From: a virus
DNA length: 64,000 nt
UHGV virus genome: UHGV-0375936
Strand: one strand, 5' to 3'
Shown here: positions 1 to 64,000 of the stretch, in pieces
Layout of the letters: each line of letters starts with the position of its first letter
How positions within the stretch are numbered: position 1 is the stretch's first letter
Program-made: the position numbers and the translations under genes
The notes under the pieces: model-generated
Told to the model about the DNA's origin: nothing
The model's database searches: none
The model's input: the letters and a program-made list of their open reading frames with translations, nothing else

Positions 1-446
1 CGGATACGGGACATTGTTTCGTTGGTAAGAATATCGCTCCAACACGTTGTGTCTATTATATCCGTCGTTGAAGATTGTCGCTGCAGTATGGCGACATACA
101 CTTCGTCGAGGGTATCTGGAGCATTATTCTGTAAGTAATGCGCGGCATGTAGAAAGGCTTTCTCAAGAATCAGGTGAATATCCGTATCGGGATCAGTTAC
201 CCGCACTAAATGTGGGTATGTCATAGCCGAATGGATTTTTCGCTCTAACTGTTCAATGAGATTATTCACCATCGCTTCTGAATCCAGGATAGTAATTTCG
301 ACCCCACTGTGTTCTTCAGAAATCTTGTTCTCATGTACTGCTATCGCGTCGTGCAGTTCAAACGCAACGCGGCTACGCATCTCACTTAACAGTTTGTTTA
401 ATTTGCCCCGTGACTCGCTGAGTGAGAAATCGATAAGTATTTTCAT
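1..446 (-). CDS. hypothetical protein, partial (C-terminus beyond window start)
   Basis: Minus-strand frame open from ATG at 444-446 to the window edge; absent from ORF track because incomplete. Confidence 0.4.
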   Translation of the reverse strand, partial: MKILIDFSLSESRGKLNKLLSEMRSRVAFELHDAIAVHENKISEEHSGVEITILDSEAMVNNLIEQLERKIHSAMTYPHLVRVTDPDTDIHLILEKAFLHAAHYLQNNAPDTLDEVYVAILQRQSSTTDIIDTTCWSDILTNETMSRI

Positions 447-447
447 G

Positions 448-1185
448 TTAATAGCCCTGATAAATGATGTCGTCACGGTCTTTACGTAACTGGCAGTATG
501 TTACGTCAGCACCGTTAGGGATTTGTACGCCAGCGTCTTCAAGATAAATAACACCAGTCTGATTACAGAAATAAAAAGACCACAAGTACGGATTGCCTTG
601 ACAACTGTTTTCACGATGATCGAAGGGCCAATAGCCTCGATACAATTCGTCGTAATCACCGCGCTCGATACCAAAAGCAATCATTTCTTTTTCCCACAAT
701 CTGCTTTCGGCGTCGTAAATCGAAAACCAGAAACCGACGAGGTTCTTTGTCCGTTTAACGTTCATTAAGTCGTTATAAATGGGGAAGAGTGCTTTATTGA
801 AACTTTCTAACATCCCTGGAGAGAGTAGAAAGTTCACGTAATATTCTAGCCATTGATAAACGGCTTCCCAGACATCCTCAGAAGAGAAATGCTCGAATAC
901 GGCGTCATCACAATCGTAGTTATCGAAGACCCCTGAGAGATCTATTATGACGTCGCGAAGGTCAAAGTTTCGGTTGGTATTGACACCCTCAATAACTTCA
1001 GCGATGAGACGAGTAAAGACGTTTGTGCAGGCAGTCTGTGCGGTATAAAAGAATTCTCCTTGTACGGTTGACCACTTTGGGTCCTTCAAATGTTCATTGA
1101 AGTATTGTGGCCAAATTTTATAAAAGATTCCCTCGAACAACGAGGGATTGATACGTTGTAATTGAGGGACATAAACTTTTAGCAT
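448..1185 (-). CDS. hypothetical protein
   Basis: 245-aa ORF, GGAG RBS upstream of ATG, same strand as neighbours. Confidence 0.6.
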   Translation of the reverse strand: MLKVYVPQLQRINPSLFEGIFYKIWPQYFNEHLKDPKWSTVQGEFFYTAQTACTNVFTRLIAEVIEGVNTNRNFDLRDVIIDLSGVFDNYDCDDAVFEHFSSEDVWEAVYQWLEYYVNFLLSPGMLESFNKALFPIYNDLMNVKRTKNLVGFWFSIYDAESRLWEKEMIAFGIERGDYDELYRGYWPFDHRENSCQGNPYLWSFYFCNQTGVIYLEDAGVQIPNGADVTYCQLRKDRDDIIYQGY

Positions 1186-1221
1186 TTTAATAACTCCAAT
1201 GGTGTTACACCTGGATAATAT

Positions 1222-1890
1222 CTATCTAAGAATATTTTTAGCGAAAAAAGGATCGACTATAAACTCCTTCACCTGTGAGTCATAACCCGAATGTATTTGA
1301 TCGCTACTGAGCAAATACCCGTCTAAATCGTGTGGAAGAATCCAAGAATCCCCCTGTTTAAAAATACCATAATCTGTTGTTCCAGAGGAAAAAACGATTT
1401 CCTCTGGAGAGGGATAGATGTGGCGTAAGGCAAGATCAGACGGCTTTAGCACGATTAATCGAACGGGATGTTGACTGACTGCCTCTTTAATAAACTGTTC
1501 ACGATTAAACCAAATTATTTTTTCGGGGTAAGTTTCGAATTCAGCCCATGTCCGCGTGATAACTAATTTGGAAATCTTTCTCAATTCTTCAGAATGCTCT
1601 GCGTAGCCGATACACTCCTTGCGTACTTCATGATTTTCTACCGATGCTGTGAATTTTTGGAATAGGTGTTGTTGGAAAAAGCCGTTCTCCGGGATATCAC
1701 AACCCGCGTTGTATAGTGCAACGATCTCCCACAACAACGAAAGAGAAAACACAAATGCTAACTTTTCCACAACTTCCCAATCTTCGGAGTAAGGGGCTTT
1801 AAAGCCCCAATACTGCCGTGCGTTATACATAAAGTGAGTTTGTAAAAACCGAGGGGCTTTTGACAAGACCTCACTATAAACGATCAGCAT
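1222..1890 (-). CDS. hypothetical protein
   Basis: 222-aa ORF, 7-nt overlap with upstream gene (translational coupling). Confidence 0.6.
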   Translation of the reverse strand: MLIVYSEVLSKAPRFLQTHFMYNARQYWGFKAPYSEDWEVVEKLAFVFSLSLLWEIVALYNAGCDIPENGFFQQHLFQKFTASVENHEVRKECIGYAEHSEELRKISKLVITRTWAEFETYPEKIIWFNREQFIKEAVSQHPVRLIVLKPSDLALRHIYPSPEEIVFSSGTTDYGIFKQGDSWILPHDLDGYLLSSDQIHSGYDSQVKEFIVDPFFAKNILR

Positions 1891-3404
1891 TCAAGCTCCT
1901 TATCCGTCAATATTCGTTTGTTTGAATAATAGCCGCACCACAACCCATGATATTTTTCCCCGATATAAACCAACGCGTACTCGATATACTGCCGTTCTGG
2001 ACGCCGTACCGCCACGTAGAATCGTCCTTCTGGTTCTTTCATACGGTTGATTTCCGTACGCGTCGGTATGTCGATACCTCGAGTAAGGATGGTTTTAACC
2101 TTGTTTTTGCTACCTGGGATATGGATGGTTACGTCAAAACCTTTATCTACGTTACGATAAAAGTCTTTCTTCGGCTTACCTTTCTCATCGTAAAGCAGGT
2201 CAGTAATGTCGTTCATTACGACTGAGTTTTTCCCCTCCATGGCATCGCGTAACCAACCTGCAAGCTCATCACGAATCGTAATGCAGCGATAAGACAATAA
2301 CGCGGGACGAAGAATTCGTGTAATCGAAAGATCTTCAAACATCCACAGGTTTTTGTCTTCGCTAAAATGCATCCGTTCGATAGGAATACCGTTAGCTGCG
2401 GCTTCTGCGAACTTCTTACGTTTTACGAATAAGTTAAATACAACGGCGATGGGATCAAATTGACGTAAACGGGGCACCCCTTCCCACGCTTTCGCAGAGT
2501 GGGTATTTACCAACTCGTATACGTTATCCCACGGTTCTTTGGTAAACATTACGCAGAATTGTGCGTCTGGAATGTACTTACCAACGAAGACGATATCGTC
2601 CTTCTGTTTTGCATGGTTCCCACCGAACATGTAATAAAGTTTATTACCGTTAACCGTAACCGTGGGATGCGGTTCGTTCACCATCGGGTAACAGAACTTC
2701 GTAACACAGATATCAGGAAAGGCAGACAAATTGACACCCTCGCCAACAACTTCTGGTTGCTGTTCTTCCTCAGGCATCTCGTCTTTTGACCAATACGGTG
2801 TATAGTCTAACCCATCACCTCGAGCCGAAATACTTGAACCTTTCCGTGCTAACTCGTCGGCACGTTCGTTTCCATAACGTCCTGAATGCCCTTTAATTTT
2901 AAGGACACGAACACCTTTCCCTTCTTTCTTTAACCGCTGTTTAACCTCCCACATCCGTTGGATTAATTCCAAGTTCGCAATAGGTGTACCGTCTGCACGA
3001 CGCCAACCGCGTGCAGCCCAACCATCAATCCAATCGTTATACGTGTTGACAACGTAAGAGGCATCGATATAGATAACATAGTTTTTGGCAACGAAAGGTG
3101 CGTGTTCGAAGACGGTCAGGAAAGCCACGAGTTCTGCAACGTCAGAGTGTGACATTTTTGGTACAGGCACAACGCCGTCAATAAACTCCACAGTTTCTGG
3201 TAAAGGTGGAAGTTTTTCATCCTTGTTTATCTGGCGGTATCCTGACGACGTAATCCCCTCTGGAATAGAGGGATGGCGGTAAACCCGACCATCCTCAATC
3301 GCTTCACGATTAAATAAGTATCCATGAATCCCCGCTCCTGTACCGAGCGGGGAGGTCAAATGGCTACCATCCGTGTAAATTACTGCAACATCAACGTTCT
3401 TCAT
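1884..3404 (-). CDS. RNase H-domain protein with about 300-aa C-terminal extension
   Basis: N-terminus VAVIYTDGS ... KIKGHSGRYGNERADELARKG resembles RNase HI active-site and C-terminal motifs; remainder unassigned. Confidence 0.65.
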   Translation of the reverse strand: MKNVDVAVIYTDGSHLTSPLGTGAGIHGYLFNREAIEDGRVYRHPSIPEGITSSGYRQINKDEKLPPLPETVEFIDGVVPVPKMSHSDVAELVAFLTVFEHAPFVAKNYVIYIDASYVVNTYNDWIDGWAARGWRRADGTPIANLELIQRMWEVKQRLKKEGKGVRVLKIKGHSGRYGNERADELARKGSSISARGDGLDYTPYWSKDEMPEEEQQPEVVGEGVNLSAFPDICVTKFCYPMVNEPHPTVTVNGNKLYYMFGGNHAKQKDDIVFVGKYIPDAQFCVMFTKEPWDNVYELVNTHSAKAWEGVPRLRQFDPIAVVFNLFVKRKKFAEAAANGIPIERMHFSEDKNLWMFEDLSITRILRPALLSYRCITIRDELAGWLRDAMEGKNSVVMNDITDLLYDEKGKPKKDFYRNVDKGFDVTIHIPGSKNKVKTILTRGIDIPTRTEINRMKEPEGRFYVAVRRPERQYIEYALVYIGEKYHGLWCGYYSNKRILTDKELEC

Positions 3405-3406
3405 TC

Positions 3407-4141
3407 TTAATCCCTGGTTAATTGATCACGAATCTGTGGCGCAACATACTCGCCTGTTTTCAGTTCTTCGTGACAGGCTTTGGCGCGTTCAAACCCGTAT
3501 TGGCGTGTGACCAAAGCGAGGTGGTAAATACGTGCCGTGGTGTAGGCTTCTTTTGCTGCATCCCACATTGCGTGGTGCTCAAAAGCGGGCTTACCGCGTG
3601 TCCAGTAAATTTGCTCTACGGTTAAGTCAGGCTCGAAACCAAATGCAAAGGCTAAACGTTCTGCAGTACGATCGCTATCCAGTGCACTAAATTTACGGAA
3701 CTTCCCTGGCGGAATATCACATTGTGCGAACGCGTTCATGAAAATCGGTGCATCAAAGTCAGGACCACGCATGGTAATAACAAATTCATGTTTTGCGGTA
3801 ATCTCCCCGAGCCATTTTTGCATCGCCCACAGTGCGTCCGGCAATGCTGTCGTCCCACCCCATGCTTCCGCATAGGCTTCACGAGACGGTGCGTATTCGG
3901 GTTCGCCTTTACCTTCCCACCAACCAACAGTTTGTGGGTCTTCGTGGAAAATGGCTTTTGCTTTAGGATCGTTAGGATCAATACGGATGTATGAGGAACC
4001 GACCATTTTCAATGTAGGGACGTCAAAGGCCACTAAACCTGCACTTAACAGATAAGCATCGGGACGTAATGATTTGGTTTCAGCATCAGCGCCAATAACC
4101 AGCGTCGGTGTGTACGGGGTGACAATTTTTGGGTAGGTCAT
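3407..4141 (-). CDS. putative DEDDh-type 3'-5' exonuclease
   Basis: Candidate Exo I (GADAET), Exo II (GPDFDAPIF) and Exo III (HHAMWDAAKEAY) motifs; AGGAGAA RBS. Confidence 0.5.
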   Translation of the reverse strand: MTYPKIVTPYTPTLVIGADAETKSLRPDAYLLSAGLVAFDVPTLKMVGSSYIRIDPNDPKAKAIFHEDPQTVGWWEGKGEPEYAPSREAYAEAWGGTTALPDALWAMQKWLGEITAKHEFVITMRGPDFDAPIFMNAFAQCDIPPGKFRKFSALDSDRTAERLAFAFGFEPDLTVEQIYWTRGKPAFEHHAMWDAAKEAYTTARIYHLALVTRQYGFERAKACHEELKTGEYVAPQIRDQLTRD

Positions 4142-4232
4142 GTTGAATTCTCCTGTTAGTCTACATTAAAATAGTCGTAAACGTTAAAAAGAAAGACCCT
4201 CCTGTACCACGAAAGGGTACAGGAGGGGGGTG

Positions 4233-4691
4233 TCAGTACAAACACGATGTCAAGTATTGGTTATACGAATCGAGCAGTGTCTGACGGTCGGAACGGTAAT
4301 TCCACAACAAATTATTGAGTTTACGCGATAAGTCACGGCTAATCTCCTGGGGCGTTAAAGAGCTTTCATCAAGAGATAAGCGTTCAGGTACAACATGTAA
4401 CTTCGGTAACTCATAACGTTCACAAAGTGGAGCCAGCATTGGTGGGCTCCAGCCACGTTTAACGGCTTGTTGGTTTAAATTTCGGGTGTAGACATAAACG
4501 TAGTAAGCATAGGTGTTGACATCCGCAACATACTCACGCATTGCATTATTGTCAATTTTCCAATTCACCATTATTGGCGGTGTAGGAGGAAGTTCCAGTG
4601 GCCTATAAGCTGGACGTTTAACTTCGTCGCCGTAGCTATTACTCACCAACCCCACGAACACCATCATGATGAATAACAGCATTTTCATCAA
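4233..4691 (-). CDS. secreted Pro-rich protein
   Basis: N-terminal signal-peptide-like hydrophobic stretch MMKMLLFIMMVFVGLVSNSYG, Pro-rich region after it. Confidence 0.5.
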   Translation of the reverse strand: MMKMLLFIMMVFVGLVSNSYGDEVKRPAYRPLELPPTPPIMVNWKIDNNAMREYVADVNTYAYYVYVYTRNLNQQAVKRGWSPPMLAPLCERYELPKLHVVPERLSLDESSLTPQEISRDLSRKLNNLLWNYRSDRQTLLDSYNQYLTSCLY

Positions 4692-5195
4692 TCACTCCTT
4701 AGAAGACGTTAGCGTCTTTATGATCTCCTGTCGAAAACTGTTCGCATTTAAATTGCCAACAGGTCTCGCCGAAGCCTCTTTACGTTGTTCTGGTGTTGAA
4801 GCTGGATTAACAGGAGTTTCTGGTTTTGTCGAAGACAGATCCTTCGCCGTACCGCTCGCTTTCGATGAATTAAACGTGCTTTCATATGGCGGTTTCTGGC
4901 CGAGGCAAACGAAGAGCCTGTCGTATAACTTCCCATTATCTTCTTTTAGTTTATCTCGATCTTGTTTCATCTCTTGGTAAGACTGCGACATATACGTGTC
5001 ATGAGACTGCACTGCAACGAGCGCGTGAAACTGTTGTACATAGGCGTAGGAGACGAAGCCAGAATACGACAACAAGATCGTGATGATTAAAGTCATTATC
5101 TTGCTTGCTCTTGATACGTTTTCTCCTTCTCCTGGTTTAAATGCTTCCATTAACATCTGAAGGAAGAACGGAAGCACTTTAAAAAATGAACCCAT
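4692..5195 (-). CDS. membrane-anchored coiled-coil protein
   Basis: Internal hydrophobic helix IMTLIITILLSYSGFVSYAYV followed by charged helical region; abuts 4233..4691. Confidence 0.5.
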   Translation of the reverse strand: MGSFFKVLPFFLQMLMEAFKPGEGENVSRASKIMTLIITILLSYSGFVSYAYVQQFHALVAVQSHDTYMSQSYQEMKQDRDKLKEDNGKLYDRLFVCLGQKPPYESTFNSSKASGTAKDLSSTKPETPVNPASTPEQRKEASARPVGNLNANSFRQEIIKTLTSSKE

Positions 5196-5220
5196 TGCTC
5201 ACCTCGGAGTATTTTTAATT

Positions 5221-6594
5221 ATGTTAGACTTACAAGGTTTTATTCAGATACCGGCACTGTTTGACAATCAGGACGGCGTCACCGCTCCGGTGGGCGAGCT
5301 GTCGGATTTGACACTCTCGTACGCGAAGAGTAAACAGACGTTTACTAAAACCAATTTGCAAGTTCAATTGGTGACTTTTACGTCTAAACGAGAAAAACAG
5401 ACGGTTGTTGTACCAGCCGAATTTTCTGATCATATTCTAACCGTTTCTCAATGGATTTACCAGCAAGCCATCTTGGGGAATCTGAGAAATGACGAACTTG
5501 AATTCCAGCGCCTGTTACTAGGACAATTCCAATCAACCATTTCTGGCGTTCAGTCCGGTGCGATGATCCAGACGAACAGTAACTGGTTCCCACGCTGGGT
5601 GAGCTGGAAATATGAAGCAACAGCAGATCAAGTACAAGATGACACCGATGTAGATAATCAGATCATTGTTTGGTTCTCGGATGAAGACTTCGATCAAGAT
5701 TACACAGGGTTCGAAATCGAAGTGCAGATGCCGATTTCACCAATCGACACATTTTTGTCGACCAAGTCAGTCGTTGAAAAGGCGATGGAAGGGTTTAACC
5801 TTACCGAACACCATAAGAAAATCAATGAGTTAATGGCAGGGTTTCCTTACACCGCTATCCAAACCAACTACTATACTTGGCACGATAAAGAAAACTACGA
5901 GTCCACCCTAGTTGTCCCAATGTCGGTTATTATTTACGGCCGCGCGGGAAAAAACCCAACGAAAATAAAGCAAGCGTTGCGAGAACATATTCTCGCCAAT
6001 TCTAGCTTTACTGTCCCCGTCGGGGTAAAGGTATTTCCTGAAATTTTCACTACCACGAAATTTACAATTGTTCCTGGATGGAAAATTCGTGGAATACCTA
6101 ATGAGGAAGACGTAGCGGCGCTTTATTCCCCTATCCTTCCATATGATTTCTGGGTCAAAGCTATCAGTCGGTTTGGAGAATGGGCAGACCTGACGGTAGC
6201 AGAAAGAAATACTAAAACGATCAGTAAGCCTACGACAGATGTAACTGACTTACCAACCGTTTATAAATCATTAAACTGTGTTGTAATCAGTGGGCCAGAA
6301 AATGATACGCGGAAAGCGACCTTACACGAAACTATCCCGGATTATGCGTTAATTGCGACGACTAACCCTGATATTGCGCGTATGTCGAAAACAACGACCG
6401 AATGGTTGGCGTTATTTTTCCAGGCACTTATTGCTGCGGAAGAATACCACCCGTATCAAACCAGCTTGGATATTGTAAAACTGGTCGATGAGGCTGACCC
6501 TGATAACTACTTCTGGGTGTTTGAATACGACAACGTAGAATATCGTATCCTGTCTCGGAAAGCGAAATGGTACACCGAGTTAGACAAGGAGTAA
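5221..6594 (+). CDS. hypothetical protein
   Basis: 457-aa ORF on plus strand inside a minus-strand block. Confidence 0.6.
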   Translation: MLDLQGFIQIPALFDNQDGVTAPVGELSDLTLSYAKSKQTFTKTNLQVQLVTFTSKREKQTVVVPAEFSDHILTVSQWIYQQAILGNLRNDELEFQRLLLGQFQSTISGVQSGAMIQTNSNWFPRWVSWKYEATADQVQDDTDVDNQIIVWFSDEDFDQDYTGFEIEVQMPISPIDTFLSTKSVVEKAMEGFNLTEHHKKINELMAGFPYTAIQTNYYTWHDKENYESTLVVPMSVIIYGRAGKNPTKIKQALREHILANSSFTVPVGVKVFPEIFTTTKFTIVPGWKIRGIPNEEDVAALYSPILPYDFWVKAISRFGEWADLTVAERNTKTISKPTTDVTDLPTVYKSLNCVVISGPENDTRKATLHETIPDYALIATTNPDIARMSKTTTEWLALFFQALIAAEEYHPYQTSLDIVKLVDEADPDNYFWVFEYDNVEYRILSRKAKWYTELDKE

Positions 6595-6597
6595 TGA

Positions 6598-7221
6598 ATG
6601 GCTACGCGTTTACCACTCCAGGTACCAGTCAACACCACGGGACTGTTCAAAGTAAAAACACCATTTACTTTGGCCGAGACGGTCATTTATACGGTAGAAG
6701 CGTCACGTACCTTCCCAGATTTAGTACGTCAGAATATTGACGTTTATAACTCGTATTACCAGCCAGTAGGGCTAGGACGTGAAGAATATTTAGCAGATGC
6801 GAATGTTAGTGCGTCGATTTTAACATTTAAATCTCGGGACGGTCAAGTTGTATACATACCTGACACCTACCTGGAATCATACCCAGGTTTATCCGGGATC
6901 ACGTATCAACGAAATGTGTTAGTAGTAGATTTGGCACTGGTACCGGATTACGTGAAAGTGTCGTCTATAACAAAAGACGTTTCAGATATTCTCACGCATA
7001 CACTAGGGATTGAGCCGAAAGTTGAAATTACAACGCTCGAGTATGAGGGGAAGGTAACGGAGGAACAGCACTTGCAGATGGAAGCGGCACGAAAAAATAA
7101 AATTCGTGAATCTATTCCATTAGGTGAGAAAGTTGCTGCGTTGACAGAAGAGAACAAAAAATTAAAAGAGTTAAACAACCAAATGTTAGAGATTCTTAAA
7201 GCTAACGGGTTAGTTAACTAA
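6598..7221 (+). CDS. hypothetical protein with C-terminal coiled coil
   Basis: 207-aa ORF 3 nt after previous stop; C-terminus KVAALTEENKKLKELNNQMLEILKANG. Confidence 0.6.
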   Translation: MATRLPLQVPVNTTGLFKVKTPFTLAETVIYTVEASRTFPDLVRQNIDVYNSYYQPVGLGREEYLADANVSASILTFKSRDGQVVYIPDTYLESYPGLSGITYQRNVLVVDLALVPDYVKVSSITKDVSDILTHTLGIEPKVEITTLEYEGKVTEEQHLQMEAARKNKIRESIPLGEKVAALTEENKKLKELNNQMLEILKANGLVN

Positions 7222-7228
7222 AAAGATT

Positions 7229-7262
7229 ACCCTACTCCTTCGGGAGTAGGGTAGCTTTTATT
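7229..7262. terminator. bidirectional Rho-independent terminator
   Basis: Perfect hairpin ACCCTACTCC-TTCG-GGAGTAGGGT between convergent genes, T-run after it. Confidence 0.6.
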
Positions 7263-7814
7263 TTAAATGTCGACTTCTAGTTTACGGTAATCGATGACGC
7301 CTTGAGCAATCATAGCAGCAACATCGTTCCAGGTACGAAAAATGAAGTAAACTGTGTCTCCGTTTAAAAAGATGTTAGATTCTTTATCCGGGAAATCATC
7401 TTCACTGAGGTAGTAGTAAGGTTTGTCGAAAGGGAAGTCGCGCTCATCAGAGGAACCAAGTACCGCATAACGATTGCCACAATCAAACAGAATCTTCCAA
7501 CCAGACAATTCACTATTAGCGTCAATACGATCGTCGATTTCAACGGTAATAGGAGAATGATCAAGAAAGCTGATTGTAACCTCTCCGTTATGCTGTCGTT
7601 TAAATCGACGAATATCTGTAGGCACAATTTCAGATGCTGCTATAAGGGAATAAAGTTGTGTTACGGTGATCTTTTTGTAAACACTATCGCCATCCCACAA
7701 ACGATCAAATAAGAAATTAGCCAGGAAATTTATATCCTTTAAACGTGAACGGAAAACAGAACCACGACGAATACCGTAAGCCAGATGAGTTAAATATTCA
7801 GACGATGGAAACAT
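7263..7814 (-). CDS. hypothetical protein
   Basis: 183-aa ORF; conserved RBS context (AGGAGTATTAAAATG). Confidence 0.6.
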   Translation of the reverse strand: MFPSSEYLTHLAYGIRRGSVFRSRLKDINFLANFLFDRLWDGDSVYKKITVTQLYSLIAASEIVPTDIRRFKRQHNGEVTISFLDHSPITVEIDDRIDANSELSGWKILFDCGNRYAVLGSSDERDFPFDKPYYYLSEDDFPDKESNIFLNGDTVYFIFRTWNDVAAMIAQGVIDYRKLEVDI

Positions 7815-7835
7815 TTTAATACTCCTAAGGTGGGA

Positions 7836-7868
7836 AAAAGAATTAACCCTACTCCCGGAGGAGTAGGG
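7836..7868 (-). terminator. Rho-independent terminator
   Basis: Hairpin CCCTACTCC-CGGA-GGAGTAGGG with A-run on plus strand (U-run on minus transcript). Confidence 0.55.
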
Positions 7869-7876
7869 GATTTAAA

Positions 7877-8812
7877 TTACTTTTTGGTTTGACCCAGGTT
7901 TTCAAGAACCAGCTCACGAATATACTTCTGAGTTCGTTTCTTCGGCGGTAGAGCCATAAGAGTGTCAACGATTCCCTGGCCGCCGATAACCTTGCTGACG
8001 AGTTGTTGAACTTGGAAGAGTTCTGCTTCTTCGTCACTGATCTCATTAGCTTGGTCTTTCTGACACAACGCTTCTACCAGGTCAGCTACGGATATTTCAT
8101 TTTCGTCACCGGGGAAATCCAGGTTTAACGATTCGAAAACATCACGCTTAACGAGTACAGATTTCAGATCATCGTAGTCTTCACAAACGGCGACTTCTGT
8201 GCCAGGTACCGTTTCTTCTTCGTCATGATCTCCTTCCTCAGGGTTATGGTATTTTACCAACGGTGAGTTGAACAACGGTCCTTTTTTCATCAGCACAAAA
8301 CCTACATGTGACCAACTGCTCAGGATGAAATAGACAGCAGACCCACTTAATCCGATATTACCTTGACGTAGGTCAAACGCAATTTCTTGACGGCGATAAA
8401 TCTGCCCTAAATCAAAGAAAGCTTCGTCACGAGCTGCAACAACATCATACTGATTCGCACCTTGTTCTACCACAACGAACCAATTACCGTGATCCGTTGT
8501 ATGTTGGTAAGGCACGAAAGATGGGTCATCTCTCATGATGGGATTAATGGCGATGGTCGAATACAGCATTCCCATAGAGAAGTTGAACGTATTCCTTTCT
8601 TGAAACGCAGTGAAATTATCAATTGGAAGGATTAAGGAGGTACGTTCGATAGAGAAAACCGTTTCCTGTGTAATCGACGTTGGATTTCTGCCCAGGAAAT
8701 AACCACGTAAAAAGTCGGCGGTCGCACCCACATTGGTTTGCATCGTCTTGCTGCTATGGTAACGACGTAGCGTGTTAGCCAGTTCGTGAATTACTTCAGA
8801 TGGAAAAGTCAT
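7877..8812 (-). CDS. hypothetical protein
   Basis: 311-aa ORF with RBS. Confidence 0.6.
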   Translation of the reverse strand: MTFPSEVIHELANTLRRYHSSKTMQTNVGATADFLRGYFLGRNPTSITQETVFSIERTSLILPIDNFTAFQERNTFNFSMGMLYSTIAINPIMRDDPSFVPYQHTTDHGNWFVVVEQGANQYDVVAARDEAFFDLGQIYRRQEIAFDLRQGNIGLSGSAVYFILSSWSHVGFVLMKKGPLFNSPLVKYHNPEEGDHDEEETVPGTEVAVCEDYDDLKSVLVKRDVFESLNLDFPGDENEISVADLVEALCQKDQANEISDEEAELFQVQQLVSKVIGGQGIVDTLMALPPKKRTQKYIRELVLENLGQTKK

Positions 8813-8866
8813 TTTAATAGTCCTCTTTTAGGTTTGTTCAAATCAACTAAGGGTTATGTAAAAAAG

Positions 8867-9346
8867 TTAAAATAATGGCAAGTTACGCCATTGTCCTACC
8901 GAGTAAAAAGCTTTTGGATGTTTACGGATATACGCTTTCGCTTCTTCTGGCAACCAACGGTCACCCGCCAGTTTTTGTTGTGCAACAATTACCGCCATCA
9001 ACAAATACGGGTTTTTCGCACCGGGGAACTTTGCATTGGTTTCTAGCGCAATATCCAACATTGACGACCAGCCCAGTAATTTATGTTGCGCCGGTAAACG
9101 TTCTTCAATATACATCAGCCATTTCATGATTTGTTTAGGCTTATACGGACAGGTATAATTCGCCCAACACACCATGACGAACTTAATAGCCTTCGCAATC
9201 ACCCATACAGGGACAGTCACGAAAAGGCAGAAAATGGCCAACTGCGAGGCGGGCGCTTCGACAAAAGTAACCGCTACAAGAACCATACACAGTTCAAGTA
9301 CCACAAACCAAAAACGCGTTGGATAACGCCAAATGAATTTTATCAT
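8867..9346 (-). CDS. membrane protein
   Basis: Two long hydrophobic segments in N-terminal half. Confidence 0.5.
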   Translation of the reverse strand: MIKFIWRYPTRFWFVVLELCMVLVAVTFVEAPASQLAIFCLFVTVPVWVIAKAIKFVMVCWANYTCPYKPKQIMKWLMYIEERLPAQHKLLGWSSMLDIALETNAKFPGAKNPYLLMAVIVAQQKLAGDRWLPEEAKAYIRKHPKAFYSVGQWRNLPLF

Positions 9347-9412
9347 AACTCTGTTCCTTTAGGGAATGAAAATAAAAGTACCCCTTACTCCGTATAGGGT
9401 AAGGGGTAGAAG

Positions 9413-9922
9413 TTAGAAGAACGGCTGATTTGGAATGACAGCGTACTCTAAAATGAACATATGTTCCGGGGCGTCTTCTTTACGCCAGACTTTGTGTGTC
9501 GACACAAGTTTTTCCAGAATCGTTAAGAAACTACGTTGGCAGTATGTGTTTTCACCAAGCAGTAGATTTTGAAGTTCTACAGTAGCGTCCATATACGCCT
9601 GTTTAAAGACTAAACTACGGTTATACTGCCCGGTAAAATTCCAAAGCAAGACCTTCCCTTCTTCGGTTTCTTTTACCGTTGGCCGTAAACCACAAATCCA
9701 CAGTAAGGCAAGGTTGACGTTCCAGTCAAACTCTAAACCTTCTTCTTCGTCAACACCGAATGCTGTGGGTAAAGCATCGTAAAATTCGTGTTTCTCTGCG
9801 AATTCTTCATCCGACTTAATCTCGTCTTCGATACTGCTTCGGACAATACTGTAAACGTCTTTCGCGGTCAATTGTGCGGCTTTTGTAATGCCTTTATACC
9901 AATCGGTTACTACGATGCTCAA
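9413..9922 (-). CDS. hypothetical protein
   Basis: 169-aa ORF, 4-nt overlap with upstream gene. Confidence 0.55.
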   Translation of the reverse strand: MSIVVTDWYKGITKAAQLTAKDVYSIVRSSIEDEIKSDEEFAEKHEFYDALPTAFGVDEEEGLEFDWNVNLALLWICGLRPTVKETEEGKVLLWNFTGQYNRSLVFKQAYMDATVELQNLLLGENTYCQRSFLTILEKLVSTHKVWRKEDAPEHMFILEYAVIPNQPFF

Positions 9923-10644
9923 AGGGTAACTCCTCTATTGATTGGAAAACTCGTGTTTATCGTATCCCAAATTCTACTAACTTCCGCCAGTTGAATCTGA
10001 CGTGGTGTTTTCTTCGCAAACGCAAGCTGACGTGGGGCCGAGCCCACAACAACAGGCACATCGATTTTCGCGCTATAGAACGAGGCGTCTTTCATAAAGC
10101 CTGCCATTTCTCGTTGTGCTGCTCGAGATTTGCTTTTGATTCGCGTGTGAGCGCCACTTTCACCCCAGTGGTAAGCTAACGCAACTTCAGCCATGGTGGG
10201 CTTGCGTTTGAGTCGTTTGGTTAACCCCTTCTCAAGATGTTTAACATACGCGGTAGCCAGCAAAACAGCATTACGCGGATTATACAAATCGGCGTTCTGA
10301 CTAAGACCTAATTCTTTTCCATAAAGCTTTAGCAGATTACGCTTGGTACTTGGAAGCATTTGTACCAGGCTGTGTGCTCGTGAGCTTTTGTTGTAAGCCT
10401 TGGGATCAAAACGCGATTCACGATAAATCAGCGTAATCATCAGCTTGGGATCAACGCCCTGCTTTCGTGAGATTTCCACAATTAACGGGCTGACTTTTTC
10501 GAACCGATGTTGGATTTGTGCAAACTCTCGCTGATGCTTAGAATGTGGCGTTGACGTTGACGCCTGTGCGTTAAACGCGAAAAGTGTTACCAGTAAAAGA
10601 AAGAAGATACGAAACATTTTGTTTCTCCAGTTGGATTTATACAT
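9919..10644 (-). CDS. lytic transglycosylase (SLT domain) with signal peptide
   Basis: Signal-like MFRIFFLLLVTLFAFNAQAS; SLT catalytic region LIYRESRFDPKAY...SLVQMLPST. Confidence 0.75.
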   Translation of the reverse strand: MYKSNWRNKMFRIFFLLLVTLFAFNAQASTSTPHSKHQREFAQIQHRFEKVSPLIVEISRKQGVDPKLMITLIYRESRFDPKAYNKSSRAHSLVQMLPSTKRNLLKLYGKELGLSQNADLYNPRNAVLLATAYVKHLEKGLTKRLKRKPTMAEVALAYHWGESGAHTRIKSKSRAAQREMAGFMKDASFYSAKIDVPVVVGSAPRQLAFAKKTPRQIQLAEVSRIWDTINTSFPINRGVTL

Positions 10645-10717
10645 TTCCGTATTCCGTAAGACGAAATGACGGCGCGGACAGCTAATACTCCTTTGTTGTG
10701 TGCCCTAATGATAATAT

Positions 10718-11278
10718 CTATTTAAAAGAGTTTGGAATTAATGACTCTGCTTCTTGGTACAGCTTATCAGGTAAATATAACGTGTAGCGCTGCCTCCTCG
10801 GTTCAAGTTTTTTGTAAAGCCACAAAAAGATTTCTTGTCTTTCCCAGGAATCTAACCACCCATTTGCCATCCCCAGTGGAGGGATAGCAACGCTGGTATC
10901 CAGATCCTCAGCACAGTCTGCTAATGCGGTAATGCCCGCAGTAACATAAGAAACCTGGGATTTTAAACGCCAATGTGTTTTCGTGGGGAGCAAGATACAC
11001 TTTTCGTCAGAGTAAACGTAAACGCTTCCAATCTTAATTTCGTCTTCACGACACCGCTTACGATAATCCTGATAAAGGTTGGGGTAGCGTTCACGACACG
11101 CGAGTGCAATACCGCGACCCATCGCTCCTACGCAGTTAATGGTAACGACTTTATAGTCTTCGGGCGCATTAAAAAGATCGTTACCAATTTCAGATTCTTT
11201 ACGTACCGTTAACATAACGAAACGCCCGGAGTTGATGTGTAGTATTAAAACGTGTACCGCCGATTGATAGCTCGACAA
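10718..11278 (-). CDS. macro-domain-like protein (start codon uncertain: TTG 11278 or ATG 11215)
   Basis: VVTINCVGAMGRGIALA and VAIPPLGMANG segments resemble macro/ADP-ribose-binding fold motifs; weak RBS. Confidence 0.4.
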   Translation of the reverse strand: MSSYQSAVHVLILHINSGRFVMLTVRKESEIGNDLFNAPEDYKVVTINCVGAMGRGIALACRERYPNLYQDYRKRCREDEIKIGSVYVYSDEKCILLPTKTHWRLKSQVSYVTAGITALADCAEDLDTSVAIPPLGMANGWLDSWERQEIFLWLYKKLEPRRQRYTLYLPDKLYQEAESLIPNSFK

Positions 11279-11302
11279 GTATAGCGATATATGTTTTACC
11301 CA

Positions 11303-11671
11303 TTATCGATTTTTCGTAATCCATTGCTTGACCGCTGCTTCTAAACCTTCGTGTTGTAAGCCCAGGCGCTGCATAGTCAGTGACAAGTTAAGCGTGTGGA
11401 CGACCTGCTCACGGAACTGATGATCGTTCATACGGTCCCAGACCTTCTCTACTGAAATATTGTGTTTCCAGAGCAAATAAGCTTCACGACACGATGCGCG
11501 ACGAACTAAACTGGGTTTAACAAAAGGCAACTCGATTTCAGGCAAGTAACCTAAAAGCTTAACTAACGGCGTTACCTGCGTCTTACCGAAGTCACCACAT
11601 TGATAACAAATTTGCAGAATATCAATTTCATTCAACGGTATGCCGTAAATTGATGGGTTCTCTGTGAACAT
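11303..11671 (-). CDS. hypothetical protein
   Basis: 122-aa ORF, AGGAGAA RBS. Confidence 0.5.
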   Translation of the reverse strand: MFTENPSIYGIPLNEIDILQICYQCGDFGKTQVTPLVKLLGYLPEIELPFVKPSLVRRASCREAYLLWKHNISVEKVWDRMNDHQFREQVVHTLNLSLTMQRLGLQHEGLEAAVKQWITKNR

Positions 11672-11873
11672 TCATATTCTCCTCAGGCTCGAAATGTGAT
11701 TCGGGTGGCAACGTCCCTAAAGCCCCTTGGATACAAGCCGTCAGTGAAGGTTTGCCGAAACAGACCTTACCTATCGTCCCCACATTGGGATGCTGTAAGA
11801 ACGCTTTCGCACGTTCGTATTCTTTCCAACAAATACTCGTATCCAAACCACCCACTCCGTACGATTTTAACAT
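11628..11873 (-). CDS. hypothetical protein
   Basis: 81-aa ORF overlapping the start of the next gene. Confidence 0.4.
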   Translation of the reverse strand: MLKSYGVGGLDTSICWKEYERAKAFLQHPNVGTIGKVCFGKPSLTACIQGALGTLPPESHFEPEENMNVHREPINLRHTVE

Positions 11874-11939
11874 AATTAGCTCTCCTGACGTAAATTTCTC
11901 ACACTCATAGTGAGGTACGCCAAGAGAGCTTTATTGTTT

Positions 11940-12383
11940 TTAGAATGTTTTGCTAAAATCGACCCACTCACGATCGTGTGAGTAAACCGCTTGATAGCCG
12001 CGTCGGATGAAATACTCTTTTGCTTCTTTACATTTCGCATACATGCCAGTAACAATCTCGCCGAAAACTTCATCAGCTGCAATTGCTTTGAAAATCTCTT
12101 TCATTACACCCCGTTGACGATAGTCTGGGAGCACGTATACCGAACGTATCTTAAGTGAACCGTTACGATTCCGATAACTACAGTATCCTACCGCGACATC
12201 ATCCTGATACACCAGAACTATGCAGTTACCTTCGATCAGCTGTCGCGCATTTAACTTCGGCACCGACATTTTGATTTTCAGTAACGTGGCCTGGTGGTCT
12301 AAGTAACGGTAGTGTAGTTTGAGTAAATCGGCAGCTTGTCGCTCGCCAACTTTAGAAGATGCGTTCAACAAATAAATTTCCAT
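11940..12383 (-). CDS. GNAT-family acetyltransferase-like protein
   Basis: Translation matches the minus strand only; YRQRGVMKEIF resembles the GNAT acetyl-CoA-binding motif; ATG at 12381-12383. Confidence 0.5.
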   Translation of the reverse strand: MEIYLLNASSKVGERQAADLLKLHYRYLDHQATLLKIKMSVPKLNARQLIEGNCIVLVYQDDVAVGYCSYRNRNGSLKIRSVYVLPDYRQRGVMKEIFKAIAADEVFGEIVTGMYAKCKEAKEYFIRRGYQAVYSHDREWVDFSKTF

Positions 12384-12414
12384 TTGCAAACCTTAGAGAC
12401 GCAAAAAAGTAAAA

Positions 12415-12543
12415 TTAAAACCAACGCGCGATGACGAAAGCCGCAGCGGCTAATATGGCTGTGGTGATTATCAATCCACCCCATGAAAGTTCCGCGTCGT
12501 ATAGTGCGGATATCGCTACATTCGTAGCGTTTATCGTGGTCAT
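12415..12543 (-). CDS. small hydrophobic peptide (42 aa)
   Basis: ATG with AGGAG RBS 6 nt upstream; MTTINATNVAISALYDAELSWGGLIITTAILAAAAFVIARWF; below ORF-track cutoff. Confidence 0.35.
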   Translation of the reverse strand: MTTINATNVAISALYDAELSWGGLIITTAILAAAAFVIARWF

Positions 12544-12600
12544 TTTCTGCTCCTGTCAATACCCTCACACCGGAGGGTATCTTCTGGACTATTTGGGTGG

Positions 12601-12699
12601 TTAATCTTCGAACGCCCAACGGTGACGTTTAATCAGCCAGTTTAAACCTTTACCAATTAACCACAACGAGCCAAGTGTTAACAGAACCCCTACAACCAT
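12601..12699 (-). CDS. small hydrophobic peptide (32 aa)
   Basis: ATG with AGGAGAGGG RBS; MVVGVLLTLGSLWLIGKGLNWLIKRHRWAFED. Confidence 0.35.
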   Translation of the reverse strand: MVVGVLLTLGSLWLIGKGLNWLIKRHRWAFED

Positions 12700-12709
12700 A
12701 TTCCCTCTC

Positions 12710-12895
12710 CTAATTCCGCCATTCGCATTCGCGTTGACGCCAAATTGAACCCCACGATAGTTTAATCAGATAAGATGAAACTACCCATAAAATCATCACC
12801 ACACAAAACATGACATAAAGAACCGCTAGAATGGACATGAAGCCAAACCCTGCCGCATCCACAATACGACGGAACCAATCAGTTTGCATAAACAA
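12710..12895 (-). CDS. small membrane protein
   Basis: 61-aa ORF with long hydrophobic core; overlaps the stop of the ATPase gene. Confidence 0.4.
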   Translation of the reverse strand: MFMQTDWFRRIVDAAGFGFMSILAVLYVMFCVVMILWVVSSYLIKLSWGSIWRQRECEWRN

Positions 12896-15383
12896 TTTTT
12901 ACTCCTTCGTTATACACCGCAGGCAATGTCACCCCTTCCGGTTCGATGACACAGTACGATGCTTCATTAAGTTTAGAATGAACCTCGGCTTCGTGGGAGA
13001 CTACCAACAGTTGGGAAAATTCTCCCGAGTTTGCTAACGTTTTAATAAAACCGACCAGGTTGTTACGGTGCTCCTCATCCATGCCTTCCGAAGGCTCATC
13101 CAAAAGCAACGGAAACTGATGCAACTTCAGCGCTTTGTACGCAGTCAGCCTGAACATCAGATTAAATATCGCACGCTGCGCCTTAGACCCTTTACGCACG
13201 TCAGGAACAGGCTCAGGATGCGTTTTTAGCTGGACAGGAAAAGTATAATCCAAATCGCCGTCAGTGAGGTCACAAGGCATAACGCGCATGGGGTACGTCC
13301 AGACCTGTTCGATATAACGCGTCATTAACTCTGTGATTCTAACGATAGCGTTGTAAAAATACTTTCTAAGTACACCCTTTTCTGGCGAGAAGGCTTGAAT
13401 CATCAGTTTGTTATTGAACTGCTGGGCTTGTAAGTCAGCAAGTTCGCGTTCCAAACTGTTGAGCTGATTCAATTCATTTTCCATCTGACGATAACGTTCG
13501 CGTGCGGTTGTAAAAGCATCCAGCTTCCCTTCTCGAGCACGTAAGAGTTCCTCGACGACCGTATTTGTCAACGTAACCTTAACATCACTCTCTAACCGTT
13601 CGAATAACGCACTGAAATCATCTACAGCACGTTTAACATTCACCAGATAGGTAAGTGTCGTGTTAGCCAGTTCGTGCTCTCTACGACGCATTGAGAGCAT
13701 CTCTGTGGCTTTACCTAATCGTGACTGTTGAAAAGCAATTTTCTGTTGTAAAGCACCATCGACGTTACCAACGGCCGCTACGGCATCCTGCCATTCTTTT
13801 TCCGCCTTCACTAACCGTTGTCGGGTTTCATGGTACTCAATAGCAGAGTACAACTCACTGTCAAACGCTGCGCATAGACTACCGAACTGTTCACGTGATT
13901 CTGTGAAAACGTTACGTTCTTGCAAACGCTTAAAGAACATGCTCAATACCGGGTCCTTTGAATACGTCAGCACAATCTCACGAACCTGCCGCATATAAGT
14001 TACATCAGATTCTAACTCAACACGATCGCGTAATAGGGCCTCTAACTGCGTTTGCAGTTCCGTGCGCTGCTGCTGTTGTCCACGAATCGAAGACTCAAGT
14101 TCAGGTAAAGAACGTGTAACACCAGGCCGAAACTTAAACCGGCACTGCGGACAATCCACTTCCGCTGTTTCTAAGTAGTGATTACGTTCGTGATTTAAAT
14201 TCTGTAAAACGTTCTCCACTCGCTGGAGTCTATCCCGCAACCCTGCGGTTTTTTGATCCATCACCAGAAGCCGTTCTTCCAAAACATTGAGTTTTTCAGT
14301 TGAATGAATTGCGTCCAGTGTTGTTCCTAACCGTTGCCCCCAAACACGCGCATCGGTAGCCGCACGAAGTTGGTCTAAATTGACGTTGTCGTTAAATAGA
14401 CCCGGAAAGAGATGCTCGGTGTCCCATTTGGTAAGTAACTCACGTAAACGCGCCAATGTATTCTTGAGACCTTCGTGATTCCGCATCAGGTAGTCTTGTC
14501 GTGTTGACTCATCCATCAATAACGACAAGTCTTTATTCAACATCGATACCTCTGTTTCAGTAGACACGACAGCTTCGCGGGCCGTCGCTTCGTTTTGTCG
14601 CGCGACCAGTATCTGTTCATCGGTAGGCAGGCCACCACGATGTTGTAATATTGCGTCGATGGTTGGGCCCAAGCTGTTTAATAACGCTTGGATTGTTTCG
14701 ATGGTGACGGCACGATTTAATCCTGGCAACTGTTCGATTTCTCGGTTCAATTCACGTAAATCCGATTCCAAACCTTTTAATCTCGTCGCTAACTGCTGCC
14801 GTTCTTCCTCGTTCTCAATAACACGCGTCCGTAATTCGGCGATCTTGCGGCTGGTGATTTCAATACCCCCATTTAAGGCAGTAAGGTTTTTACGTAAACG
14901 TTGATAAAACCCTAACGCGTAAGTGAGGTCAGAGGTACTTAAACGGTAAAACCATTTGCGGCGTAATTCGGTTCCCGCATCGGTTAACAACACCTCACCA
15001 TTTAATAGTTCTTTAATCTCTTTCGTAATACCCGTGATTTCTTCAACACGGGAGTTGTAGACTTTCGCATTACCTTGCTCGACGATCTTTGTCCCCGTGG
15101 TCAGGTTCTCAATATCGCAAACCAAAGAGTTGCCTTTACGGGCAACTTTGAATCGATAGCGTTGATCGCCAACTAAACAGTAGTTCGTGTAAGAACCGCC
15201 GTCCCTGAATTCAGTTTTAGCTGGTGCTAAGGGTAAGAACACAGACAGTAGACTGGTTTTCCCGCAGCCGTTCCCACCCAGGATAATTGTTGTCGGAGAC
15301 TGGATAGTGAAATCGAAGGTTTCAATTTCATGTAACCCCATCCCCGTAAAACCTTTGAGTATAATGCGTTCAACTTTTAGCAT
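12879..15383 (-). CDS. SbcC/Rad50/SMC-like ABC-type ATPase with long coiled coil
   Basis: Walker A GGNGCGKTSLL; coiled-coil middle; C-terminal LLLDEPSEGMD...LLVVSHE (Walker B/D-loop/H-loop); start probably ATG 15383 after GGAGG. Confidence 0.7.
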   Translation of the reverse strand: MLKVERIILKGFTGMGLHEIETFDFTIQSPTTIILGGNGCGKTSLLSVFLPLAPAKTEFRDGGSYTNYCLVGDQRYRFKVARKGNSLVCDIENLTTGTKIVEQGNAKVYNSRVEEITGITKEIKELLNGEVLLTDAGTELRRKWFYRLSTSDLTYALGFYQRLRKNLTALNGGIEITSRKIAELRTRVIENEEERQQLATRLKGLESDLRELNREIEQLPGLNRAVTIETIQALLNSLGPTIDAILQHRGGLPTDEQILVARQNEATAREAVVSTETEVSMLNKDLSLLMDESTRQDYLMRNHEGLKNTLARLRELLTKWDTEHLFPGLFNDNVNLDQLRAATDARVWGQRLGTTLDAIHSTEKLNVLEERLLVMDQKTAGLRDRLQRVENVLQNLNHERNHYLETAEVDCPQCRFKFRPGVTRSLPELESSIRGQQQQRTELQTQLEALLRDRVELESDVTYMRQVREIVLTYSKDPVLSMFFKRLQERNVFTESREQFGSLCAAFDSELYSAIEYHETRQRLVKAEKEWQDAVAAVGNVDGALQQKIAFQQSRLGKATEMLSMRRREHELANTTLTYLVNVKRAVDDFSALFERLESDVKVTLTNTVVEELLRAREGKLDAFTTARERYRQMENELNQLNSLERELADLQAQQFNNKLMIQAFSPEKGVLRKYFYNAIVRITELMTRYIEQVWTYPMRVMPCDLTDGDLDYTFPVQLKTHPEPVPDVRKGSKAQRAIFNLMFRLTAYKALKLHQFPLLLDEPSEGMDEEHRNNLVGFIKTLANSGEFSQLLVVSHEAEVHSKLNEASYCVIEPEGVTLPAVYNEGVKIVYAN

Positions 15384-15461
15384 ACCCACCTCCATAAAGA
15401 CGGAGTGTGGTGTAAAAAGAAAAAAATAAAGAAAGGGAGAACCCGAAGGTTCTCCCTAACG

Positions 15462-16070
15462 TTATTTGGTATACAGCTGATAACCCATTGAAGCCCAATA
15501 ATCAATGTTCTTCGCGTTTTCTACCCAAACCTGTCCCGCCTTTGTGGCTAAGACTTCCATTGTCAATGTACAGATCAGATTTGTTACCTGGATACAATTT
15601 CCAGGTGTAACATCATCCAGATAAACCGGATATAAAAACGGCGATTTAATGGATTGGTACGGGTAAGAATAGTGGCTACCGACTTTCCACCCTTCTTCTA
15701 CAGGGCAGAGATTATAAGTGCGTGTTTCAGGAACTGCGTTTTCAGAGATCCAGTTAACAACATCGGCTTTAATTCGATCGTGGTCGATATAGTAGAACAC
15801 AACACGCTGTGGGATACTTGTGGTACCAGCCGGGTCTAAAGCCTCCAACGCCTTAAAAGGCGACGTTAACAATGTTGTACTGTTCTCAAGCGCGTAAACC
15901 AACTTTTCGTAAGCAGTCGGTGTTTTGCGTTTAAAATATTCCCGTAAGCGAGGGTAAGCCAGGAAGCCCTCTACTTCTTCTTCCATTAAGTCAATGAATA
16001 AAGGCGTATGCGAAAACCGCTCTGCATTTTGCATCGCTTCAAGAAAACGAACTAATGTAATTTCGTTCAT
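15462..16070 (-). CDS. hypothetical protein
   Basis: 202-aa ORF. Confidence 0.55.
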   Translation of the reverse strand: MNEITLVRFLEAMQNAERFSHTPLFIDLMEEEVEGFLAYPRLREYFKRKTPTAYEKLVYALENSTTLLTSPFKALEALDPAGTTSIPQRVVFYYIDHDRIKADVVNWISENAVPETRTYNLCPVEEGWKVGSHYSYPYQSIKSPFLYPVYLDDVTPGNCIQVTNLICTLTMEVLATKAGQVWVENAKNIDYWASMGYQLYTK

Positions 16071-16087
16071 CTGGTCTTTCCTTTTAG

Positions 16088-16118
16088 ATCAAAAAAAGAA
16101 GCCCCGAGTAAACGGGGC
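16088..16118 (-). terminator. Rho-independent terminator
   Basis: GCCCCG-AGTAAA-CGGGGC hairpin with adjacent A-run on plus strand. Confidence 0.5.
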
Positions 16119-16126
16119 CGGGCTAA

Positions 16127-16603
16127 TTACAGCCCTAAGTGCGTGAGTGATAAAATAGGTTGTGTTTCACCTTTAATCGTCGCGTAGGAACGATACATTT
16201 CTGCGTTACTTGAAAAAACTTCGTTAGCAACGATACATTCACCCGTCTCTAAAGAAAGGAGATAAATGTAGTCGCTCCATACGCTTTGTACCAATACCCA
16301 CTCAAGTGCGGTATCATTTTCGCGTGTTGTTCGCAGGTGATGAAAGTAAGGACGGATTGCATCAACCGCCGCATTAAAACGACGGTGATAGATTCGGGTT
16401 AAATCAAAGGTCCAGATTGTTTCCAGGTCGACTGGATGTAATGTGCGCACCGTTTCGATAATCGTCGACTGATCGTTAAGGCGCGAGGCTTCGGCGATAC
16501 GTAGCAGTTTCCAGGCTACCGTTAAGTTGTGGCGAATTTGTTCAGGTTTAGCCGACAGGTCATGATGAAATTGCGCAGCTTGGTAAACGTTAGATAATTG
16601 CAT
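16127..16603 (-). CDS. hypothetical protein
   Basis: 158-aa ORF; conserved initiation context CCTAAAGGAGTATTAAAATG. Confidence 0.55.
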   Translation of the reverse strand: MQLSNVYQAAQFHHDLSAKPEQIRHNLTVAWKLLRIAEASRLNDQSTIIETVRTLHPVDLETIWTFDLTRIYHRRFNAAVDAIRPYFHHLRTTRENDTALEWVLVQSVWSDYIYLLSLETGECIVANEVFSSNAEMYRSYATIKGETQPILSLTHLGL

Positions 16604-16631
16604 TTTAATACTCCTTTAGGTAAATATGTCG

Positions 16632-16658
16632 TAAAAAGGACCCCGGACGTACCGGGGC
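16632..16658 (-). terminator. Rho-independent terminator
   Basis: CCCCGG...CCGGGG hairpin with A-run on plus strand. Confidence 0.5.
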
Positions 16659-16669
16659 CAAGACTACAC

Positions 16670-17059
16670 TCAAAGATCTAATTCGATAGCACCAGCCATC
16701 TTGCCCCGTTCTTCTATAACGATCAGATAACGGTCGCGAGATTTGCTTTTAGCGAGAGTTAAGACAACGGTAGGGTCGCACGTTTTCGTGGTGATAGGAA
16801 GAACCTCTCTTGCGACGGAATCGAGCAGAAAGTAATAACCTGCGGGACACATTGTGCCGCCATCAGCTTTTACCAGAATATAGCGCCCGTCTGCGCCGAC
16901 TTCTTGGCAGATTGTTTCACCGACTTCGCAAACTTCAAACCCCGGAGGATTGTACTGGTAATCGGTATTGTTGTTTGGGGTTAGCAGTAAATCGTTAACT
17001 TGAGTAGATGCTGCTACACTCAGGGAGAAGAAGAATGCTAAAACGCAGACGAGACGCAT
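16670..17059 (-). CDS. small secreted protein
   Basis: N-terminal signal-like MRLVCVLAFFFSLSVAAS. Confidence 0.55.
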   Translation of the reverse strand: MRLVCVLAFFFSLSVAASTQVNDLLLTPNNNTDYQYNPPGFEVCEVGETICQEVGADGRYILVKADGGTMCPAGYYFLLDSVAREVLPITTKTCDPTVVLTLAKSKSRDRYLIVIEERGKMAGAIELDL

Positions 17060-17069
17060 GAGTTACTCC

Positions 17070-17480
17070 TTAAATTTTAAGTTTATCCATAGCTACAACG
17101 ATAGGTTTTTCCGAAGTGTCTAATATCCCTACCATTGGCACACCATCTACGACTTCGAAGAATGGTTTGTTATTACCAGAGCATAGACGTTTGTCGTTGT
17201 ATTCGAGACGCTGAGCCTTCCACGTTTCGAGGTTGAGTACGGACATTGGGCTGTCGTAGCACCAGGCACCACCTTGCTCAACGATGAATACGTATCTGCT
17301 ACCTTTGTATTTAAACAGGCTCTTTGCCTGGCAGTACAACCCGTCTATTTCCGTACAATAGAAATCATCGGTGCTATTGACGTACTTAATATTGTCTGGC
17401 AACTGTATTGTCTTTGCTGTAGCGTTGACAGAGAACAGAACAGCCATTGCAATGAGAAGAGTATTAATGATAGTTTTCAT
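17070..17480 (-). CDS. small secreted protein
   Basis: N-terminal signal-like MKTIINTLLIAMAVLFSVNATA. Confidence 0.55.
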   Translation of the reverse strand: MKTIINTLLIAMAVLFSVNATAKTIQLPDNIKYVNSTDDFYCTEIDGLYCQAKSLFKYKGSRYVFIVEQGGAWCYDSPMSVLNLETWKAQRLEYNDKRLCSGNNKPFFEVVDGVPMVGILDTSEKPIVVAMDKLKI

Positions 17481-17491
17481 GATAAAAGTCC

Positions 17492-17977
17492 TTAGTATTT
17501 AGATTGTTCTACGTACTTCTTAACCAGGTAAGCGAATTCGGCAACACCGATATCACCGAACCAAATCAGGTAACCGGGGTCGATGTTGTAGTAATAACCG
17601 ACGAGTTTCTTGGTGTGTGGGTTGTATAGCGTTACGATGTATTCCCAACCACAAGCGTTAGCTTTACAACCGCCACTTTCAATCCAGATTTTGTTGTTGA
17701 TGTTTACCGGATACATGTTACCGCCAGGGCCATCCATGTAACCTTTAGAGCCGAACATACCATCCAGTCCCACAGGGTCTAGTGTTTTATCAACAACGGC
17801 TTTAAACGACTTATCGGTATCGTACAAGTCGTTGATGTTTGGGCACGCATTTGGCTGGCCTTCCCAAGCGTTTCCATCACAGGTAAGCAATTCGTCTACG
17901 GAGGCCGCATCTACAGTTGGCGTGGCACCGATAAACAAGAAAACCAGAAAGAACATCAGTGTATGTAAACGTTTCAT
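17492..17977 (-). CDS. small secreted protein
   Basis: N-terminal signal-like MKRLHTLMFFLVFLFIGATPTVDAA. Confidence 0.55.
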   Translation of the reverse strand: MKRLHTLMFFLVFLFIGATPTVDAASVDELLTCDGNAWEGQPNACPNINDLYDTDKSFKAVVDKTLDPVGLDGMFGSKGYMDGPGGNMYPVNINNKIWIESGGCKANACGWEYIVTLYNPHTKKLVGYYYNIDPGYLIWFGDIGVAEFAYLVKKYVEQSKY

Positions 17978-17995
17978 TGTAACTACTCCTTTAGA

Positions 17996-18388
17996 TTATT
18001 CGGCAGGACGATTTAAGGTAACGCGTCCGATTAATTCAGCGTTGTGAAAGAAGTCCACAGCGGTATAGTTACCAACTGATAGCGGATGGATACTAACTGA
18101 CATTACTTTTGGTTGTTCGCAGGCGATATCCGTCAGGCGTTGGTAGACTTGTGCACGAGTGTCAGCAATGAGTAATCCCGTACACGTTTCACCACGCACT
18201 AAACGATAAACTTGCAGTTTACCGAAACTGCGCATTAACGTAGGCGTCTCATCCGGGTTGATAATCGGTGACTCAGGAGCCGGTTCGTAATAGCGGACAT
18301 CCGAATCACCGAAAGCATAAGTGCCAGTAATTCCGACCGCACAGAAAACAATGATAGTATAAAGTATAGTTCTGATATTCATTTTCAC
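17996..18388 (-). CDS. small secreted protein
   Basis: N-terminal signal-like MKMNIRTILYTIIVFCAVGITGTYA. Confidence 0.55.
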   Translation of the reverse strand: MKMNIRTILYTIIVFCAVGITGTYAFGDSDVRYYEPAPESPIINPDETPTLMRSFGKLQVYRLVRGETCTGLLIADTRAQVYQRLTDIACEQPKVMSVSIHPLSVGNYTAVDFFHNAELIGRVTLNRPAE

Positions 18389-18410
18389 GCACTCTAAAAA
18401 AGATTAATAC

Positions 18411-18872
18411 TTATTTGTTAGGACGGGTGTGTCCACAGTTCTGGAAGAAAGTTTCAGATAAACGATCGCCTTCTACGGTAAAGTTAGCGGCATCGTTACC
18501 ATTGATACTCACACTGAAAGTTTTGGCATTACCGATAGCATTAACGAAAGCAACCCAAGCGTGTTCTGCCTTGTCGCTACCGTCCACGGTAGGGATGTTA
18601 TAGGTTTTGCCGTTTACGACAATATCCATCATGTTATCTTCAGCGTTAGTTGCACCTACGGGTTCCCCGTAATACCAAACCATGCGACCGTAAAATTTGC
18701 GATTCACAGTTTCTGTGTCACAGTTGATAGACAGTCCGTTTCCGGCGGTGTCTTCGATTTCGTAAACTGCCTGGCCAGGGTTTTGTATTTGTTCCCAACT
18801 ATTGATTGCAGCGTATGCGCTATTGAGGCCGAAAGTTAAAATGGTTATTAAGAATGTGATAAAGGTTTTCAT
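18411..18872 (-). CDS. small secreted protein
   Basis: N-terminal signal-like MKTFITFLITILTFGLNSAYA. Confidence 0.55.
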   Translation of the reverse strand: MKTFITFLITILTFGLNSAYAAINSWEQIQNPGQAVYEIEDTAGNGLSINCDTETVNRKFYGRMVWYYGEPVGATNAEDNMMDIVVNGKTYNIPTVDGSDKAEHAWVAFVNAIGNAKTFSVSINGNDAANFTVEGDRLSETFFQNCGHTRPNK

Positions 18873-18918
18873 TGAAATGCTCCTTCGAGTTATGGGGAAG
18901 CTCCCACAAATTATGAAA

Positions 18919-19290
18919 TTAAATAACTGTGTTGGGTAATGCTTTAATCTGTGTATAACTATCTCCGATACCTCTTATCATTTCCAGACGCTCTTCTGTA
19001 GAAAGGCTTTGGTTAATGTCTTTGTCAAGATTGAACAGTGTCAAGAGTTTTGCAATTGCAACCGTCAAGTTGTCGGACAGCTCGTTGTTTTTACGCCATT
19101 CTTCGTTACGGAAAATAGAGATAAGGTCTTTCGCCTGGCCTTCAGCGTGCGGTTTGGCTAACTGCGCGTCACGCTGTTCGATAAGGTATGCTTCGTTAGT
19201 AAGTAAACGTTTCAGGTTTTCTGGGTTAGTGGCAGCGCGAGTAACGATCATTAATACAACAAACGGGTCTTTAAATAATTCGTTTTTCAT
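18919..19290 (-). CDS. hypothetical protein
   Basis: 123-aa ORF directly downstream of a conserved promoter-like element. Confidence 0.55.
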   Translation of the reverse strand: MKNELFKDPFVVLMIVTRAATNPENLKRLLTNEAYLIEQRDAQLAKPHAEGQAKDLISIFRNEEWRKNNELSDNLTVAIAKLLTLFNLDKDINQSLSTEERLEMIRGIGDSYTQIKALPNTVI

Positions 19291-19295
19291 CTTTA

Positions 19296-19373
19296 GTTCT
19301 CCTAAAATGGTTTTCGTTAAGTGAGAGCTTTTGTACTCTCACCTAAGTAATATATATCTGAAATTATTTTTAA
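19296..19373 (-). promoter_or_regulatory. conserved AT-rich box plus 5' hairpin element (copy 1)
   Basis: Near-identical to 55955..56027; minus strand reads TTTCAGATATATATTACTTAGG then hairpin GTGAGAG-TACAAAAGC-CTCTCAC then RBS and ATG. Confidence 0.45.
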
Positions 19374-19383
19374 TATTAACGAA

Positions 19384-19416
19384 CAAAAAAATAAAAGGTG
19401 GGGGTAAACCCCCCAC
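19384..19416 (-). terminator. Rho-independent terminator
   Basis: GGTGGGGG-TAAA-CCCCCACC hairpin with A-run on plus strand. Confidence 0.55.
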
Positions 19417-19421
19417 CGATG

Positions 19422-20000
19422 TTATACATCGAACCGATACTGCCGGGAGTTAATGAGGAATTCGGTATTCAGCTCAATCCATTCGAGTAAATCACCCAAC
19501 GGTAATCGGTTTGGGTTTTCTAACTCAATAGACGCTACCGGATAAGAGTTTACTAATTCCGTAATTGTATCAATACCCTCTTGCGTTCCATCGTCTTCTA
19601 AGGTGATTGTAAACGGCATATCGGTACGATCCGCATTAGGATTGTACAAACTGACTTTTGTTGCTTGGACAAACGCAGACAGGTCGTCACGTATAATGCG
19701 TGTATCAGGCGATAGAACTACCCAGAGATGCTGCCCTGGCTGGAGTTTACGTTTTGCGTAGTTTAAGAAAGGACTTGCCATCAAGTTTTCCAAACCACAA
19801 CAGATGCTACGTAACTGTATTCCGCGCGGATCTCGGTAATCCACATCGAAAATTCCCACAGGTTCATTCGCTGCCTGTTTTATCAGAAAGGCCAATACCG
19901 TGTCCGCTCTTTCTGGTAAGGAAAGCTCTATTCCCTCAAGCTCCCCATCGACGAGATTTTCTAACCAAACGTCTTTTCGCATTTCTATTAATCGGTACAC
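19422..20000 (-). CDS. hypothetical protein
   Basis: 192-aa ORF. Confidence 0.55.
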   Translation of the reverse strand: MYRLIEMRKDVWLENLVDGELEGIELSLPERADTVLAFLIKQAANEPVGIFDVDYRDPRGIQLRSICCGLENLMASPFLNYAKRKLQPGQHLWVVLSPDTRIIRDDLSAFVQATKVSLYNPNADRTDMPFTITLEDDGTQEGIDTITELVNSYPVASIELENPNRLPLGDLLEWIELNTEFLINSRQYRFDV

Positions 20001-20012
20001 GGTTCCACCTCA

Positions 20013-20786
20013 CTAATAATTAAGTTTTACATCGGCAATAAACAGCAATTGTTTACCATGTTGCTGCACTTCTTTCCAACCTAGTTTCATAGCAGCGTCA
20101 ACAACATCTAACATGCTGTAACGGGACATCAAAGATTCTGATTTTGTTCCTGACATTAAGTAAAGTGGCTCATTAGGGCTACGGTCACGTGCGTCAGGAA
20201 GTTCCCGAGAGACTGCTGATCCTTCGGGTACGGTAACAACATGAATCACGGTAAATGGTCTCTTGTGCGTCAGATAGATACGAAACCCAACGTGTTCAGA
20301 TTCATGAAAGACTTTCTTCACAACCACATCTTTTAGTGTCGTCTGAACATCAGCCCCAGGTAATATCGTGGTTTCACGTGAAACGAAACAACGGCTATTT
20401 TCAATCGTGGAGAAATAATTACGTATCGGCAAACTAGCGTTATGATCGCGCAGTTTTTTGCTCAGTAGATCGAAGTTCAGTTCTTTAACTTTCTCTAGCC
20501 ATTCTTTGGCTTGTTGAATGTAATAACTACCGACAGTGCGATAAGTTAATACCTTACCTGTGCTTACTTTCCAAAGTTTAACGCTTAGTGAATTTGGCTT
20601 ATAGCGACGATACTCACCCCGCGTATAGTTGATGCGCTCGTAACGCTCTACATCGTCAACGGGTGCAGATTCGATCGATTGTAATTGCAGCGTACGATCT
20701 AATCTATCGGCGAATAGTAGTGATGTTAGCGGACCTTCGATCAAATACGGTTCGGTTTTAAAGATATCATCTAGATGGATTTTCAT
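20013..20786 (-). CDS. hypothetical protein, tandem paralog family member
   Basis: C-terminus LGWKEVQQHGKQLLFIADV shared with three neighbours; N-terminal LDDIF. Confidence 0.6.
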   Translation of the reverse strand: MKIHLDDIFKTEPYLIEGPLTSLLFADRLDRTLQLQSIESAPVDDVERYERINYTRGEYRRYKPNSLSVKLWKVSTGKVLTYRTVGSYYIQQAKEWLEKVKELNFDLLSKKLRDHNASLPIRNYFSTIENSRCFVSRETTILPGADVQTTLKDVVVKKVFHESEHVGFRIYLTHKRPFTVIHVVTVPEGSAVSRELPDARDRSPNEPLYLMSGTKSESLMSRYSMLDVVDAAMKLGWKEVQQHGKQLLFIADVKLNY

Positions 20787-20853
20787 TTCTATTTCCTTCT
20801 TAACAAAAGCCGCGACTAAAGCGCGGCAGTTAGAGAAAGTCTATTTTTACTTA

Positions 20854-22005
20854 TTAGAGGTCAGCAACAAACAACAGCTGGCAGCCGTACTTTTGTACGT
20901 CCGCCCAACCGTAGTCTTTTCCGATTATAGGTAGATGTAAAATATCCAGCTTCTCGTCTTTCGCTTTTAGTTTCGCCATTAACGCATTGGACTCCTCAGC
21001 ACTGAGGAGTAATGCTGGCTCTTTTTCAGTACGTCCTTCTGCGGTTGGGAAGAAATTGTAATAGCTGCGAGTAGGTAAATCGACAGAAAAACTACGATTG
21101 CCTATTCTGGCGATGAACGCAACTCCTTCACAGTTAGCATCTACACTACACGACCATCCCGCCTCCGTTAAAAGGTCTTTTAACAGACACCACACTTTAA
21201 GTTGGTTCTTAGAAACTGTACGGTAAATAGCAAGATGTTCAGGAAGTAAATGTACGCCCATAACCACGTTTTCAGATTTCTCGTCAAGCAACTCTGGATG
21301 CTGTATCGGGAACAATAATTCACTGATACCCACGTTATCAATTTTGTTAACAAAATCAGTTAATTCATCTTTTAAGGTAGACACTTGATTTTCTCCTTTG
21401 TCTTCAATAATCAGGTGGGGTTCGCCGCTAATTAAAATGTGGTAAACGAGATCGTCAGTAGAACGGTAAGTGAGCTTGATTGCTTTATCACTTAATATTT
21501 CGTAGCGGAAGAAACTTTCGTACCAACTTGAGCCGAAATCGTTTTGTGTAAGCTCCTGCTCAACTTTGATGGTTTTTGCTTCAAAGCCGATTAACTCGCT
21601 TAATAACGCGAGTTCTTGTTTAGTTAAAATAGCTACACCGTGAAAGGGCACTTGTTCAAGCTGAAAACATAACTTAGTGACTTCACCATTTGGGAAGACC
21701 TTAAACATAATCTTCCGGTTGCTACTCTTTTCCCTAACAACGAGTTTACGGTAATTTAGTCCACAATTTGTGTAAGCCGCGAACTGGTAACCTTCAATTT
21801 CTTCATCGGAAGTACAGACATCGACAGGCGCGATAATCTCATCGTATTCACTAAGTACACAGCAGCCCAATTTATAACCAAACAACGTATGTTGTAAAAA
21901 ATAGTCGAGGGTTAAGCTTGGTAGTGGCCAAGCCCGATTATAGCATCTGTCCATCAGTTCTTTTAGGTACTTGGCATGTCTTGGTTTAGAAATAATATTT
22001 CGCAT
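20854..22005 (-). CDS. hypothetical protein, tandem paralog family member
   Basis: C-terminus FFPT...GWADVQKYGCQLLFVADL. Confidence 0.6.
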   Translation of the reverse strand: MRNIISKPRHAKYLKELMDRCYNRAWPLPSLTLDYFLQHTLFGYKLGCCVLSEYDEIIAPVDVCTSDEEIEGYQFAAYTNCGLNYRKLVVREKSSNRKIMFKVFPNGEVTKLCFQLEQVPFHGVAILTKQELALLSELIGFEAKTIKVEQELTQNDFGSSWYESFFRYEILSDKAIKLTYRSTDDLVYHILISGEPHLIIEDKGENQVSTLKDELTDFVNKIDNVGISELLFPIQHPELLDEKSENVVMGVHLLPEHLAIYRTVSKNQLKVWCLLKDLLTEAGWSCSVDANCEGVAFIARIGNRSFSVDLPTRSYYNFFPTAEGRTEKEPALLLSAEESNALMAKLKAKDEKLDILHLPIIGKDYGWADVQKYGCQLLFVADL

Positions 22006-22036
22006 TTTTACTCTCCTTTAGGGGTTTTTTCGTTAC

Positions 22037-22591
22037 TTAAGCAGGGCAAGCTAAGAACAACAACTGCTGACCGATTTTACGTACGGTATACCAACCGTGG
22101 GCTTTAGCGACCGCGATCAACGTTTCCCAGTCATCAACATCACATTGCTCGTTCCGAAGTTTTGTAAAGAGTGCTTCGGCTTCGTCTTGGTTTAATAACT
22201 TACCTGGATTATCAGGGGTGGTGCCAGAAGGGGTTGGAAAGAAATCGTATTGACGCGCTAAGAGAAAATCAACCAGATACTTGGTGTTCTCTTTATAAAC
22301 CAGTGTGGAAGTCTTCCCTTCGTGGAAGAAGCTGCCTGTTTTCCAAACGCTATCTTTCAGTAAGCTCTGAAGGTAATCTGTAAAGCCCGTTCTAAATGGG
22401 ATATGCGTTTTACGCGTGATGTTGCGACGCAGCGGGGTTTCCTCCACAGCTTGTACACTCACCCCTACTATCATCGCACCTGGCTGAATAATGGTATTGG
22501 TCAGTACGGTATAGGGACAGTTAAAGAAATGTTCACCTACACCTTTTTCAAGGGATTGGATAATTTCATTTTTCAGTTTAGTCAGATACAT
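22037..22591 (-). CDS. hypothetical protein, tandem paralog family member
   Basis: C-terminus FFPT...GWYTVRKIGQQLLFLA. Confidence 0.6.
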   Translation of the reverse strand: MYLTKLKNEIIQSLEKGVGEHFFNCPYTVLTNTIIQPGAMIVGVSVQAVEETPLRRNITRKTHIPFRTGFTDYLQSLLKDSVWKTGSFFHEGKTSTLVYKENTKYLVDFLLARQYDFFPTPSGTTPDNPGKLLNQDEAEALFTKLRNEQCDVDDWETLIAVAKAHGWYTVRKIGQQLLFLACPA

Positions 22592-22617
22592 GATATATTC
22601 TCCTTTTAGGTTTTTAC

Positions 22618-23352
22618 TTACGCGGTTTTAATTAGCAGCAGATAGCCCTTCGTAATCTCAGCACAACTCCACCCTTTTACGGCAGCGACACCACGAAGGT
22701 AATTTTCTGTGTGATACTGTAAAAACGGATCGTCTGGATTAATCTCAACTAGGTGAGTGGCTTTAGAAATCGTTTCCGCCTCTGGGATTTGTTTTGTTAA
22801 GCCTGATGCAATCAGTTCAATAACGCGGTATCCCTCTAACCAAGAAACATAGATACGTAAACCGTATAACTTACCGTTATCTTTTAAGGGATAAAGACTG
22901 ATGTCCCGGCCGAGCAACGTTAATTCTACATCAGTGGGAAGGTTTTCTACATGCTTGATTAACCCTACCCCATGTCTAAACAGTGGGAAGTAAGAGTATA
23001 GCGTCAGCATACTGCTTCCTCCAATAAACGTAACATCGGAAACGGTAGGCGTGCTGGCAATGAGGCGAACATGTTCCGCTACGACTTCAAGTTCGGCGTC
23101 ACTGATCAATTTATAGAATAAAATGACGCTGGTTTCGGTATTAAGAACAAAGAAGAACCGGTTGGCGTGACTGCTTATCGTGTATTCGTCAACCATGCTG
23201 TCGATAACGTCACTGTCTGGATAATCTTCGGGTTTAATTGTTTCAGCAGAGACTAACTTAGCAGGTTGGGATTGCCCTATTAGTTCATTAACCACCGTAG
23301 AAGAAAGTTCTAAACTGGTGTTAGTAAAGATATCGTCTAATAATTCTCTCAT
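22618..23352 (-). CDS. hypothetical protein, tandem paralog family member
   Basis: N-terminal LLDDIF and C-terminal KGWSCAEITKGYLLLI related to the three neighbours. Confidence 0.55.
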   Translation of the reverse strand: MRELLDDIFTNTSLELSSTVVNELIGQSQPAKLVSAETIKPEDYPDSDVIDSMVDEYTISSHANRFFFVLNTETSVILFYKLISDAELEVVAEHVRLIASTPTVSDVTFIGGSSMLTLYSYFPLFRHGVGLIKHVENLPTDVELTLLGRDISLYPLKDNGKLYGLRIYVSWLEGYRVIELIASGLTKQIPEAETISKATHLVEINPDDPFLQYHTENYLRGVAAVKGWSCAEITKGYLLLIKTA

Positions 23353-23558
23353 GATTTACTCGCTAATCTCAATAAAGGGGAGTCTATTATTATGGATTGT
23401 AAAAGAGGTATAAGGAAGTCACTACGTTCCTCTGGGAAGAGTATGTCGGTATACTACGTATACCTCCGCTATTTATATCCGTATACATAATGCCCCCTAC
23501 CCCCTACCGGTATCCCGAGTAGCAGAATAAAGGGACATAATGTAATTTTTAGTACCTG

Positions 23559-23639
23559 TTATCGGAAGGTACTAAATGGAGTGTAGTCTTTAAGCCGTTT
23601 GAGCAGCTCATTGAGACTTTCTTTCTTTTTAGTAGACAT
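23559..23639 (-). CDS. candidate 26-aa basic peptide
   Basis: ATG preceded by GGAGAG RBS and by the conserved AT-rich box/hairpin; MSTKKKESLNELLKRLKDYTPFSTFR; below track cutoff. Confidence 0.3.
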   Translation of the reverse strand: MSTKKKESLNELLKRLKDYTPFSTFR

Positions 23640-23691
23640 GATCTGTCTCTCCAAATGGTTTAATCAATCCGTTTCGAATGAAACGTGCTCG

Positions 23692-23747
23692 TAGGGACTG
23701 AACTGGTACTTCAGTCCCTATTCACTTAAGTAAAATATATCTGAAAT
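23692..23747 (-). promoter_or_regulatory. conserved AT-rich box plus hairpin element (variant copy)
   Basis: Minus strand ATTTCAGATATATTTTACTTAAG followed by 10-bp stem hairpin AGGGACTGAA/TTCAGTCCCT. Confidence 0.4.
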
Positions 23748-23772
23748 CAATTCCGATCTAAGGAACGTCCCG

Positions 23773-24738
23773 ATGGAGAAATCCAGTGTTGATTTTTTCT
23801 CAATTGGTATCGTCGCGGAAGACAAACCCCGTGGTACAGATCGGGTAAAAGTGATACCAATTGAAACCAACTTTGCTAACCCTACCGTGGTGCAATCTGT
23901 TTCTTCAGCAACTGAAAAGACGCATGAAACGTCCGGTGCAACAGATAACCTAACCATTAAGACGGGTAACACGATAACCGCAAAGTGGTGGAAGTTTAAC
24001 TCCAACCGAATTAATTCCCCTGACGTTAAACGAGAAGACTACGTTATCTTGTTGCGTTTGGGGAAAACCGATATTTATTTTTGGATTGATCTGAACTTCG
24101 CTAACGTTAAGCGATTAGAAGATGCGGTTTATGCGTGGTCGGCTGACCCTGAAAACCAAATGGCGGATGACTTGTCCAATGCGTATGTGTTGAACGTTTC
24201 GACGATTGACAAACATATCACGCTAAGAACGAGTATGGTGAATGGCGAGAAAGCGGCGTGGTTGTTTCAGTTTGATAATGCAAACGGTACGTGGCAGTGC
24301 GTTGACCATAAAGGAAACAAGTATTACATTAACTCGGTTGAAGATGATCTCGGGTTTGAGAATGCGATGCTTTCAAAAGTGAACATCAACAAAGAAGATG
24401 CGTTCATTTATTCAAAGCGTTCTATTAACCTGGAAACGAAAACGATTAATGAAAAATGTGAAGTCCGCAATACGGAAGCAGCGAATTCCGTTACGTTTAA
24501 AACACAAACCTGGTTAACAGAAGCGGGCAGTTCGACAACGTTTAAAACGCCGAACTTTAAACAAGAAGGGAAGGAAGCGATGTTCACCGGTAATTTGGAA
24601 ATCGCTAAGAACTTCAAATACGGTGGTACGGGTGAAGGCGTGGGTGTCTTTACGGTTAAAGATGCCATTATTTCCGGTATTACCTTTAGCGTTCACATTC
24701 ACCAAGGTAAACATGGCCCGACATCACCTCCACAGTAA
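23773..24738 (+). CDS. hypothetical protein (possibly virion-associated)
   Basis: 321-aa ORF, first gene of the plus-strand structural block. Confidence 0.55.
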   Translation: MEKSSVDFFSIGIVAEDKPRGTDRVKVIPIETNFANPTVVQSVSSATEKTHETSGATDNLTIKTGNTITAKWWKFNSNRINSPDVKREDYVILLRLGKTDIYFWIDLNFANVKRLEDAVYAWSADPENQMADDLSNAYVLNVSTIDKHITLRTSMVNGEKAAWLFQFDNANGTWQCVDHKGNKYYINSVEDDLGFENAMLSKVNINKEDAFIYSKRSINLETKTINEKCEVRNTEAANSVTFKTQTWLTEAGSSTTFKTPNFKQEGKEAMFTGNLEIAKNFKYGGTGEGVGVFTVKDAIISGITFSVHIHQGKHGPTSPPQ

Positions 24739-24945
24739 TTCCCCTTTTTCTTACGTTGTTTTTATATATTGTGACCTGACGTTGGTAAAACTTTTTATCA
24801 ACACTTTTCTTAAACCCATCGTTTAGTTAAGCAGGCCACTTTTTTTCGCGCACTCTACTCCTCCCTACGGGGAGGAGCTATCTTATGCTTCGGTTGTAAC
24901 ACACGTCGGTCTTAGACCACTAACCTTTTGAAATGGAGAGCTGTT

Positions 24946-25155
24946 ATGTCTATTAAAGAGTTCTCTTCTGCTGAGCATATTCCAGAAGAGTTTAAGAAAA
25001 TCGGTAACGTTAGCGCTTTCGGCGATACCGTTGATCATGTAACTGGTAAACTGGCTGCTGAAGCTGAAAAAATTGGCGGCGACGCATTCAAAGTTATCGG
25101 TATTTCCGGCAACAACAAACTGCACGGTAACGCGATTGTCTACAAAAAAGACTAA
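24946..25155 (+). CDS. small DUF1471-like (YdgH/BhsA/McbA-type) domain protein
   Basis: GGAGAG RBS then ATG; KIGNVSAFGDTVDHVTGKLAAEAEKIGGDAFKVIGISG...NAIVYK matches that small-domain pattern; no signal peptide. Confidence 0.45.
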   Translation: MSIKEFSSAEHIPEEFKKIGNVSAFGDTVDHVTGKLAAEAEKIGGDAFKVIGISGNNKLHGNAIVYKKD

Positions 25156-25156
25156 G

Positions 25157-25216
25157 CGAAAAAAAAAACGTGCTACTCCTACCCTCTAAGAGGGTAGGAG
25201 GTTACTTTATTTTTTT
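25157..25216. terminator. bidirectional Rho-independent terminator
   Basis: Hairpin TCCTACCCT-CTAAG-AGGGTAGGA flanked by A-run and T-run between convergent genes. Confidence 0.6.
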
Positions 25217-26469
25217 CGTGCTCTAAAGCGATGCATTTCTAAATACACTTTTTCCCAGGGACCGAATGGACCGACGATTGCTTGCGCGTCGTTAATCTTC
25301 TTCTGATTATACCACCGGGCTTCACGAAAGACGTAGTTTTGACTGTCGAACTCTGTGGTGTTAAATACCCACTCACCCTCCTCCCATGTAGGCCAATAGC
25401 CCACCGTCTTTCCGAAGCGGTTGTTTAAGTACCCTAACGGTTTTTCAGAATCAGGATCGTTAGGGTCCTTGAGATAACAACGTCCCCAAACTGCGTTATG
25501 CGATACACCCACAACCTCTTCTTCTAAATACGGATTATCTACCGTAAAGATAAACGAAGACTCGTGGAGTAAAAGCGCCTTTAATGTTTCGGGGTTGCGA
25601 ATACGTTGGACATTAGTAGGTGTTGATAAATCCCCCACACCGATGGCGTCCCAGTCGTAATAGCGACGGGTTTCCAGAACGGTCCGCGCAAGATCAAAAT
25701 TCGGTAAAGAAATCATGATCGCACGGTCGGAGAAATAACCGCCCGGAGGCAACCAACGTAACAGTCCACCGATGACGAAACCCACCGTTTTTCCCGTAAT
25801 AGATTCGGGTAGCGAAATCATTAACGTGGAGTAATAGTCACGTGTGGTGTCGAGCTTGTTTAGGGTAAGGTTGGCAATGGGGTAAGTTTTAACATTCCCT
25901 AACTGACCAAAAACCATACAGCCGATATCTGGCGTACAGGCCCTTCGTACAATTTTACCGGCCCCGGGTAATCGGACACCTACGGTATCTGTCTGATGCG
26001 CTACCCATTGACCGTTAATGTTGTACAGTACACTATTACGGTATTTGTCCTTCCACTTGTCCTCACAAACGATGACAACGTCATCAGCATCATCTAAGCT
26101 GAAATCTTGACTGTGGTGGTACCCCGGCGGACACAGGTACGTTTCAACGGGCACGTCAGCATTAATCGATTGGTAATGTGCCCAACTGAATTCGAGTTTC
26201 GGCAATCCGGCCTTTAGAGTGGGGATGACGTTTCCGGCTTTTTCATTTAACCAATCTTGTAAAGTGTCTGTTCGGTTTTGTAGTTCGGCAAGATGGTATT
26301 GGCTGACTAACGTATAGTCTTTACCAAGTGCACTTAAACCGATCTCAAAGGTGTGGTAGTCTGAACACAACGTATTTAAGGGTTGCGTGACATCGATGGC
26401 TCCCCAGGTACGGGACTCTCGAGAGAAGCCAAAAGCGCTGTCGGGCCGCACTTGATAAGCAGTAGTCAC
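25207..26469 (-). CDS. hypothetical protein
   Basis: 420-aa ORF, lone minus-strand gene diverging from the fibre genes. Confidence 0.55.
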   Translation of the reverse strand: MTTAYQVRPDSAFGFSRESRTWGAIDVTQPLNTLCSDYHTFEIGLSALGKDYTLVSQYHLAELQNRTDTLQDWLNEKAGNVIPTLKAGLPKLEFSWAHYQSINADVPVETYLCPPGYHHSQDFSLDDADDVVIVCEDKWKDKYRNSVLYNINGQWVAHQTDTVGVRLPGAGKIVRRACTPDIGCMVFGQLGNVKTYPIANLTLNKLDTTRDYYSTLMISLPESITGKTVGFVIGGLLRWLPPGGYFSDRAIMISLPNFDLARTVLETRRYYDWDAIGVGDLSTPTNVQRIRNPETLKALLLHESSFIFTVDNPYLEEEVVGVSHNAVWGRCYLKDPNDPDSEKPLGYLNNRFGKTVGYWPTWEEGEWVFNTTEFDSQNYVFREARWYNQKKINDAQAIVGPFGPWEKVYLEMHRFRARKK

Positions 26470-26537
26470 AGCTCTTTTCCTCTATAGATTCAAGTCATAG
26501 TATGAACTTCGACGCCCACGGACTATAGGAGTAGAGA

Positions 26538-29500
26538 ATGGCTGTCGTCCTAGACCCACACTTCAAAAAACCGGGGAATAAAATAACCGGTGAAGCGGTC
26601 GCCGTCATTGGTACGAAATACCGAATGTTGGTACCTGCCCACGCCCCTTTTTTCACCACATCCCTGGTGGTCAAGAGCGGCGGCAAAACACTGACCTTAG
26701 GCGACGATTACATTATTACACACCCGTACGAGACCGGTATGTTGCGCACAGCCTATCTCATTCACGGGATGATTTGGATTGTTAATGACAAATACAAATC
26801 GAATTTTACGGTAGATTACCACGCCGTTGGTTGTGGTCAGGCTACCCAACAACAGATTACCGCAGAACGCGAACTCAATAAAGATAAATACCCGACTACG
26901 TGTCAGTGGGACACCGTCATCGGGGACGTTTACTTTCCGCCGGTCGATATCCAGTTCGATTGGGAGAATTGGAAAGGTGAACTGGAATTAATGCAGGCTA
27001 TTGCTGGATTAGGCGATTCGTTAGGGGAAGTCGTGAGTCGACTTAACCCCATCGCACGCAATACCCTGGATTTAGAATACCGTGCTAACAGCAAGGTTAT
27101 CACTTCCGAGCAGTATGCCGCATACGACAATAAAGGTGGGTTCACCTACAACACTACCCGTCATCGTTATAGCTTGAGTTATAAAACTGCAACCTTTAAC
27201 GACTACGCCCTGTCAGTGAAACATAGAATTCCTGCTATTCTGCCAGACATGACGAAATTGAATCCAAACGAACAGATCGATTGGATGCTCTGTTATGCTA
27301 ACGGCGGGGCAAGTATTCTACGGCTGCAGCTAAAACAGCGCAAAATCTCACTGGTCTTAACGGTCGCTATTGGTAGCGGTTCAACAAACTACGATTATAC
27401 GTTAATCAACGGTTTAACTGACGATGAGTTAAAAAACGATATCGATTTTAGTGTAACCCGTCAACCCGGAAACGGTGTTTACGTCATCGTAGTAAAAACA
27501 AATAAACAGACCATGGATTACACATTCAACGTCGATACGCCGCCTGATGAGTTCTCGGCAGGGTATTCGAAAACGGATGTTGCTAAATGGTTGAAGTCTA
27601 AAACGAACATTAACCTGAACTGGTATGCTGGACAAAAAGATTATGTTCAAATTCGTTCTTTACCCGGCGCACCAGAACCTGACGTCGACAACGATGTTTA
27701 CCAGTTAATAGTTAAATACCATCAATTAGTTGAGCAGCTGTATCGTAACGCGCCTGCACACGAACACGTTACACGTAAGGACAACCCGCACACCGATACG
27801 TGGGGCCCGATCCGTGCGTTACAGCTGAATGGTATTGCGTCGGATGCCGCGTTAGCTTACGGGAAAACGAAACAACAGTTAACGGATTATGTTAATGCTA
27901 AGTACCCAACACAAGCAACGTTAACCGCACAGAAAAAACTGCTTCGTGAATCGGCGAACAAGAACGTTAACGGCACGATTACCACACTTCCGGGTTTTAC
28001 TTCGTTCACGACGGAAGTTGATCCGGTTTCGATGTCGAAATACGTGAGTCCTAGTTTTAGCGAAAGCTACGTTAGTAATGGTCACAGGTATCACGGTGCG
28101 CTTCGTTACACAGGAACGAAAAGCGGTTTCAGTGCTAACTTTAATGCGGTGCCTGCCAACCTGCAAGATATTGACTTTATTGTTACCGGACGTAAAACAG
28201 CGTCTGGTAACGAAGCTGTCGGTGCAGTTGGTTTGCGTTTCTACGAAAACCCCGGTAGTAACTCCGGTAAGTTTGTAGAGATTAACGGACAAATCTGGGC
28301 TGGTACCCTTACTATCAGTCTGACATTGAACGGTTACGGGAGTCCGTTACCGTCGGTGCGTTATATTTCTCAAGCCCCTAATCCGGCAATACCGGATGGA
28401 GATTTTACGCTACGTTTTCAACTGAAGCGTACAGGGAACGTGTTTGACGTCGTTATTACCGTAAACGGTAAAACGTATAGCGCCCGGATTAACTTCAATA
28501 ACATGGACGCTGCGTTAGAAGCATTAGAGAATCAGCACCACTTTAAATCGCTGATCAATAATGTTGCCGATGGCGTCAAAATTAGTTCGCAAAACAAAGG
28601 TAACACGGTTACCATTAAGAAAGCACCGGATGTCGTTGACGGAACTCGTTTAGGTGCCCAGTTTGTCGTTGATCCGAAATCCATTAAGTTTATTGGCCAA
28701 GGTTCAACTGATGTTAACGTAGGAAATAACCCCGTAACGTTCCAAGCAGGTACTAACCAGCTTATGTTGTATCCTGACGATCGTGGGTTACAGTGGCGTG
28801 GTAAAAAACTCTTAGACCCTACCACCGTGGCCCCGTATCTGCCAGGTAATACCGCAGGTGGTACCGGTTTATTCTACGCAAGCTCGACAACAACAGTTAC
28901 GATCACTGGTAGCGGGATAAAAGCTTCGCCGTTCGTAGCGACCTTTATTCTCCCTACCGCGACCGATACAACGGCTCTGGCAGCTTGGCAGTTGACCGAT
29001 GAGTTCGGTACTGCTGAAAACCTTGCAGCAACGCCAGCACTGATTGAAAAACTGGATGCGGAGTTCACCGGTAAGTTAGTTGCAGTTAAATCGTACATTA
29101 ACGACATGCAGCTTACCAGCTCGGTTACTATCGATAAGATTACCTTCGGTTTAGGTAATGTTGCGAATACGCCCGATGTCAATTTACCGATTTCTACAGC
29201 ACAGCGTGCGGAGTTAGATAAATACTCGCCTAAGGTTCACCAACACCCGTTTACCGCTTTTGGTACCGGGAACGCAACCACAGCGAAACGCGGTCTGATT
29301 AAATTTGGTCTGGATGTGGATGATGCGACTTTAGCACTCGATGGGAGTGTGGTAATGGCGCAGACTTCCCAGATTGAAAAATTGGAGAGTGCTGTCGGCG
29401 GCGTTGACTCGGAGGCACGTCTTGATATCATACGTTTTGGTGAGTCTGGTAACGACTTAATAGACGTTACGGTCAAAGACAAAATTCTGGTCACGCTTCC

Positions 29501-30860
29501 AGCTTCAACGTATTTTATCGGTGGCGAAACGTACACCGTACCGTTGATGACGATTAACGTTAGTGAACGTTTTCCGAAATTGAATACAGAGATCTACGCG
29601 GGGATTTTTGTTGATATTGTTGATAACAAAGCGAAGTATATTATCCACGACAGCTACAGTCAGGCCGAAACGGATACCATGACGCGTGTGGGGTTGATCG
29701 GCGTCAACGACCTTTCTGAGGTGTTCGTTACAGAGATGCGTAATGTCACACGGTTGGGTGATTTCCGTGAACTGAAAGATCATAAAGCCGATGACAACGC
29801 ACACATTCAGCGCTCCGCATCACGTGCAGCGCTTGGGTTAGCTAACTTAACCGTAGGTGCGCCTTGCTGGGCTTCTGGACTCCAGGCAGTAGTACGCGGT
29901 GAAGCAGATTGGCGTTATGTTGCCGGTGGACAGTATAAAGCTTTAGACGGGGTGAAATACGACCAGCTCGCATCCAAGTGGATTTTTGACGCGAAAGGGG
30001 TAAGCGATAACCTACACGGGTTTATCCACAACATGTTCCCAGCTTTTAAGAACGCAGGAATGCGGGTAAGTTGGGAAACAGAAAGCAACGCAAAAACCGG
30101 CACGGTGTTAGAAACTGTTTTAGGTTGTTGGAAAAACACCGACGGCGAGTTTATGCGGTTGTCGTTACTTATCACTCGTGGTTATCGTTTAACTGACAGC
30201 AACGGTGAGTATTGTTACGCAGGGTTCGGTTTGAACTTCGGTAGCGGGAAATCGGTAGTGTTAGGTTTCACACCAACGAAGCGTGTTACGCCTGCACCGT
30301 GGAATACGTTACAACCTGACGTAACGTTTACCCACACCCGTGCTGCAAATAACGCATTAACGTTTAACGCAACACTGACCTTAGCGGGCACTACGTATAC
30401 CGTCGTGGTGTTTTTATCTGCGACAGATAAATACGTAAGCTGCACGGCAGCAGGGGGAGCTACGCAGAAAATCCCTCTAACTGACCGTTTAACAGGGTTC
30501 AACCTCGCACCTATCGTTAACGATCCGTATACCCCTATTTACTACGGTTTAGGGGGACTTTATGAGGATGAGGTTCGTGCCAACATCCGTTCTACGGCAG
30601 ACAGCGCAACCGCGAATAAAGTCTACGGTACGTTGTTAGACTATATTAGCAACTATTCCTCATTAAATCGTGTGCGCGTTATGGAATTGAGCGGTGTCAG
30701 TTCAGACCCCGAAACGCTTAATGCGTTAGTGGCAACTGAATTTAATAACAACCTGGCGGATTACGCCGCGTTACCGATACCTTCTTATCTTAACAAGGAG
30801 CGCGTAATGTCGTTTATCGACACCAACAATAAAGTGCAGGCGGTAATCATTCGCGATTAA
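26538..30860 (+). CDS. tail-fibre-like protein (paralog 1 of 4)
   Basis: 1440 aa; N-terminal PFF...G..L.LG.DY domain shared with next three genes; T4 gp34/gp12-like repeat (NATTAKRGLIKFG). Confidence 0.65.
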   Translation: MAVVLDPHFKKPGNKITGEAVAVIGTKYRMLVPAHAPFFTTSLVVKSGGKTLTLGDDYIITHPYETGMLRTAYLIHGMIWIVNDKYKSNFTVDYHAVGCGQATQQQITAERELNKDKYPTTCQWDTVIGDVYFPPVDIQFDWENWKGELELMQAIAGLGDSLGEVVSRLNPIARNTLDLEYRANSKVITSEQYAAYDNKGGFTYNTTRHRYSLSYKTATFNDYALSVKHRIPAILPDMTKLNPNEQIDWMLCYANGGASILRLQLKQRKISLVLTVAIGSGSTNYDYTLINGLTDDELKNDIDFSVTRQPGNGVYVIVVKTNKQTMDYTFNVDTPPDEFSAGYSKTDVAKWLKSKTNINLNWYAGQKDYVQIRSLPGAPEPDVDNDVYQLIVKYHQLVEQLYRNAPAHEHVTRKDNPHTDTWGPIRALQLNGIASDAALAYGKTKQQLTDYVNAKYPTQATLTAQKKLLRESANKNVNGTITTLPGFTSFTTEVDPVSMSKYVSPSFSESYVSNGHRYHGALRYTGTKSGFSANFNAVPANLQDIDFIVTGRKTASGNEAVGAVGLRFYENPGSNSGKFVEINGQIWAGTLTISLTLNGYGSPLPSVRYISQAPNPAIPDGDFTLRFQLKRTGNVFDVVITVNGKTYSARINFNNMDAALEALENQHHFKSLINNVADGVKISSQNKGNTVTIKKAPDVVDGTRLGAQFVVDPKSIKFIGQGSTDVNVGNNPVTFQAGTNQLMLYPDDRGLQWRGKKLLDPTTVAPYLPGNTAGGTGLFYASSTTTVTITGSGIKASPFVATFILPTATDTTALAAWQLTDEFGTAENLAATPALIEKLDAEFTGKLVAVKSYINDMQLTSSVTIDKITFGLGNVANTPDVNLPISTAQRAELDKYSPKVHQHPFTAFGTGNATTAKRGLIKFGLDVDDATLALDGSVVMAQTSQIEKLESAVGGVDSEARLDIIRFGESGNDLIDVTVKDKILVTLPASTYFIGGETYTVPLMTINVSERFPKLNTEIYAGIFVDIVDNKAKYIIHDSYSQAETDTMTRVGLIGVNDLSEVFVTEMRNVTRLGDFRELKDHKADDNAHIQRSASRAALGLANLTVGAPCWASGLQAVVRGEADWRYVAGGQYKALDGVKYDQLASKWIFDAKGVSDNLHGFIHNMFPAFKNAGMRVSWETESNAKTGTVLETVLGCWKNTDGEFMRLSLLITRGYRLTDSNGEYCYAGFGLNFGSGKSVVLGFTPTKRVTPAPWNTLQPDVTFTHTRAANNALTFNATLTLAGTTYTVVVFLSATDKYVSCTAAGGATQKIPLTDRLTGFNLAPIVNDPYTPIYYGLGGLYEDEVRANIRSTADSATANKVYGTLLDYISNYSSLNRVRVMELSGVSSDPETLNALVATEFNNNLADYAALPIPSYLNKERVMSFIDTNNKVQAVIIRD

Positions 30861-30873
30861 GGAGAATTTTTTG

Positions 30874-33800
30874 ATGAAAGCGTATCCTTACGATCCTCGG
30901 GGGACGAAAGCCGAGAATCACTTCTTAGAGGAGCGTATCATCGGGTCAGAGAACAACAACGATCGGGTGGTGATTTTAGACCACCGCCCGTTCTTTGAAG
31001 ATTTGGTCGTCAGACAACCAGGTTCAACCACCCCACTGAGTCGTGGGGTGGACTACGAACTGCAATATCAGCTGACGGAACTGGATGACTCGGTAGCAGC
31101 CAACGTGTATTGTGGGGTACACCTTATCAACCCATCCATCAAAGGCATCGTAACCTTTGAAGGACAAATGCTCGGCGGTACGTTCTACGACCCGTTTGTT
31201 GATATTCTCGATGAACTGGTGAAATATTTGAATAACCCTGTCAGTGCTGACTGGTTGTTATTAGACGGTAGACCATCGTTATATCCAGCGACGCCAGCAG
31301 CAACGTCCTGGGCGGATTTGCTGAACAAAAAATATTTAGCGTCGGCAGTTCACGATATTGAATTGAAAACCGACGACGCTAACCAGTTAATTAAAGACAA
31401 ATTAGCTGAAGTTAAAGCGTTAGTGACTGCGTTGGGTAAAGAAATCGAAGCATTTAACTACCCGGCACATATCGCGGAAACCAACCCACACAAAACCACA
31501 TCCGCGCAGATTAACGCGCATCCTGTTAACTTGAAAACACCCGACACCTTTATGGCGTACGGGTTAAAGTTGAAAGCGCTGACGGATGAGCTGAAAGCGT
31601 TTCGTTTACCCCAGTCAGTTATCGACACGTATATCTCTCACTGGATTTCTTCGGAAGTACGTGGCGTGTTTAACTGTACGGTGTCAGGAAACCGCGCACA
31701 GTTCCGTTCGAAAAACGGTGAGTCAGAAATCATTTTTGCCAACGATGGTTTTACGTTAAAATCCAACGGTTCTGTGGTATTAGCGGTAGGGCATCTGGAA
31801 GGTACGGGTGCAGGACGTTACATTAATTGGCGTGCCGGTAAAAACACATTACGCATCGAGTCAACAGGCGATGCTTTAGGGATGAACAAACTCACCCTGA
31901 ACGGTAACCCGTTACTGACTACCACGGCGTTGATGGAATACCAACAAGATCCAGATGCGGGTTCTGGTGGCGGTGGCGACCCTGATGACTCGAAGGTGTA
32001 CATTGAAGGCCGTAATGGGATTAGCTTTACCGGTAAAGGTTCTCGCGCCGACCCTATCGTGGGGACTATCGACCCAACAAAAGCGACAACCGCCGAAAAA
32101 GGCGTCGCTAAACTTAAAACAGGTAAAGGTACAGAAACGACTGGGGTTGCTGCAACTCCGGCTTCGTTAGCACCATACTCGACTGACCTATCGGGGTATG
32201 TGGCTAAAACGACCATGATTAACGGTAAGCCGATGAACGACGGCTCCAGGACAATCACGAAAGCTGATCTGGGGTTAGGGCAAGCGAATAACACCGCAGA
32301 CGTTGACAAACCGTTGTCTACCGAGTTAAATGCGGCGCTTAGCGGCTTAGCGGATGCAGGCCACCACCACGATTGGTCGGAACTCGGCATTTATAAAGCC
32401 TCGCAATCCGTTTACGGTATCGGTCGTTACGCAACTAACCAGAACGGTTTGGTTGAAAACCGTGCGGTAGTACCGAACATCTTAAAAGAACTTTCGGCGC
32501 GTTTAGATGTGGTTGCTGCGGCGATTGCAAACGCGAAAGAAGGATCGGTAACGGATTTCGCTGCGGTAAAAGGCGCAGAGTGGCGCTTTAATAGTCAGGG
32601 TACGGCAATCTCCGTTCAAGATTTGAAGTATTTCTATTTGCTGAACGGTACGAAAGCTGATAGCACCGTTACAGGTTCGATTGACCTGCAAACTACGCCG
32701 ATGTTTAACTGGTTCTCACCGAACAACCAAATTGAGACGACTTGGCCTACGGGGAAAGTGAGCGCTGGTAAGGGTATTAACTGGACAGGTATTGAAGAAC
32801 CACCACTAATGGGTTTCCAATCTGTTCCGGTAGGTAAAACTGCCTCACAGATGGGTGACCAGTCAGTTGTTACTGTGTTGGCCAAAACGCGGGTAAGGGC
32901 ACACCAGTCGAAGCTTTGGGTTTATGCCGCAGGGGGTGGTCCGGTTACAGTTTACATTAACGGTATCCAGGCAGCCACAGGCCAGTCTCCACTCGTTGCA
33001 GTGCATGAAACATCAGCAGACGTTGAAAACTACACCGTAGCGGTTAAAGCTGAGTGTAGCGACACAGCTAAATCCGCAGCGGTGCAATTCGAAATTTACG
33101 ACGGTGACTACCCCGTTTATTTCAGTGGCCCTGAAACGCGCGTAGAGCTTCTCCAAGAGTTTGTTACAACACACGTAGGGATTCGTCATTATCTGTACGT
33201 TAACATGCTCACAAGCTCTCTGTATTCGCGTACTGAGCCAATTCAGAGTGTTGCAGTTGATCCTGAGCGCGGTTATATCGGCTACGTTGATATTGTTGCC
33301 GGTGAGTCTTACGCGAATAAGAGCGTGAGTTTTGAAACCACGTTTGATTTCGGGAAAAGTGCCGAGGTTAGTGAACACATTGACACACGCAAAGCACACG
33401 GACTCAGCTCTGTAGACTGGACGTTAACGGATAACCCACGTTTCCCGTTATTAAATCGTGCGATTGCAGAGCCGAGAACGTGTATTTTTAGAAAAACGTT
33501 AACGGCCGGTACTGGTGACGTTTTTCATCTCGTGAGTCGTGGTCTTTATACTTACGCACATAACCAAAACGTGAAGTCCAGTCTTCAATACGTTGTGATA
33601 CCTGAAGGTGCTACACCGTATTGCTGGTTTACGCCGTTTAACCCGAAAGAAAACAACGCACCGACGTTCGAAGGTTCGTTTGTGTTCGACGTTGACGACG
33701 TCGGTGGAACACAAGCGCTCACGGCTGCACCGGATTTGGTGCTGTGTACGTCAACACAAGGTAGCAGCGTTAAACGTCGTTACGTACGTATTGACCTAAC

Positions 33801-35055
33801 TGCCAAAGCGTGTAAGCTGGGGATTGGTTCTCGTTCAGATTCTGCGGTTACGGATATCCCGTTAGTGATGGAGGAATCTGGGGAAACGGCGGTGGCGGCA
33901 ACGTTTAAGGATGTGTTGTTCAACGGCGAGGAAACCAACGCAGCGATACTCGACTTGATAGGCTGGGGTCCAAATAAAGACAAAATCTCTGCAAACCACG
34001 CGCCACGAGGTATGATTCGTTATCGTTACAACGTAAACACTCGGGTATTACGTTTAGCACTATCGTTCTCACAGTTCGGAACGACAACAGTTAAGCACCG
34101 CCAGTTGGAAATTGAATTTCCGTTTGATTTGGTGGATTACTTCACCGGTGACGGTGTAGGATTGTCGTTTAAAGAACTGTCTGCGAAATGCCGTGTAACG
34201 ATTAGCCACGCACTGATTGATCCGGTTACGACTAAAATCGATATTGATAAGTATCATTACCTACGCTCGTTATTTGAGTCGTATTTGGATGCATCTGTTG
34301 GTTATTTGGCTGATACCAAAGACGCCGACTTTAACCAGTCTGTGATTGACCCTGCGACTTATGAGATTAATCAGAAATACCGCGTTACCGAAAGCATTGC
34401 GCTGCCGACCGGTCAGGGAAGTGTTGCTGTTTCCCATGACGGTCAGTTACCTGCACAGTTCTTTGACCGTAAGCTGTCTCGCGGTGCTTTGATGGCCAAG
34501 AAAGGTGAACTTCATACTTCCTGGAACAATGAGTGGAGTACATCCAAAGCTGCCGCAAACCGGTATCGACATAAACTCATTCTGCGCTTTGCACAAGGTG
34601 CTGATAAACAACAGTACCGTGTTGCAAAAGTGACAGGAACGGTGAAGTGTAACTGGCCGGGCAAGGTGATTATCGGTGATGCTGGGAAGGACGCGTATGT
34701 ATCAGCTATCGATAGCGTGCCGTTTGCGCTTTCGACCAGCGCGGACACAGGTAAAGCAGTTACCCTTACGCCAAAGGATCTACGTGTAGGGCAGGACATT
34801 TATATTGTCTTAGAACCACCAGGCAATAATCCAGAAGGCTACGAGCTTAACTTTACCTGTTCGTTAGATGTCACTGACGAGAAAGGTGTCCGTCAAGACC
34901 AGCTCAATGCGCAGAGTTTCGAACTCCGTAGCGGCGAAAGTCAGTTCTTAATGGAGAAACGCAATCCGTACCACATCACGAGTAAAGCGTGGAAGTGGAT
35001 TCTGGCTGTACTGAAACGAGAACTTAACGGGAAGCAGTTAGGGGATCGTACTTAG
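30874..35055 (+). CDS. tail-fibre-like protein (paralog 2 of 4)
   Basis: 1394 aa from ATG after AAGGAGAA; shared N-terminal domain; repeat ATTAEKGVAKLKTGKGTETTGVAATPASL. Confidence 0.65.
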   Translation: MKAYPYDPRGTKAENHFLEERIIGSENNNDRVVILDHRPFFEDLVVRQPGSTTPLSRGVDYELQYQLTELDDSVAANVYCGVHLINPSIKGIVTFEGQMLGGTFYDPFVDILDELVKYLNNPVSADWLLLDGRPSLYPATPAATSWADLLNKKYLASAVHDIELKTDDANQLIKDKLAEVKALVTALGKEIEAFNYPAHIAETNPHKTTSAQINAHPVNLKTPDTFMAYGLKLKALTDELKAFRLPQSVIDTYISHWISSEVRGVFNCTVSGNRAQFRSKNGESEIIFANDGFTLKSNGSVVLAVGHLEGTGAGRYINWRAGKNTLRIESTGDALGMNKLTLNGNPLLTTTALMEYQQDPDAGSGGGGDPDDSKVYIEGRNGISFTGKGSRADPIVGTIDPTKATTAEKGVAKLKTGKGTETTGVAATPASLAPYSTDLSGYVAKTTMINGKPMNDGSRTITKADLGLGQANNTADVDKPLSTELNAALSGLADAGHHHDWSELGIYKASQSVYGIGRYATNQNGLVENRAVVPNILKELSARLDVVAAAIANAKEGSVTDFAAVKGAEWRFNSQGTAISVQDLKYFYLLNGTKADSTVTGSIDLQTTPMFNWFSPNNQIETTWPTGKVSAGKGINWTGIEEPPLMGFQSVPVGKTASQMGDQSVVTVLAKTRVRAHQSKLWVYAAGGGPVTVYINGIQAATGQSPLVAVHETSADVENYTVAVKAECSDTAKSAAVQFEIYDGDYPVYFSGPETRVELLQEFVTTHVGIRHYLYVNMLTSSLYSRTEPIQSVAVDPERGYIGYVDIVAGESYANKSVSFETTFDFGKSAEVSEHIDTRKAHGLSSVDWTLTDNPRFPLLNRAIAEPRTCIFRKTLTAGTGDVFHLVSRGLYTYAHNQNVKSSLQYVVIPEGATPYCWFTPFNPKENNAPTFEGSFVFDVDDVGGTQALTAAPDLVLCTSTQGSSVKRRYVRIDLTAKACKLGIGSRSDSAVTDIPLVMEESGETAVAATFKDVLFNGEETNAAILDLIGWGPNKDKISANHAPRGMIRYRYNVNTRVLRLALSFSQFGTTTVKHRQLEIEFPFDLVDYFTGDGVGLSFKELSAKCRVTISHALIDPVTTKIDIDKYHYLRSLFESYLDASVGYLADTKDADFNQSVIDPATYEINQKYRVTESIALPTGQGSVAVSHDGQLPAQFFDRKLSRGALMAKKGELHTSWNNEWSTSKAAANRYRHKLILRFAQGADKQQYRVAKVTGTVKCNWPGKVIIGDAGKDAYVSAIDSVPFALSTSADTGKAVTLTPKDLRVGQDIYIVLEPPGNNPEGYELNFTCSLDVTDEKGVRQDQLNAQSFELRSGESQFLMEKRNPYHITSKAWKWILAVLKRELNGKQLGDRT

Positions 35056-35093
35056 GACAGACTGCCTGCGGGCAGTTGTGTGTCCGTAGGTAA

Positions 35094-35130
35094 CCCCTCC
35101 CTGTAATGGGGAGGGGTATCCATTTTATTT
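35094..35130 (+). terminator. intergenic hairpin / possible attenuator
   Basis: CCCCTCCC-TGTAAT-GGGAGGGG hairpin with T-rich tail between fibre genes 2 and 3. Confidence 0.45.
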
Positions 35131-35149
35131 AAAAGTAGGAGTCTTTACG

Positions 35150-38100
35150 ATGCCGAGAGAAGACGCGGCGCAGTTTAACGGTACGCTAAGCACAACGACG
35201 TACCCTAACCGATTTAACGTGGTCATTCCGCCTGAAGGACCTTTTTATCGTATCGGATTAAAACTCACAGTAGCCGACGATACCGCGCCTAACGGACGTC
35301 GTACTCTGATTGAGGGGTTGGACTACTATTTAGGCTATTACTTTAAAGAACTCGCAGAAGCTGAACAAGATCAGATTTATGGCGGGTTTATGTTGCTTAC
35401 TGCAACAGAAATCGAATATGAGATTTTAGGGGTAGCACGTCAATACCGTGTACCGCAATCTGAAATCGGGAAGTTCTTAGTTCGTACTGACCTGAAAGAC
35501 CCACGTAACGTGGACTGGTCAGAGTTAATGGCGTATGCGCCAGTTATTCAACCTATCGATCCCCCTGCTAACTTAGAAGAAGCTATCCTGAGGGATGAGG
35601 TTGTTAAAGCGTTAAACGATATCCGTAAGAAAATCATTCAACGTTCAACAGAGTTAGATGCAGCGTTTACCGAAGTCACTAACCTGATTTACGAGAACGG
35701 TAAAAAGATTTTCGATGAAGAACTATACCAACACCACCTTAATCCTAACGCTCACCAGTATACGACCACTGATGTTGGTGCTCTTCCGGTTTTGGGACGT
35801 GCTGTTGACGCGACAAAAGCGTTTGGACTGACGATTGACCAGCTGGCTACGCTGATGGGTTCGGCGGGTATTGAGCAATCAGACGTTGATCAGTTAATAG
35901 GTGAAGCCCTCGGCACTGTTTACGGTCGTTGGGGCAGCACGAACGGTAACGAACTGACGTTTAAAACCGCAGGCGGACACATCATCAGTATCCGTGGTGA
36001 TAAGTGGTTAATTACCTCACCGCAACCGTTGGTGATTAAAGCAGACCAGGACAACAACGAATCGGGTTTGGCGGTTGAATTTAGTGCGGGGCTGAATACG
36101 CTTTGGGTACACTCTGGGACAGAACAAGATGTATTAGCGCCGGTTTACAACTCTGTGTATTTGGTTACACCAGAAATGGTGAACATGTACCTTACGTCTG
36201 TAACGTTACTTGAAGCAAATGCCTATTTCAAACCATCAGACACCGTAAAACCATACGGTACAGCGAAGCAGTCTAATCCGCTAACGTTGAACGCGAATAT
36301 CCCCACAGCAACCGAGTCGGTTTATGGGGTGTTTTCGATTACGAATATCGCAACCTCCGTAGCACTAGGCACTGCTATTTCCCAAAAGGCGGTGACCGAA
36401 TTAAAAGACCGGTTAGACTTGTACGTTGACGATGACTACACGGTTAACGGTAAAGGGTTTGTTAAGACAGGCGATAAAATGGTGTTAACCTTAACGAAAA
36501 CCGATTTCGGTATCGATAAGATGGATAACACCACGCCGATCGCTAAACCGGTAACAAAAGCGTTAGCGAATGTGCTGAAAAATAAAAGTTTGAAGGTGCA
36601 TACGCACACTACCGCCGATTTGGATAATGTCCCGATTGGTAGTGCGACCGTGGATGGTATCTTACAGCTGTGGGATGCGATTGATACCACGAATGATAAA
36701 GCCGTCACATCACGCCAAGGGTGGTTGTTCGCAAAAGAGATTAAGAAGGTCTCTGATAAACTGAATACCCTCTTGCCCGCATGGACAACGTCCGGGAGCA
36801 AATACACCAATAATTCGATATTGCCGATCTTGTCGATGGGTAATTACGAAGGTTATGGTAAAAACATGGATGCGCTCCAGATGGTTATAGGGGTACAACA
36901 AGGTAAGCTTTATGCTTTAATTAGTTCTAAATCTGCCCTTCCGGGAACTGAGGGTATTTATTACGCTGTTGCTGGGTTAAAAAACGACAAAAGTCTCGGT
37001 GAAATTTACAAAACAACTTTCCGTTATAAGCCGAAAGGGTTAGAGACGAATTATCCGGGGGTGGAACTAAAAGAAATTACCGTTACTGGCACCGAAGCAT
37101 TTATAGCGAAGGGCAGCGACGATAATTATTATTTAGTTAAACTGAACGGTTCAATGGATTACACCAAACATACCGATGTCAGGTTGGTAACTTTCTCAGA
37201 ATTTGTTTCAGAAACAACATGGGAATTTGTGCCGAATATGTTCATGGATCGTGTGGTCATAGCCGATAACGGCGTCTATGTTTTGCGTACGATGCTAATG
37301 GCCGATCTGAAAAACAATAGTCTGGTGGACTACATTAAGGATACTCCGCAACCTATGTTCCGTGTTGGGTTATTGCGACTTAATAAAACCGATCGGTTTG
37401 AACAGGTTGATTTAAGCTCTACACGAAAAATCGGTAAGTGTGCCGATTTGGTTGAACCTGGCGCGTTCGATGTAGATAATCCGAATACGAAGCGTCTTGC
37501 CTACTTCACTGCGGAAGGCAAAGCGTTGTGGACAGTGAATTTACAATTAACTAGAGGGGTGTCAAGATGGATAACGCCCGTTGTTAAGGACGGTCACTTG
37601 TTAACCGTCGGCGTGTCTGGCGTTTGTCTTGGTTTTTCTTCAACGAAAGGTACCACATTCGGGCCATGGAATGGTGCTTATCGTCTCGACCTATTAACCG
37701 GGGAGGTTGGGTTAGAGACAACTAACATCTTCCCAATCAAAATCGATACTACAGGTTGCTACTTAAAAGACGGAACAAAAATAGAGCTGAAATGGAAATG
37801 GGCTACTCGAAGTTCTGGCTATATGGCCGACAATAGAATCTGTGTCGGTGATATGGTTTATTCTTGCTGCTGTTCGACAGAAAAACAACTTGCACCGTCT
37901 CTCCATTACCAGAAACTCCCAGAAGGAGTTAGTTATCTGGACTATGTTAAGTTGAGTGCGGGGTATGAGGGGCAATCTACGTTTGAAAATCGGATAAACC
38001 CTGTGGTGGGTTCGGTGTGGAAACCGTCTATGACCTTCCCATTGTTCTTCCCAGGAACAAACAAAGTATGGCTTAAACATCAAAAAACGGCTTATTTCAT

Positions 38101-40336
38101 TGAAGCCGAATATGATAAAGATACGACTTATGGTTATCCTGGATACGGCGGGTTTGGACCAACATCCCGCCGTGTTGAAAAAAAAGCGAACGAATACGGC
38201 GTATTGACAAATATACCGCTGGTTGTTACGCCAGACATACCGAAAGGTCTACTAGATGGGGCTTACTTTATCGGTGCTGAAAGTAAACCATGTAAAGTTG
38301 TTTACGGTACCACTACGGTGGCTAGTGATCGGTTGTCTATCGATGCGGCAGAATGGGCGAAGTTGACTAATATTGTTCAGTCCAGCCAGTTCTCTGGGGC
38401 TTCTAACGGCAACGCCTATGAGCGGATTAGCGTAGCTAAGACCAAAAAGAACAACTACAGTTTGTCCTTTTGGGTGCTTGGTCAAACGATGTCTGGTGGT
38501 CCGCTTTGTATCGCGATAGTGAGTCTTATCTATAAAGACACTGACGGGGTAAATAAGTTTGCTTTTTACTTCTTTCAGGTAAAACCGACTATAACCAACG
38601 GGGTCATAAGGTTCGTTAGTTCGGAAGCGAGAATGATGACGTTCAGGGAAAAAGTGGCCAGTAACGCCATTAATCTCTCACCCACAGCTTTTAATGGTGA
38701 ACTTAAACAACGCTCCGGTCAAGTTTTCCTTTATTCGCAAGACGGACAAAAGTTCAGATTCTCAATACATAACCTGGTTGGCGGGAATCTTGTAGGATCA
38801 GAGATTTCTTTTGCTTTTGGGATAAACTTGACTAAAAAAGGAGAATGGTTTACCGGCGAAATTCATCGGGCGTGGGGCTATACGTATACGCTGAATAATA
38901 CATCTGAAGTCTATATACCCGATCTCTCGGGCATCGCGCTATTGACTTGTAACTCGGAAGATTTAAACGAGTTGTATCTCGGTGGCGAACAGTATAGAAT
39001 CTCTGATTTGTTTAACAAAAAATATACTGTTATCGATAAGATTATTATTGGCGGCGTACAAACACAGAGCGGTTGGAATTTCTATCTGACGGAGGAAACC
39101 GAGTTAAGTTTTGGAAATAAAAGATATACCGTTCCAAGATGGTCCGTTGATTTAAGCGATGAATTCCCGACTAATCACGCTAACCAGACATTCTACGTTT
39201 ATGCTGAAGTGGTCGGTTCTACTGCCCAATACCGCATCGGTTTAGAGCAGTTAGCTGATACCTCGTCGAGACTGTTTGTTGGGACAGTAACCACTGATTC
39301 GAACCGTATTACGGATATCAGTATCGATAAAGTAAAACGGTTAGGTCGTGTAAAAGAGCTGGAAAATCATGCCTCGGTTGTTGATCAGCACGATGTGGCG
39401 CAGGCGTTCGACAGGAAAACTGGTCCACTATTAACAGTGGTTAATAAACCCGTTAAAGCCATTACAGCATCTGCGAGCAAGGGTGCTGGGTATGTCGATG
39501 GCCAGAAATGGAATACGTTGTCCGGGATTGCAACGCGGCCCAGGTTGCCGGTACAGGAAACCTATTCAGGTTATAAAAGTATCAGCAGGGTGGCGTATGA
39601 GAACTGCGCTGACCAGTTCTGGCAGAAAGCGGTTGCTGCGAACGTTGCAGCGGCTACTGCTTCTGAGAACAAACAAGCAGCAACCGCGAACATGAAGTGG
39701 TTGGGTGCGTATACGAAACCGACTACCGGCGAGTATGCATATCTGGCATTGAGTCTGCGTGTTAAAGTACCTGGCGATCCTGGTACTACTAATCGTCGAC
39801 TGAAAATCAGGCTTGCGGCCCCGACAGGTATAACTCAAGTTCGTTACGGGCTAAATCAGTCTGGCGGTACGATGACTGAACAGACAGTAACGCTAACTGC
39901 TAACAGTTACCTGGAAAAAGAACACGCGGGATTTAAGCCAGCCGCCGAAGTCCGCCTTCATGCTACGTTTGTCATTCCAAAAAATGAATACGATAGCTAC
40001 CGGACCAAATTTGGTGCTGTTCAGCTGATTGACGTTGAGACGAACACTGTCATTAAACAGACAGATATCGACACACCGTTTATCGTGTACACCGCCACAG
40101 AGCAAGCGGCACAATCTGGTTTGGTGTATAAAGCGGTTAAGAGTCAGTTTCGTCAACTCCCGGCTCAACCTGTCGTCATTGTAACTGATGGACAGACAGG
40201 GACTACACCACCGGTGAAAACCGCATATTCTGACGGCACGTTAACGGTCTACGTGGCAACCACGTACGATGCGGTTAACCCAGCACAAACTCGCGATATC
40301 GATAAGCTCCAGTTCAATCTTATGTTTACATCTTAA
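35150..40336 (+). CDS. tail-fibre-like protein (paralog 3 of 4)
   Basis: 1728 aa; AGGAG RBS; shared N-terminal domain (PPEGPFYRIGL...GLDYYLGYY). Confidence 0.65.
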   Translation: MPREDAAQFNGTLSTTTYPNRFNVVIPPEGPFYRIGLKLTVADDTAPNGRRTLIEGLDYYLGYYFKELAEAEQDQIYGGFMLLTATEIEYEILGVARQYRVPQSEIGKFLVRTDLKDPRNVDWSELMAYAPVIQPIDPPANLEEAILRDEVVKALNDIRKKIIQRSTELDAAFTEVTNLIYENGKKIFDEELYQHHLNPNAHQYTTTDVGALPVLGRAVDATKAFGLTIDQLATLMGSAGIEQSDVDQLIGEALGTVYGRWGSTNGNELTFKTAGGHIISIRGDKWLITSPQPLVIKADQDNNESGLAVEFSAGLNTLWVHSGTEQDVLAPVYNSVYLVTPEMVNMYLTSVTLLEANAYFKPSDTVKPYGTAKQSNPLTLNANIPTATESVYGVFSITNIATSVALGTAISQKAVTELKDRLDLYVDDDYTVNGKGFVKTGDKMVLTLTKTDFGIDKMDNTTPIAKPVTKALANVLKNKSLKVHTHTTADLDNVPIGSATVDGILQLWDAIDTTNDKAVTSRQGWLFAKEIKKVSDKLNTLLPAWTTSGSKYTNNSILPILSMGNYEGYGKNMDALQMVIGVQQGKLYALISSKSALPGTEGIYYAVAGLKNDKSLGEIYKTTFRYKPKGLETNYPGVELKEITVTGTEAFIAKGSDDNYYLVKLNGSMDYTKHTDVRLVTFSEFVSETTWEFVPNMFMDRVVIADNGVYVLRTMLMADLKNNSLVDYIKDTPQPMFRVGLLRLNKTDRFEQVDLSSTRKIGKCADLVEPGAFDVDNPNTKRLAYFTAEGKALWTVNLQLTRGVSRWITPVVKDGHLLTVGVSGVCLGFSSTKGTTFGPWNGAYRLDLLTGEVGLETTNIFPIKIDTTGCYLKDGTKIELKWKWATRSSGYMADNRICVGDMVYSCCCSTEKQLAPSLHYQKLPEGVSYLDYVKLSAGYEGQSTFENRINPVVGSVWKPSMTFPLFFPGTNKVWLKHQKTAYFIEAEYDKDTTYGYPGYGGFGPTSRRVEKKANEYGVLTNIPLVVTPDIPKGLLDGAYFIGAESKPCKVVYGTTTVASDRLSIDAAEWAKLTNIVQSSQFSGASNGNAYERISVAKTKKNNYSLSFWVLGQTMSGGPLCIAIVSLIYKDTDGVNKFAFYFFQVKPTITNGVIRFVSSEARMMTFREKVASNAINLSPTAFNGELKQRSGQVFLYSQDGQKFRFSIHNLVGGNLVGSEISFAFGINLTKKGEWFTGEIHRAWGYTYTLNNTSEVYIPDLSGIALLTCNSEDLNELYLGGEQYRISDLFNKKYTVIDKIIIGGVQTQSGWNFYLTEETELSFGNKRYTVPRWSVDLSDEFPTNHANQTFYVYAEVVGSTAQYRIGLEQLADTSSRLFVGTVTTDSNRITDISIDKVKRLGRVKELENHASVVDQHDVAQAFDRKTGPLLTVVNKPVKAITASASKGAGYVDGQKWNTLSGIATRPRLPVQETYSGYKSISRVAYENCADQFWQKAVAANVAAATASENKQAATANMKWLGAYTKPTTGEYAYLALSLRVKVPGDPGTTNRRLKIRLAAPTGITQVRYGLNQSGGTMTEQTVTLTANSYLEKEHAGFKPAAEVRLHATFVIPKNEYDSYRTKFGAVQLIDVETNTVIKQTDIDTPFIVYTATEQAAQSGLVYKAVKSQFRQLPAQPVVIVTDGQTGTTPPVKTAYSDGTLTVYVATTYDAVNPAQTRDIDKLQFNLMFTS

Positions 40337-40376
40337 CGCCACGAGACAAGGACGTCTCGGATTAAGGAGAGTGGCC

Positions 40377-41576
40377 ATGGCCTCCATTGTATACCAATAC
40401 CCTTTAGATTTAACGGGAACCCTAACCTCTAACGCCGTGGAGCGTCAGGTTACGTTAGGTACAGGTAAAGTTAACCGTGCGTTTGCTTTTCCTGACGGTC
40501 CGTTTTATGCTGATACGTTCCGCTTGCGGGTTGCTAACCGCCCAGATGCGACGTATGAGCGCGGAACGGACTATGAGTTGATTTTTGCACACCCGGCTTA
40601 CGAGAAATTGACGAAGAACCGGGAAGTGGTAATGGCGGTTGTTGTAACGAACACCGCGATTCCGACCGATATCACGGTATCGGCGCAAGTAGTCGGGGGC
40701 CCGCAGTCGGCAAACGTGACTGCGATAGAACAGGCGATTGCTGAGTTGAATCTCGATAATCGAACTGTTGGCTTTAAAGACTTGCGAAATGTTCCTGATA
40801 CATTTCCTTCGGCACCAACGTATAAAGACGTCGGCGATATTTACGGCTTCGAATACATCATTACAGTGCTCGCCGGTATTAAAGATGCGATAACTGCTGG
40901 CGATGCTGTACAGCTTGAGAACATCAAAGCGATTCTCGAAAGCCTGAAAAACGATTTCCTGGACGCGCTGAACGCGCACATTAACGCCACGGGTAACGTC
41001 CACCATCTGGATATTCACCAGGTTAACGGGTTAACAGAAACGGAGATCCGTGCACTGATCCGTGACGTACAGTCTGCCATCGATGCAACCATTACTGATA
41101 TTAATGCGTTGAAGAAAGCAGACGAAGCGTTAGGAAAACGTATTGATGCTGTTGTCAAATCTCTGGAAGCGTGGAACGACCAACTTAACGTCGTTGCACA
41201 AAACTACCAGAAAATGGCACTGGCAATGGCGAACCTAAACTCGTTAGTGTTACAGTTACAGAAAAATATCAACGATCTGAGCACCAAACTCAACCAAGCG
41301 ATTCAACGTATTGCTGCGTTAGAACAGCGGGGTAATGAGTCCGATCAGAAAATTGATAAACTGCAACAAAACCTGGATGCGCTTAAACAGCAGGTTAATA
41401 ATAACACGAACGCAATCAGTCAGGCGAATCAGAACCTACAAAACCATATTGCGGCAGACAACCCACACACAGGCTATCTCCACAAGAAATACGGTGGTGT
41501 GGTTCAGGCTCCAGTGCACGTTAACGCTAACTTGACGTCCCGTGATGACGTTCAGGCAGAAGCGGGTACGAAATAA
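40377..41576 (+). CDS. tail-fibre-like protein with coiled coil (paralog 4 of 4)
   Basis: ATG after AAGGAG; N-terminus FPDGPFYADTFRL...GTDYELIF shares the fibre N-domain; long heptad-like C-terminal region. Confidence 0.6.
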   Translation: MASIVYQYPLDLTGTLTSNAVERQVTLGTGKVNRAFAFPDGPFYADTFRLRVANRPDATYERGTDYELIFAHPAYEKLTKNREVVMAVVVTNTAIPTDITVSAQVVGGPQSANVTAIEQAIAELNLDNRTVGFKDLRNVPDTFPSAPTYKDVGDIYGFEYIITVLAGIKDAITAGDAVQLENIKAILESLKNDFLDALNAHINATGNVHHLDIHQVNGLTETEIRALIRDVQSAIDATITDINALKKADEALGKRIDAVVKSLEAWNDQLNVVAQNYQKMALAMANLNSLVLQLQKNINDLSTKLNQAIQRIAALEQRGNESDQKIDKLQQNLDALKQQVNNNTNAISQANQNLQNHIAADNPHTGYLHKKYGGVVQAPVHVNANLTSRDDVQAEAGTK

Positions 41577-41643
41577 CTTTATTACAGGAGGAACTATGCT
41601 TATGGGCGTAGTCCTCCATTCTTTTTTATTTTAAGGATACGTG

Positions 41644-42039
41644 ATGGCGATCAGTGTTAAAAATGTACGTGACCGAATCACCAACGTAGAGAACCAAATG
41701 GCAACTGGCCCACGTGTTGATCCGCAAGTTGCGTCGAAAGCACATAATGCCGCCGACACTTTTTCGGGTTGGACGCCAAGTCGGTTAGACTGCGGGGGAA
41801 GTTGCAGCTGGACGTGCTCAAACGGCTGTACGCACGGCTGTACGAGTTGTTCGGGCACCTGTACGTCAGTATGTGTAGGTAGCTGCTCCTCTGCGTGCGG
41901 TAACCAGTGTACTGGATGTAGTTCAACATGTTCCGGCGGCTGTTCAGGTTGCAGTGGGACCTGTGGTGGTGCTTGCTCGGGCCGTTGTTCTACGGGTTGT
42001 TCTGGTGCTTGCTCTGGTGGCTGTTCTGGCCCAACCTAA
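41644..42039 (+). CDS. Cys-rich peptide A, candidate RiPP precursor
   Basis: AAGGA RBS; about 50-aa leader then about 80-aa core with about 21 Cys, mostly C-x3-C (CGGSCSWTCSNGCTHGC...); track ORF starts 3 nt earlier at GTG. Confidence 0.6.
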   Translation: MAISVKNVRDRITNVENQMATGPRVDPQVASKAHNAADTFSGWTPSRLDCGGSCSWTCSNGCTHGCTSCSGTCTSVCVGSCSSACGNQCTGCSSTCSGGCSGCSGTCGGACSGRCSTGCSGACSGGCSGPT

Positions 42040-42049
42040 GAGGTGAAAA

Positions 42050-42448
42050 ATGGCAATTGGATTACCTGCGCTACAAGCGCGGCTAAATAACATTGACAAC
42101 ACTGCATTGAAGAATACGGGTGCAGTGCAAAACTATATTCGTGGGAAAGCGACGAACAACGCAGACTTATTCGGTGGACAAGCTCGCAACCATTACGACT
42201 GTGGTGGGAGCTGTAGCTGGACCTGTTCGAGCTGTTCTGGTGGTTGTACAGGGAACGCATCAGGCGGCTGTGGTTCTTCGTGTTCTGCAAACTGTGTATC
42301 AGGTTGCAGCGCAGGCTGTAGCGGATGTTCGAATACATGTTCTGGTGGCTGCTCAGGAAGCTGTACGGGGAGTTGTTCTAACTCGTGTGTGGGAAACTGT
42401 TCTTCAGGCTGCTCGGGCAGTTGTTCTGGTGGGTGTTCTGGGAGGTAA
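42050..42448 (+). CDS. Cys-rich peptide B, candidate RiPP precursor
   Basis: GAGGTG RBS, 10 nt after peptide A stop; core DCGGSCSWTCSSCSGGC... with about 20 Cys. Confidence 0.6.
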   Translation: MAIGLPALQARLNNIDNTALKNTGAVQNYIRGKATNNADLFGGQARNHYDCGGSCSWTCSSCSGGCTGNASGGCGSSCSANCVSGCSAGCSGCSNTCSGGCSGSCTGSCSNSCVGNCSSGCSGSCSGGCSGR

Positions 42449-42450
42449 TT

Positions 42451-42657
42451 GTGATTAGCCTTAAGAACCTTCGTGATCGATTAGTAACAGCGGAAGGGTA
42501 TATTACGACCGCTAACGCAAACAACTATATTGCAAACCAGGGCACCGTGTCTTCAACCAATAACCTTGCCGGTTTACCTTTAAGCCATTATAACTGTAAC
42601 GGCGGATGTAGCTGGTCGTGTAGCGGTAGCTGTAGTAAAGGCGCGGGGGGAAGGTAA
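42451..42657 (+). CDS. short Cys-rich peptide C, candidate RiPP precursor
   Basis: GTG start 5 nt after GGAGG, 2 nt after peptide B stop; leader VISLKNLRDRL resembles peptide A; core NCNGGCSWSCSGSCSKG. Confidence 0.5.
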   Translation: MISLKNLRDRLVTAEGYITTANANNYIANQGTVSSTNNLAGLPLSHYNCNGGCSWSCSGSCSKGAGGR

Positions 42658-42806
42658 CTAAGCCCTCCAGTGGTAGTATGTCTATTACGCAATAACCGAG
42701 TTAATCGTACGGGTTTACTACTGAGTTTCAAGTTACCGGTAGGCAATGGTGCGGTGGTTTCTATACCCTGAATGTCCGTTTGACCGTGAAATAATTGGAG
42801 CAATCA

Positions 42807-43694
42807 ATGAAGAATGATTTACATTTAGCATACAAAACAATTTTCAATCATCCACTTCACATTTCTTCCCCTGATTCCGTACGTGCACACTTAGCAGATG
42901 AAGTTCGTCTGCTGACTCAGTTGCCGGGCGAATGGCCTAAAGTACGCGGACGTTTCTTTACCGATCGTAAAAACTATCGTGTAGAAAATACGTTTAAGAT
43001 TCGTGATCTGACGGCAGAAAGTGTGGTGGTCTTTACCGGTGACTCCGAGTTGCGTGGTAAACTGGTTGCGGGTAAATATTTCTTTAGTGACGGGATTTTG
43101 AATAACTCCGTAGATATGGAATTGTTCTTTACCCCATTTGAAGAAATGGGCGCAAAACCGGTTGCCCGTCGTTGGTGGTCACCGGATTACTTAGGCTCGT
43201 TCCCGTATTTCTTTACCCTGGTAACACCAGAAACGAAGAACTATTTCGATACGGAATCGTATATCGAAATTGAAGGGTACGAAGCGTTAGGGATTAATTG
43301 CTTAGCGGATTTAATGGCGTATAGCTATAAGTTCGTGTGGGATCGTGAACGTTCCGTGTGGGTTGCCCTGACGGATGAACATGAAATCACAAAACGCATC
43401 CGTAAGCCTTGGATGCAGCATTTGATTCAAACGCGTATTGGCGAGCATCCGTCAACAGAAGCGGATCTGGCAAAACTCCTTAGTTTCTTAATGACGAAAG
43501 TCACGTTAACTGACGAAGAGAAAGCAGCAGTGTCGGCGGTGTTGGACCGTAACGTAACGTTAGCGGATTTAGAACGTTTAAATGTCCGTTATAAAGACCT
43601 TAACCGTATTTTGGAAGCGTATAACTCTCCATTCTTGTTAACCCCTGGTGCTAACGTAGACGACGATCCTTTGTTCGCCATTGATTATATTTAA
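42807..43694 (+). CDS. hypothetical protein, candidate RiPP accessory
   Basis: ATG at 42807 with GGAG RBS; 296 aa between precursors and radical SAM genes; no motif recognised. Confidence 0.55.
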   Translation: MKNDLHLAYKTIFNHPLHISSPDSVRAHLADEVRLLTQLPGEWPKVRGRFFTDRKNYRVENTFKIRDLTAESVVVFTGDSELRGKLVAGKYFFSDGILNNSVDMELFFTPFEEMGAKPVARRWWSPDYLGSFPYFFTLVTPETKNYFDTESYIEIEGYEALGINCLADLMAYSYKFVWDRERSVWVALTDEHEITKRIRKPWMQHLIQTRIGEHPSTEADLAKLLSFLMTKVTLTDEEKAAVSAVLDRNVTLADLERLNVRYKDLNRILEAYNSPFLLTPGANVDDDPLFAIDYI

Positions 43695-43715
43695 AAACGA
43701 CCGGAGTCACCTGCA

Positions 43716-44639
43716 ATGACAACCAATGCAGAACCAAGGTTATCGAATCGTTTATACGATAAACCCACCGTATTGTCCGTAGTCGCTACGTCCAAGTGTA
43801 ACCTGGATTGTAGCTTCTGCGGTGGAGCCTATTACATGAATCGTGAAGATTCTCCGCGAGAGTTTCAACGTGAGCGAATTTTGGAAGCGCTGGAAGCTAA
43901 TCCAACCATTACCGAAATTCAGTGGACGGGTGGTGAGCCATTACTGGCAACCCGTAAAATTGAGGCGTTTGTTGACGAATTAAAAGTGATTCGTCCAGAA
44001 CTCAAACACCAGTTGTATACCAATGGCTTAAAGATGCGTAAATCGCATCTCCCGTTGCTAAAACAGTTTGACAATGTCTACGTTAGCATCGATGGGTTTA
44101 AGTCGTCTGAGCGCCCGTTTATGCGCTTTATTGACGAAGGCTGTTACGAAGCACTGGAAACGATCTACGAGCTGGATAATGTCCAGACTTGGGGTGTCCT
44201 GACACGGGACCGTTTAGGGGACAAACGCTGGCACGAAGATATTATTCAGCTGCACAGCGCGATTTACCATTACGGTTTCCGTGCAATGACGTTACTCTTA
44301 GATGCGAAAATGCCAAAACCTTTATCGCCTGACCACGTCATGAACTTTATTTACGGCTACTATCAGGTTCAGGATAACATTGAACGACTGAATGTAGTAA
44401 ATAGTCGTGAATGCGGCTTTACAGTAAGTAAAGTGTTTGAAGAAGGGTGTAACGTTTGCAGCGAAAGTCTTTGGATTAATGCAGACGGCGGTGAGCACCA
44501 ACTCCAGAATGCACCTAACGTTCTGGAATCGGGATGTAACCAACTGGCCTTCTCTATCGGTGTAGAGGCGTACGAATATATTCGTCGCGTAGTGATGGCA
44601 GGGCGTAATAGAGGGGCGGCAAATGAGTCAAGTAAATGA
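43716..44639 (+). CDS. radical SAM enzyme
   Basis: CNLDCSFC (CxxxCxxC) near N-terminus, GGEPLL SAM-binding motif, four more Cys in the C-terminal third. Confidence 0.8.
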   Translation: MTTNAEPRLSNRLYDKPTVLSVVATSKCNLDCSFCGGAYYMNREDSPREFQRERILEALEANPTITEIQWTGGEPLLATRKIEAFVDELKVIRPELKHQLYTNGLKMRKSHLPLLKQFDNVYVSIDGFKSSERPFMRFIDEGCYEALETIYELDNVQTWGVLTRDRLGDKRWHEDIIQLHSAIYHYGFRAMTLLLDAKMPKPLSPDHVMNFIYGYYQVQDNIERLNVVNSRECGFTVSKVFEEGCNVCSESLWINADGGEHQLQNAPNVLESGCNQLAFSIGVEAYEYIRRVVMAGRNRGAANESSK

Positions 44640-45945
44640 ATTCCCTAAGCAGTTAACGTATCAGATCGTAACCAACCTTTCGTGTAACCTGGACTGCGAA
44701 TATTGTTACGAACGTAAGTACCCGCGTAACAACAAAGCGGCGGATATTGTTGATTTCTTACACGCCTGTTTTGAACGTGATAAAAACGAACCGAATGTTG
44801 AAGTTATTATCGACATTATCGGTGGTGAGCCGTTCATGCAGCCTAAACTGCTGCTGGCTGCGTTTGAAACCGCTGAGCAGTTGTGTAAAGAACACAACCG
44901 ACCGTTTATGTTTAGTATTTCCACGAACGGAACGCTGTTAGATCGTCCGTTGAACCGTGAGATCGTAGAACGTTGGAAAGATAAACTTTCGGTTGGGGTT
45001 TCGATTGACGGCTTACCTGAGTCCCATGACCGTTATCGTATCTTCACAACAACACGCCAGGGTTCTTACGAAGCCGCAGTACGTGGCTATAACTACTTAA
45101 AAGAGGTTGGCATTGCAGAGCTCGGCGTAAAAGCAACCTTTACGTTAGAAACGCTGCCGTTCTATGCTGCGGGGATGAAGTCATTAATTGACATTACTGG
45201 CGGTGGGACAATTTCTGGAAACGTAACTTTCGAAGACGTTATGCCGCGTAGCATGGCGACATCAATCGCTTTACAGATGATGGATGTGATCGATTATTGG
45301 GTTGAGAAAGGATTACACACCAACCCACGTAATATCTTATCGCACATCATTCCAGAAGGGTTGGATTTCGATACGATTTGGGAACCGAACTGGCGTGACC
45401 AGTTACTGTATAATGACACCGTACGGTTGAACCCAGAACGTTTACGTCCGTTCTGTGGGACGTTAACGCACATGACGTGCTTAGGATTTGACCGTAAGAT
45501 CTTTGGCTGTAACCGCTTTATGTCAACGGTAACGTCGCGTTCTGCGGTGTTTGAGTTGGTAGGTCGGGAATTCGTCAGTCTGGACAACGGTAAGCTGCTA
45601 GAAGAGATTCAAACGCAATATACCAACTACCCAGAGACCTGTTTAGGTTGTCCGATGAAACACGCTTGTGGTAGCTGTGCTGCGGCTTCTTACGAGAACG
45701 GGGAAGGAACGTTAGAAGACCGTAAGGCGTATCACGCTGAACGACGTCAGTGCGGCTGGACGACAGCGAAACTGATGGTGGCGGAATACTGGAAACAGAA
45801 GATGGGTACGACGTCAGCAAAAGCGTTCCATGACACGAGCATGTGTTATTGCCCACGCTGTGTTCGTGAACGTGCCCAAAAGGAAAAATTATTAAGAGAA
45901 GCCAAAGATGAAACCAATTCTGATCAACAATATTACGAAGCGTAG
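44623..45945 (+). CDS. radical SAM enzyme with SPASM-like domain
   Basis: CNLDCEYC, IGGEPF, STNGTLL, and C-terminal CLGCPMKHACGSCAA Cys cluster; 17-nt overlap with upstream radical SAM gene. Confidence 0.8.
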   Translation: MSQVNEFPKQLTYQIVTNLSCNLDCEYCYERKYPRNNKAADIVDFLHACFERDKNEPNVEVIIDIIGGEPFMQPKLLLAAFETAEQLCKEHNRPFMFSISTNGTLLDRPLNREIVERWKDKLSVGVSIDGLPESHDRYRIFTTTRQGSYEAAVRGYNYLKEVGIAELGVKATFTLETLPFYAAGMKSLIDITGGGTISGNVTFEDVMPRSMATSIALQMMDVIDYWVEKGLHTNPRNILSHIIPEGLDFDTIWEPNWRDQLLYNDTVRLNPERLRPFCGTLTHMTCLGFDRKIFGCNRFMSTVTSRSAVFELVGREFVSLDNGKLLEEIQTQYTNYPETCLGCPMKHACGSCAAASYENGEGTLEDRKAYHAERRQCGWTTAKLMVAEYWKQKMGTTSAKAFHDTSMCYCPRCVRERAQKEKLLREAKDETNSDQQYYEA

Positions 45946-46480
45946 AATTCGACTTCTGGATAAGTTTCTGGAAAACAGTAAGCTATTCGGTTGTTATGTG
46001 GTGATTAACGGTGAAGATTTTACCGATGACGTAAAACGCTTACTGATTCGTCACGGCGTGACTGTAATCATCCCAATGTACTGCACCGAACTTACTGACC
46101 TGTCGGTCGCGGAAATTGAAAAACGTAACCCAGGGTTTGAAGAACGGGTATTGGATTTCCCACGTCACAAAATTGCGTTTCTACGCCGCTCTTTAAGCGA
46201 ACCCAGCGCAGAATCTATCACTGTGTTGGCATTGTCCTTCCCAGGCATTACTATCTTCGCAACACGTAACCCGAACTCACCGATTGATGGGTTTTACGAT
46301 GAGCGGGAGAAATTTAATAGCGTGATTTTTCCTGAACTAACGCCAGAAGAATGTCAGGGTATCCGTATCGATTGGGAATCGGACTTCGACACAAGATTCC
46401 GTCATATCGATTTTGAACTGTTAATCGAATTAGGGTTGATTAAAGGAGACGATGAATGTCTGCTACTGGTGAAGGCTTAA
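45908..46480 (+). CDS. hypothetical protein
   Basis: 190-aa ORF overlapping the end of the radical SAM gene. Confidence 0.5.
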   Translation: MKPILINNITKRRIRLLDKFLENSKLFGCYVVINGEDFTDDVKRLLIRHGVTVIIPMYCTELTDLSVAEIEKRNPGFEERVLDFPRHKIAFLRRSLSEPSAESITVLALSFPGITIFATRNPNSPIDGFYDEREKFNSVIFPELTPEECQGIRIDWESDFDTRFRHIDFELLIELGLIKGDDECLLLVKA

Positions 46481-47127
46481 CGAAAGAAGAAATCCGTCGC
46501 CGTTATTTTGCGCACGATTTACCGATTGACCGTCATGGTAACTACATGGAGAAAATCGGTAGCGAAGATCACGGCCGTACAGGGTTTTGTGCATTACTGC
46601 ACTATAAGTTGATTGATGGGATGTCTGATCGCGAAGCATTGGAGCAAATGCGTAACTACGACATGTCTGAAATCGAAGCACGGTTTACGCTACAGAAAGC
46701 GAAAGACTTTGTTAACGACACGCTGGGAATTGACCTGGAAGAGATTCGTACGGGGTTACGTTCCACCGTACGGTACATCTTTACCGATGTTCAGAAAATT
46801 CTAAGCGCTTTGGAATTCCGTTATCAGGATGCGCGCTATGCTGAGATTCAGGTAGGTGATTTCACTTTCCAGGCAGATGAGAAGTCACAGGTAGCACTGA
46901 GTCGTTATATCCAGTCAGAAACTGCGCCAGCGTATTGGTTAACGGCTAACAACACCCGTATCGAACCGTTTACGTTAGAACAGTGCAAGACGTTGCTGGC
47001 AGCAATCGTTGAGCGTGATCAAAGACTACACCACGCAATGTCTGAGCAGAAAAGAGAAGTCAGGGCTTGGGCTGAAGCACGTGATTACGATTCGATAAAA
47101 GCGTTTGCGTTAGAGCAAGGGCTGTAA
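46456..47127 (+). CDS. hypothetical protein
   Basis: 223-aa ORF overlapping previous gene; last gene before bidirectional terminator. Confidence 0.5.
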   Translation: MSATGEGLTKEEIRRRYFAHDLPIDRHGNYMEKIGSEDHGRTGFCALLHYKLIDGMSDREALEQMRNYDMSEIEARFTLQKAKDFVNDTLGIDLEEIRTGLRSTVRYIFTDVQKILSALEFRYQDARYAEIQVGDFTFQADEKSQVALSRYIQSETAPAYWLTANNTRIEPFTLEQCKTLLAAIVERDQRLHHAMSEQKREVRAWAEARDYDSIKAFALEQGL

Positions 47128-47134
47128 TCGACAG

Positions 47135-47190
47135 CGAAAAAAACAGTATACCTACCTCCCGTAATAGGAGGTAGGTATTTTTATTTTTTC
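47135..47190. terminator. bidirectional Rho-independent terminator
   Basis: 12-bp perfect stem ATACCTACCTCC-CGTAATA-GGAGGTAGGTAT flanked by A-run and T-run. Confidence 0.7.
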
Positions 47191-47721
47191 TTAGGACGTA
47201 AAACCGTCCAGCTCACCGTTGGTGGTGGCCAGGTCAATACGATTATCAACAACCTTCGGCGTAATTACGAAAGTTGCCATTACACCTGGCTTATAACGGA
47301 GGTTCTTTTCAGTAACGGTACACGTTACCGTACGCAGAGTGACGCTATCGTGTTCGTCTTTCTGGTCTTCGGTGGTGTACTCAGCGTCACCAGGTGCGAT
47401 AGAGTCGTCAGGTTTTACTTTATTGATGTAAAACTGTAATCGGTCGCGTAGTTCGTTTTCTCCAGTCCAGAGAGCCAAATCGTCCGTTACCTCAATGCGT
47501 CCGACAACGCCAGGTTCCAGACGATCGTAATGCAGTTCGATTGCGCCTTTAAAATTTTCAGACTCTGTACGTGCGGTCATGGTAACTTTGGTATTTTTAT
47601 CGCCCTTTTCAAGAGCGACAGGTTGACCAAAAGTTACCTCTTTATCAGTGACCTGATGCGGTAGCTCTGTGTTAGCAGCATTATAAAGCGCAACTAACAT
47701 CATCTGGTTAGTAGCTGCCAT
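47191..47721 (-). CDS. putative virion protein, paralog family B
   Basis: Shares NTKVTMTARTESENFKG...HYDRL and NGELDGFT with 47787..48353. Confidence 0.5.
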   Translation of the reverse strand: MAATNQMMLVALYNAANTELPHQVTDKEVTFGQPVALEKGDKNTKVTMTARTESENFKGAIELHYDRLEPGVVGRIEVTDDLALWTGENELRDRLQFYINKVKPDDSIAPGDAEYTTEDQKDEHDSVTLRTVTCTVTEKNLRYKPGVMATFVITPKVVDNRIDLATTNGELDGFTS

Positions 47722-47786
47722 TATCTTAAATCCTTAAAATGAAAGTTAAAGAAATATCGGGGGAGGTTACCCCCCCCCCGAATCAA

Positions 47787-48353
47787 TTACTCTTTAGGCG
47801 CTGGTGCGGTGAAGCCATCCAGTTCACCTTCCAAACCGCTCAGTGCTACTTTCTCAAGAGCTGGAGGGGTAACTTTATACGTCGCAACAGTACCTGGCAG
47901 GAACTTCAAGTGGCCAGCCACAACCGTTACCACGTAAATGGTTTTGCCTTCTTCTTCACGAGAGATAGTTTGCAGGTCGTTTTCACCGAACTCGTCATCG
48001 GTGTACCCTTTCTCAGCCATGGCTGCGTTAACTTTCGCCAGGATTTTCGTCGGTGAATCGAAATCGGTAGTAGGTGCAGTTACTTCAACTTCACCAACGA
48101 TGTCGCAGGAAAGACGAGTATAGTGGAATTCTTTCTCGCCTTTGAAGTTCTGGCTTTCTGCCTTGGCGGTCAGAGTAATTTTAGTGTTGCGGCCAGCTTC
48201 TCCGGTGAACTCAGCGACAGCACTAAAATTAACATCATTTACAGTCAGCTTAGAAGCAGTTTGGTTGTTTTTAGCAATTACAATCTCGATAAGCTGCTGT
48301 TGAAAAGTTTTAGCCATTGTTTTTACCTCGTAAGTAGTATGGGTGGTTTGCAT
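47787..48353 (-). CDS. putative virion protein, paralog family B
   Basis: Paralog of 47191..47721. Confidence 0.5.
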   Translation of the reverse strand: MQTTHTTYEVKTMAKTFQQQLIEIVIAKNNQTASKLTVNDVNFSAVAEFTGEAGRNTKITLTAKAESQNFKGEKEFHYTRLSCDIVGEVEVTAPTTDFDSPTKILAKVNAAMAEKGYTDDEFGENDLQTISREEEGKTIYVVTVVAGHLKFLPGTVATYKVTPPALEKVALSGLEGELDGFTAPAPKE

Positions 48354-48457
48354 AGTATTGTTCGGATTATAGAAGTGTTGTTAATAGTTATGACAGACAG
48401 CAGTAAGGGTTGTCTGTAAAATTATTATTTTTTAACTTTTTATAGAAGGGTGAAAAC

Positions 48458-48940
48458 ATGCTAAAACGTTTTCTACTTGTTGTAACTGCAGCACTTTCGT
48501 TGGCAAGCTGTGCCCTACAACCCACCGCTAACGGTCAATTCTCGACTGTACCCGTAGAGCCACACGACATGGTTATTTACACCTGTATGGGTGTAGAGCA
48601 AGATTTTGTAAATTATAAACCTGTCGTCAATTCGACTAACCTAATGTTAGGCTCAGTAACTGTAATCGATACTGGTGCTAACTGGGTAGCCACCTGGCCA
48701 AATGGTAAGATTGAGTCACCCCAACTTTATAAAGATCTATTAGGTAAAGTTAATGGAAATATCGATCCTATCACGGGACAACGTTACTACCGTGTAAATG
48801 GGTTACTTTCAAAAACACCAACATTTGCGTATTCTACTTTAGAATATAAAACGGGTGATGGTAAAGGCATTACTTTCTTCCACTGTAAAGAAGGTGTAGC
48901 GTCTGACACTGGAACAATGCTCCATCCTGCGGAACAATAA
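48458..48940 (+). CDS. lipoprotein (moron-like)
   Basis: Signal peptide ending in lipobox-like LSLASC; lone plus-strand gene with its own terminator. Confidence 0.6.
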   Translation: MLKRFLLVVTAALSLASCALQPTANGQFSTVPVEPHDMVIYTCMGVEQDFVNYKPVVNSTNLMLGSVTVIDTGANWVATWPNGKIESPQLYKDLLGKVNGNIDPITGQRYYRVNGLLSKTPTFAYSTLEYKTGDGKGITFFHCKEGVASDTGTMLHPAEQ

Positions 48941-48944
48941 AAAC

Positions 48945-48980
48945 TACCCTACTCCTTAACGGGAGTAGGGTATAGTCATT
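48945..48980 (+). terminator. Rho-independent terminator
   Basis: TACCCTACTCC-TTAACG-GGAGTAGGGTA hairpin right after the lipoprotein stop. Confidence 0.6.
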
Positions 48981-49055
48981 TTAACCGCCAAATCGTGCGT
49001 AGAACGCATTCTAAGCGCCTTTATACAAAATAAGGTATAAACGCCTTAGAAATAA

Positions 49056-49571
49056 TTAAATCTCGACTAAGGCGCTCCAATCGATTGGTTTTTGCTTAAC
49101 AACCTTCACAGTACCTCGATTTGGTGACCAGAAAGTAATGTTAGGCTGGTTACGAACGTCAATGTGCAACCAACTGATGTCACATTCAATAAAGTGAATG
49201 AACGGAAACTCGTCAGGGTTAGCAGCGATATAGTCGTGAACCTGTTTTACGGTGCTATCCAACAACGTTGCGTCAATGGCGTTACCGAATTTGTGTTGAC
49301 TTCCTGAATCGGCGTAAAGCTGCAACGCACGTTGTTTATAACTACCGCCCTTAGGCTTTTCTTGATTAATAAAGAAATCTAAGGTTCTTAGTCCACGTTG
49401 TTGTGCGGCAGTTGAGTTAATCACCATTCTACCGAAACGGTTACGAATCTGTTGTAGGGAGATCATTAACAACGGATTCATAAACCGAATTGCAGAATCG
49501 CCGTATTTGGCAATATAGGACTGTGGTACTAACTCTCTGAGTTTAAAGTTACTCGGATTTGGATGAAACAT
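49056..49571 (-). CDS. peptidase M15-like (VanY/L-Ala-D-Glu peptidase type) protein
   Basis: SQHKFGNAIDA fits SxHxxGxAxD; later WLHID His motif. Confidence 0.55.
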   Translation of the reverse strand: MFHPNPSNFKLRELVPQSYIAKYGDSAIRFMNPLLMISLQQIRNRFGRMVINSTAAQQRGLRTLDFFINQEKPKGGSYKQRALQLYADSGSQHKFGNAIDATLLDSTVKQVHDYIAANPDEFPFIHFIECDISWLHIDVRNQPNITFWSPNRGTVKVVKQKPIDWSALVEI

Positions 49572-50223
49572 CTTCCCTCCCAGACAGAAATGCCCGTTTA
49601 ATGTTCAGGTATTTGACATTAACGGGACAATCTGTGGTGATATCAATACGTTCGTGGTCAGGGATTGCAGGTTCCTTAAACTCGCGAACGAATAAATAGT
49701 TTCGATTATAATCTAACGTACGAAACGCGTTAGTGTTGTAGGATGGCTTTGCATTAGGATCTACGTAGGCATCCCAGCCGAATTCAACAACGGCCTTATA
49801 AAATGTTTGGCAGATATAAGGCGAGATTTCCAACGACTGCATAATACGCAGGAAAGTTAAGTCAGAGAACTCTTTATCGATGAAACGCGAAACGTTACCA
49901 CCCGGTGTCATGGGATAGCTACGCTCCGTGTTGCATTTTTGATAGAGTAAGTCGTGAATACAGGCCGCAGGTGCCCACGGTCCGTCAGGATGGAAAATTC
50001 CCTGGAGGTGTTCAGGAATTGACGCTAAATCAGTAACGAACCCTTTCGGTGCTGTTAACCACAGTTGTGTGTCAGGCAATACACCGGTTAAATAAACCGC
50101 ACGGTCTAAGTGTACGTGGTCGTGATATATCTCACGTAACGTAAACGGATAATGGTAATCCTCCGTTAATACAAACCACTTATTGTCTAAACGTTTATAT
50201 TGAAGCTTCTCCATTACCCACAC
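49549..50223 (-). CDS. hypothetical protein
   Basis: 224-aa ORF overlapping start of the M15 gene. Confidence 0.5.
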   Translation of the reverse strand: MWVMEKLQYKRLDNKWFVLTEDYHYPFTLREIYHDHVHLDRAVYLTGVLPDTQLWLTAPKGFVTDLASIPEHLQGIFHPDGPWAPAACIHDLLYQKCNTERSYPMTPGGNVSRFIDKEFSDLTFLRIMQSLEISPYICQTFYKAVVEFGWDAYVDPNAKPSYNTNAFRTLDYNRNYLFVREFKEPAIPDHERIDITTDCPVNVKYLNIKRAFLSGREDVSSKSE

Positions 50224-50330
50224 CTTCCCTTATAGAAACCAGAAAAATTCGTATCCACGCTTTTCGTCTTTACGTTTCCGCCCAGACGTTAACGCTTTCC
50301 ACAATAGTGCTAAGAGTTTAGCAAACCAGT

Positions 50331-50921
50331 TCATTTTACTAACCCCGCCTTCACTACATAATCCGGCATTTCCCTGAACACACGTGCATACCAACCGTAA
50401 GCGAATTTTTCATTCTTCTTACGCTTTTCGGAGATTTCTGTGTAGTAAGTTACCTGGTGTGAGATTAACGCAAAGATTAAAATGCCTAATCCCTCGCCTT
50501 TACGGTAATTCAGATAAGCATTCAGAGCACCTAGCGTTTTAGGCCCCATACCGCCGTCGGTGTCAATATCTGCGTAAAGTTTCCCTTCGTTATTTAAAAC
50601 GTTGAGAATACGTTGTAACGATTTCACACAGTTAACACGGCCAGAGTTAATAGCAAAATCAAACATCCGGTCGGCGAGTATCGGCGAGATAGCGAAAATC
50701 TCATCGAGTTTAAGTTTCTTCCACCAACCACGATCGTAAATGTCAAACGCTTGCGCACGGGTCAGATCTTTCATTCTTCCTTTGTACCCGTATTCGCGTG
50801 CAGTTGTCAGTGTTACCCCGTGACAGGTTTCCCCACCTTTATCGTCAGGGTCGTTCACGTACCCACCCTCTAAATCTGTTTTTGATTCAATAATACCTTC
50901 TTTAGTCCAACGTTCGGCCAT
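50331..50921 (-). CDS. endolysin-like GH108 lysozyme with peptidoglycan-binding region
   Basis: N-terminal EGGYVNDPDDKGGETCHGVT typical of GH108; C-terminal region consistent with a PG-binding module. Confidence 0.7.
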   Translation of the reverse strand: MAERWTKEGIIESKTDLEGGYVNDPDDKGGETCHGVTLTTAREYGYKGRMKDLTRAQAFDIYDRGWWKKLKLDEIFAISPILADRMFDFAINSGRVNCVKSLQRILNVLNNEGKLYADIDTDGGMGPKTLGALNAYLNYRKGEGLGILIFALISHQVTYYTEISEKRKKNEKFAYGWYARVFREMPDYVVKAGLVK

Positions 50922-50943
50922 TTTGTTTAACTCCTCTTTTACA

Positions 50944-50978
50944 CAAAAAAAGAAAAGAGGGTGGGATTACCCCACCCT
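50944..50978 (-). terminator. Rho-independent terminator
   Basis: AGGGTGGG-ATTA-CCCACCCT hairpin with A-run on plus strand. Confidence 0.55.
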
Positions 50979-50992
50979 GTAGTTATTTCTTC

Positions 50993-51457
50993 TTAGCGAG
51001 ATGGCTTGGCTGGCGCTGCGGCGACAGACGGTTTACGCGCAACACGCACTGTAAAACCACCGACCCAGGTTAGACACTCAGGACGGAAGAAAATACCGTG
51101 TTCGATTGCACTGCCGTCCAGCGGTAACGCACCAACCTGCTCTACCCATACGTCGTCTTCGGTAAGGGTTAAGCCATATTGCTCGTTAATTACAGGCAGC
51201 AGATCCGCAGTTGTGGTAGCTGATTCAACTAACAGTTTCGGCAATACGTTGAGGAAATACAAGCCTGCATCGATGCGGTTATACTGGAACGTTTGCTTAT
51301 TAGCATAACCGAGATTCTTAACCGCCACAACCGTAATTTCGGTATTGTAAGTACCGGTACTTACGACGGGATCAGCCAATGTGACTTTGGCGGTGTCAAG
51401 CTCAGCGTCTGGGTTAGCCTTTTTAATAAGGTCGAAGATAGTTTCTTGACTGGTCAT
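50993..51457 (-). CDS. putative virion protein, paralog family B
   Basis: Shares ...Y.R..... and DLLPVINEQYGL motifs with 51471..52319. Confidence 0.45.
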   Translation of the reverse strand: MTSQETIFDLIKKANPDAELDTAKVTLADPVVSTGTYNTEITVVAVKNLGYANKQTFQYNRIDAGLYFLNVLPKLLVESATTTADLLPVINEQYGLTLTEDDVWVEQVGALPLDGSAIEHGIFFRPECLTWVGGFTVRVARKPSVAAAPAKPSR

Positions 51458-51470
51458 TACTGTAATCCTC

Positions 51471-52319
51471 TTAATCTAAGAATCCCGGTAAGACCGAATT
51501 AGTCTTGGCTAATTCAATCTTCGACTTCGGACGATCGGTTCCGTTAAAGTGGATTAACAGATTACCGGTCAGGTTAGCACACATACCGCTTAGGGCGAGT
51601 ACCAGCACACGTGTGTACTTCGCATTTGCACCTTCGAAACCTGCGGTAGGGCCATCGTAGATAACCTTAGCACCGTAGAGGTTATTAGCAACGTTCTTAG
51701 GTACGCTTACCCATTTCTCATCAACGACGTTGACCAGTTTAGTGGCTAACTCAGCCATGTCGACAGTGTCGTTGATGGTAATCGGATCGAGGTAATCTTT
51801 TTCTGCGGTGAAGTCAATTGGATAAGAATAAACCGCAGCATTACCTTTCTTAGTGGACGGATACTCTACCAGGTTTTCTAATTGAGTAACAGGTAACAGT
51901 TTAGCCAGATCAATAGGATCGCGTAGCGTGAGTGTCACCTCGCCACACCACTCGTAGGATTTCTCGTTAGCGGTAAGCTGATGGGATTCACCTTCAACTT
52001 TCGCATCAACGATATCCGACGGTAGAATATTTAAATCGTATTTTGCGTTAATCGCATTAAGCAAATCTGCGGCGGTTACAACACCGTCGTTACCGAATAC
52101 CAACTCACCTGTTAGGTATTCGGGCAAATTACGACGATGGTAAGTCACGGTTAAAGTAGTAGACTCATCGCCTTTGAGTTTAGAAGTCAGAACCACCTGG
52201 GTATCAACCCCAGTACCAGTAGGTTCGCCGATATCAACATCACTGAAAGTCAATGGCGGAACAATATTGTTTTCAGTGTTGATGAGTTTTAGCAGTTTCT
52301 GTTTTGACGTAAGAGACAT
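51471..52319 (-). CDS. putative virion protein, paralog family B
   Basis: LTVTYHRRNLPEYL and DLLNAINAKYDLN related to neighbours. Confidence 0.45.
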   Translation of the reverse strand: MSLTSKQKLLKLINTENNIVPPLTFSDVDIGEPTGTGVDTQVVLTSKLKGDESTTLTVTYHRRNLPEYLTGELVFGNDGVVTAADLLNAINAKYDLNILPSDIVDAKVEGESHQLTANEKSYEWCGEVTLTLRDPIDLAKLLPVTQLENLVEYPSTKKGNAAVYSYPIDFTAEKDYLDPITINDTVDMAELATKLVNVVDEKWVSVPKNVANNLYGAKVIYDGPTAGFEGANAKYTRVLVLALSGMCANLTGNLLIHFNGTDRPKSKIELAKTNSVLPGFLD

Positions 52320-52485
52320 CGCGTTAACTCACAATAAGTAAAAAGGTTTAAGAGGTCGTTTTACATCCCTCAGCCAGCATAGGAATAGTCGAGTAGAGAG
52401 TAAGCAAAGTGGTGTCAAAATAACAAAAAAGAAAAGGGAAAGAAAATTAATTCCGCTATAGACCGAAGCCTATAGCGGAGTGAGA

Positions 52486-52917
52486 TTAACGAACGTTGTG
52501 TGCTAAGTACATCAGAGAACGAGTGTCGGTGTCACGAGAAGTTTGTGACATCTGGCTCAGTAACTTGTTGGCGGTAGGATCGCTATAAAGACGTTTTAAC
52601 CATTCGTCAACCATTTCTGGTACAGTGTCGACCAGCAGTGGATAGTTAAGATTTTCCAGTGTGTATTCAACGAATTCGTGCATCAGATTCTGGTCACGAT
52701 GCATGGTGTCACCTAACTCACCTGCGGGATACTCTTCACGAGGACGTTTACCCCAGCTGCAAATCTCCATATAGGCCGTGTTTACAATCTCTTTGTATTC
52801 CTCTAACTTAAGTAAATCGAAGCCAGTATTCGGGCGGCAGAAACCTACTAAAACGCTCAGAGCAATAGGGTTGTTACGAACGTAGTTACGGATTTCATCA
52901 TTTAATACGAAAAACAT
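52486..52917 (-). CDS. hypothetical protein (paralog of 54197..54625)
   Basis: Shared N-terminal (NDEIRNYVRNNP / NSDLRDYIRQYP) and internal motifs. Confidence 0.5.
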   Translation of the reverse strand: MFFVLNDEIRNYVRNNPIALSVLVGFCRPNTGFDLLKLEEYKEIVNTAYMEICSWGKRPREEYPAGELGDTMHRDQNLMHEFVEYTLENLNYPLLVDTVPEMVDEWLKRLYSDPTANKLLSQMSQTSRDTDTRSLMYLAHNVR

Positions 52918-52986
52918 TTTAATACTCCTTTAGGTAAATACAATAATGGAGGGGTGGTAAACCACCCCTTGTACGATTTTAGTTAA

Positions 52987-54174
52987 TTAACGAAATTTTT
53001 GACAAGCAGGGCAATCGCAGCCTATACCAGATGATATTTCTCTAAAGATCGCGTCGATCGAGTGCTCATTATTCTTAAGAAAACGAGCTCCCGCCAAGTC
53101 ACGCAGATGAGTTTTTAACTTTCCGATAATACCGGGTTCATAGTTGAGTAGAATGGTAAGTGTATTGTCTGTGTAAGTCCACTGACGGACTTTCTCAGGA
53201 AACCAACTAGCGATATCACGCATAAACGTATCGGCATCTTCTTTCCCAATAGCAGTGATTGTCAGAAGACGTAGCCGATCGTTAACAATATCGTCAATGA
53301 GATCACGAATTTCATCTCCCAGAGAAAGGTCGTCTAACGGGAGTTTAATGGTGAGCTGTTCGCCCTCGAGTTTAGTTTCTACCCTGCTGGAGTAGAATCC
53401 TGACAAGGTGTCACTAACATCTTTGGCATCTGGGCCAGTATAATTAATGGCATCCTGTCTTTCGGCGCATTTACGTGAATTTTTCTTTATTAACTCATCC
53501 ATACGGGTGCGTAGCTGATTAATAACAACAGGGTCATTATCAACAAGTACGGCTAGAGTGTCGCGAACATAATTAGACTGGAGAATTTTCTCCTTGTGTT
53601 CGTGAACGGCCCCACGCATGAATTCGTCCGCTTCACCTTTTCCGATACCTCGAAACGAAATAAGTCGAACGGCGTCTTTGACGATCCGTGCAACGGTGAT
53701 GCGAATAGCTTTAATGAGCTTAGGTTCGAAAATGAGCCTATGATCGAAATCATTCAACCAGACAACTAACGTGTCGTATTGTTGACCGACGGTTAAATAA
53801 TCAGGATAGAGAGCTTCTAACGCTTCTTTAATTTTCTCGTTCGTTTCGGCATCATACCGATAGACGAGCGGATTGTCGTCGCTGGTTTCAGCCCACTGCT
53901 GCTCTTCGACTTTCGGTTGCTCTGTCTCGGCCGCTTTTGCCTTGGCGTTTGCGGCTACCGGGTTGAGCAACTCACCGATTTCCACCGCAATAGTGTCAGA
54001 AACGTACTCACTGCTGTCAGTCCAGTAGAATACGATGCTTTCATCGTTGACCTGCTCTACACGGAAATGTACACCTTTATCCAGGAATATGCGATAAAGT
54101 TGATCAAGTAACTGTGCTTCAGGAACCGGACGGATTTCAGTTTTAACGAGCGGGGTAATTTCGATATTAAACAT
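52987..54174 (-). CDS. hypothetical protein with internal duplication
   Basis: Two related segments containing IGKGEADEFMRG / IGKEDADTFMRD. Confidence 0.5.
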   Translation of the reverse strand: MFNIEITPLVKTEIRPVPEAQLLDQLYRIFLDKGVHFRVEQVNDESIVFYWTDSSEYVSDTIAVEIGELLNPVAANAKAKAAETEQPKVEEQQWAETSDDNPLVYRYDAETNEKIKEALEALYPDYLTVGQQYDTLVVWLNDFDHRLIFEPKLIKAIRITVARIVKDAVRLISFRGIGKGEADEFMRGAVHEHKEKILQSNYVRDTLAVLVDNDPVVINQLRTRMDELIKKNSRKCAERQDAINYTGPDAKDVSDTLSGFYSSRVETKLEGEQLTIKLPLDDLSLGDEIRDLIDDIVNDRLRLLTITAIGKEDADTFMRDIASWFPEKVRQWTYTDNTLTILLNYEPGIIGKLKTHLRDLAGARFLKNNEHSIDAIFREISSGIGCDCPACQKFR

Positions 54175-54196
54175 GTCATTTTTTCCTTTTGGTAAA

Positions 54197-54625
54197 TTAA
54201 CTGTAATTGTGCTTAAAGAACTCTAAAGCACGCTGGTCGTTTGTAATCGCCGTTGTGGACATTCGTTTTAACGCCTGTCGGCAGTAAGCGTCGCTCAGAA
54301 TACGTTGCTGCCAAGCGTTAACTATTTCCGTCACTGTTTCCCCTTCTACAGCAGTGTTAAGTTTATCGAGACAGTGTCGCCCTAACAGAAACGCAACTGC
54401 GTAATCGGTAAACATCTCGGTGCCGAAATCCCCGTCGGGATAATCGCAACGTTTACGTACCGACGTTGCGGTAATGGAGTTATAGGCGGTTTTTATTATC
54501 TCGTGGAACTGTTCCACCGTTAAGATGTTAACGTCAGTACCTGAAAGCGTAAGCGAAGCCAGTACAGGAATACTGGCTGGGTACTGACGGATGTAATCAC
54601 GCAAATCTGAATTGAGCGTTTTCAT
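54197..54625 (-). CDS. hypothetical protein (paralog of 52486..52917)
   Basis: See 52486..52917. Confidence 0.5.
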   Translation of the reverse strand: MKTLNSDLRDYIRQYPASIPVLASLTLSGTDVNILTVEQFHEIIKTAYNSITATSVRKRCDYPDGDFGTEMFTDYAVAFLLGRHCLDKLNTAVEGETVTEIVNAWQQRILSDAYCRQALKRMSTTAITNDQRALEFFKHNYS

Positions 54626-55373
54626 TCATGAACCCTTTTGTTTTTATCCAATATAAGCAATTTGCACCAACCTGAACTGGCTCGATCCTATCAAGTTCTT
54701 CCATCAGAGCCAGATAAGTTTGCCAAACGGTTTGACGTTCGAAGAAAAATGATGTTGTGCCATTAGACCTAAGACATGCACGTACTAAGTGCTCGGTTTG
54801 TGAAAACTGTATATTAACGTTGTTCAGGACACGTTGAATAGTATCAGAATCGTAATGCGCGAAACGATCTTTGTGTACCAGAACCAACTCTATAGGCGTG
54901 GAGTTATCAATGACTGAAAAAGGTTCGTCAATACGAATAAGGTTATTCCGGTGAGGTACCCCATCATAACCGAGCGTATAGACATCCATACCTTCCCCTG
55001 GGTTACAGTCGAAATACTCCAGAATTTTATCAGCGTTTTTCTCCGCCGAACGTTTAAAGTAAACAATATAAACGGTATGACTAATCTTCTCAACTTCGTA
55101 TACTTTTTCGGAGAACGATCTGAAAATTGCCATGACGTTTAATCTTCCTTTGTCTTTAGCAACGTAACTTGCAACTAAACACGTTGCTTCACCACGAAGA
55201 ACATCGTCAATGAACTCTTTTGCTCGTTTTAATTCATCCTCGTTAAAACCACCGATAGTGAGCTCATTCCCACAAATCTGATAAGCAAGATGTGGAGTAA
55301 CGTTTTTCAGGAAACTCGTAATGATGTGCGTGTATGCCCAAAGACTACTATTCTTAAACTCGATAGTTTTCAT
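54597..55373 (-). CDS. hypothetical protein
   Basis: 258-aa ORF overlapping the downstream gene start. Confidence 0.5.
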   Translation of the reverse strand: MKTIEFKNSSLWAYTHIITSFLKNVTPHLAYQICGNELTIGGFNEDELKRAKEFIDDVLRGEATCLVASYVAKDKGRLNVMAIFRSFSEKVYEVEKISHTVYIVYFKRSAEKNADKILEYFDCNPGEGMDVYTLGYDGVPHRNNLIRIDEPFSVIDNSTPIELVLVHKDRFAHYDSDTIQRVLNNVNIQFSQTEHLVRACLRSNGTTSFFFERQTVWQTYLALMEELDRIEPVQVGANCLYWIKTKGFMNENAQFRFA

Positions 55374-55440
55374 TTTATTTTCCTTTTGGTTTTACAAGTC
55401 GAAATAATAGGGTAAGGGAATCCCTTACCCTATAGCGTAA

Positions 55441-55947
55441 TTAAACGTTGAAGTTAAAACGTACGTCTAAGATATTGGATATAAGATTGAAAAGTTCAAC
55501 TTTGGTAGCTAAACCGGCTCTTAAGTAAACGTCAAAGCTATCCTTACGGAAACTAAATTTAACCGAACTACCTAGCTCCTTTCTGAACTCGTCATAAAGT
55601 TCGTACTTATCGACATCCGTTAAGTCTTTATCGAATTCTACCGTGAAGCGATATTTTTCTTTGGCTTCCATTCCTTTAGTGTAAACCGCACATTTAGCGG
55701 TGGTGGTACCGACGATTTCGCACACCATATTGAACATTTCCTCATCGGTACGTACTGCGGCGGTGTAACCAATATCGATGGAGTCTTTACGGAAACCCAT
55801 GAAGAACAGCGCACCGAAGTGTTTGCGGAAAGCTTTATATAGCGTATCTTTTTCATCTTCGGTTAATACGTAGTCCAGTTCAACAGTAAACTTGTAATCT
55901 TCTTTAGAAACGAATTCTTTAGCATAATCAACTTTAGTGAAGTTCAT
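55441..55947 (-). CDS. hypothetical protein with internal tandem duplication
   Basis: Two about 65-aa halves share KEDYKFTVELDY...FRKDSIDI / KEKYRFTVEFDK...FRKDSFDV. Confidence 0.5.
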   Translation of the reverse strand: MNFTKVDYAKEFVSKEDYKFTVELDYVLTEDEKDTLYKAFRKHFGALFFMGFRKDSIDIGYTAAVRTDEEMFNMVCEIVGTTTAKCAVYTKGMEAKEKYRFTVEFDKDLTDVDKYELYDEFRKELGSSVKFSFRKDSFDVYLRAGLATKVELFNLISNILDVRFNFNV

Positions 55948-55954
55948 GGTATAT

Positions 55955-56027
55955 TCTCCTAAAATGGTTCGTTAAGTGAGAGCTTTTGTACTCTCACCTA
56001 GGTAATATATATCTGAAATTATTTTTA
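55955..56027 (-). promoter_or_regulatory. conserved AT-rich box plus 5' hairpin element (copy 2)
   Basis: Near-identical to 19296..19373 over about 75 bp, including RBS, hairpin and TTTCAGATATATATTACCTAGG. Confidence 0.45.
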
Positions 56028-56309
56028 TTAAAAACCCGCAATAAAACTGCCTAGCGAGACACGCTGTAGGTATTTGGGCTTACGGGCCAGGTAACAGTTC
56101 TTAGGATTACCTATTGCCATCTGCGCAACTGCACGTTCTAAACGCGGTGCTTCTAAGATGGCACGATAGTTCCCTTCGTAATGCATTAACCAAGCACACT
56201 CTTCAACGAAACGTTTTGCTTCGCGATAATCTAACGTACGGATTAACTTCTTGCCCCGGTATTGTTTTACATCGCCGTTTTGACAAAATACAATAGTTTC
56301 ACGATTCAT
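56028..56309 (-). CDS. hypothetical protein
   Basis: ORF with ATG at 56309 after GGGAGA (track extends to GTG at 56330). Confidence 0.45.
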   Translation of the reverse strand: MNRETIVFCQNGDVKQYRGKKLIRTLDYREAKRFVEECAWLMHYEGNYRAILEAPRLERAVAQMAIGNPKNCYLARKPKYLQRVSLGSFIAGF

Positions 56310-56628
56310 TGATAATCTCCCAGAATTCACGTACTAAATTACTTTTATATCCTTCAACCTCGGCACGACAACCTTTTGAGATTTTCTCAAGCACTGTCAG
56401 CCCACCCTCTTTAGATAGCTTACCTTCGCAGATCAATTCAGATATTGCACAGAGCTTGTAATAAAGTTCCCATTGTTCGGCGATTGATTTCGACTGTACC
56501 TTGATCAGTTCATCTTGCGTAGCAATAAGTTTTTCGCTGATCTCACAGACATCGCATTTCTTACGTTTAAAGAATTCGATTAGTTTAAAAACCACTGTTA
56601 CCTCCTCTGGCAATCCAGGTCGCCACAC
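56299..56628 (-). CDS. hypothetical protein
   Basis: 109-aa ORF in overlapping operon arrangement. Confidence 0.45.
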   Translation of the reverse strand: MWRPGLPEEVTVVFKLIEFFKRKKCDVCEISEKLIATQDELIKVQSKSIAEQWELYYKLCAISELICEGKLSKEGGLTVLEKISKGCRAEVEGYKSNLVREFWEIINES

Positions 56629-56893
56629 GCATATGGGCGTCTTGAAAAGATGAGATCAGTAAGATCACACCGCCTAACGTACGAGGTACGCGTAAGGCTT
56701 CGAAACGTCGGCAGTAAGAGCGTACACAATACTCGGAACCTAAGATAACGATTTCGCAGTATTCTGAACGAATCGGTAGTAATTGAGAAACGAGTTTATC
56801 GCACGTTTCTTTGTTATCTTCTAACAACCCACCGCGGAGAATATAGTTGACAATGTTCTCAGGTGCCGATGTGTTCGCGATTTTATTTTCCAT
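56585..56893 (-). CDS. hypothetical protein
   Basis: 102-aa ORF, overlapping operon arrangement. Confidence 0.45.
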   Translation of the reverse strand: MENKIANTSAPENIVNYILRGGLLEDNKETCDKLVSQLLPIRSEYCEIVILGSEYCVRSYCRRFEALRVPRTLGGVILLISSFQDAHMRVATWIARGGNSGF

Positions 56894-56896
56894 CTT

Positions 56897-57271
56897 TTAA
56901 ATCTCCACCGTAGTTCGTTCAGCTTCTTTAATAAATCTATGGACTGTCTCACCTAATTTCTTTACACGATTACCAAGTTCAATAAGCGTGTCGAAATAGT
57001 GTTGTGCTGTACAGTCAAATAACATTGGTCCTGCTTTCAGTTCCAATGCGGAAACCAGATAGAGTTCGGGAAGAAAAATAGCACCGCCTTTACGACCTAT
57101 CCTGACGCTGATATTGCGAACCTGAACATTAATCAGTTGACCGTCAGGGAGTACCACAATTTCGGTATACCAGTCTGTTGCTTTAACGATCGTTCTGACG
57201 TTCTCACCGCAAGCCCACGTTTTAAACTTTCCACTCAGCCAGTATTTAGTTGTATACGACATAAAAGCCAT
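56897..57271 (-). CDS. hypothetical protein
   Basis: 124-aa ORF. Confidence 0.5.
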   Translation of the reverse strand: MAFMSYTTKYWLSGKFKTWACGENVRTIVKATDWYTEIVVLPDGQLINVQVRNISVRIGRKGGAIFLPELYLVSALELKAGPMLFDCTAQHYFDTLIELGNRVKKLGETVHRFIKEAERTTVEI

Positions 57272-57313
57272 AATGTTACTCCTCCCTCTCAGGATTTCCT
57301 GAGAGGGGCTATA

Positions 57314-57595
57314 TCACAGTTTCTCTTCTATTGTATCTAATCGAACTAACGCATCGTGACTGACTTTCCGTGCGTGTCCGATTGTCCCACCTAAAGCTTT
57401 TGTTGTTGGGTCTAAGGTATTCAGACGGTGATACTGATAATCGATATCACGTATACAACGCGCCTGTTGTTTTACCATCCGAATTAATTGTCGTTTGGTC
57501 TGACGATTGCTACTAAGCTCCTGCCGTAATCGTGTGTTTTCTTTATAAAGCTCCTGTTGACGTGAGTTAATTAAACCCAACAACCAATCTAACAT
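57314..57595 (-). CDS. hypothetical protein (coiled-coil)
   Basis: 93-aa ORF, charged helical sequence. Confidence 0.45.
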   Translation of the reverse strand: MLDWLLGLINSRQQELYKENTRLRQELSSNRQTKRQLIRMVKQQARCIRDIDYQYHRLNTLDPTTKALGGTIGHARKVSHDALVRLDTIEEKL

Positions 57596-57597
57596 TT

Positions 57598-58113
57598 TTA
57601 CCCCCGGTGCAAGAAAATACGGTTAGTGTTTTCGAATTTCGGTTCTGTCCACTCCAGTTCCCAGTAAGCCTGGTTAATATCGCGAGACGTAAGTTTCAAA
57701 TTCGAAACGCCGGGGATATCGATCTGCTGCAGTAAATTAATAATCGTCACCAGCTCTTTACGAGGACGGTTCCAGATAACTTCAAGATATTCCTTTAGGC
57801 GTTCTGGGTAAGCGACAGGACGAATATAAACTAACCCAGAAGGATACTCAATTGCTGAGGGCGTTCTTGGCACTAACCAAACCCAGTCTTTTAATAGCGG
57901 TCCTGAGTGGTAGTTAGAGAGTTGAGTAAGCGCGTTTGCGACCGAACAACAACGGAAGTAGGTGATATCCCAATCGTGTTCATGGCAATTTCGCGCAACG
58001 ATAACTTTTAAACGGTCAATAGGTTTACCGTCGATGGTCGTAACACCAGGTTGATTCGCCAGAATCTGACGTTCACGTTTAGTATAAAGATTCATGTTAA
58101 TATTTACTGACAT
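57598..58113 (-). CDS. hypothetical protein
   Basis: 171-aa ORF; conserved initiation context; G10 tract just upstream. Confidence 0.5.
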   Translation of the reverse strand: MSVNINMNLYTKRERQILANQPGVTTIDGKPIDRLKVIVARNCHEHDWDITYFRCCSVANALTQLSNYHSGPLLKDWVWLVPRTPSAIEYPSGLVYIRPVAYPERLKEYLEVIWNRPRKELVTIINLLQQIDIPGVSNLKLTSRDINQAYWELEWTEPKFENTNRIFLHRG

Positions 58114-58163
58114 TTAATGCTCCTTTAGGTAAATGGTGTGGGGGGGGGGTAGTTAATGCTTCG

Positions 58164-59006
58164 TTATTTAAGATTCTGAATTTCTCTCATCTCGTTACAA
58201 AACTTATCAAACAACTGGGCGTATTTGTCAATGTGATTTTCGAACTCCCCAAAAAGGTGGCGTGAAAGGCGTTCGCTGACTTCCTTTTCGTATTTCTCGA
58301 GAAGTTGTTTAAAATATTCACTGTCTCTCTTAATTTTCTTCACATGGGATTCCAAAACTTTAAGAATCCATGATTCGTTTCTGATCAAGAGATTCAAATT
58401 ACCTTCAAGATATTTGCTTTGATAAATCATAAATTCGCGGCCTTCGAGTTCATCTTTCACGCGTCGGATAAACTCGCCAGCATTGGCTTCGCTAATATCC
58501 TCAACTGTAAATACCAGAACATTTTCTCCCTCTATGTCTTCCAATAGTTGATTTAAAAGAACACGATAGCTAGTATATTCATAGTTCACCCTAAGTACGT
58601 TGTTTTCAACCAGATAAGTGAATTTGTCGCTGTAAAAAAGGTATAATATCGATCCAATTTTACCTGCTTGTTTGGGGGTAAGCGGAATCTCGTCTGTGAA
58701 GTAAGCGACGTCTTTTGCGGTGGGCTTGTCTTTTAGCCTACAAGTCATTTGATCGGGTATTTCTTGCCCTTTAGGCATCTCAACAGGCCGTACCAAAATA
58801 TCCATAACTGCACTAATGAGCTTGTTAGAGAAATCGACCTCGCCTTCTACCCAGAAAATATTAAATGTTTCCGATTTAACTTTATAGTAAAAGGTGTACG
58901 TTTTTTGTAACTCAGCGATTTCCTTAATTTGTTCTTCAGTGGGGATAGGGGAGATCTTAAACCTGCTGATGACTTTTTCTTCTTCGGTGAGTTCGAACTG
59001 TAACAT
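58164..59006 (-). CDS. hypothetical protein
   Basis: 280-aa ORF. Confidence 0.5.
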   Translation of the reverse strand: MLQFELTEEEKVISRFKISPIPTEEQIKEIAELQKTYTFYYKVKSETFNIFWVEGEVDFSNKLISAVMDILVRPVEMPKGQEIPDQMTCRLKDKPTAKDVAYFTDEIPLTPKQAGKIGSILYLFYSDKFTYLVENNVLRVNYEYTSYRVLLNQLLEDIEGENVLVFTVEDISEANAGEFIRRVKDELEGREFMIYQSKYLEGNLNLLIRNESWILKVLESHVKKIKRDSEYFKQLLEKYEKEVSERLSRHLFGEFENHIDKYAQLFDKFCNEMREIQNLK

Positions 59007-59017
59007 GTTATAGTTCC

Positions 59018-59461
59018 TTAAATCATACCTGGGAATTCGAAATCGATTTTATCTAAAAGTTTGTAGTCGTCTTTTAGTTGAAGCATTAGTGTATTCTTAA
59101 ACAGTTCAAGTGAACCGATAAAGTAAGCCGTATAGCAGCTACCACGAACAGAAGAGGAAAGACCCAAGTCTCTTAAACACTGTTTCAAGATTTCATGTTC
59201 TTCAGCGGTACCGAAAAGTTGGAAATTGATAACGGTAATCTGTTTATTAATGATTGCCGATAACCATTCTTTAATTCTTCTCGTGGTTATACGTTCTTTG
59301 AAATCACTAGCTTCTGGCAACCAGGTAATGTGAACAAATGGGGCAGCATAGTCGACGAGAACTTTTTGCTGCCAACGTACTTGCATCAAACCACGAATAC
59401 GGTTTGCTAACGTTTCAGAATCACAAAGTAGCATAATGCCATTAGTAGTATTTGGTTTCAT
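59018..59461 (-). CDS. hypothetical protein
   Basis: 147-aa ORF. Confidence 0.5.
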   Translation of the reverse strand: MKPNTTNGIMLLCDSETLANRIRGLMQVRWQQKVLVDYAAPFVHITWLPEASDFKERITTRRIKEWLSAIINKQITVINFQLFGTAEEHEILKQCLRDLGLSSSVRGSCYTAYFIGSLELFKNTLMLQLKDDYKLLDKIDFEFPGMI

Positions 59462-60309
59462 AATTGCCCTTCCTTCTTAATGTAATCTTCAACCAACTTA
59501 TCAAACACGATTTTTATCTTCTCGCGTTCTTCTTCACCCAAATCACCAGAACAGGTCAGCCCATTTATCTTCCCGTACCGTAATTCCAACACATATTTCA
59601 ACCGATGACGTAAGGCTTGTTCAAAATGTGTCGGGATATAGATCGGTTCGAAGTTGTGCAATAAAATAAAATCGTCTTCGGTGTGTTTAGGGGGTTCGAA
59701 TTTTACTCTATCTAAGATAGTAAGCCAGCGTTGTCTGTCGACTAGCCGATCGTCCCAATAAACAGGTTTTGTCTTAGAGGGAGTAAGTGTATTGTAGTTA
59801 CTGGAATCAGAGACACGGAAATTTGCCGTGACATAAGTCTTCGTGAGTAACGAGAGAAGACAAATCGTGCCTTCTTCAGAGTAACTTAAACCCTCGTCGA
59901 GTACGTCTTTAGCTTTCTTGAAGTAGTCTTCGATATAGTCTTCAGCAATCGGTTGAATTTCTACTTCCATACAGCTAATTTGGGGTCCGTCTATCCGTAG
60001 GGGAATTTTTAGTTCAGCAATATATTGCCTATCCGATGTATAAGCTCGCGTAATAATAGGATAAGTAACAGGCTTAGCCAAATGACGATATTCACCAACC
60101 CTAATGACTGCGGAACGTCCAAAGTCACCTTTATTCGATTTTGAAAAACCGTAAAGGTCTTTTAGATACTCCAGATACTGGTCATCAGTCATTTCGTCGG
60201 TATTAAATTCACGAATGTAAAGTTGATTAAAAGATCCCTTTGTTTGTTCGTAGTAATAACCAGGGTCCCTATTTGCTAGAATGTGCGGGAGATAATACGG
60301 GTGATACAT
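59458..60309 (-). CDS. hypothetical protein
   Basis: 283-aa ORF; conserved AT-rich box/hairpin variant upstream. Confidence 0.5.
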   Translation of the reverse strand: MYHPYYLPHILANRDPGYYYEQTKGSFNQLYIREFNTDEMTDDQYLEYLKDLYGFSKSNKGDFGRSAVIRVGEYRHLAKPVTYPIITRAYTSDRQYIAELKIPLRIDGPQISCMEVEIQPIAEDYIEDYFKKAKDVLDEGLSYSEEGTICLLSLLTKTYVTANFRVSDSSNYNTLTPSKTKPVYWDDRLVDRQRWLTILDRVKFEPPKHTEDDFILLHNFEPIYIPTHFEQALRHRLKYVLELRYGKINGLTCSGDLGEEEREKIKIVFDKLVEDYIKKEGQL

Positions 60310-60339
60310 CTAATCCTCCTTTAGGCTATAACTAATGGA

Positions 60340-60381
60340 GTGAACGTAAATTTCACTCTCTCCTAGGTAATATATATCTGA
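60340..60381 (-). promoter_or_regulatory. conserved AT-rich box plus hairpin element (variant copy)
   Basis: Minus strand TTCTCAGATATATATTACCTAGG followed by hairpin GAGTGAA/TTCACTC. Confidence 0.4.
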
Positions 60382-60427
60382 GAAAAAATATAAAAACCGT
60401 AGGATGGACTAAGTCCATCCTACGGTT
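60381..60427 (-). terminator. Rho-independent terminator
   Basis: Long stem CCGTAGGATGGACT / AGTCCATCCTACGG with A-rich run on plus strand. Confidence 0.55.
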
Positions 60428-60431
60428 TAAA

Positions 60432-62552
60432 TTAAATAACTACCCAGCTTTTACCATCGGAACCAATCTGCATTAGCGTAATACTTTCATTGGTCTCAAT
60501 GGGTTTGGCAAGACCTTCTGTCCCACTCTTTGGAGTGATGAGAACGTTTGAATTTTCCGGTTTAACGGTGATCTTACCAGCCTTATTTGCCACGATCTGT
60601 ATATTTCTACCCACACTATATTCTAGATCAGGAATAGTAAGTTGGCCGCCACGGTTGGTGGCTGGGAAATACACATAAGACGACACATCTTCCTCAGATA
60701 ACACTATACCACCAGAATCACGATTGACCGAGATCTCAAACTTAGAAATATCGATATCGTAGGCAGTAACTTTCGTAATATCCGTCAGAACCAATTCGTT
60801 CAAATCGGTATTAGCTGGACTGTTCGCCAGATCAAACGGAGTGCCATTCTTGCCGTCAAGCACAGGTGTGACTTTGATTTTATTGTCACCCGGATAAATG
60901 ATTTCAAGCGTATGCCAGTTATTATCGTACGCACCAAAAGTTCCTAATTGCGCATTCTGCTTTTTATGATGCATCAGATAAAGATTCGTAGCGTCGGTCT
61001 GTAAGAAAAAAGACATTAGGTACGGGTTCGTCTTAGCCACACCAGCGTCAGCAAGTGTAGTACCAGAAGGTAGGTCGGACGCGGAAATACGCCAATAAAG
61101 TCCTAATCCGAAACGATCTGCTGCTAAATCACCTTTTAGTCTAAAAGTAACGGTCAGACGTCCACCGTAACGTAGCATGTCCGCAGCAGATGTCATTGAC
61201 TTAGTTACATTCCAAGGTTTCATCGTTACAGCCTTTCTTAATTCGACGAAATGCCCGTTTCCATCCTCAGAATCTTGCACGGTTACGTTACAATCAACGA
61301 TATTGTTCCAACCTTGCTCTTTCAGGGAACCATCCCCACGACGTCCGTTATAACCCACAGACTCTACTAATGGGGTATAGCTTCTTACCACATTCATATT
61401 GTCTTTGGATCTCTTAGTGTCGTTCTTCGTCAGGAACATTGCACCAATCGCTGTTCTTGATAATATCTCGGCAGCTATTCTCTCTGAGATAATACCGCGT
61501 CGAGCCCAAGAACTGAAATGGCTATTCCTTTCTGCAGACGTCCAGTTTTTAGCACTACGGGAGGCAGCGCCGTAGTAGGTAGCACCGGTGATATCAGGAT
61601 CGTCAGTGGGATCATTAGTCGGTACACGTTGGCCATTATCGTCGTACATGAATGGGACAAAAAAGATATTTTTTTGTTCATTGTTACGATAATTACCGTA
61701 TATGGTTTCATATTGAGCAGGATATTTTTCCTTCCAATAATAGGTAGTGTCCCCGCAGATCCATGGTACTTCGGCGGTGTCGTACTCGGGCATCTGAGAG
61801 AGATGGTCAGAGAGATCAGTTCGGAAACGCTCTACCATTGCGTTAAATAACGCTGGTTGTTGTGCGTATTGTACTTTAGTCAGATCATACTCTCCCTGCA
61901 TCCACACTACAGCCAAGAGTTTATTTTTAGGATTAACTTCCAGAGCTTTTTTGGTCCGGCTAACTAAATCTTTATAAAGTGGTTTCTCCACCCCCCATAG
62001 CATTGACGACTCAGTGGCTCCTGTGGCTTCATCGAAGGTACCTTCTGCACCACCCGTGAAAGCAGAACCGCCGCGTGCGCAGGGTACTAGTAAGATACCG
62101 GCGTTCTTAGGAATATACGGGAGAAGACGCTTCGCGATATGTAGACCTTGACCCACACATCCGTATTCACCTTTGCTCAAATCGGCATTGGGATGCGAGT
62201 ATCTGGACATGTCTTGCACGTCGTGCAGACAATGATCCGCTGGAATGACGTCGTTATACTTACAATCAGCCCCGTTAGGCGTTACCTTCGCACGGCGCGC
62301 CATCTGTTTAATTCGCGGATCGGGAGCGTCCAACGTCGCCGGTAGAGGCAACCCTTCACCATAACTCATCGCATTAGATTGCCCGGCTATAGGAATCACG
62401 AAGTAATACTCCGGCTCCGTCGTGCCCTGAAGTTTTGCAATATCAATTTTATATTCTTTTTCTTCCTTAGAAAGAAGAACTAACGCACCTTTGAGATCGC
62501 CAGAGAAATTGTCGAGTTCATGGATACGTTTCTTTCCAATTGGCTGACTCAT
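60432..62552 (-). CDS. tailspike/fibre-like protein with SGNH/SASA-type esterase motif
   Basis: 706 aa; N-terminal FVIPIAGQSNAMSYGEG matches the GQSN block of SGNH/sialate-O-acetylesterase-like hydrolases. Confidence 0.5.
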   Translation of the reverse strand: MSQPIGKKRIHELDNFSGDLKGALVLLSKEEKEYKIDIAKLQGTTEPEYYFVIPIAGQSNAMSYGEGLPLPATLDAPDPRIKQMARRAKVTPNGADCKYNDVIPADHCLHDVQDMSRYSHPNADLSKGEYGCVGQGLHIAKRLLPYIPKNAGILLVPCARGGSAFTGGAEGTFDEATGATESSMLWGVEKPLYKDLVSRTKKALEVNPKNKLLAVVWMQGEYDLTKVQYAQQPALFNAMVERFRTDLSDHLSQMPEYDTAEVPWICGDTTYYWKEKYPAQYETIYGNYRNNEQKNIFFVPFMYDDNGQRVPTNDPTDDPDITGATYYGAASRSAKNWTSAERNSHFSSWARRGIISERIAAEILSRTAIGAMFLTKNDTKRSKDNMNVVRSYTPLVESVGYNGRRGDGSLKEQGWNNIVDCNVTVQDSEDGNGHFVELRKAVTMKPWNVTKSMTSAADMLRYGGRLTVTFRLKGDLAADRFGLGLYWRISASDLPSGTTLADAGVAKTNPYLMSFFLQTDATNLYLMHHKKQNAQLGTFGAYDNNWHTLEIIYPGDNKIKVTPVLDGKNGTPFDLANSPANTDLNELVLTDITKVTAYDIDISKFEISVNRDSGGIVLSEEDVSSYVYFPATNRGGQLTIPDLEYSVGRNIQIVANKAGKITVKPENSNVLITPKSGTEGLAKPIETNESITLMQIGSDGKSWVVI

Positions 62553-62555
62553 CTA

Positions 62556-63068
62556 CTACTCTCCAAAAGTTAAGATTTTATTGTCAAACGTCAACACGAC
62601 AGAATCATCACCGATGCCACACGGTGTTTCATCTGGGCCGAAAACCACCACGGAGAACTGTCCTTTATAAGCGATGGAATTCGGAGCGATGCTAAGCGTT
62701 ACCGCGTCTTTACCTACCGTGAACGACTGGTCGGTTAAATCGTCGGTTTGTAAGTTAGCACCACAAACAGCATTGACGGATTCGATAAGATCGTGTGCAT
62801 TAAACCCTTCACCTCTTACTTTTACCAGAATAGGTTGTTGGTTTAACCACCGCTCTGCGGTTAAACGGTTGTAGTAGATTTGCAACGTTCTGTTTCCAGG
62901 ACGTTTAATCTTTACAATGGCAGTGGAGTCACGATCCATTTCATCACTGGTTTTTACGTCACTGACTTCAACCTCGTTCTCTTGCAAGTCAAGTTGGAGG
63001 TCATGGTTAACCAGTGAAATAACCATGTTAAGTGAAGTTAGTGATAAATCTGGTGTGAATTTTTCCAC
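62556..63068 (-). CDS. putative virion protein, paralog family B
   Basis: RTLQIYYNRLTAER and DLIESVNAVCGANL resemble motifs of 47191/47787/50993/51471 proteins. Confidence 0.4.
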   Translation of the reverse strand: MEKFTPDLSLTSLNMVISLVNHDLQLDLQENEVEVSDVKTSDEMDRDSTAIVKIKRPGNRTLQIYYNRLTAERWLNQQPILVKVRGEGFNAHDLIESVNAVCGANLQTDDLTDQSFTVGKDAVTLSIAPNSIAYKGQFSVVVFGPDETPCGIGDDSVVLTFDNKILTFGE

Positions 63069-63122
63069 GTATGTTTACCTCCTACGGTTGGGGGTCATAA
63101 AATATTGACTAAAAAACATTCA

Positions 63123-63132
63123 CCCCCCCCCC
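63123..63132. repeat. C10 homopolymer tract next to a 12-bp inverted repeat
   Basis: Ten consecutive C upstream of the 62556..63068 start, followed by ATTATTTTCAAC-CGCTTTCA-GTTGAAAATAAT. Confidence 0.6.
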
Positions 63133-63166
63133 ACGATTATTTTCAACCGCTTTCAGTTGAAAATAA

Positions 63167-63670
63167 TTAGCTAATTCTCAAATCACGCAGTGCGCCTGTC
63201 GATTTCATCACGTTTTGGAACGCGCCACTGATGTTATTAGTCCAGTAATAATGCTGTCCGTTAATAACCTGCTGATAGGTCAGCGCGCAGGTGTTGCCAC
63301 CTAAATTTACGGTAATGTTAGAGGCTCTGCCTCCTTGTAAGTAAACCGCTAAAGTAGGCTTTGCGTTGGCAACTATCGTCGTTAACTGTAACTCAATACC
63401 TACTAAAGTTCCCACCCCGCAGTTACCCGCGTTTTGAATGGTTCCCTGATTTTTCTGGTTTAACGGCCAGCTTGGTCCTACCGCGCCCCATTTCTTACCT
63501 AAAGAATCGCTATATGCAGCGGTTGCAATTTTACAGCCCATAGATCTTCCCACCATTTGACTCATCATAAAAGGTCTACCCAATCCTAATTTACTACCAG
63601 CAGCGCTCATCCATTGTTCGCCCGTTTCGTTCTTAGCCGAAGAACCGACCCATCCAGATGCTACCCCCAT
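63167..63670 (-). CDS. hypothetical protein
   Basis: 167-aa ORF, Gly/Asn-rich. Confidence 0.5.
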   Translation of the reverse strand: MGVASGWVGSSAKNETGEQWMSAAGSKLGLGRPFMMSQMVGRSMGCKIATAAYSDSLGKKWGAVGPSWPLNQKNQGTIQNAGNCGVGTLVGIELQLTTIVANAKPTLAVYLQGGRASNITVNLGGNTCALTYQQVINGQHYYWTNNISGAFQNVMKSTGALRDLRIS

Positions 63671-63686
63671 CTACCTTCTCTTTTAA

Positions 63687-64000
63687 TTAAACACGTGAAC
63701 CGTATATTGCACCTACTGCGTCCCATCTTGGCGCATTACCAGTAACAGCTTTACCAGCTGCTCCGCCGTTATATTCTGTACCGTTACCATGAGTATTACA
63801 TCTTCCTCCAGCAGCACCGACATTACCACCCGAACCGCCTGTATATGCACTAAGAGACCCCTCACCAACAGATCCTTTACCAGGAGCGGAAATAGTACCA
63901 GCAGTTGCACCGGAACTCATATGAGAGGAAGACCCACCAGCACCGAATGGGCGACCACCGCCACCACCAAATATTAGTCTACCCCTGTTACCGCCGCCAC
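63687..64000 (-). CDS. Gly-rich protein, partial (N-terminus beyond window end)
   Basis: Minus-strand frame stays open upstream of the track Met to the window edge (…GGGNRGRLIFGGGGRPFGAGG…). Confidence 0.4.
   Translation of the reverse strand, partial: GGGNRGRLIFGGGGGRPFGAGGSSSHMSSGATAGTISAPGKGSVGEGSLSAYTGGSGGNVGAAGGRCNTHGNGTEYNGGAAGKAVTGNAPRWDAVGAIYGSRV

Follow-up and report, generated by a model that had tools for sequence, protein, structure and literature searches.

To our knowledge, essentially one phage-encoded periplasmic inhibitor of muralytic enzymes is known, Spackle of phage T4. Spackle (gp61.3) is an early, signal-peptide-bearing, disulfide-bonded periplasmic protein that inhibits the gp5 tail lysozyme and acts in superinfection exclusion (PMC7677548). 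Genes for exported proteins also reside on integrated mobile elements; the Escherichia coli K-12 prophage CP4-57 carries the y-ome genes yfjS and yfjT alongside the anti-phage genes abpAB and rnlAB, and bacterial yfjS and yfjT were adjacent in all of the loci examined (29/29; Escherichia, Citrobacter, Kluyvera, Serratia, Erwinia and Mixta). We found no paper on the function of YfjT. The role proposed for chromosomal Ivy proteins is protection from animal lysozyme. E. coli Ivy inhibits lytic transglycosylases too, but only weakly (PMC10139938).

We describe a block of five genes, here called A–E, in 64,000 nucleotides of the virus genome UHGV-0375936 (the window), a giant phage of the Salmonella/E. 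coli type. One of its products is a divergent member of the Ivy superfamily, and the block as a whole is shared, with changes in gene content, with jumbo phages related to SPN3US.

A run of five genes for predicted exported proteins

The initial annotation had described an uninterrupted run of five small minus-strand genes (129–161 aa), each starting with a signal peptide; the open reading frames were confirmed with exact coordinates and sizes (Table 1), and all five products passed a test for the n-, h- and c-regions of a signal peptide. The signal-peptide call combines this home-made heuristic with homology to known periplasmic proteins. By the heuristic, the N-termini of A–E are positively charged with zero acidic residues, the hydrophobic core spans 10 residues with a Kyte-Doolittle mean of 2.5–3.3, and small-x-small sites follow (VAA|S, ATA|K, VDA|A, TYA|F and AYA|A, in the order A–E). 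Elsewhere in the window, this crude test is passed by just 3 of the ~71 open reading frames; with 8 positives among 76 open reading frames, a run of at least five would arise by chance with P~2e-4. The mature regions contain 4, 4, 4, 2 and 2 cysteines (A–E), and these cysteines are invariant across orthologues; even, invariant counts are what is expected of disulfide-bonded periplasmic proteins.

Table 1. Features of the block, its predicted transcription unit and two muralytic enzymes encoded elsewhere in the window.
Feature	Coordinates	Strand	Description
Presumed endolysin	9919-10644		Signal peptide + SLT lytic-transglycosylase domain (Pfam 4.9e-15)
Terminator-like hairpin	16639..16659	(-)	GGCCCCGGTACGTCCGGGGTC + T-run; 11 bp past the stop codon of A; ends the unit
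Gene A	16670..17059	(-)	Predicted exported, 129 aa, 4-Cys; phrog_5248; orthologue of SPN3US gp183
Gene B	17070..17480	(-)	Predicted exported, 136 aa, 4-Cys; phrog_8968; orthologue of SPN3US gp182
Gene C	17492..17977	(-)	Predicted exported, 161 aa; divergent Ivy-superfamily protein
Gene D	17996..18388	(-)	Predicted exported, 130 aa, 2 conserved Cys; phrog_9424; orthologue of SPN3US gp180, phiEaH2 gp104
Gene E	18411..18872	(-)	Predicted exported, 153 aa, 2 conserved Cys; assigned to YfjT family
First gene of unit	18919..19290	(-)	123-aa non-exported protein, phrog_27024
5'-leader hairpin	19321..19342	(-)	GTGAGAG-N8-CTCTCAC; recurs with the promoter motif at 56002, variant at 60367
Promoter-like motif	19347..19362	(-)	AT-rich, TTCAGATATATATTAC; heads the block's unit; conserved
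Terminator-like hairpin	19397..19417	(-)	GGTGGGGGGTTTACCCCCACC + T-run; closes the unit upstream of the block's unit
GH108 muramidase	50331-50921		

That A–E are periplasmic or secreted, as had been proposed, is well supported by these predicted export signals and by homology: C is homologous to periplasmic Ivy, E to YfjT, and A and B probably to the lipoprotein YfjS. A reading of the block proteins as lipoproteins or spanins is ruled out by the absence of a conserved lipobox. For the SPN3US orthologues gp180–183 we also reject a role as virion components, the outcome that the initial annotation had named as contrary to its view; these proteins are missing from the table of SPN3US virion proteins identified by mass spectrometry (PMC5105663 Table S4), and they are not mentioned in the SPN3US virion papers that we searched. 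A search of the SPN3US infection and expression literature found no data on gp180–183, and PADLOC matched no known defence protein among the block.

Transcription unit and promoter-like motif

The five genes are predicted to form a single transcription unit, as judged from the spacers of 10–46 bp, the AGGAG ribosome-binding sites, the flanking terminators and the promoter-like motif (Table 1). The phrog_27024 gene was found only in the window and in one related locus (L009). Five copies of the TTCAGATATATATTAC motif (up to 3 mismatches) occur in the window, 0.7 being expected; the four copies on the minus strand are all intergenic and oriented to the downstream gene. Upstream of the block's unit the motif is kept in 13/13 related phage loci from four genera. 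Similar motifs in jumbo phages turned out to be early promoters that mark early operons (PMC7598289), and the TTCAGATATATATTAC motif is probably an early promoter as well, its timing being read from the motif. No paper on this motif was found. Sigma-70 promoters were discarded as candidates, being fewer in the region than in shuffled sequence.

Protein C is a divergent member of the Ivy superfamily

Profile, fold and annotated relatives agree that C is a divergent Ivy-superfamily protein. By itself C stays under every curated threshold for an Ivy family: it has no match to Pfam Ivy (PF08816) at E<=1, and its sole match, to NCBIfam Ivy (NF007443), scores 18.6 bits against a cut-off of 180 (E=1.3e-3). 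A search with the C-family profile collected 56 relatives (E down to 1e-22), several of which are named ‘Ivy family c-type lysozyme inhibitor’ by NCBI. We aligned C with three close homologues and 23 of these relatives (27 sequences); 23/27 match Pfam Ivy, and a joint profile searched against the PDB matched all four Ivy crystal structures (E=7e-12 to 5e-9). Structure prediction, a check proposed at the outset, gave an AF2 model of moderate confidence (pLDDT 63.7; 70–83 in the core) that takes the Ivy alpha/beta fold, that is, a beta-sheet flanked by helices; residues 1–25, with the VDA|A site, lie outside the folded part. In a Foldseek search of the PDB with this model, the top 8 matches were all Ivy (prob 1.0, TM 0.58–0.66), followed by noise.

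The loop that characterizes Ivy is present, with a changed central residue. The cysteines of the loop C104-KANA-C109 are invariant (27/27 aligned sequences), and CKANAC aligns with the CKPHDC loop of 1GPQ; C carries an additional conserved pair of cysteines near the N-terminus (C33/C45). An Asn in C takes the place of His60 of E. coli Ivy, which we take to be the central loop residue that plugs the active site of lysozyme in the 1GPQ complex. The His is retained by 21/27 aligned sequences and by the E. coli allele P0002, and an E. coli allele has CKAHAC as its loop; because C has Asn (N107), it may inhibit lysozyme only weakly in the classical way or have a different target.

Alleles of C (~65–91% identical) are present in chromosomal islands of E. 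coli, and we judge from these sequences that alleles have been exchanged between phage and islands. Among complete E. coli genomes, ~2.5% carry the related gene, labelled ‘hypothetical protein’ in RefSeq, which lies in island cargo regions next to a dynamin/YjcZ/patatin cluster and to antirestriction genes. A tblastn search of 50,697 phage records for canonical Ivy returned one match only, in phage PHB10, and BFVD held no Ivy-fold match. Kinship with Ivy was rejected for the other four proteins (hhalign P>=0.14, except for E with P=0.022 over 14 columns).

Relatives of A, B, D and E

The initial annotation had called the five proteins otherwise unrelated; this stands for C, D and E, which belong to separate families, but fails for A and B. 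Together with SPN3US gp181–183, A and B form one paralogous 4-Cys family (A/B/G, where G is the B-paralogue of SPN3US; hhalign of mature regions, B–G P=1.3e-12, A–G P=9e-7, A–B P=4e-5). E. coli YfjS is probably a remote homologue of A and B: the YfjS profile aligns with the A/B/G profile over 92 columns (hhalign Prob 72.5%, P=3.3e-5), and reciprocal HMM matches between YfjS and A/B are specific but weak (E~0.003–0.02). All relatives recovered by a genome scan with YfjS were at least 87% identical. The model of A, built from a shallow alignment, is unusable (pLDDT 43); beta-strands are the sole secondary-structure elements in it. A PDB match of the A/B/G profile to ‘ThreeFoil’ (E=5e-6) is an artefact of three identical repeats, each of them weak (per-domain E 10–16). 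No Pfam match of any kind, MliC/PliC (PF09864) included, was found at E<=1 for D or for any of the 17 members of the A/B/G family.

E is assigned to the YfjT family (PF27224) of the CP4-57 prophage. Homologues of E with 72–99% identity bear Pfam PF27224 ‘YfjT’, a precomputed annotation on those homologues, and BLASTP aligns E with E. coli K-12 YfjT over 133 aa (E=2e-14); in the family alignment C51 and C146 are invariant and the signal peptides align. D is phage-specific: relatives beyond its phage orthologues were not found, a proposed homology to YfjS is unsupported (hhalign P=0.047, 15 columns), and its similarity to A is marginal (hhalign P=0.0066). The comparison with YfjS and YfjT supplies no mechanism.

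Gene content varies among close relatives. E is duplicated in one related locus (L020), B is lost and C is replaced by a chimera in another (L021), and C is absent from Seoulvirus and Erskinevirus; this rate of turnover is typical of conflict loci. A, B, D and E themselves evolve at rates close to those of adjacent phage genes.

Proposed function and alternatives

We tentatively propose that SPN3US-like jumbo phages conserve the block as an accessory operon with periplasmic products, and that C blocks a muralytic enzyme, chiefly for superinfection exclusion; our confidence in this proposal falls a little short of even. A role in superinfection exclusion or at the envelope, which had been suggested for the block from the start, is plausible and gains a concrete lead from the Ivy-fold C, an analogue of T4 Spackle, and from the probable early promoter. 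The operon would be transcribed early. Its products would be exported via the Sec pathway, have their signal peptides removed and, once in the periplasm of the infected bacterium, take up their fold as small proteins with disulfide bonds. Except for the phage-specific D, the block would be a mosaic of families common to CP4-type integrative islands of Enterobacteriaceae. In C, the disulfide-clamped loop between two beta-strands would face the active-site cleft of a glycosidase that cleaves peptidoglycan, either a lysozyme or a lytic transglycosylase, and block it; we infer this inhibitory activity, the target and the biological role. The likeliest purpose would be to shield the wall of the infected cell from the muralytic enzymes of later-arriving phages (exclusion of the T4 Spackle type), and the other members of the block would act on different periplasmic or envelope targets.

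The muralytic enzyme restrained by C, and perhaps by other members, might instead be the phage's own exported SLT protein or its GH108 muramidase, held back until the lysis signal. The SLT domain of the presumed endolysin sits behind an N-terminal signal sequence that would place it in the periplasm before lysis, 143 phage records list its homologues under the name ‘putative endolysin’ or ‘transglycosylase’, and Ivy proteins at least partially inhibit lytic transglycosylases in vitro (PMC10139938). However, Seoulvirus and Erskinevirus keep the exported SLT protein without an Ivy-like gene, so C is not its obligatory partner; the SLT gene and C are ~7 kb apart in separate units, and an early promoter suits exclusion better. 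We regard such control of lysis timing as unlikely. A similarly doubtful explanation is envelope remodelling or host takeover apart from muralytic enzymes, with C an Ivy scaffold that was retargeted after loss of the loop His; receptors, Tol-Pal, envelope-stress sensors or the periplasmic parts of defence systems would be candidate targets. The His-to-Asn change, the lack of an inhibitor-like signature in 4/5 proteins, and the genomic company of the relatives (the dynamin/YjcZ/patatin cluster and antirestriction genes for C, the anti-phage genes of CP4-57 for yfjS-yfjT) are in keeping with it. No specific alternative target is positively supported, however, and strict conservation of the C-x4-C loop and of the beta-hairpin around it suggests that this loop has remained the functional site.

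The phage could also be a carrier of passengers that benefit the host by protecting it from animal lysozyme or another environmental stress: Ivy adds to the lysozyme tolerance of E. coli (PMC2267010), and close homologues of C and E reside in bacterial chromosomes. We consider this very unlikely, since a long-term gain of the host is irrelevant to a lytic jumbo-phage lineage, four genera keep the block together with a phage promoter of its own, and the evolutionary rates of A, B, D and E resemble those of neighbouring phage genes. It is hardly credible that the N-termini are something other than cleaved export signals, the proteins being membrane-anchored, cytoplasmic or virion components; in some orthologues of D (phiEaH2 gp104) the hydrophobic segment could serve as a signal anchor, but an AXA-type site stands behind each h-region, and the homology to periplasmic Ivy and YfjT, the conserved even cysteine counts and the virion data for gp180–183 all speak against it.

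A broader and rather speculative extension of the exclusion proposal, to which we assign a low probability, is that YfjS-, YfjT- and Ivy-like exported proteins constitute a mobile ‘periplasmic toolkit’ that is traded by jumbo phages and CP4-type islands and serves as a multi-component exclusion system; neutralizing the wall-degrading tail enzymes of incoming phages would be one example of its action. If true, this would give the y-ome genes yfjS and yfjT their first function and would define an Ivy branch naturally aimed at phage enzymes instead of animal lysozyme. An Ivy-fold inhibitor in a jumbo-phage operon would be a second, independent solution beside Spackle, and the question of what Ivy-type inhibitors are for would be revived. 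The block ties three unannotated E. coli families (yfjS, yfjT and the ‘hypothetical’ C-like gene) to a phage context that points to testable functions, and it marks a rapidly evolving locus of a jumbo-phage group that serves as a model and most of whose genes lack an assigned role.

Comparison with known systems

The closest counterparts of the block are the syntenic orthologous genes of SPN3US (gp180–gp183) and phiEaH2 (gp104–gp107), all with signal peptides, which lie two genes upstream of an SbcC/SMC gene and have the promoter-like motif in common with the window. In both phages the block comprises four genes (D, G, B and A), with G at the place of the window's C, and the YfjT-like E is missing. 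The yfjS-yfjT pair of CP4-57 resembles the phage block in that exported-protein genes are carried on a mobile element, but gene order and gene number differ; also, the lipobox LSAC marks YfjS as a lipoprotein, and A and B instead carry signal peptides of type I, with AXA-type sites and no lipobox.

With Ivy (PF08816, NF007443; PDB 1GPQ, 1XS0, 1UUZ and 4PS6), C shares a predicted Sec signal peptide, the alpha/beta fold and a beta-hairpin with a disulfide-closed C-x4-C loop, and the homology is significant via intermediate sequences; C differs in its loop Asn, its extra N-terminal Cys pair, its sub-threshold family score and its occurrence both in a jumbo phage and in island cargo of E. coli. 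T4 Spackle, an allosterically acting all-alpha bundle, is unrelated to C in sequence and fold, and neither PHROG nor Pfam links its family to the block proteins; it is also a single protein, in contrast to the five-gene cassette of the window phage. As a small phage protein with a cleaved periplasmic signal and a disulfide, Spackle is nevertheless the functional model for C, for which inhibition is predicted.

A conserved block of small exported proteins

The five consecutive small minus-strand genes that we designate A–E lie exactly where the initial annotation placed them. In a simple n/h/c-region test, which is not a dedicated signal peptide predictor, each protein has the signal peptide claimed for it, that is, a basic N-terminus free of acidic residues, a core of 10 strongly hydrophobic residues, and a small-x-small site. 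Of the ~76 ORFs in the window, just three others pass; with eight positives among 76 ORFs, a run of at least five has a permutation P of ~2e-4. The cysteines in the mature parts of A–E are retained in the orthologues, as expected of proteins that are oxidized in the periplasm.

Features of the window and their SPN3US counterparts
Feature	Position	Strand	Description	SPN3US counterpart
ORF	4233-4691		n/h/c-positive	
SLT "endolysin"	9919-10644	-	241 aa; n/h/c-positive; N-terminal signal or SAR-like sequence; SLT lytic-transglycosylase domain (Pfam 4.9e-15)	
SbcC/SMC	12879-15395			gp186
202-aa protein				gp185
158-aa protein				gp184
Terminator-like hairpin	16659-16639	-	downstream end of unit	
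A	16670-17059	-	129 aa; predicted signal peptide, VAA-S site; 4 Cys in mature part	gp183
B	17070-17480	-	136 aa; predicted signal peptide, ATA-K site; 4 Cys in mature part	gp182
C	17492-17977	-	161 aa; predicted signal peptide, VDA-A site; 4 Cys in mature part	gp181 (position)
D	17996-18388	-	130 aa, GTG start; predicted signal peptide, TYA-F site; 2 Cys in mature part	gp180
E	18411-18872	-	153 aa; predicted signal peptide, AYA-A site; 2 Cys in mature part	none
First gene of unit	18919-19290	-	123 aa; phrog_27024; no signal peptide	
Promoter-like motif	19347-19362	-		
Terminator-like hairpin	19417-19397	-	upstream end of unit	
Three paralogues	20013-22591	-	257, 383 and 184 aa	
Promoter-like motif	23730-23745	-		
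Radical-SAM protein	43716-44639	+	Pfam Radical_SAM 6e-14	
Radical-SAM protein	44623-45945	+	Pfam Radical_SAM 3e-15	
Lipobox (LASC) protein	48458-48940	+	n/h/c-positive	
DUF1353 protein	49549-50223	-		
Muramidase	50331-50921	-	GH108 + PG_binding_3	
Promoter-like motif	56002-56017	-		
Promoter-like motif	60367-60382	-		
SASA protein	60432-62552	-	706 aa; sialate-O-acetylesterase-like domain + DUF6645	

The five proteins were also compared with their signal peptides stripped off. A, B, and G (the gp181-type paralogue of B found at the position of C in SPN3US and phiEaH2) form a single family in which one Phe is invariant and the four Cys align (P = 1.3e-12 for B–G, 9e-7 for A–G, and 4e-5 for A–B, mature regions); C and E are distinct families, and a D–A link is marginal at most (P = 0.0066). 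Because A, B, and G share one family, the description of the five as otherwise unrelated is true only in part: it holds for C and E but fails for A and B.

Synteny and variation in related phages

The window is distantly related to, and clearly syntenic with, the jumbo phages SPN3US (Seoulvirus) and phiEaH2 (Erskinevirus), in which four of four block proteins start with signal peptides. The same five genes are present in contigs of its own clade (L009–L012, 220–225 kb). The content in other relatives is D-G-B-A (Seoulvirus, Erskinevirus), D-B-A (Machinavirus Huxley), or two tandem YfjT genes followed by D-C-B-A (locus L020); a 223-kb contig in Salmonella enterica assembly GCA_008966875.1 lacks B and has, in order, two YfjT genes, a truncated D call, a chimeric gene replacing C, and A. 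The 150-aa chimera (6427–6879 of that locus) joins a signal peptide almost identical to that of C (MKRLHALMF...) to a G-type (B/gp181 family) mature domain, which is evidence that domains have been swapped while the export signal was kept. Such rapid turnover of gene content is typical of accessory, conflict-driven loci. As a unit the block is without annotation anywhere, all of its genes being "hypothetical". The mass-spectrometry table for SPN3US particles lists nothing between gp173 and gp193, gp180–gp183 included (PMC5105663 Table S4); the block proteins of SPN3US are not virion components.

Elsewhere in the window, the 257- and 383-aa members of three neighboring paralogues share the conserved terminal motif G-x-QLLF[IV]AD with SPN3US gp175. 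The 706-aa SASA-domain protein is a possible tail spike or fiber that modifies the receptor. A 190-aa ORF and a DUF4376 protein come after two adjacent, overlapping radical-SAM proteins with CxxxCxxC motifs.

Operon anatomy and a probable early promoter

Two terminator-like hairpins bracket a unit of six genes, that is, the 123-aa gene, E, D, C, B, and A, with spacers of 10–46 bp and AGGAG-type ribosome-binding sites on all except D. The 123-aa gene is found in the window and L009 only and is absent from L010–L012, an indel located between the promoter and E.

Directly after the upstream terminator is TTCAGATATATATTAC (19362–19347), followed by a GTGAGAG...CTCTCAC leader hairpin that recurs with the motif at 56002 and, as a variant, at 60367. 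This AT-rich, promoter-like motif, of the type [C/T]TCAGATATA[T/A]TTTAC, occurs five times in the window at ≤3 mismatches (0.7 expected). Its four copies on the minus strand all lie between genes and are directed toward a gene; for two of them, at 19347 and 56002, the identity extends over ~75 nt of flanking sequence. The motif upstream of the unit is retained in 13/13 related loci from four genera and is identical in the Seoulvirus, Erskinevirus, and Machinavirus loci. It probably represents the consensus early promoter of these phages. In every phage profiled, conserved AT-rich motifs are early, virion-RNAP promoters (PMC7598289, a review of jumbo-phage RNA polymerases); with this precedent, early expression of the unit can reasonably be inferred.

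C is a divergent Ivy relative

C has no match among 50,697 phage records; homologues with ~65% identity are present in E. coli chromosomes. Its single NCBIfam match is "Ivy family C-type lysozyme inhibitor" (inhibitor of vertebrate lysozyme; E = 1.3e-3, far below the cut-off), and the top three PDB matches of a shallow family profile are Ivy structures with aligned C-K-x-x-x-C loops, although not significant; against E. coli Ivy the profile gives P = 3e-4 (hhalign). An exhaustive HMMER search recovered 56 relatives. In a 27-sequence alignment both loop cysteines are invariant and the loop is mostly CE[AP]HNC, or even CKPHAC; the E values of this profile against 1GPQ, 1XS0, 1UUZ, and 4PS6 range from 7e-12 to 5e-9, Pfam Ivy recognizes 23 of the 27 members individually, and several carry the NCBI name Ivy family. 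The eight best PDB matches of an AF2 model of C (pLDDT 63.7, core 70–83) are all Ivy (prob 1.0, TM 0.58–0.66), followed by noise. Together, these profile and model matches identify C as a divergent Ivy-superfamily protein with an additional N-terminal Cys pair. At the position matching Ivy His60, C has Asn (CKANAC); 21/27 aligned sequences and the P0002 allele of E. coli (CKAHAC) have His.

Known phages encode hardly any Ivy-type proteins: tblastn with canonical Ivy gives one match in the 50,697 records, the C family has none, and BFVD contains no Ivy-fold match. The exception, in Escherichia phage PHB10 (MK524177.1, 14591–14950), is annotated as hypothetical and is 38% identical to E. coli Ivy (E = 8e-23).

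Block genes in E. coli islands

In E. coli, the C-like gene belongs to the cargo of CP4-like islands, where it is flanked by a dynamin/YjcZ/patatin cluster and by DUF932, antirestriction, RadC, and CbeA genes; it is found in 138 of 5,426 complete genomes, always chromosomal and always a "hypothetical protein". Phages carry two allele types of C that are mutually only 64% identical, one of which shares 91% identity with an E. coli-type allele, and a single 90%-identity cluster mixes 222–225 kb phage-sized contigs with 5-Mb E. coli chromosomes. Across phage subclades C is 65% identical, whereas neighboring genes are 75–94% identical. C is exchanged between phage and host.

Immediately upstream of the island gene (~600–4965 in L004–L008), the cluster of Dynamin_N (794 aa), YjcZ, and patatin genes with an unannotated 180-aa gene looks like a candidate defense module; in some strains an IS21-type element is inserted within the dynamin gene.

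E homologues contain Pfam PF27224 (YfjT), and E directly matches YfjT from the K-12 prophage CP4-57 (E = 2e-14); a literature search found no published function for YfjT. The lipoprotein gene yfjS, upstream of yfjT and adjacent to it in 29/29 bacterial loci retrieved, resembles A: an 18-sequence YfjS profile aligns with the A/B/G profile over 92 columns (Prob 72.5%, P = 3.3e-5), YfjS is the only match of the A HMM across 961 island ORFs, and the best genuine phage matches of the YfjS HMM are full-length A orthologues. A–YfjS homology is probable, not proven. Three block members, E and probably also A and B, are related to CP4-type island proteins.

Proposed function

We consider it firmly established that the block is a conserved operon encoding small exported proteins and that one member is Ivy-like. 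C probably binds a peptidoglycan-cleaving enzyme via its clamped loop. The main rival proposal is that this enzyme is the phage's own exported SLT "endolysin", with C controlling it. Homologues of this SLT protein bear the label "putative endolysin" or "transglycosylase" in 143 phage records, and an endolysin that is exported would presumably have to be restrained in some way; but the gene is retained in relatives without C. Given the His-to-Asn change in the loop and the weak activity of E. coli Ivy on lytic transglycosylases (PMC10139938), more than one target of C is conceivable. Separately, the GH108 muramidase adjoins the DUF1353 gene and the oppositely oriented lipobox gene, which may be a second lysis-related cluster.

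The nearest functional parallel to the proposed action of C on a peptidoglycan-cleaving enzyme comes from phage T4, whose Spackle protein is made early, inhibits the gp5 tail lysozyme in the periplasm, and brings about superinfection exclusion (PMC7677548).

Follow-up and report, generated by a model that had tools for sequence, protein, structure and literature searches.

A duplicated intergenic element resembling the early promoters of phiKZ-like jumbo phages carries a covarying hairpin at its predicted start site

Introduction

The closest described counterparts of the element reported here are the early promoters of phiKZ-like phages. The consensus sequence has been reported as TATATTAC for phiKZ (PMC7058600 Table 2) and as TTTRARR_BTATATTACDWHDGTG for 201phi2-1 and TTTCARRYAKATATTATYWAAGTGWA for N1M2 (PMC7058600). 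The AR9 early promoter has been described as ATATATATTAT-(6N)-G+1, also given as AAATATATATTAT-(6N)-G+1, and transcription in phiKZ and phiR1-37 has been found to start 6 nt past the motif (PMC5312081, PMC7598289). SPN3US-like and Erskinevirus phages are reported to belong to the phiKZ family and to encode the virion-packaged multisubunit RNA polymerase (vRNAP) (PMC5312081, PMC13282480). Another related system is PeSL (promoter-early stem-loop) of T4-type phages, a composite of a terminator stem-loop and an early promoter, which is repeated between small variable genes and within which the junctions of indels and gene swaps are located (PMC2839356, PMC4122927).

In the present study, we analyzed a repeated intergenic element in a 64,000-nt stretch of the virus genome UHGV-0375936, which is referred to as the window. 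We consider it likely that each copy serves a phiKZ-like jumbo phage of the Chimalliviridae type as a complete module for early transcription initiation, with a leader hairpin under selection and a history of cassette shuffling. The promoter type is already known; an early-promoter hairpin in jumbo phages was not found in the literature searched, which is not proof that the covarying start-site hairpin is undescribed.

Results and Discussion

The initial annotation had placed a near-identical element of about 75 bp upstream of the genes 18919..19290 and 55441..55947, and both copies were located there on the minus strand, at 19372..19297 (76 nt) and 56027..55954 (74 nt). They are 96% identical from TAAAAATAATTT down to the Shine-Dalgarno sequence GGAGAA, apart from a single T/C substitution in YTAGG and an indel of 2 nt (AAAACC or AACC). 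The match is not a chance one, since shuffled sequences yielded no such match: the box pattern of 22 nt was matched 4 times when up to 3 mismatches were allowed, and the 22-nt hairpin of the repeat twice, compared with 0.00 expected for each (100 shuffles for the box). The two downstream genes are unrelated, as had been claimed, with BLASTP giving no alignment between the 123-aa and 168-aa proteins, and paralogous genes were therefore rejected as the cause of the shared upstream region. The 168-aa protein has a weak, sub-threshold match to Pfam Imm-NTF2. A coding repeat had been named beforehand as evidence against the promoter reading; the repeat is noncoding, and the neighboring ORF 56028-56330 stops at its edge with a stop codon (56030-56028) that overlaps the upstream edge of promoter copy 2. 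The positions of the individual parts are listed in Table 1.

Table 1. Parts of the predicted promoter sites in the window and of the inserted segment.
Feature	Position	Strand	Sequence and parts	Basis
Segment absent from L011, L003 and L022	18886..19334	-	leader from +7, 123-aa gene, spacer to Shine-Dalgarno of next gene	alignment
Terminator-like stem-loop	19397..19417	-	GGTGGGGGG-TTTA-CCCCCACC, T-run	intrinsic-terminator call: 8 pairs, 7 G-C
Predicted promoter, copy 1	19341..19374	-	A/T tract and core ATTAAAAATAATTTCAGATATATATTAC, then TTAGGT	PWM; CM 71.3 bits, E=2.4e-16
Predicted start, copy 1	19340	-	G, 7th nt after TTAC	analogy with AR9, phiKZ and phiR1-37
Hairpin, copy 1	19317..19346	-	TTAGGTGAGAG / loop TACAAAAG / CTCTCACTTAA	folding and helix extension 6 nt upstream of predicted +1
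Shine-Dalgarno and start codon, copy 1	19298-19304; 19288-19290	-	TAGGAGA; ATG of 123-aa gene 18919-19290; repeat ends at 19297	
Predicted promoter, copy 2	55996..56029	-	AATAAAAATAATTTCAGATATATATTAC, then CTAGGT	CM 73 bits, E=9e-17
Predicted start, copy 2	55995	-	G	as for copy 1
Hairpin, copy 2	55973..56000	-	TAGGTGAGAG / TACAAAAG / CTCTCACTTA; transcribed part (predicted) 55978-55995	
Shine-Dalgarno and start codon, copy 2	55956-55960; 55945-55947	-	AGGAG; ATG of 168-aa gene 55441-55947	
Third site	60327..60388	-	promoter CTCAGATATATATTACCTAGGA, predicted start G 60360, hairpin GAGUGAA/UUCACUC	50.7 bits, E=4.5e-11
Fourth site	23690..23751	-	TTTCAGATATATTTTACTTAAGT, predicted start G 23723, 11-bp hairpin UAGGGACUGAA/UUCAGUCCCUA at +4..+32	48.1 bits, E=2e-10
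Weak fifth candidate	1176..1236	-	TTAGATAGATATTATCCAGGT-G, 23-nt leader	3 core mismatches; 20 bits, E=0.003

The AT-rich box of the repeat was also found as described, but not its restriction to two sites. A motif scan of the 64-kb window detected the box ATTAAAAATAATTTCAGATATATATTACYTAGGT-G in five copies (4 strong and 1 weak), all of which are intergenic, lie on the minus strand and precede genes without a known function, the further ones being at 60367-60380, upstream of a 283-aa gene (59458-60309), at 23730-23743, and, as the weak candidate, at 1215-1228, upstream of a 245-aa gene (448-1185). Folding of the leader of the weak candidate gave no significant structure. The core CAGATATATATTAC is exact in three copies and has one mismatch in a fourth, and the information content of the position weight matrix (PWM) across the core was 1.6-2.0 bits. 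No box was found by the motif and CM scans of the window before the plus-strand virion structural genes in the block 26538-41576, and the five copies in 64 kb are co-oriented with operons of mostly hypothetical, presumably early, genes. The proposal of a promoter with a structured 5' leader driving two genes was thus largely borne out by the co-oriented intergenic multi-copy motif, the related phage records and the published consensus sequences, except for the number of units, as the transcription units that the element would drive in the window number, judging from the sequence, no fewer than four or five.

The element was then compared with sequences of other phages. The only megablast matches were intergenic sites in Erwinia jumbo phages, and a more sensitive search gave 261 places in 75 jumbo-phage records (SPN3US-like and Erwinia phages), with 39 of the 40 matches listed lying under no annotated feature. 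In IMG/VR, 40 exact matches were found in 37 stretches, all but one of them on contigs of 107-246 kb, the exception being on a 7.4-kb contig. About 34 bp are kept almost base for base among phages of Salmonella, Erwinia, Cronobacter and Serratia, and the G at the predicted start position is invariant (35/35 aligned promoters). The DNA relatives of the window are SPN3US-like and Erskinevirus jumbo phages, and the phage is distantly related to SPN3US of Salmonella and to the Erwinia Erskinevirus phages. A scan of the 20 larger ORFs of the window against PHROGs detected no RNA polymerase subunit gene, and the presumed presence of a vRNAP therefore rests on the kinship with SPN3US-type phages.

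The likeness to the early promoters of phiKZ-like phages extends over several features. The promoters of phiKZ, 201phi2-1 and AR9, and those predicted for OBP and N1M2, share with the window element the conserved AT-rich core TATATTA(C/T), and the window core is of the approximately 10-nt AT-rich TATATTAC/TATATTAT type centered near -10 relative to the predicted start. Both groups also have a 5' TTTCAR/TTTRARR segment, an upstream A/T tract and a G 6 nt downstream, the last being present at 7/7 of the TATATTAC sites examined in the first 50 kb of phiKZ, and both occur in tens of copies per genome at intergenic positions before operons of hypothetical genes (PMC7058600, PMC5312081, PMC7598289). 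The conserved block is longer in the window element, in which YTAGGT and GAGAG, on either side of the predicted start, also belong to it. According to this comparison, the promoter of about 34 bp would consist of the A/T tract and the core TTTCAGATATATATTAC, a type assigned in the literature to the vRNAP, followed by an initiation region YTAGGT-G, from whose invariant G (19340 and 55995) transcription would start by analogy. We infer the polymerase using the promoter, the exact start, the early timing and, as discussed below, the function of the hairpin, whereas the repeat, its family and their conservation, the covariation, the strand bias and the insertion were observed directly.

A fortuitously duplicated sequence of another kind, either a plain sigma-70 promoter of the host or an operator recognized by a DNA-binding regulator, would also account for an AT-rich sequence in which TATATT/TATTAC resembles a -10 hexamer, and for an inverted repeat such as is seen in operators. 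We regard this explanation as extremely unlikely. A sigma-70 scan of 18800-24200 gave 9 sites compared with 10.5 expected, none of them at 19341-19374 or 23724-23751, and a pair of -35/-10 hexamers with a 16-18-nt spacer was not called at the box. Moreover, the conservation of about 34 bp across the phages of four host genera is far beyond the need of sigma-70, the combination of covarying arms, variable loops and strand asymmetry described below is the opposite of what an operator would show, and related phages are transcribed independently of the host RNA polymerase (PMC7598289, PMC13282480). Identity with a known RNA family was rejected as well, as a search of the entire window against Rfam 15 at gathering thresholds gave 0 matches, and only chance-level matches were seen at 19250-19450 (E >=0.1, scores far below gathering).

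As for the structured leader, the hairpin reported in the initial annotation is present, but the 7-bp stem and the loop TACAAAAGC are not as stated: the loop is TACAAAAG (8 nt), one C having been counted twice, and the inverted repeat extends over 10 bp in copy 2 and, counting one G.T, over 11 bp in copy 1. The part of the copy 1 hairpin inside the predicted transcript is 19323-19340, GAGAGU-ACAAAA-GCUCUC, with 6 bp including a U.G pair; the leader of copy 1 folds at -12.2 kcal/mol with this hairpin as the first one, and the segment +1..+32 alone at -8.3 kcal/mol. The 5' arm would be the conserved initially transcribed GAGAG, which means that the mRNA would begin with or inside the hairpin, and a linker of about 25 nt with a strong Shine-Dalgarno sequence would follow, giving a leader of about 50 nt in all. 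A hairpin at this position is family-wide. Among 42 distinct promoters of the clade, the minimum-free-energy hairpin begins at the predicted +1 in 32 and within 3 nt of it in 40, with a mean folding z of -2.3, and the loops are 3-11 nt long and the stems, the sequence of which differs between promoters, have energies of -3 to -10 kcal/mol.

The arms of the hairpin covary. A covariance model with a fixed 8-bp stem and 4-nt loop was rejected as a structural alignment, as it mis-registers several members, including both repeat copies; because the variable hairpin lengths defeat such a model, we relied on an alignment-free arm-permutation test, in which the 5' arm paired with its own 3' region at -5.81 kcal/mol, compared with -3.38 ± 0.32 kcal/mol for permuted partners (0/2000 permutations). 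The count of cells with both sides changed, which comes from an ungapped alignment and was used only as a conservative check, was 32, compared with 17.5 ± 3.2 in shuffles (0/500 as high), and was above all slid controls. The covariation signal is limited to the inner pairs, because GAGA of the 5' arm is conserved as promoter sequence. Furthermore, the sense strand folds better than the antisense strand in 31/40 (Wilcoxon p = 4e-4), with 24 G.U pairs on the former compared with 10 on the latter. The leader of the 168-aa gene keeps the stem in L020, L027 and L017, with differences across its copies in related contigs mainly in the loop; between copy 2 and L020, 4/5 differences affect the loop, and the remaining one changes a U.G pair to U-A. 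In L040, the closest relative of copy 1, a change breaks the A4-U15 pair. The hairpin is thus a covarying feature of the family on the predicted start site and is under selection as a sense-strand structure. It is a feature of the window clade: phiKZ mostly lacks it, with a start-site hairpin at only 2/7 of the early promoters examined in its first 50 kb, indicating that vRNAPs in general do not require the hairpin.

When the sequence was folded from -12 and the helix extended outward, complementarity was found to run 1-6 nt into YTAGGT, which would be untranscribed given the predicted start, in 15/38 promoters, including both repeat copies, so that the idea of a helix always starting exactly at +1 was discarded. 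Such complementarity could reflect a DNA-level role or a more upstream start. We therefore considered the inverted repeat as acting in DNA, with a hairpin of the non-template strand at the start aiding promoter recognition or melting, loosely as in phage N4, whose virion RNA polymerase requires a DNA hairpin. The hairpins of N4 promoters lie upstream of +1 and have 3-nt loops (PMC4496689). The two systems share an inverted repeat at early promoters and a virion-carried polymerase, the latter presumed in the window; however, that of N4 is a single-subunit enzyme, and its hairpin, with specific bases, works as extruded DNA, whereas the repeat of the window lies at or after the predicted +1 and has variable loops and an RNA-like G.U bias. 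An N4-type promoter (5-7-bp stem upstream of +1, 3-nt loop) was rejected on the position of the hairpin and on its loops of 3-11 nt and variable sequence. Although complementarity spans the predicted start in both copies (11 and 10 bp, from -6/-5 to +24), and the sense-strand bias would fit as well, since DNA tolerates G.T, a role as DNA seems unlikely to us: extensions of at least 3 nt upstream occur in about 6 independent leader families compared with about 3 expected from composition, an estimate and a marginal excess; the commonest helix end is exactly +1 (14/38); phiKZ early promoters are mostly without a repeat; and the stems are poor candidates for extrusion, because they are short and AT-rich, with loops of variable length.

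The hairpin might alternatively be a promoter-proximal attenuator or terminator, which would produce short early RNAs or set the level of read-through. Many relatives have UUUU after the stem (for example, AAUCUUUUAC), one such promoter of SPN3US is followed by a true terminator (L034), and short RNAs derived from 5'UTRs by premature termination have been reported in phiKZ and 201phi2-1 (PMC10914365, PMC11512511). Nevertheless, no U-run follows the stem at copies 1 and 2, where ACUUAACG follows, or at the sites starting at 60360 and 23723, the terminator scan was silent at 19317-19346, the stems are weak, and the U residues of the relatives are partly in the stem as G.U pairs. Attenuation is therefore a very unlikely function of the hairpin.

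Instead, an RNA structure at the mRNA 5' end is the reading that we prefer. Stem-loops at the 5' terminus stabilize mRNAs, an effect linked to RppH and RNase E. The ompA-type 5' stem-loops of E. coli and the hairpin of the window are alike in that a short stem-loop with few or zero unpaired 5' nucleotides precedes a single-stranded linker that leads to the ribosome-binding site; in the clade of the window, the predicted geometry is 0-3 unpaired nt in 40/42, given the predicted start, and the effect on half-life is putative. In contrast to the ompA type, the 5' arm in the window is also conserved promoter and initially transcribed sequence. Our best guess, by this analogy, is that the hairpin protects the 5' end, most likely by shielding early mRNA from the 5'-end-dependent decay by RppH and RNase E, with a role in promoter escape of the vRNAP as the second choice.

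The origin of the near-identity of the two copies was approached by aligning the window with sister contigs. Homology to L011 covers 8866-18885 at 93.7% and resumes at 19335, revealing an insertion of about 450 bp that the sister contigs lack; one junction lies at +6 of the leader and the other at the Shine-Dalgarno sequence of the next gene. A different leader is found before the other genes of the 123-aa family. A search of IMG/VR with peptide patterns returned no relatives of the 168-aa protein; related copies of its gene were found through the promoter scan in L007, L020 and L027. From these alignments, it appears that the inserted cassette created repeat copy 1. By recent recombination, a copy of the leader of the 168-aa gene would have been placed before a gene paralogous to the 123-aa gene, with the insertion as the product; one junction is within the promoter/GAGAG sequence that both have in common and the other at the Shine-Dalgarno sequence. 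Outside the promoter core, the two copies would thus be nearly identical because the leader of one gene was recently copied onto another gene, not because of a shared regulatory need, and the location of the junctions suggests that the promoter-leader unit may also act as a portable recombination cassette.

The position of copy 1 at the edge of the insertion could also be taken to suggest that the repeat is duplicated DNA of a selfish or neutral nature that plays no part in expression, for instance a miniature mobile element or the scar of a recombination event. This is scarcely credible, as the family keeps a constant orientation and distance before a Shine-Dalgarno sequence and start codon (median leader length, 51 nt), the core has been kept between genera, neither terminal inverted repeats nor target duplications are present, and the copies differ outside the promoter, save for this one pair.

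The cassette-like behavior of the promoter-leader unit invites comparison with T4 PeSL. The terminator-like stem-loop at 19397..19417 closes the upstream operon directly before promoter copy 1 and is conserved in L011, L003 and L040; a similar hairpin with a T-run is visible by eye just upstream of the box copy at 60380, and a terminator hairpin with a T-run before the promoter can also be seen in phiEaH2 and Asesino. As in PeSL, therefore, a terminator stands directly before the promoter (copy 1 and, by eye, the 60380 copy) and junctions lie within the motif, here in a single event in which the terminator-promoter unit bounds the inserted gene and the left junction is inside the promoter/GAGAG sequence. 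Unlike PeSL, which has a host sigma-70 early promoter, the unit of the window has a promoter of the phage vRNAP type, and it has its right junction at a Shine-Dalgarno sequence instead of a second PeSL and an extra hairpin downstream of the start. As the element does not match sigma-70 promoters and its phage is of a type other than T4, we regard it as an analogue, not a member, of the PeSL family.

This study provides a map of putative early transcription units for an uncharacterized jumbo phage, together with a promoter definition of about 34 bp that is applicable to the jumbo phages of Erwinia and of the SPN3US-like group, among them several candidates for phage therapy or biocontrol. In a broader and more tentative form, which we put forward as possible although somewhat short of an even chance, a stem-loop selected for its structure and beginning at the vRNAP start site would be obligatory in the early units of the SPN3US/Erskinevirus branch of nucleus-forming jumbo phages, serving promoter escape or the fate of the mRNA (decay protection or handling in the early infection vesicle), and the unit would be a cassette for gene shuffling. 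The start-site hairpin would offer a simple design rule that separates the SPN3US/Erwinia branch from phiKZ. The insertion suggests that promoter-leader units can be recombination handles, and this may be part of the reason why early genes show poor synteny in these genomes. Phage phiKZ is known to inhibit the RNA degradosome with a protein; if this is so, the enterobacterial branch would, with a 5' shield acting in cis, have found another answer to the problem faced by phiKZ.

A duplicated, probable early promoter

Near-identity of the two upstream elements was confirmed: copy 1, which precedes the gene for a 123-aa protein, is 76 nt long and copy 2, which precedes the gene for a 168-aa protein, 74 nt, the difference consisting of one substitution and one 2-nt indel. 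The identity runs from an A/T tract, TAAAAATAATTT, through the AT-rich box TTTCAGATATATATTAC(T/C)TAGG and an inverted repeat to the Shine-Dalgarno sequence GGAGAA, and the flanks outside the repeat are unrelated on both sides. The hairpin reported in the initial annotation between the box and the ribosome-binding site is present, but its complementarity is longer than the 7 bp described, comprising 11 bp in copy 1 (TTAGGTGAGAG/CTCTCACTTAA, with one G.T) and 10 bp in copy 2, and its actual loop is TACAAAAG (8 nt). Dinucleotide-preserving shuffles yielded no match to the box and none to the hairpin. The element had also been thought to drive two unrelated genes; the 123- and 168-aa proteins are indeed dissimilar, with no similarity detectable between them, but the box occurs at other sites as well.

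A motif scan of the window returned five sites, every one intergenic and on the - strand, and a covariance model built from 35 members of the family (the box-bearing promoters of the window and related jumbo phages) detected these same five sites and no others, four at E <= 2e-10 and one at E = 0.003, located 23-90 nt from the downstream start codon. A neutral repeat is disfavored by this fixed position and orientation. The genes downstream are hypothetical. A stem and T-run resembling an intrinsic terminator lie directly upstream of copy 1, and a similar one was seen by eye upstream of the exact-core box at 60367-60380. The box was absent from the opposite-strand block 26538-41576, which encodes large virion structural proteins, and the element had no match in Rfam.

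Features in the window, with inferred transcription starts
Feature	Position	Strand	Basis or content	Inferred start
Copy 1	19372-19297	-	duplicated element	19340
Copy 2	56027-55954	-	duplicated element	55995
Box, exact core	60367-60380	-	motif match	60360
Box, one mismatch	23730-23743	-	motif match	23723
Box, weak	1215-1228	-	motif match	
Segment missing from L011, L003 and L022	18886-19334	-	leader from +7, 123-aa gene, spacer to next Shine-Dalgarno	

According to published work, every jumbo phage encoding an RNA polymerase carries a conserved AT-rich motif of ~10 nt, centered near -10, before its early operons, and this motif is the early promoter where tested (phiKZ, AR9, phiR1-37, and 201phi2-1), recognition being assigned by the authors to the virion RNA polymerase (PMC7598289; PMC5312081; PMC8244752; PMC11512511). 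The published consensuses are TATATTAC for phiKZ, TTTRARR_BTATATTACDWHDGTG for 201phi2-1, and TTTCARRYAKATATTATYWAAGTGWA for N1M2 (PMC7058600, Table 2), and AAATATATATTAT-(6N)-G+1 for AR9, with the starts of phiKZ and phiR1-37 likewise lying 6 nt past the motif (PMC5312081). The family consensus computed here, gAtTaaAAAtaATTTCAGATATATATTACCTAGGTGAGA, agrees term for term with those of phiKZ, 201phi2-1, N1M2, and AR9. Furthermore, G occupies the seventh position after TATATTAC at 7/7 sites within the initial 50 kb of the phiKZ genome and is invariant in the present family. The starts in the table were placed by homology, on the basis of the published spacing and this invariant G. It is very likely that the element is a phage-polymerase early promoter. 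Since the promoter adds a member to a known, experimentally studied class, nothing in the core of the finding is unusual for a jumbo phage.

Two further arrangements were observed in the window. The one-mismatch box is followed by a leader of unusual length and structure (23353-23723, -; -29.3 kcal/mol, z = -4.6), consisting of two hairpins, the first of them strong with 11 bp, a 26-aa ORF (ATG 23639, end 23559), and ~200 nt with ORFs of <= 32 aa only, before a 244-aa ORF starting at 23352. A second repeated upstream motif, (A)TTTACCTAAAGGAG(T/C)ATTAAA, found at 16604-16647, 52918-52961, and 58113-58156, abuts the ATG of three - strand genes, with a G/C-rich run on its 5' side at two of the three sites; its CTAAAGGAGTATT context also occurs in leaders of the SPN3US type, and it may represent either another class of promoter or a conserved context for ribosome binding.

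Distribution among jumbo phages

No close relative of the window was found among deposited phages, and its nucleotide matches were confined to jumbo phages of 240-250 kb, namely, SPN3US-like Salmonella/Escherichia/Proteus phages and Erwinia Erskinevirus phages. The former are about 72% identical to the window across two radical-SAM enzyme genes (Pfam PF04055; 43716-45945, +) that are conserved with SPN3US. Directly upstream of these genes, two tandem ORFs of ~132 aa (41641-42448, +) end in long C-terminal Cys/Gly/Ser/Thr repeats (…CSGGCSGCSGTCGGACSGRCSTGCSGACSGGCSG), an arrangement that resembles a peptide precursor beside its modifying enzymes.

When a 3-kb query centered on the element was used in megablast, the sole match was the element itself, which is intergenic in phiEaH2, Stratton, and Asesino and consists there of the same promoter followed by GAGAG-UUAAUACAAAU-CUCU(U/C), the stem being unchanged and the loop different. 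With the 100-nt element as the query, a sensitive search reached 261 places in 75 jumbo-phage records, and no annotated feature overlay 39/40 places among the matches listed. In IMG/VR, the exact 19-mer CAGATATATATTACYTAGG occurred 40 times in 37 stretches, 36 of which belong to contigs of 107-246 kb; on one of these contigs, 3300029126_000001, which aligns with the window at about 96% nucleotide identity, lies a gene whose product is 100% identical to the 123-aa protein.

In the SPN3US contig IMGVR_UViG_2706795514_000001 (L034, 8431-8520), no ORF separates an early-type promoter and its start-site hairpin from the canonical terminator (GGCTACCTTCGGGTAGCC plus T-run) that comes immediately after them, and the unit may specify a short non-coding RNA made early. 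Many leaders of other jumbo-phage contigs from IMG/VR (L006, L009, L015, L016, L031, L033, L035, and L037-L039) carry another conserved block, (T)TGAC(C/T)ATCAAGGA(A/G), across the Shine-Dalgarno region, which is distinct from the start-site hairpin and is replaced by CTAATCGAC(C/T)AT in SPN3US-type leaders.

A hairpin at the predicted start site

Folding of +1 to +32 in 42 distinct promoters of the window and related loci indicated that the minimum-free-energy hairpin begins at +1 in 32 and within 3 nt of it in 40, with a mean energy of -6.1 kcal/mol and a mean z-score of -2.3, and the stem sequences vary (e.g., GAGAGUUAA/UUAACUCUU, GAGAUUAC/GUAAUCUC, GAGCAUUGA/UCAAUGCUU, and UAGGGACUGAA/UUCAGUCCCUA). 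In an alignment-free permutation, in which each 5' arm was joined with the 3' region of another promoter, the native mean of -5.81 kcal/mol was reached in 0/2000 trials (permuted, -3.38 +/- 0.32). In an ungapped alignment with one fixed geometry, which makes the count conservative, 32 cells were changed on both sides compared with 17.5 +/- 3.2 in shuffles (reached in 0/500), and the true register exceeded every slid register. The sense strand folded better than the antisense strand in 31/40 cases (Wilcoxon p = 4e-4), with 24 versus 10 G.U pairs, which speaks against a protein operator in double-stranded DNA and favors a structure formed by one strand, whether RNA or non-template DNA. Between the window and the related contig L020, the leader of the 168-aa gene differs at four loop positions and one stem position (U.G to U-A), none disrupting the stem. 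These four lines of evidence together suggest that selection acts on the structure of the hairpin and not on its sequence. A promoter scan called no sigma-70-type hexamer pair at the box, and this result, the covariation, and the strand asymmetry weigh against a sigma-70 promoter or an operator.

The outer 5' arm (GAGA) is conserved promoter or initially transcribed sequence in its own right, and a change in the close relative L040 breaks the stem. Of the seven phiKZ promoters examined, all within the initial 50 kb of that genome, only two have a start-site hairpin, so the feature is clade-specific. On balance, we lean toward the hairpin being a functional structure under selection on the sense strand.

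In the mechanism with the strongest support, the injected virion RNA polymerase would recognize the promoter by its A/T tract and TATATATTAC core, as the literature implies, and would initiate at the invariant G, and the first ~20 nt of the nascent RNA are predicted to form the stem-loop, in keeping with the covariation and strand bias, followed by an unstructured linker and an exposed strong Shine-Dalgarno sequence. In E. coli mRNA decay, a stem-loop that leaves fewer than about 2-4 nucleotides unpaired at the 5' end is known to shut out both RppH and RNase E, the latter at its 5' sensor. By analogy, we tentatively favor protection of the triphosphorylated 5' end and stabilization as the role of the hairpin, with help in promoter escape as the second choice. 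A promoter-proximal attenuator would call for a U-run, which is missing at the copies in the window. A hairpin acting in initiation at the DNA level is kept under consideration, as the helix, when upstream pairing is allowed, extends 1-6 nt into the YTAGGT before +1 in 15/38 members, including copies 1 and 2; it ends exactly at +1 in 14/38, and by a rough estimate the longer extensions are only marginally above expectation.

Origin of copy 1 by cassette insertion

The other family members have only the promoter and GAGAG in common, whereas copies 1 and 2 share the entire leader. In four related contigs, members of the 123-aa gene family, among them a second paralogue on the contig nearest the window, are preceded by a different leader, GAGCGUUGUAGAAUUACACGCU..., which has only ...AAAGATG in common with copy 1, and GAGAGUACAAAAGCUCUCACUUAACGAA(AA)CCAUUUUAGGAG is found in four related contigs as the leader of the 168-aa gene (MNFT...). 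Moreover, three related contigs (L011, L003, and L022) keep the order of the window to either side of the segment in the table but lack the segment itself, and have the same terminator and promoter directly before the next gene, joined via a different hairpin. These three observations identify copy 1 as a recent chimera, in which a copy of the 168-aa gene leader was joined to a 123-aa gene paralogue, with the fusion at the Shine-Dalgarno sequence, and which was inserted with its left junction within the shared promoter/GAGAG sequence. The insertion behavior is the same as that of the T4-type promoter-early stem-loop (PeSL) terminator-promoter cassettes (PMC2839356, PMC4122927), although a single event is concerned here and the promoter class differs in the phage of the window.

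As for the 168-aa gene itself, L007 retains its promoter and leader with 96-100% conservation, and its 3' half (55441-55730, -) is diverged and contains two internal KY(K/R)FTV… repeats. The blastn matches of the related contigs L007, L020, and L027 take in the 5' part of the gene, upward of about 55724-55766, and those of L007 and L020 restart in the downstream flank, under about 55400. The protein has a weak, sub-threshold Pfam match to an NTF2-fold immunity protein family.

Taken as a whole, with the well-supported promoter and shuffling weighed against the less certain function of the hairpin, this explanation is probably correct. The clade-wide covarying hairpin on the start site and the evidence that the promoter-leader unit has been a recombination junction extend beyond the descriptions found in the literature searched; both rest on sequence statistics, one comparative event, and an inferred start.

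Follow-up and report, generated by a model that had tools for sequence, protein, structure and literature searches.

The poxvirus ankyrin-repeat/PRANC (F-box-like) families are non-structural proteins linked to host range or immune evasion, in which variable N-terminal target-binding bodies are joined to a constant C-terminal domain that docks on a cellular machine. The internal proteins of T4-type phages (IPI*, IPII, and IPIII) carry a common capsid-targeting sequence and are encoded at a hyperplastic locus, and IPI* acts in anti-defence. In nucleus-forming jumbo phages, most early genes have no function known to us. The DUF7941 paralogs of chimalliviruses (Goslar gp22/gp23) are highly abundant virion proteins that have been proposed to form fibres (bioRxiv 10.64898/2026.04.21.720040).

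Here, we analyzed four adjacent genes, p257, p383, p184, and p244, in a 64,000-nucleotide stretch of phage DNA (hereafter, the window). Like the poxvirus families, the array belongs to a large DNA virus, consists of multiple or tandem paralogs, and combines a variable body with a small constant C-terminus. This is an analogy: there is no kinship in sequence or fold, the bodies of the array proteins are not repeat proteins, and docking is hypothetical here. As in the T4 internal proteins, a short constant element is joined to bodies that are polymorphic and evolve fast, and the locus is variable but fixed in position. The constant part of the T4 proteins, however, is a cleaved N-terminal signal of ~10 aa, and the proteins are packaged in the head; in the array, the constant part lies at the C-terminus, spans ~65 aa, and is folded, and SPN3US virions lack the ortholog. 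The DUF7941 paralogs come from the same phage group and likewise combine one module with different extra domains, but the array proteins have no PF25613 match and their ortholog is non-virion.

Four adjacent genes in a variable slot of a jumbo phage genome

The window derives from an uncultured jumbo phage of ~225 kb, which is of the SPN3US/Asesino type, related to phiKZ, and found with Enterobacteriaceae. An earlier note on this DNA had described four adjacent minus-strand ORFs of 257, 383, 184, and 244 aa as paralogs ending in a related module. These ORFs are real, with exactly the coordinates claimed. They fill a variable slot that opens a leftward operon and is divergent from the baseplate gene; a baseplate assembly gene and tail genes adjoin the slot, and the 192-aa gene at its downstream edge also comes after the module gene in those SPN3US-like relatives that we examined.

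19422..20000, minus strand: conserved 192-aa gene (phrog_20879), downstream edge of the variable slot
20013..20786, minus strand: p257, 257 aa; module at aa 190-257 (nt 20016-20219), with motifs LPDARDRSPNEPLYLMS...GWKEVQQHGKQLLFIAD intact
20854..22005, minus strand: p383, 383 aa; orphan body of 312 aa and module at aa 313-383 (nt 20857-21069)
22037..22591, minus strand: p184, 184 aa; short body and module at aa 113-184 (nt 22040-22255)
22618..23352, minus strand: p244, 244 aa, opens the array; its C-terminal aa 183-244 (nt 22621-22806) resemble the module in degenerate form

A C-terminal module common to p257, p383, and p184

In pairwise BLASTP, p257 was similar to p383 (E 7e-10) and to p184 (E 3e-6), and p383 to p184 (E 5e-14 over 108 aa), defining a common module of ~65-70 aa. 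An HMM of the module, built from non-window homologs only, was run against all 604 ORFs of the window and matched p257 (E 4.5e-22), p184 (E 1.5e-18), and p383 (E 2.5e-18), each match ending no more than 3 residues from the C-terminus; none of the other ORFs reached E < 0.5. The module has the consensus [IL]PDxxDR[ST]xN[DE]PxYLMS, followed by two helices and then GWxxVxxxGxQLLFI. Motif 1, [IL]PDxxDR[ST]xN[DE]P, lies ahead of the first strand, and its polar residues (D, R, S/T, N, and E/D) are invariant or near-invariant. Within the array it is complete only in p257 (LPDARDRSPNEP), partial and partly degenerate in p383 (FPTAEGRTEKEP; FFPTAEGRTEKEP), mostly lost in p184 (FPTPSGTTPDNP; FFPTPSGTTPDNP, lacking Asp-Arg), and reduced to IPE in p244. 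Motif 2, GWxxVxxxGxQLLF[IV], forms the terminal beta-hairpin and reads GWKEVQQHGKQLLFIA in p257, GWADVQKYGCQLLFVA in p383, and GWYTVRKIGQQLLFLA in p184. The polar residues of motif 1, being strictly conserved, may belong to a site of catalysis or ligand binding, which would speak against a docking function.

Membership of p244 is less direct. The module HMM missed it (E 5.2), and its module-like C-terminal stretch, IPEAETISKATHLVEI...GWSCAEITKGYLLLIK, carries motif 2 in the relaxed form GWSCAEITKGYLLLIK. Profile comparison by hhalign aligned the p244 family with the module over 27 in-register columns (P 4e-4, probability 34%) and with the p257 family over 230 collinear columns from end to end (P 1e-4, probability 58%). 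In the AF2 model of p244 (pLDDT 82.8), residues 185-242 follow the order h-h-E-H-H-E-E, as in the module model. We conclude that p244 is probably a divergent, degenerate paralog of p257. The claim of a module common to all four genes thus stands for p257, p383, and p184, on both BLASTP and the external HMM, and is probable for p244 in degenerate form only.

Two smaller likenesses noticed earlier were also borne out, namely FFPT..G.T...P..LL...E.EAL..KL, common to p383 and p184, and an N-terminal LDDIF, common to p257 and p244. p383 and p184 are one duplicated pair. DNA repeats between the array genes do not exceed 23 nt and the similarity exists at the protein level only; recent gene conversion is therefore excluded.

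The module is a small fold outside known domain families

The module is predicted to fold as a small beta-alpha-alpha-beta-beta domain (AF2, pLDDT 94.3). Scans of the four array proteins and 42 family members against Pfam, NCBIfam, and PADLOC gave only noise, with no enzyme or DNA-binding family matching the module, and queries of the PDB by sequence, using p383 and profiles of the module, the p257 family, and the p244 family, returned nothing meaningful. The module thus matches no well-known structural domain in any of these four collections; such a match would have undercut the earlier proposal. Structural matches in BFVD (E<=1e-3) were all uncharacterised proteins, those with names belonging to Erwinia and Klebsiella jumbo phages. 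No anti-defence homology was detected either: the 42 members had no hit in Pfam, where Tad2-like and several Acr families are represented, and the PDB sequence search gave none. The median pI of the module is 6.5 (range 4.6-9.5), and its R3H and Smr scores are at noise level. In the N-terminal bodies, we found no fibre, beta-helix, or carbohydrate-binding features.

A Rossmann-fold SAM methyltransferase was considered and rejected: only 53-83 residues of a far larger fold align, at 5-16% identity, and the array proteins have neither a SAM-binding motif nor a methyltransferase HMM match. The likeness to the C-terminal beta-alpha-beta-beta part of these enzymes is a generic supersecondary resemblance.

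One gene in cultured relatives, three or four in the window lineage

Among 1.84 billion proteins, the module forms 43 clusters and is nearly always C-terminal, genuine matches being proteins of 72-423 aa that carry it at their end; a word-indexed homolog search with the module alignment returned three near-identical fragments only. The family is restricted to phiKZ-related jumbo phages. Of the array proteins, p257 has the best PHROG match, to phrog_26772 (E 5e-11). This and three further PHROGs (phrog_33648, phrog_24489, and phrog_18480), all annotated as 'unknown function', are each matched by 27-34 of the 42 family members and include SPN3US gp175 (SPN3US_0175), Asesino gp195, EarlPhillipIV gp170, and homologs in phiEaH2 and CR5. 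Their proteins share with p257 the C-terminal module, the slot beside the baseplate gene, and variable N-terminal bodies. The domain is thus spread over four PHROGs, has no Pfam entry, and has never been described before. Literature on SPN3US gp175, on hypervariable slots, and on paralog families in chimalliviruses contained nothing on the module family, and every mention of 'gp175' referred to the phiKZ protease.

p257 is probably orthologous to the gene that related phages have in single copy (SPN3US gp175, Asesino gp195, EarlPhillipIV gp170). The p257 module shares 38-45% identity with those of orthologs in other genera and only 26-34% with those of its own array neighbours, and the gene lies immediately upstream of the conserved 192-aa gene, as do its counterparts in SPN3US and Asesino. 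For the bodies of p383, p184, and p244, no relatives were detectable in cultured phages, and neither megablast of the region nor tblastn of p244 and p383 found a match in 50,697 phage records.

The copy-number variation that the earlier note had proposed to look for is real. Whereas each of the 57 detected cultured relatives, from several genera, has one copy in the syntenic slot, as do the cultured phages of the four PHROGs as far as detectable, the window lineage has three or four in tandem. Four copies are present in the window, in the related elements L003, L012, and L013, and in E. coli p98232 (four-copy E. coli element, NZ_CP173450.1), and three in an Enterobacter ludwigii element (NZ_CP134650.1). 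The missing gene in the latter is p244, which is cleanly absent; p244 is present in some relatives and missing in others, and its orthologs range from 48% to 100% identity. Logan/ENA contigs contain roughly 70 alleles of p244 and roughly 30 of p257. An apparent frameshift in the p383 ortholog of L003 was rejected as a sign of a pseudogene, being a scaffold gap of Ns.

Some other jumbo phages encode the module as a stand-alone protein of 72-150 aa. The loci concerned are related to OBP/AH04-like phages and, more remotely, to Noxifer-like phages, and the stand-alone copies lie among small genes that are non-structural. Four loci were examined; in three of them, the module comes only 1-16 nt after an ORF of 188-280 aa, and could therefore be part of a split gene; these upstream ORFs have no similarity to any body of the family. 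One stand-alone module has no tightly coupled upstream ORF, and a Tad2-like anti-defence gene is located 700 nt upstream of it. Stand-alone modules of this size are easier to reconcile with an activity of their own than with a role as a tether alone.

The module is constrained while the bodies turn over

The ratio omega was 0.11 for p257, within the 0.07-0.11 of p257 and its neighbouring genes, and 0.32-0.34 for p244, p184, and p383, which are ~3x less constrained than p257 (about 0.33 vs 0.1). In p383 it was 0.34 overall, 0.38 in the body, and 0.22 in the module; in p184, 0.32, 0.41, and 0.20, respectively. Bodies as a whole ranged from 0.36 to 0.41 and modules from 0.20 to 0.22. The dN of the extra copies was ~5-10x that of flanking genes, and identity between p184 orthologs inside the lineage fell to 47%. 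Gene-wide omega exceeded 1 in no gene; with omega < 1 everywhere, there is no positive proof of an arms race.

The picture of a constant module on variable bodies is stronger across the wider family than within the window. All 78 pairs of Derbicus-like orthologs had 60-aa modules with 52-100% identity (72-100% within the eleven closest), whereas in 58 of these pairs the bodies had no detectable similarity. Constraint in these proteins is strongest on the module, and their orphan bodies evolve fast. The contrast between body and module varies inconsistently from one pair of relatives to another, suggesting recombination mosaics. As to the diversification under selection that had been proposed for the array, the data show only relaxed or faster evolution of the extra copies (0.32-0.34 vs 0.07-0.11), and a gene-wide omega > 1 was not seen.

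An early-promoter-like motif precedes the array

The following elements were identified around the genes.

23722..23743, minus strand: AT-rich early-promoter-like motif CAGATATATTTTACTTAAGTGA, ~370 nt upstream of the p244 start codon
23690..23716, minus strand: hairpin AGGGACTGAAGTACCAGTTCAGTCCCT, directly downstream of the promoter-like motif, read from the sequence
23559..23639, minus strand: putative 26-aa ORF, in the leader of the array
23448..23508, minus strand: conserved non-coding leader element, with G-runs GGTAGGGGGTAGGGGG and then the palindrome GGTATAC-GTA-GTATACC
20809..20827, minus strand: terminator-like hairpin GCCGCGCTTTAGTCGCGGC, then TTTTGTT, between p383 and p257 (consensus scan only)
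19397-19417, after the 192-aa gene: strong terminator-like hairpin (consensus scan)

The 22-nt AT-rich motif (short form, CAGATATATWTTAC) occurs four times in the window, at 19339, 23722, 55994, and 60359, vs 0 expected by chance; all copies are intergenic and on the minus strand, always ahead of leftward blocks of small genes. By eye, an evident hairpin follows three of the four (19339, 23722, and 55994), the copy at 60359 having been checked less carefully. The motif is conserved ahead of the slot in other genera, too, occurring upstream of the slot genes in EarlPhillipIV and in the relatives L003, L004, L015, and L016, but SPN3US has a degenerate form of it upstream of gp175, which speaks against the promoter assignment. 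Early promoters predicted for the virion RNA polymerase of jumbo phages contain a conserved AT-rich motif of ~10 nt centred near -10 of the early transcription start site (review, PMC7598289). The motif at 23722-23743 fits this description, from which we infer that the array genes are early. A scan for sigma-70 promoters gave sites no more numerous than in shuffled sequence.

In the leader, the 26-aa ORF is replaced by a 105-aa gene in SPN3US and Asesino. The palindrome has counterparts in SPN3US (GGTATCC-GTA-GGATACC) and Asesino (GGTGAC-AACG-GTCACC), with compensatory stem changes in the alignment, and Rfam had no match in 19300-23800, which includes the leader element. The terminator-like hairpin between p383 and p257 suggests that p257 may be regulated separately.

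Virion mass spectrometry of SPN3US (Table S4, PMC5105663) lists gp167-171, gp173, and next gp193, and gp175 is absent. The SPN3US ortholog gp175 is thus not a virion protein, and the array proteins are probably produced early in infection and no component of the virus particle. The host-takeover or anti-defence role suggested by the earlier note is consistent with the early-promoter-like motif and with the lack of gp175 in virions.

Possible functions of the array proteins

The explanation that we favour, with somewhat less than even confidence, is that the array proteins are early and non-structural, that their constant domain docks on a partner which is itself conserved, and that their variable bodies confer specificity in host takeover or counter-defence. 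Judging from the motif only, the virion RNA polymerase would transcribe the array early, from the AT-rich promoter-like motif. The constant domain would serve as a protein-protein docking domain tying each protein to one conserved partner, a candidate being a phage machine specific to the phiKZ-related group or a conserved host hub, and the variable N-terminal bodies would provide differing or shifting target specificity. Extra copies without the Asp-Arg motif are probably sub- or neo-functionalised.

Alternatively, the module itself may be the effector, namely a small inhibitor or enzyme that works autonomously on a single conserved target via PDxxDR[ST]xN[DE]P, with accessory bodies that are regulatory, stabilising, or decoys against host recognition. 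The existence of stand-alone modules of 72-150 aa in other jumbo phages, one of them near a Tad2-like gene, points this way, as do the invariant or near-invariant polar residues of motif 1, which are typical of an active or ligand-binding site; we nevertheless consider it unlikely.

It is also rather improbable, in our judgment, that no arms race is involved and that the genes are ordinary, weakly constrained ORFan paralogs, with the C-terminus as a folding or oligomerisation core and with drift and mosaic recombination in the bodies. Paralog families are common in jumbo phages, omega is below 1 throughout, p244 can be lost, and the inconsistent contrast between body and module suggests recombination mosaics. 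However, the slot gene is kept in 57 of 57 detected cultured relatives despite near-complete turnover of the body, the dN of the extra copies is ~5-10x that of flanking genes, and an early-promoter-like element stands directly ahead of the array.

We prefer docking over binding of nucleic acids because the median pI of the module is 6.5 and no enzyme or DNA-binding family matches it. Early nucleic-acid-binding regulators, with the module as an R3H/Smr-like RNA/DNA-binding domain, are accordingly set aside as very unlikely, given a pI close to neutral and R3H and Smr scores that do not rise above noise. Although baseplate assembly and tail genes beside the slot, and the combination of variable and constant parts, recall receptor-binding proteins, virion or baseplate host-recognition proteins, with a module docked on the baseplate and a body that binds variable host surfaces, are barely tenable: gp175 is missing from the SPN3US virions in which its neighbours gp167-171 and gp173 were found, which largely refutes the idea for SPN3US, the array is divergent from the structural genes and behind an early-type motif, its bodies lack fibre, beta-helix, and carbohydrate-binding features, and stand-alone copies sit in small non-structural gene blocks.

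Returning to the docking explanation, we hold it doubtful, yet worth stating, that the ~65-aa domain is a previously undescribed adaptor of nucleus-forming-type jumbo phages, linking changing bodies to one hub as a counterpart, by analogy, of the poxvirus Ank/PRANC proteins. Conceivable hubs are the machinery of the nuclear shell or of import, the early infection vesicle, and a protease or chaperone of the host.

The present analysis brings four 'unknown' PHROGs and numerous metagenomic orphans together through a single domain with a confidently predicted fold. It also ties this domain to a conserved genomic slot and shows that constraint falls on the domain while the remainder of the protein turns over. 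If the adaptor proposal is wrong, the array is an ordinary expansion of an ORFan family. If it is true, the tandem expansion and the presence/absence polymorphism would be a live record of counter-defence diversification, and would reveal a modular strategy of host takeover in a phage group that is being developed for therapy.

Results

The four adjacent minus-strand genes at 20013-23352, encoding proteins of 257, 383, 184 and 244 aa (p257, p383, p184 and p244), lie exactly where the earlier note placed them. The C-terminal module that it had assigned to all four was confirmed by BLASTP and HMM for p257, p383 and p184. Pairwise BLASTP of these C-termini gave E values of 7e-10, 3e-6 and 5e-14, the last (p383/p184) spanning 108 aa. 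A module profile built from homologs from elsewhere, excluding window sequences, was scored, filters off, against every one of the window's 604 stop-to-stop ORFs, and gave E values of 4.5e-22 for p257, 1.5e-18 for p184 and 2.5e-18 for p383, versus 0.5 for the best other ORF. Among the same 604 ORFs, p244 was undetectable (E 5.2), and its membership is probable only. The p244 family profile matched the final 27 columns of the module in register (P 4e-4) and aligned with that of the p257 family from end to end (230 columns, P 1e-4, probability 58%); p244 and p257 have an N-terminal LDDIF in common; and the C-terminal elements of the p244 AlphaFold model (pLDDT 82.8) follow the order in the module model (two short helices, a strand, two helices and two strands), suggesting that p244 is a degenerate family member. 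Given this pairwise, profile, LDDIF and model evidence, the array has an A-B-B-A layout, p257 and p244 forming one sub-pair and p383 and p184 the other. No DNA-level repeats were found between the genes, indicating that the duplications are old. The original observation was largely right, with three solid members and one probable.

An apparent frameshift splitting the p383 ortholog of a related phage (locus L003, ~9950-10000) consists of 10 consecutive Ns marking a gap in the ENA scaffold, and was rejected as an assembly artefact that had yielded two false gene calls. In a metagenomic relative (L014, 1656-2510), the gene call for the ortholog covers only 284 aa and begins at the Met100 equivalent; because an uncalled 310-nt gap precedes it, it may be N-terminally truncated or frameshifted.

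Searched exhaustively with HMMER, 1.84 billion representative proteins yielded only 43 module hits. Two are false positives from repetitive sequence; the other 41 are proteins of 72-423 aa with the module at the C-terminus or close to it. Its consensus is [IL]PDxxDR[ST]xN[DE]PxYLMS, a variable two-helix stretch, then AKxxGWxxVxxxGxQLLFI, and its AlphaFold2 model reached pLDDT 94.3 (33-sequence alignment). The possibility that the module is a well-known structural domain was checked, and nothing known matched: Pfam, NCBIfam and PADLOC matched none of 42 members, PDB sequence searches gave no match, and Foldseek against viral predicted structures returned 14 matches at E<=1e-3, uncharacterised proteins throughout, the named ones from Erwinia and Klebsiella jumbo phages and several seemingly from a single phage. 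The family is currently divided among four PHROGs, each of unknown function. Stand-alone modules (72-150 aa) also occur in phiKZ-related jumbo phages, namely OBP/AH04 relatives and, distantly, Noxifer relatives. Four such loci of related phages (76-124 aa) were examined:

L005 8001-8231, stand-alone module gene
L009 858-1112, stand-alone module gene
L010 3377-3637, stand-alone module gene
L008 8001-8375, stand-alone module gene, 700 nt downstream of a Tad2-like (PF11195) anti-defence gene

In all except L008 the gene begins 1-16 nt past a 188-280 aa ORF, and it may therefore be a split version of the usual body-plus-module architecture.

Judged by the genes next to the array, the window is from a jumbo phage related to phiKZ, of the SPN3US/Asesino type. 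The 420-aa protein (25207-26469) has homologs in Erwinia phage Asesino and in phiEaH2 (80% identity) and in SPN3US (gp171, 76%), and the gene at 23773-24738 encodes a baseplate assembly protein (phrog_3216, E 1e-113). No close relative at the DNA level was found among cultured phages. Between the baseplate gene and that of the tail-associated 420-aa protein lies a small YdgH/BhsA-like (DUF1471, PF07338) gene (24928-25155, plus strand), kept in all relatives. The family otherwise comprises bacterial periplasmic stress proteins; no signal peptide is apparent in the phage copy. Further down the leftward block, two small minus-strand genes (18411-18872 and 17996-18388) have signal-peptide-like N-termini, and their products look like secreted or periplasmic early proteins; the former has a PF27224 (YfjT) match in relatives.

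A single module gene occupies the same place in SPN3US (412 aa), Asesino (223 aa) and EarlPhillipIV (356 aa), as first or second gene of the operon diverging from the baseplate gene. The next gene, of ~190 aa, follows immediately in SPN3US and Asesino, where it belongs to the PHROG family of the 192-aa window gene (p192, 19422..20000, minus), and after a 95-aa gene in EarlPhillipIV. The copy-number variation on which the earlier note's idea could be checked was indeed seen. In tblastn searches with two different queries carrying the module, 57 and 52 cultured phages gave a match, each at exactly one place in the genome (a count that misses divergent copies). The array has four genes in the window as well as in L003, L012, L013 and E. 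coli p98232, and three in the Enterobacter ludwigii element, which lacks p244 and has the leader joined straight to the p184 ortholog's ribosome-binding site. The ancestral ortholog is probably p257, since it keeps the full motif, abuts the 192-aa gene, is the most conserved of the four, and has a module 38-45% identical to other-genus orthologs versus 26-34% to its own neighbours.

Omega of array and flanking genes (pooled pairwise Nei-Gojobori estimates, five or six lineage members)
p244: whole gene 0.32, body 0.36, module 0.20
p184: whole gene 0.32, body 0.41, module 0.20
p383: whole gene 0.34, body 0.38, module 0.22
p257: whole gene 0.11, body 0.12, module 0.10
192-aa gene: whole gene 0.10, not split
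Baseplate gene: whole gene 0.07, not split

dN was 0.13-0.29 in p244, p184 and p383 versus 0.03 in p257. Compared with L012, p244 and p184 are only 47-50% identical, versus 76-94% for flanking genes other than a 161-aa gene (63%). The body/module contrast reverses from one pair of relatives to another, which points to mosaic recombination. The asymmetry becomes extreme between genera: modules of Derbicus-like orthologs share 52-100% identity in 78/78 pairs (72-100% among the eleven closest), and bodies have no detectable similarity in 58 of them. The constant module on variable bodies is therefore real. As for diversification under selection, bodies do change faster than modules, but positive selection was not borne out, omega staying at or below 1 in every gene and in nearly every 30-codon window.

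The window contains four copies of a 22-nt AT-rich motif, CAGATATATATTACYTAGGTGA (0 expected):

19339-19360, minus, intergenic
23722-23743, minus, intergenic, upstream of the array
55994-56015, minus, intergenic
60359-60380, minus, intergenic

Every copy precedes a leftward small-gene block, and at least three of the four are followed by an evident hairpin; the copies at 19339 and 55994 have ~75 nt of near-identical promoter, hairpin and RBS sequence in common. The motif also stands upstream of the corresponding genes in L003, L004, EarlPhillipIV, L015 and L016, with only a degenerate copy before SPN3US gp175. More widely, it is conserved in SPN3US, Asesino, EarlPhillipIV and metagenomic relatives. 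According to a review of jumbo phages that encode RNA polymerases, a conserved ~10-nt AT-rich motif lies upstream of early operons in every such phage, and is the early promoter of the virion RNA polymerase where tested (PMC7598289). The four copies are probably early promoters of this polymerase, and the resemblance to the published description suggests early expression of the array.

Two further features lie in the leader:

23448-23508, minus, conserved non-coding element upstream of p244, two G5 runs then a palindrome/hairpin
23559-23639, minus, 26-aa ORF kept in close relatives

The palindrome (GGTATAC-GTA-GTATACC in the window, GGTATCC-GTA-GGATACC in SPN3US, GGTGAC-AACG-GTCACC in Asesino) covaries in its stem between genera; the element had no match in Rfam and may regulate the operon as an RNA or DNA structure. 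The 26-aa ORF is replaced by a different short ORF in L012, L015 and L016, and by a 105-aa gene (gp174/gp194) in SPN3US/Asesino.

Discussion

The position of the array genes would suggest baseplate or receptor-binding proteins. The SPN3US virion mass-spectrometry table lists gp167-171 and gp173, with gp193 as next entry, and the ortholog gp175 is not among the detectable virion components (PMC5105663 Table S4), which largely removes this reading.

What fits best is an early-effector family: the constant domain would dock on one conserved partner and the bodies would supply changing specificity. Arguing for this are a small, autonomous and strongly constrained domain; orphan bodies that are fast-evolving or swapped; one slot retained in every cultured relative with the module detected; restriction to one phage group; and non-virion status with a probable early promoter. 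Poxvirus Ank/PRANC families would be the closest analogy, and T4 internal proteins a looser one. The principal alternative takes the module itself to be active, as its stand-alone forms and invariant polar motif would suggest. The genes may also be drifting ORFan paralogs of no adaptive value, consistent with omega staying below 1. Nucleic-acid binding by the module is unlikely, given a median module pI of 6.5 and R3H and Smr scores at noise level. The host-takeover or anti-defence role proposed earlier is a plausible and partly supported hypothesis.

Metagenomes and assemblies of Shigella, Salmonella and E. coli include 222-227 kb contigs that encode proteins identical to those of the window. 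Two related elements, ~88% identical over the alignable 60-65% of the region, were deposited with complete bacterial genomes:

NZ_CP173450.1, E. coli 98232, 221,873 bp, circular 'plasmid'
NZ_CP134650.1, Enterobacter ludwigii, 222,441 bp, circular 'plasmid'

Contigs of 222-227 kb (those behind P0047-P0150) carry the lineage in many isolate assemblies of Shigella, Salmonella and E. coli, one protein cluster having 369 members and another protein lying on 72 contigs. Its occurrence as circular 'plasmids' and on many isolate contigs suggests that clinical and environmental Enterobacteriaceae harbour a phiKZ-related jumbo phage in a carrier state or by pseudolysogeny.

The module defines an undescribed domain family with lineage-specific tandem expansion and presence/absence polymorphism, of moderate interest and offering clear experimental handles.
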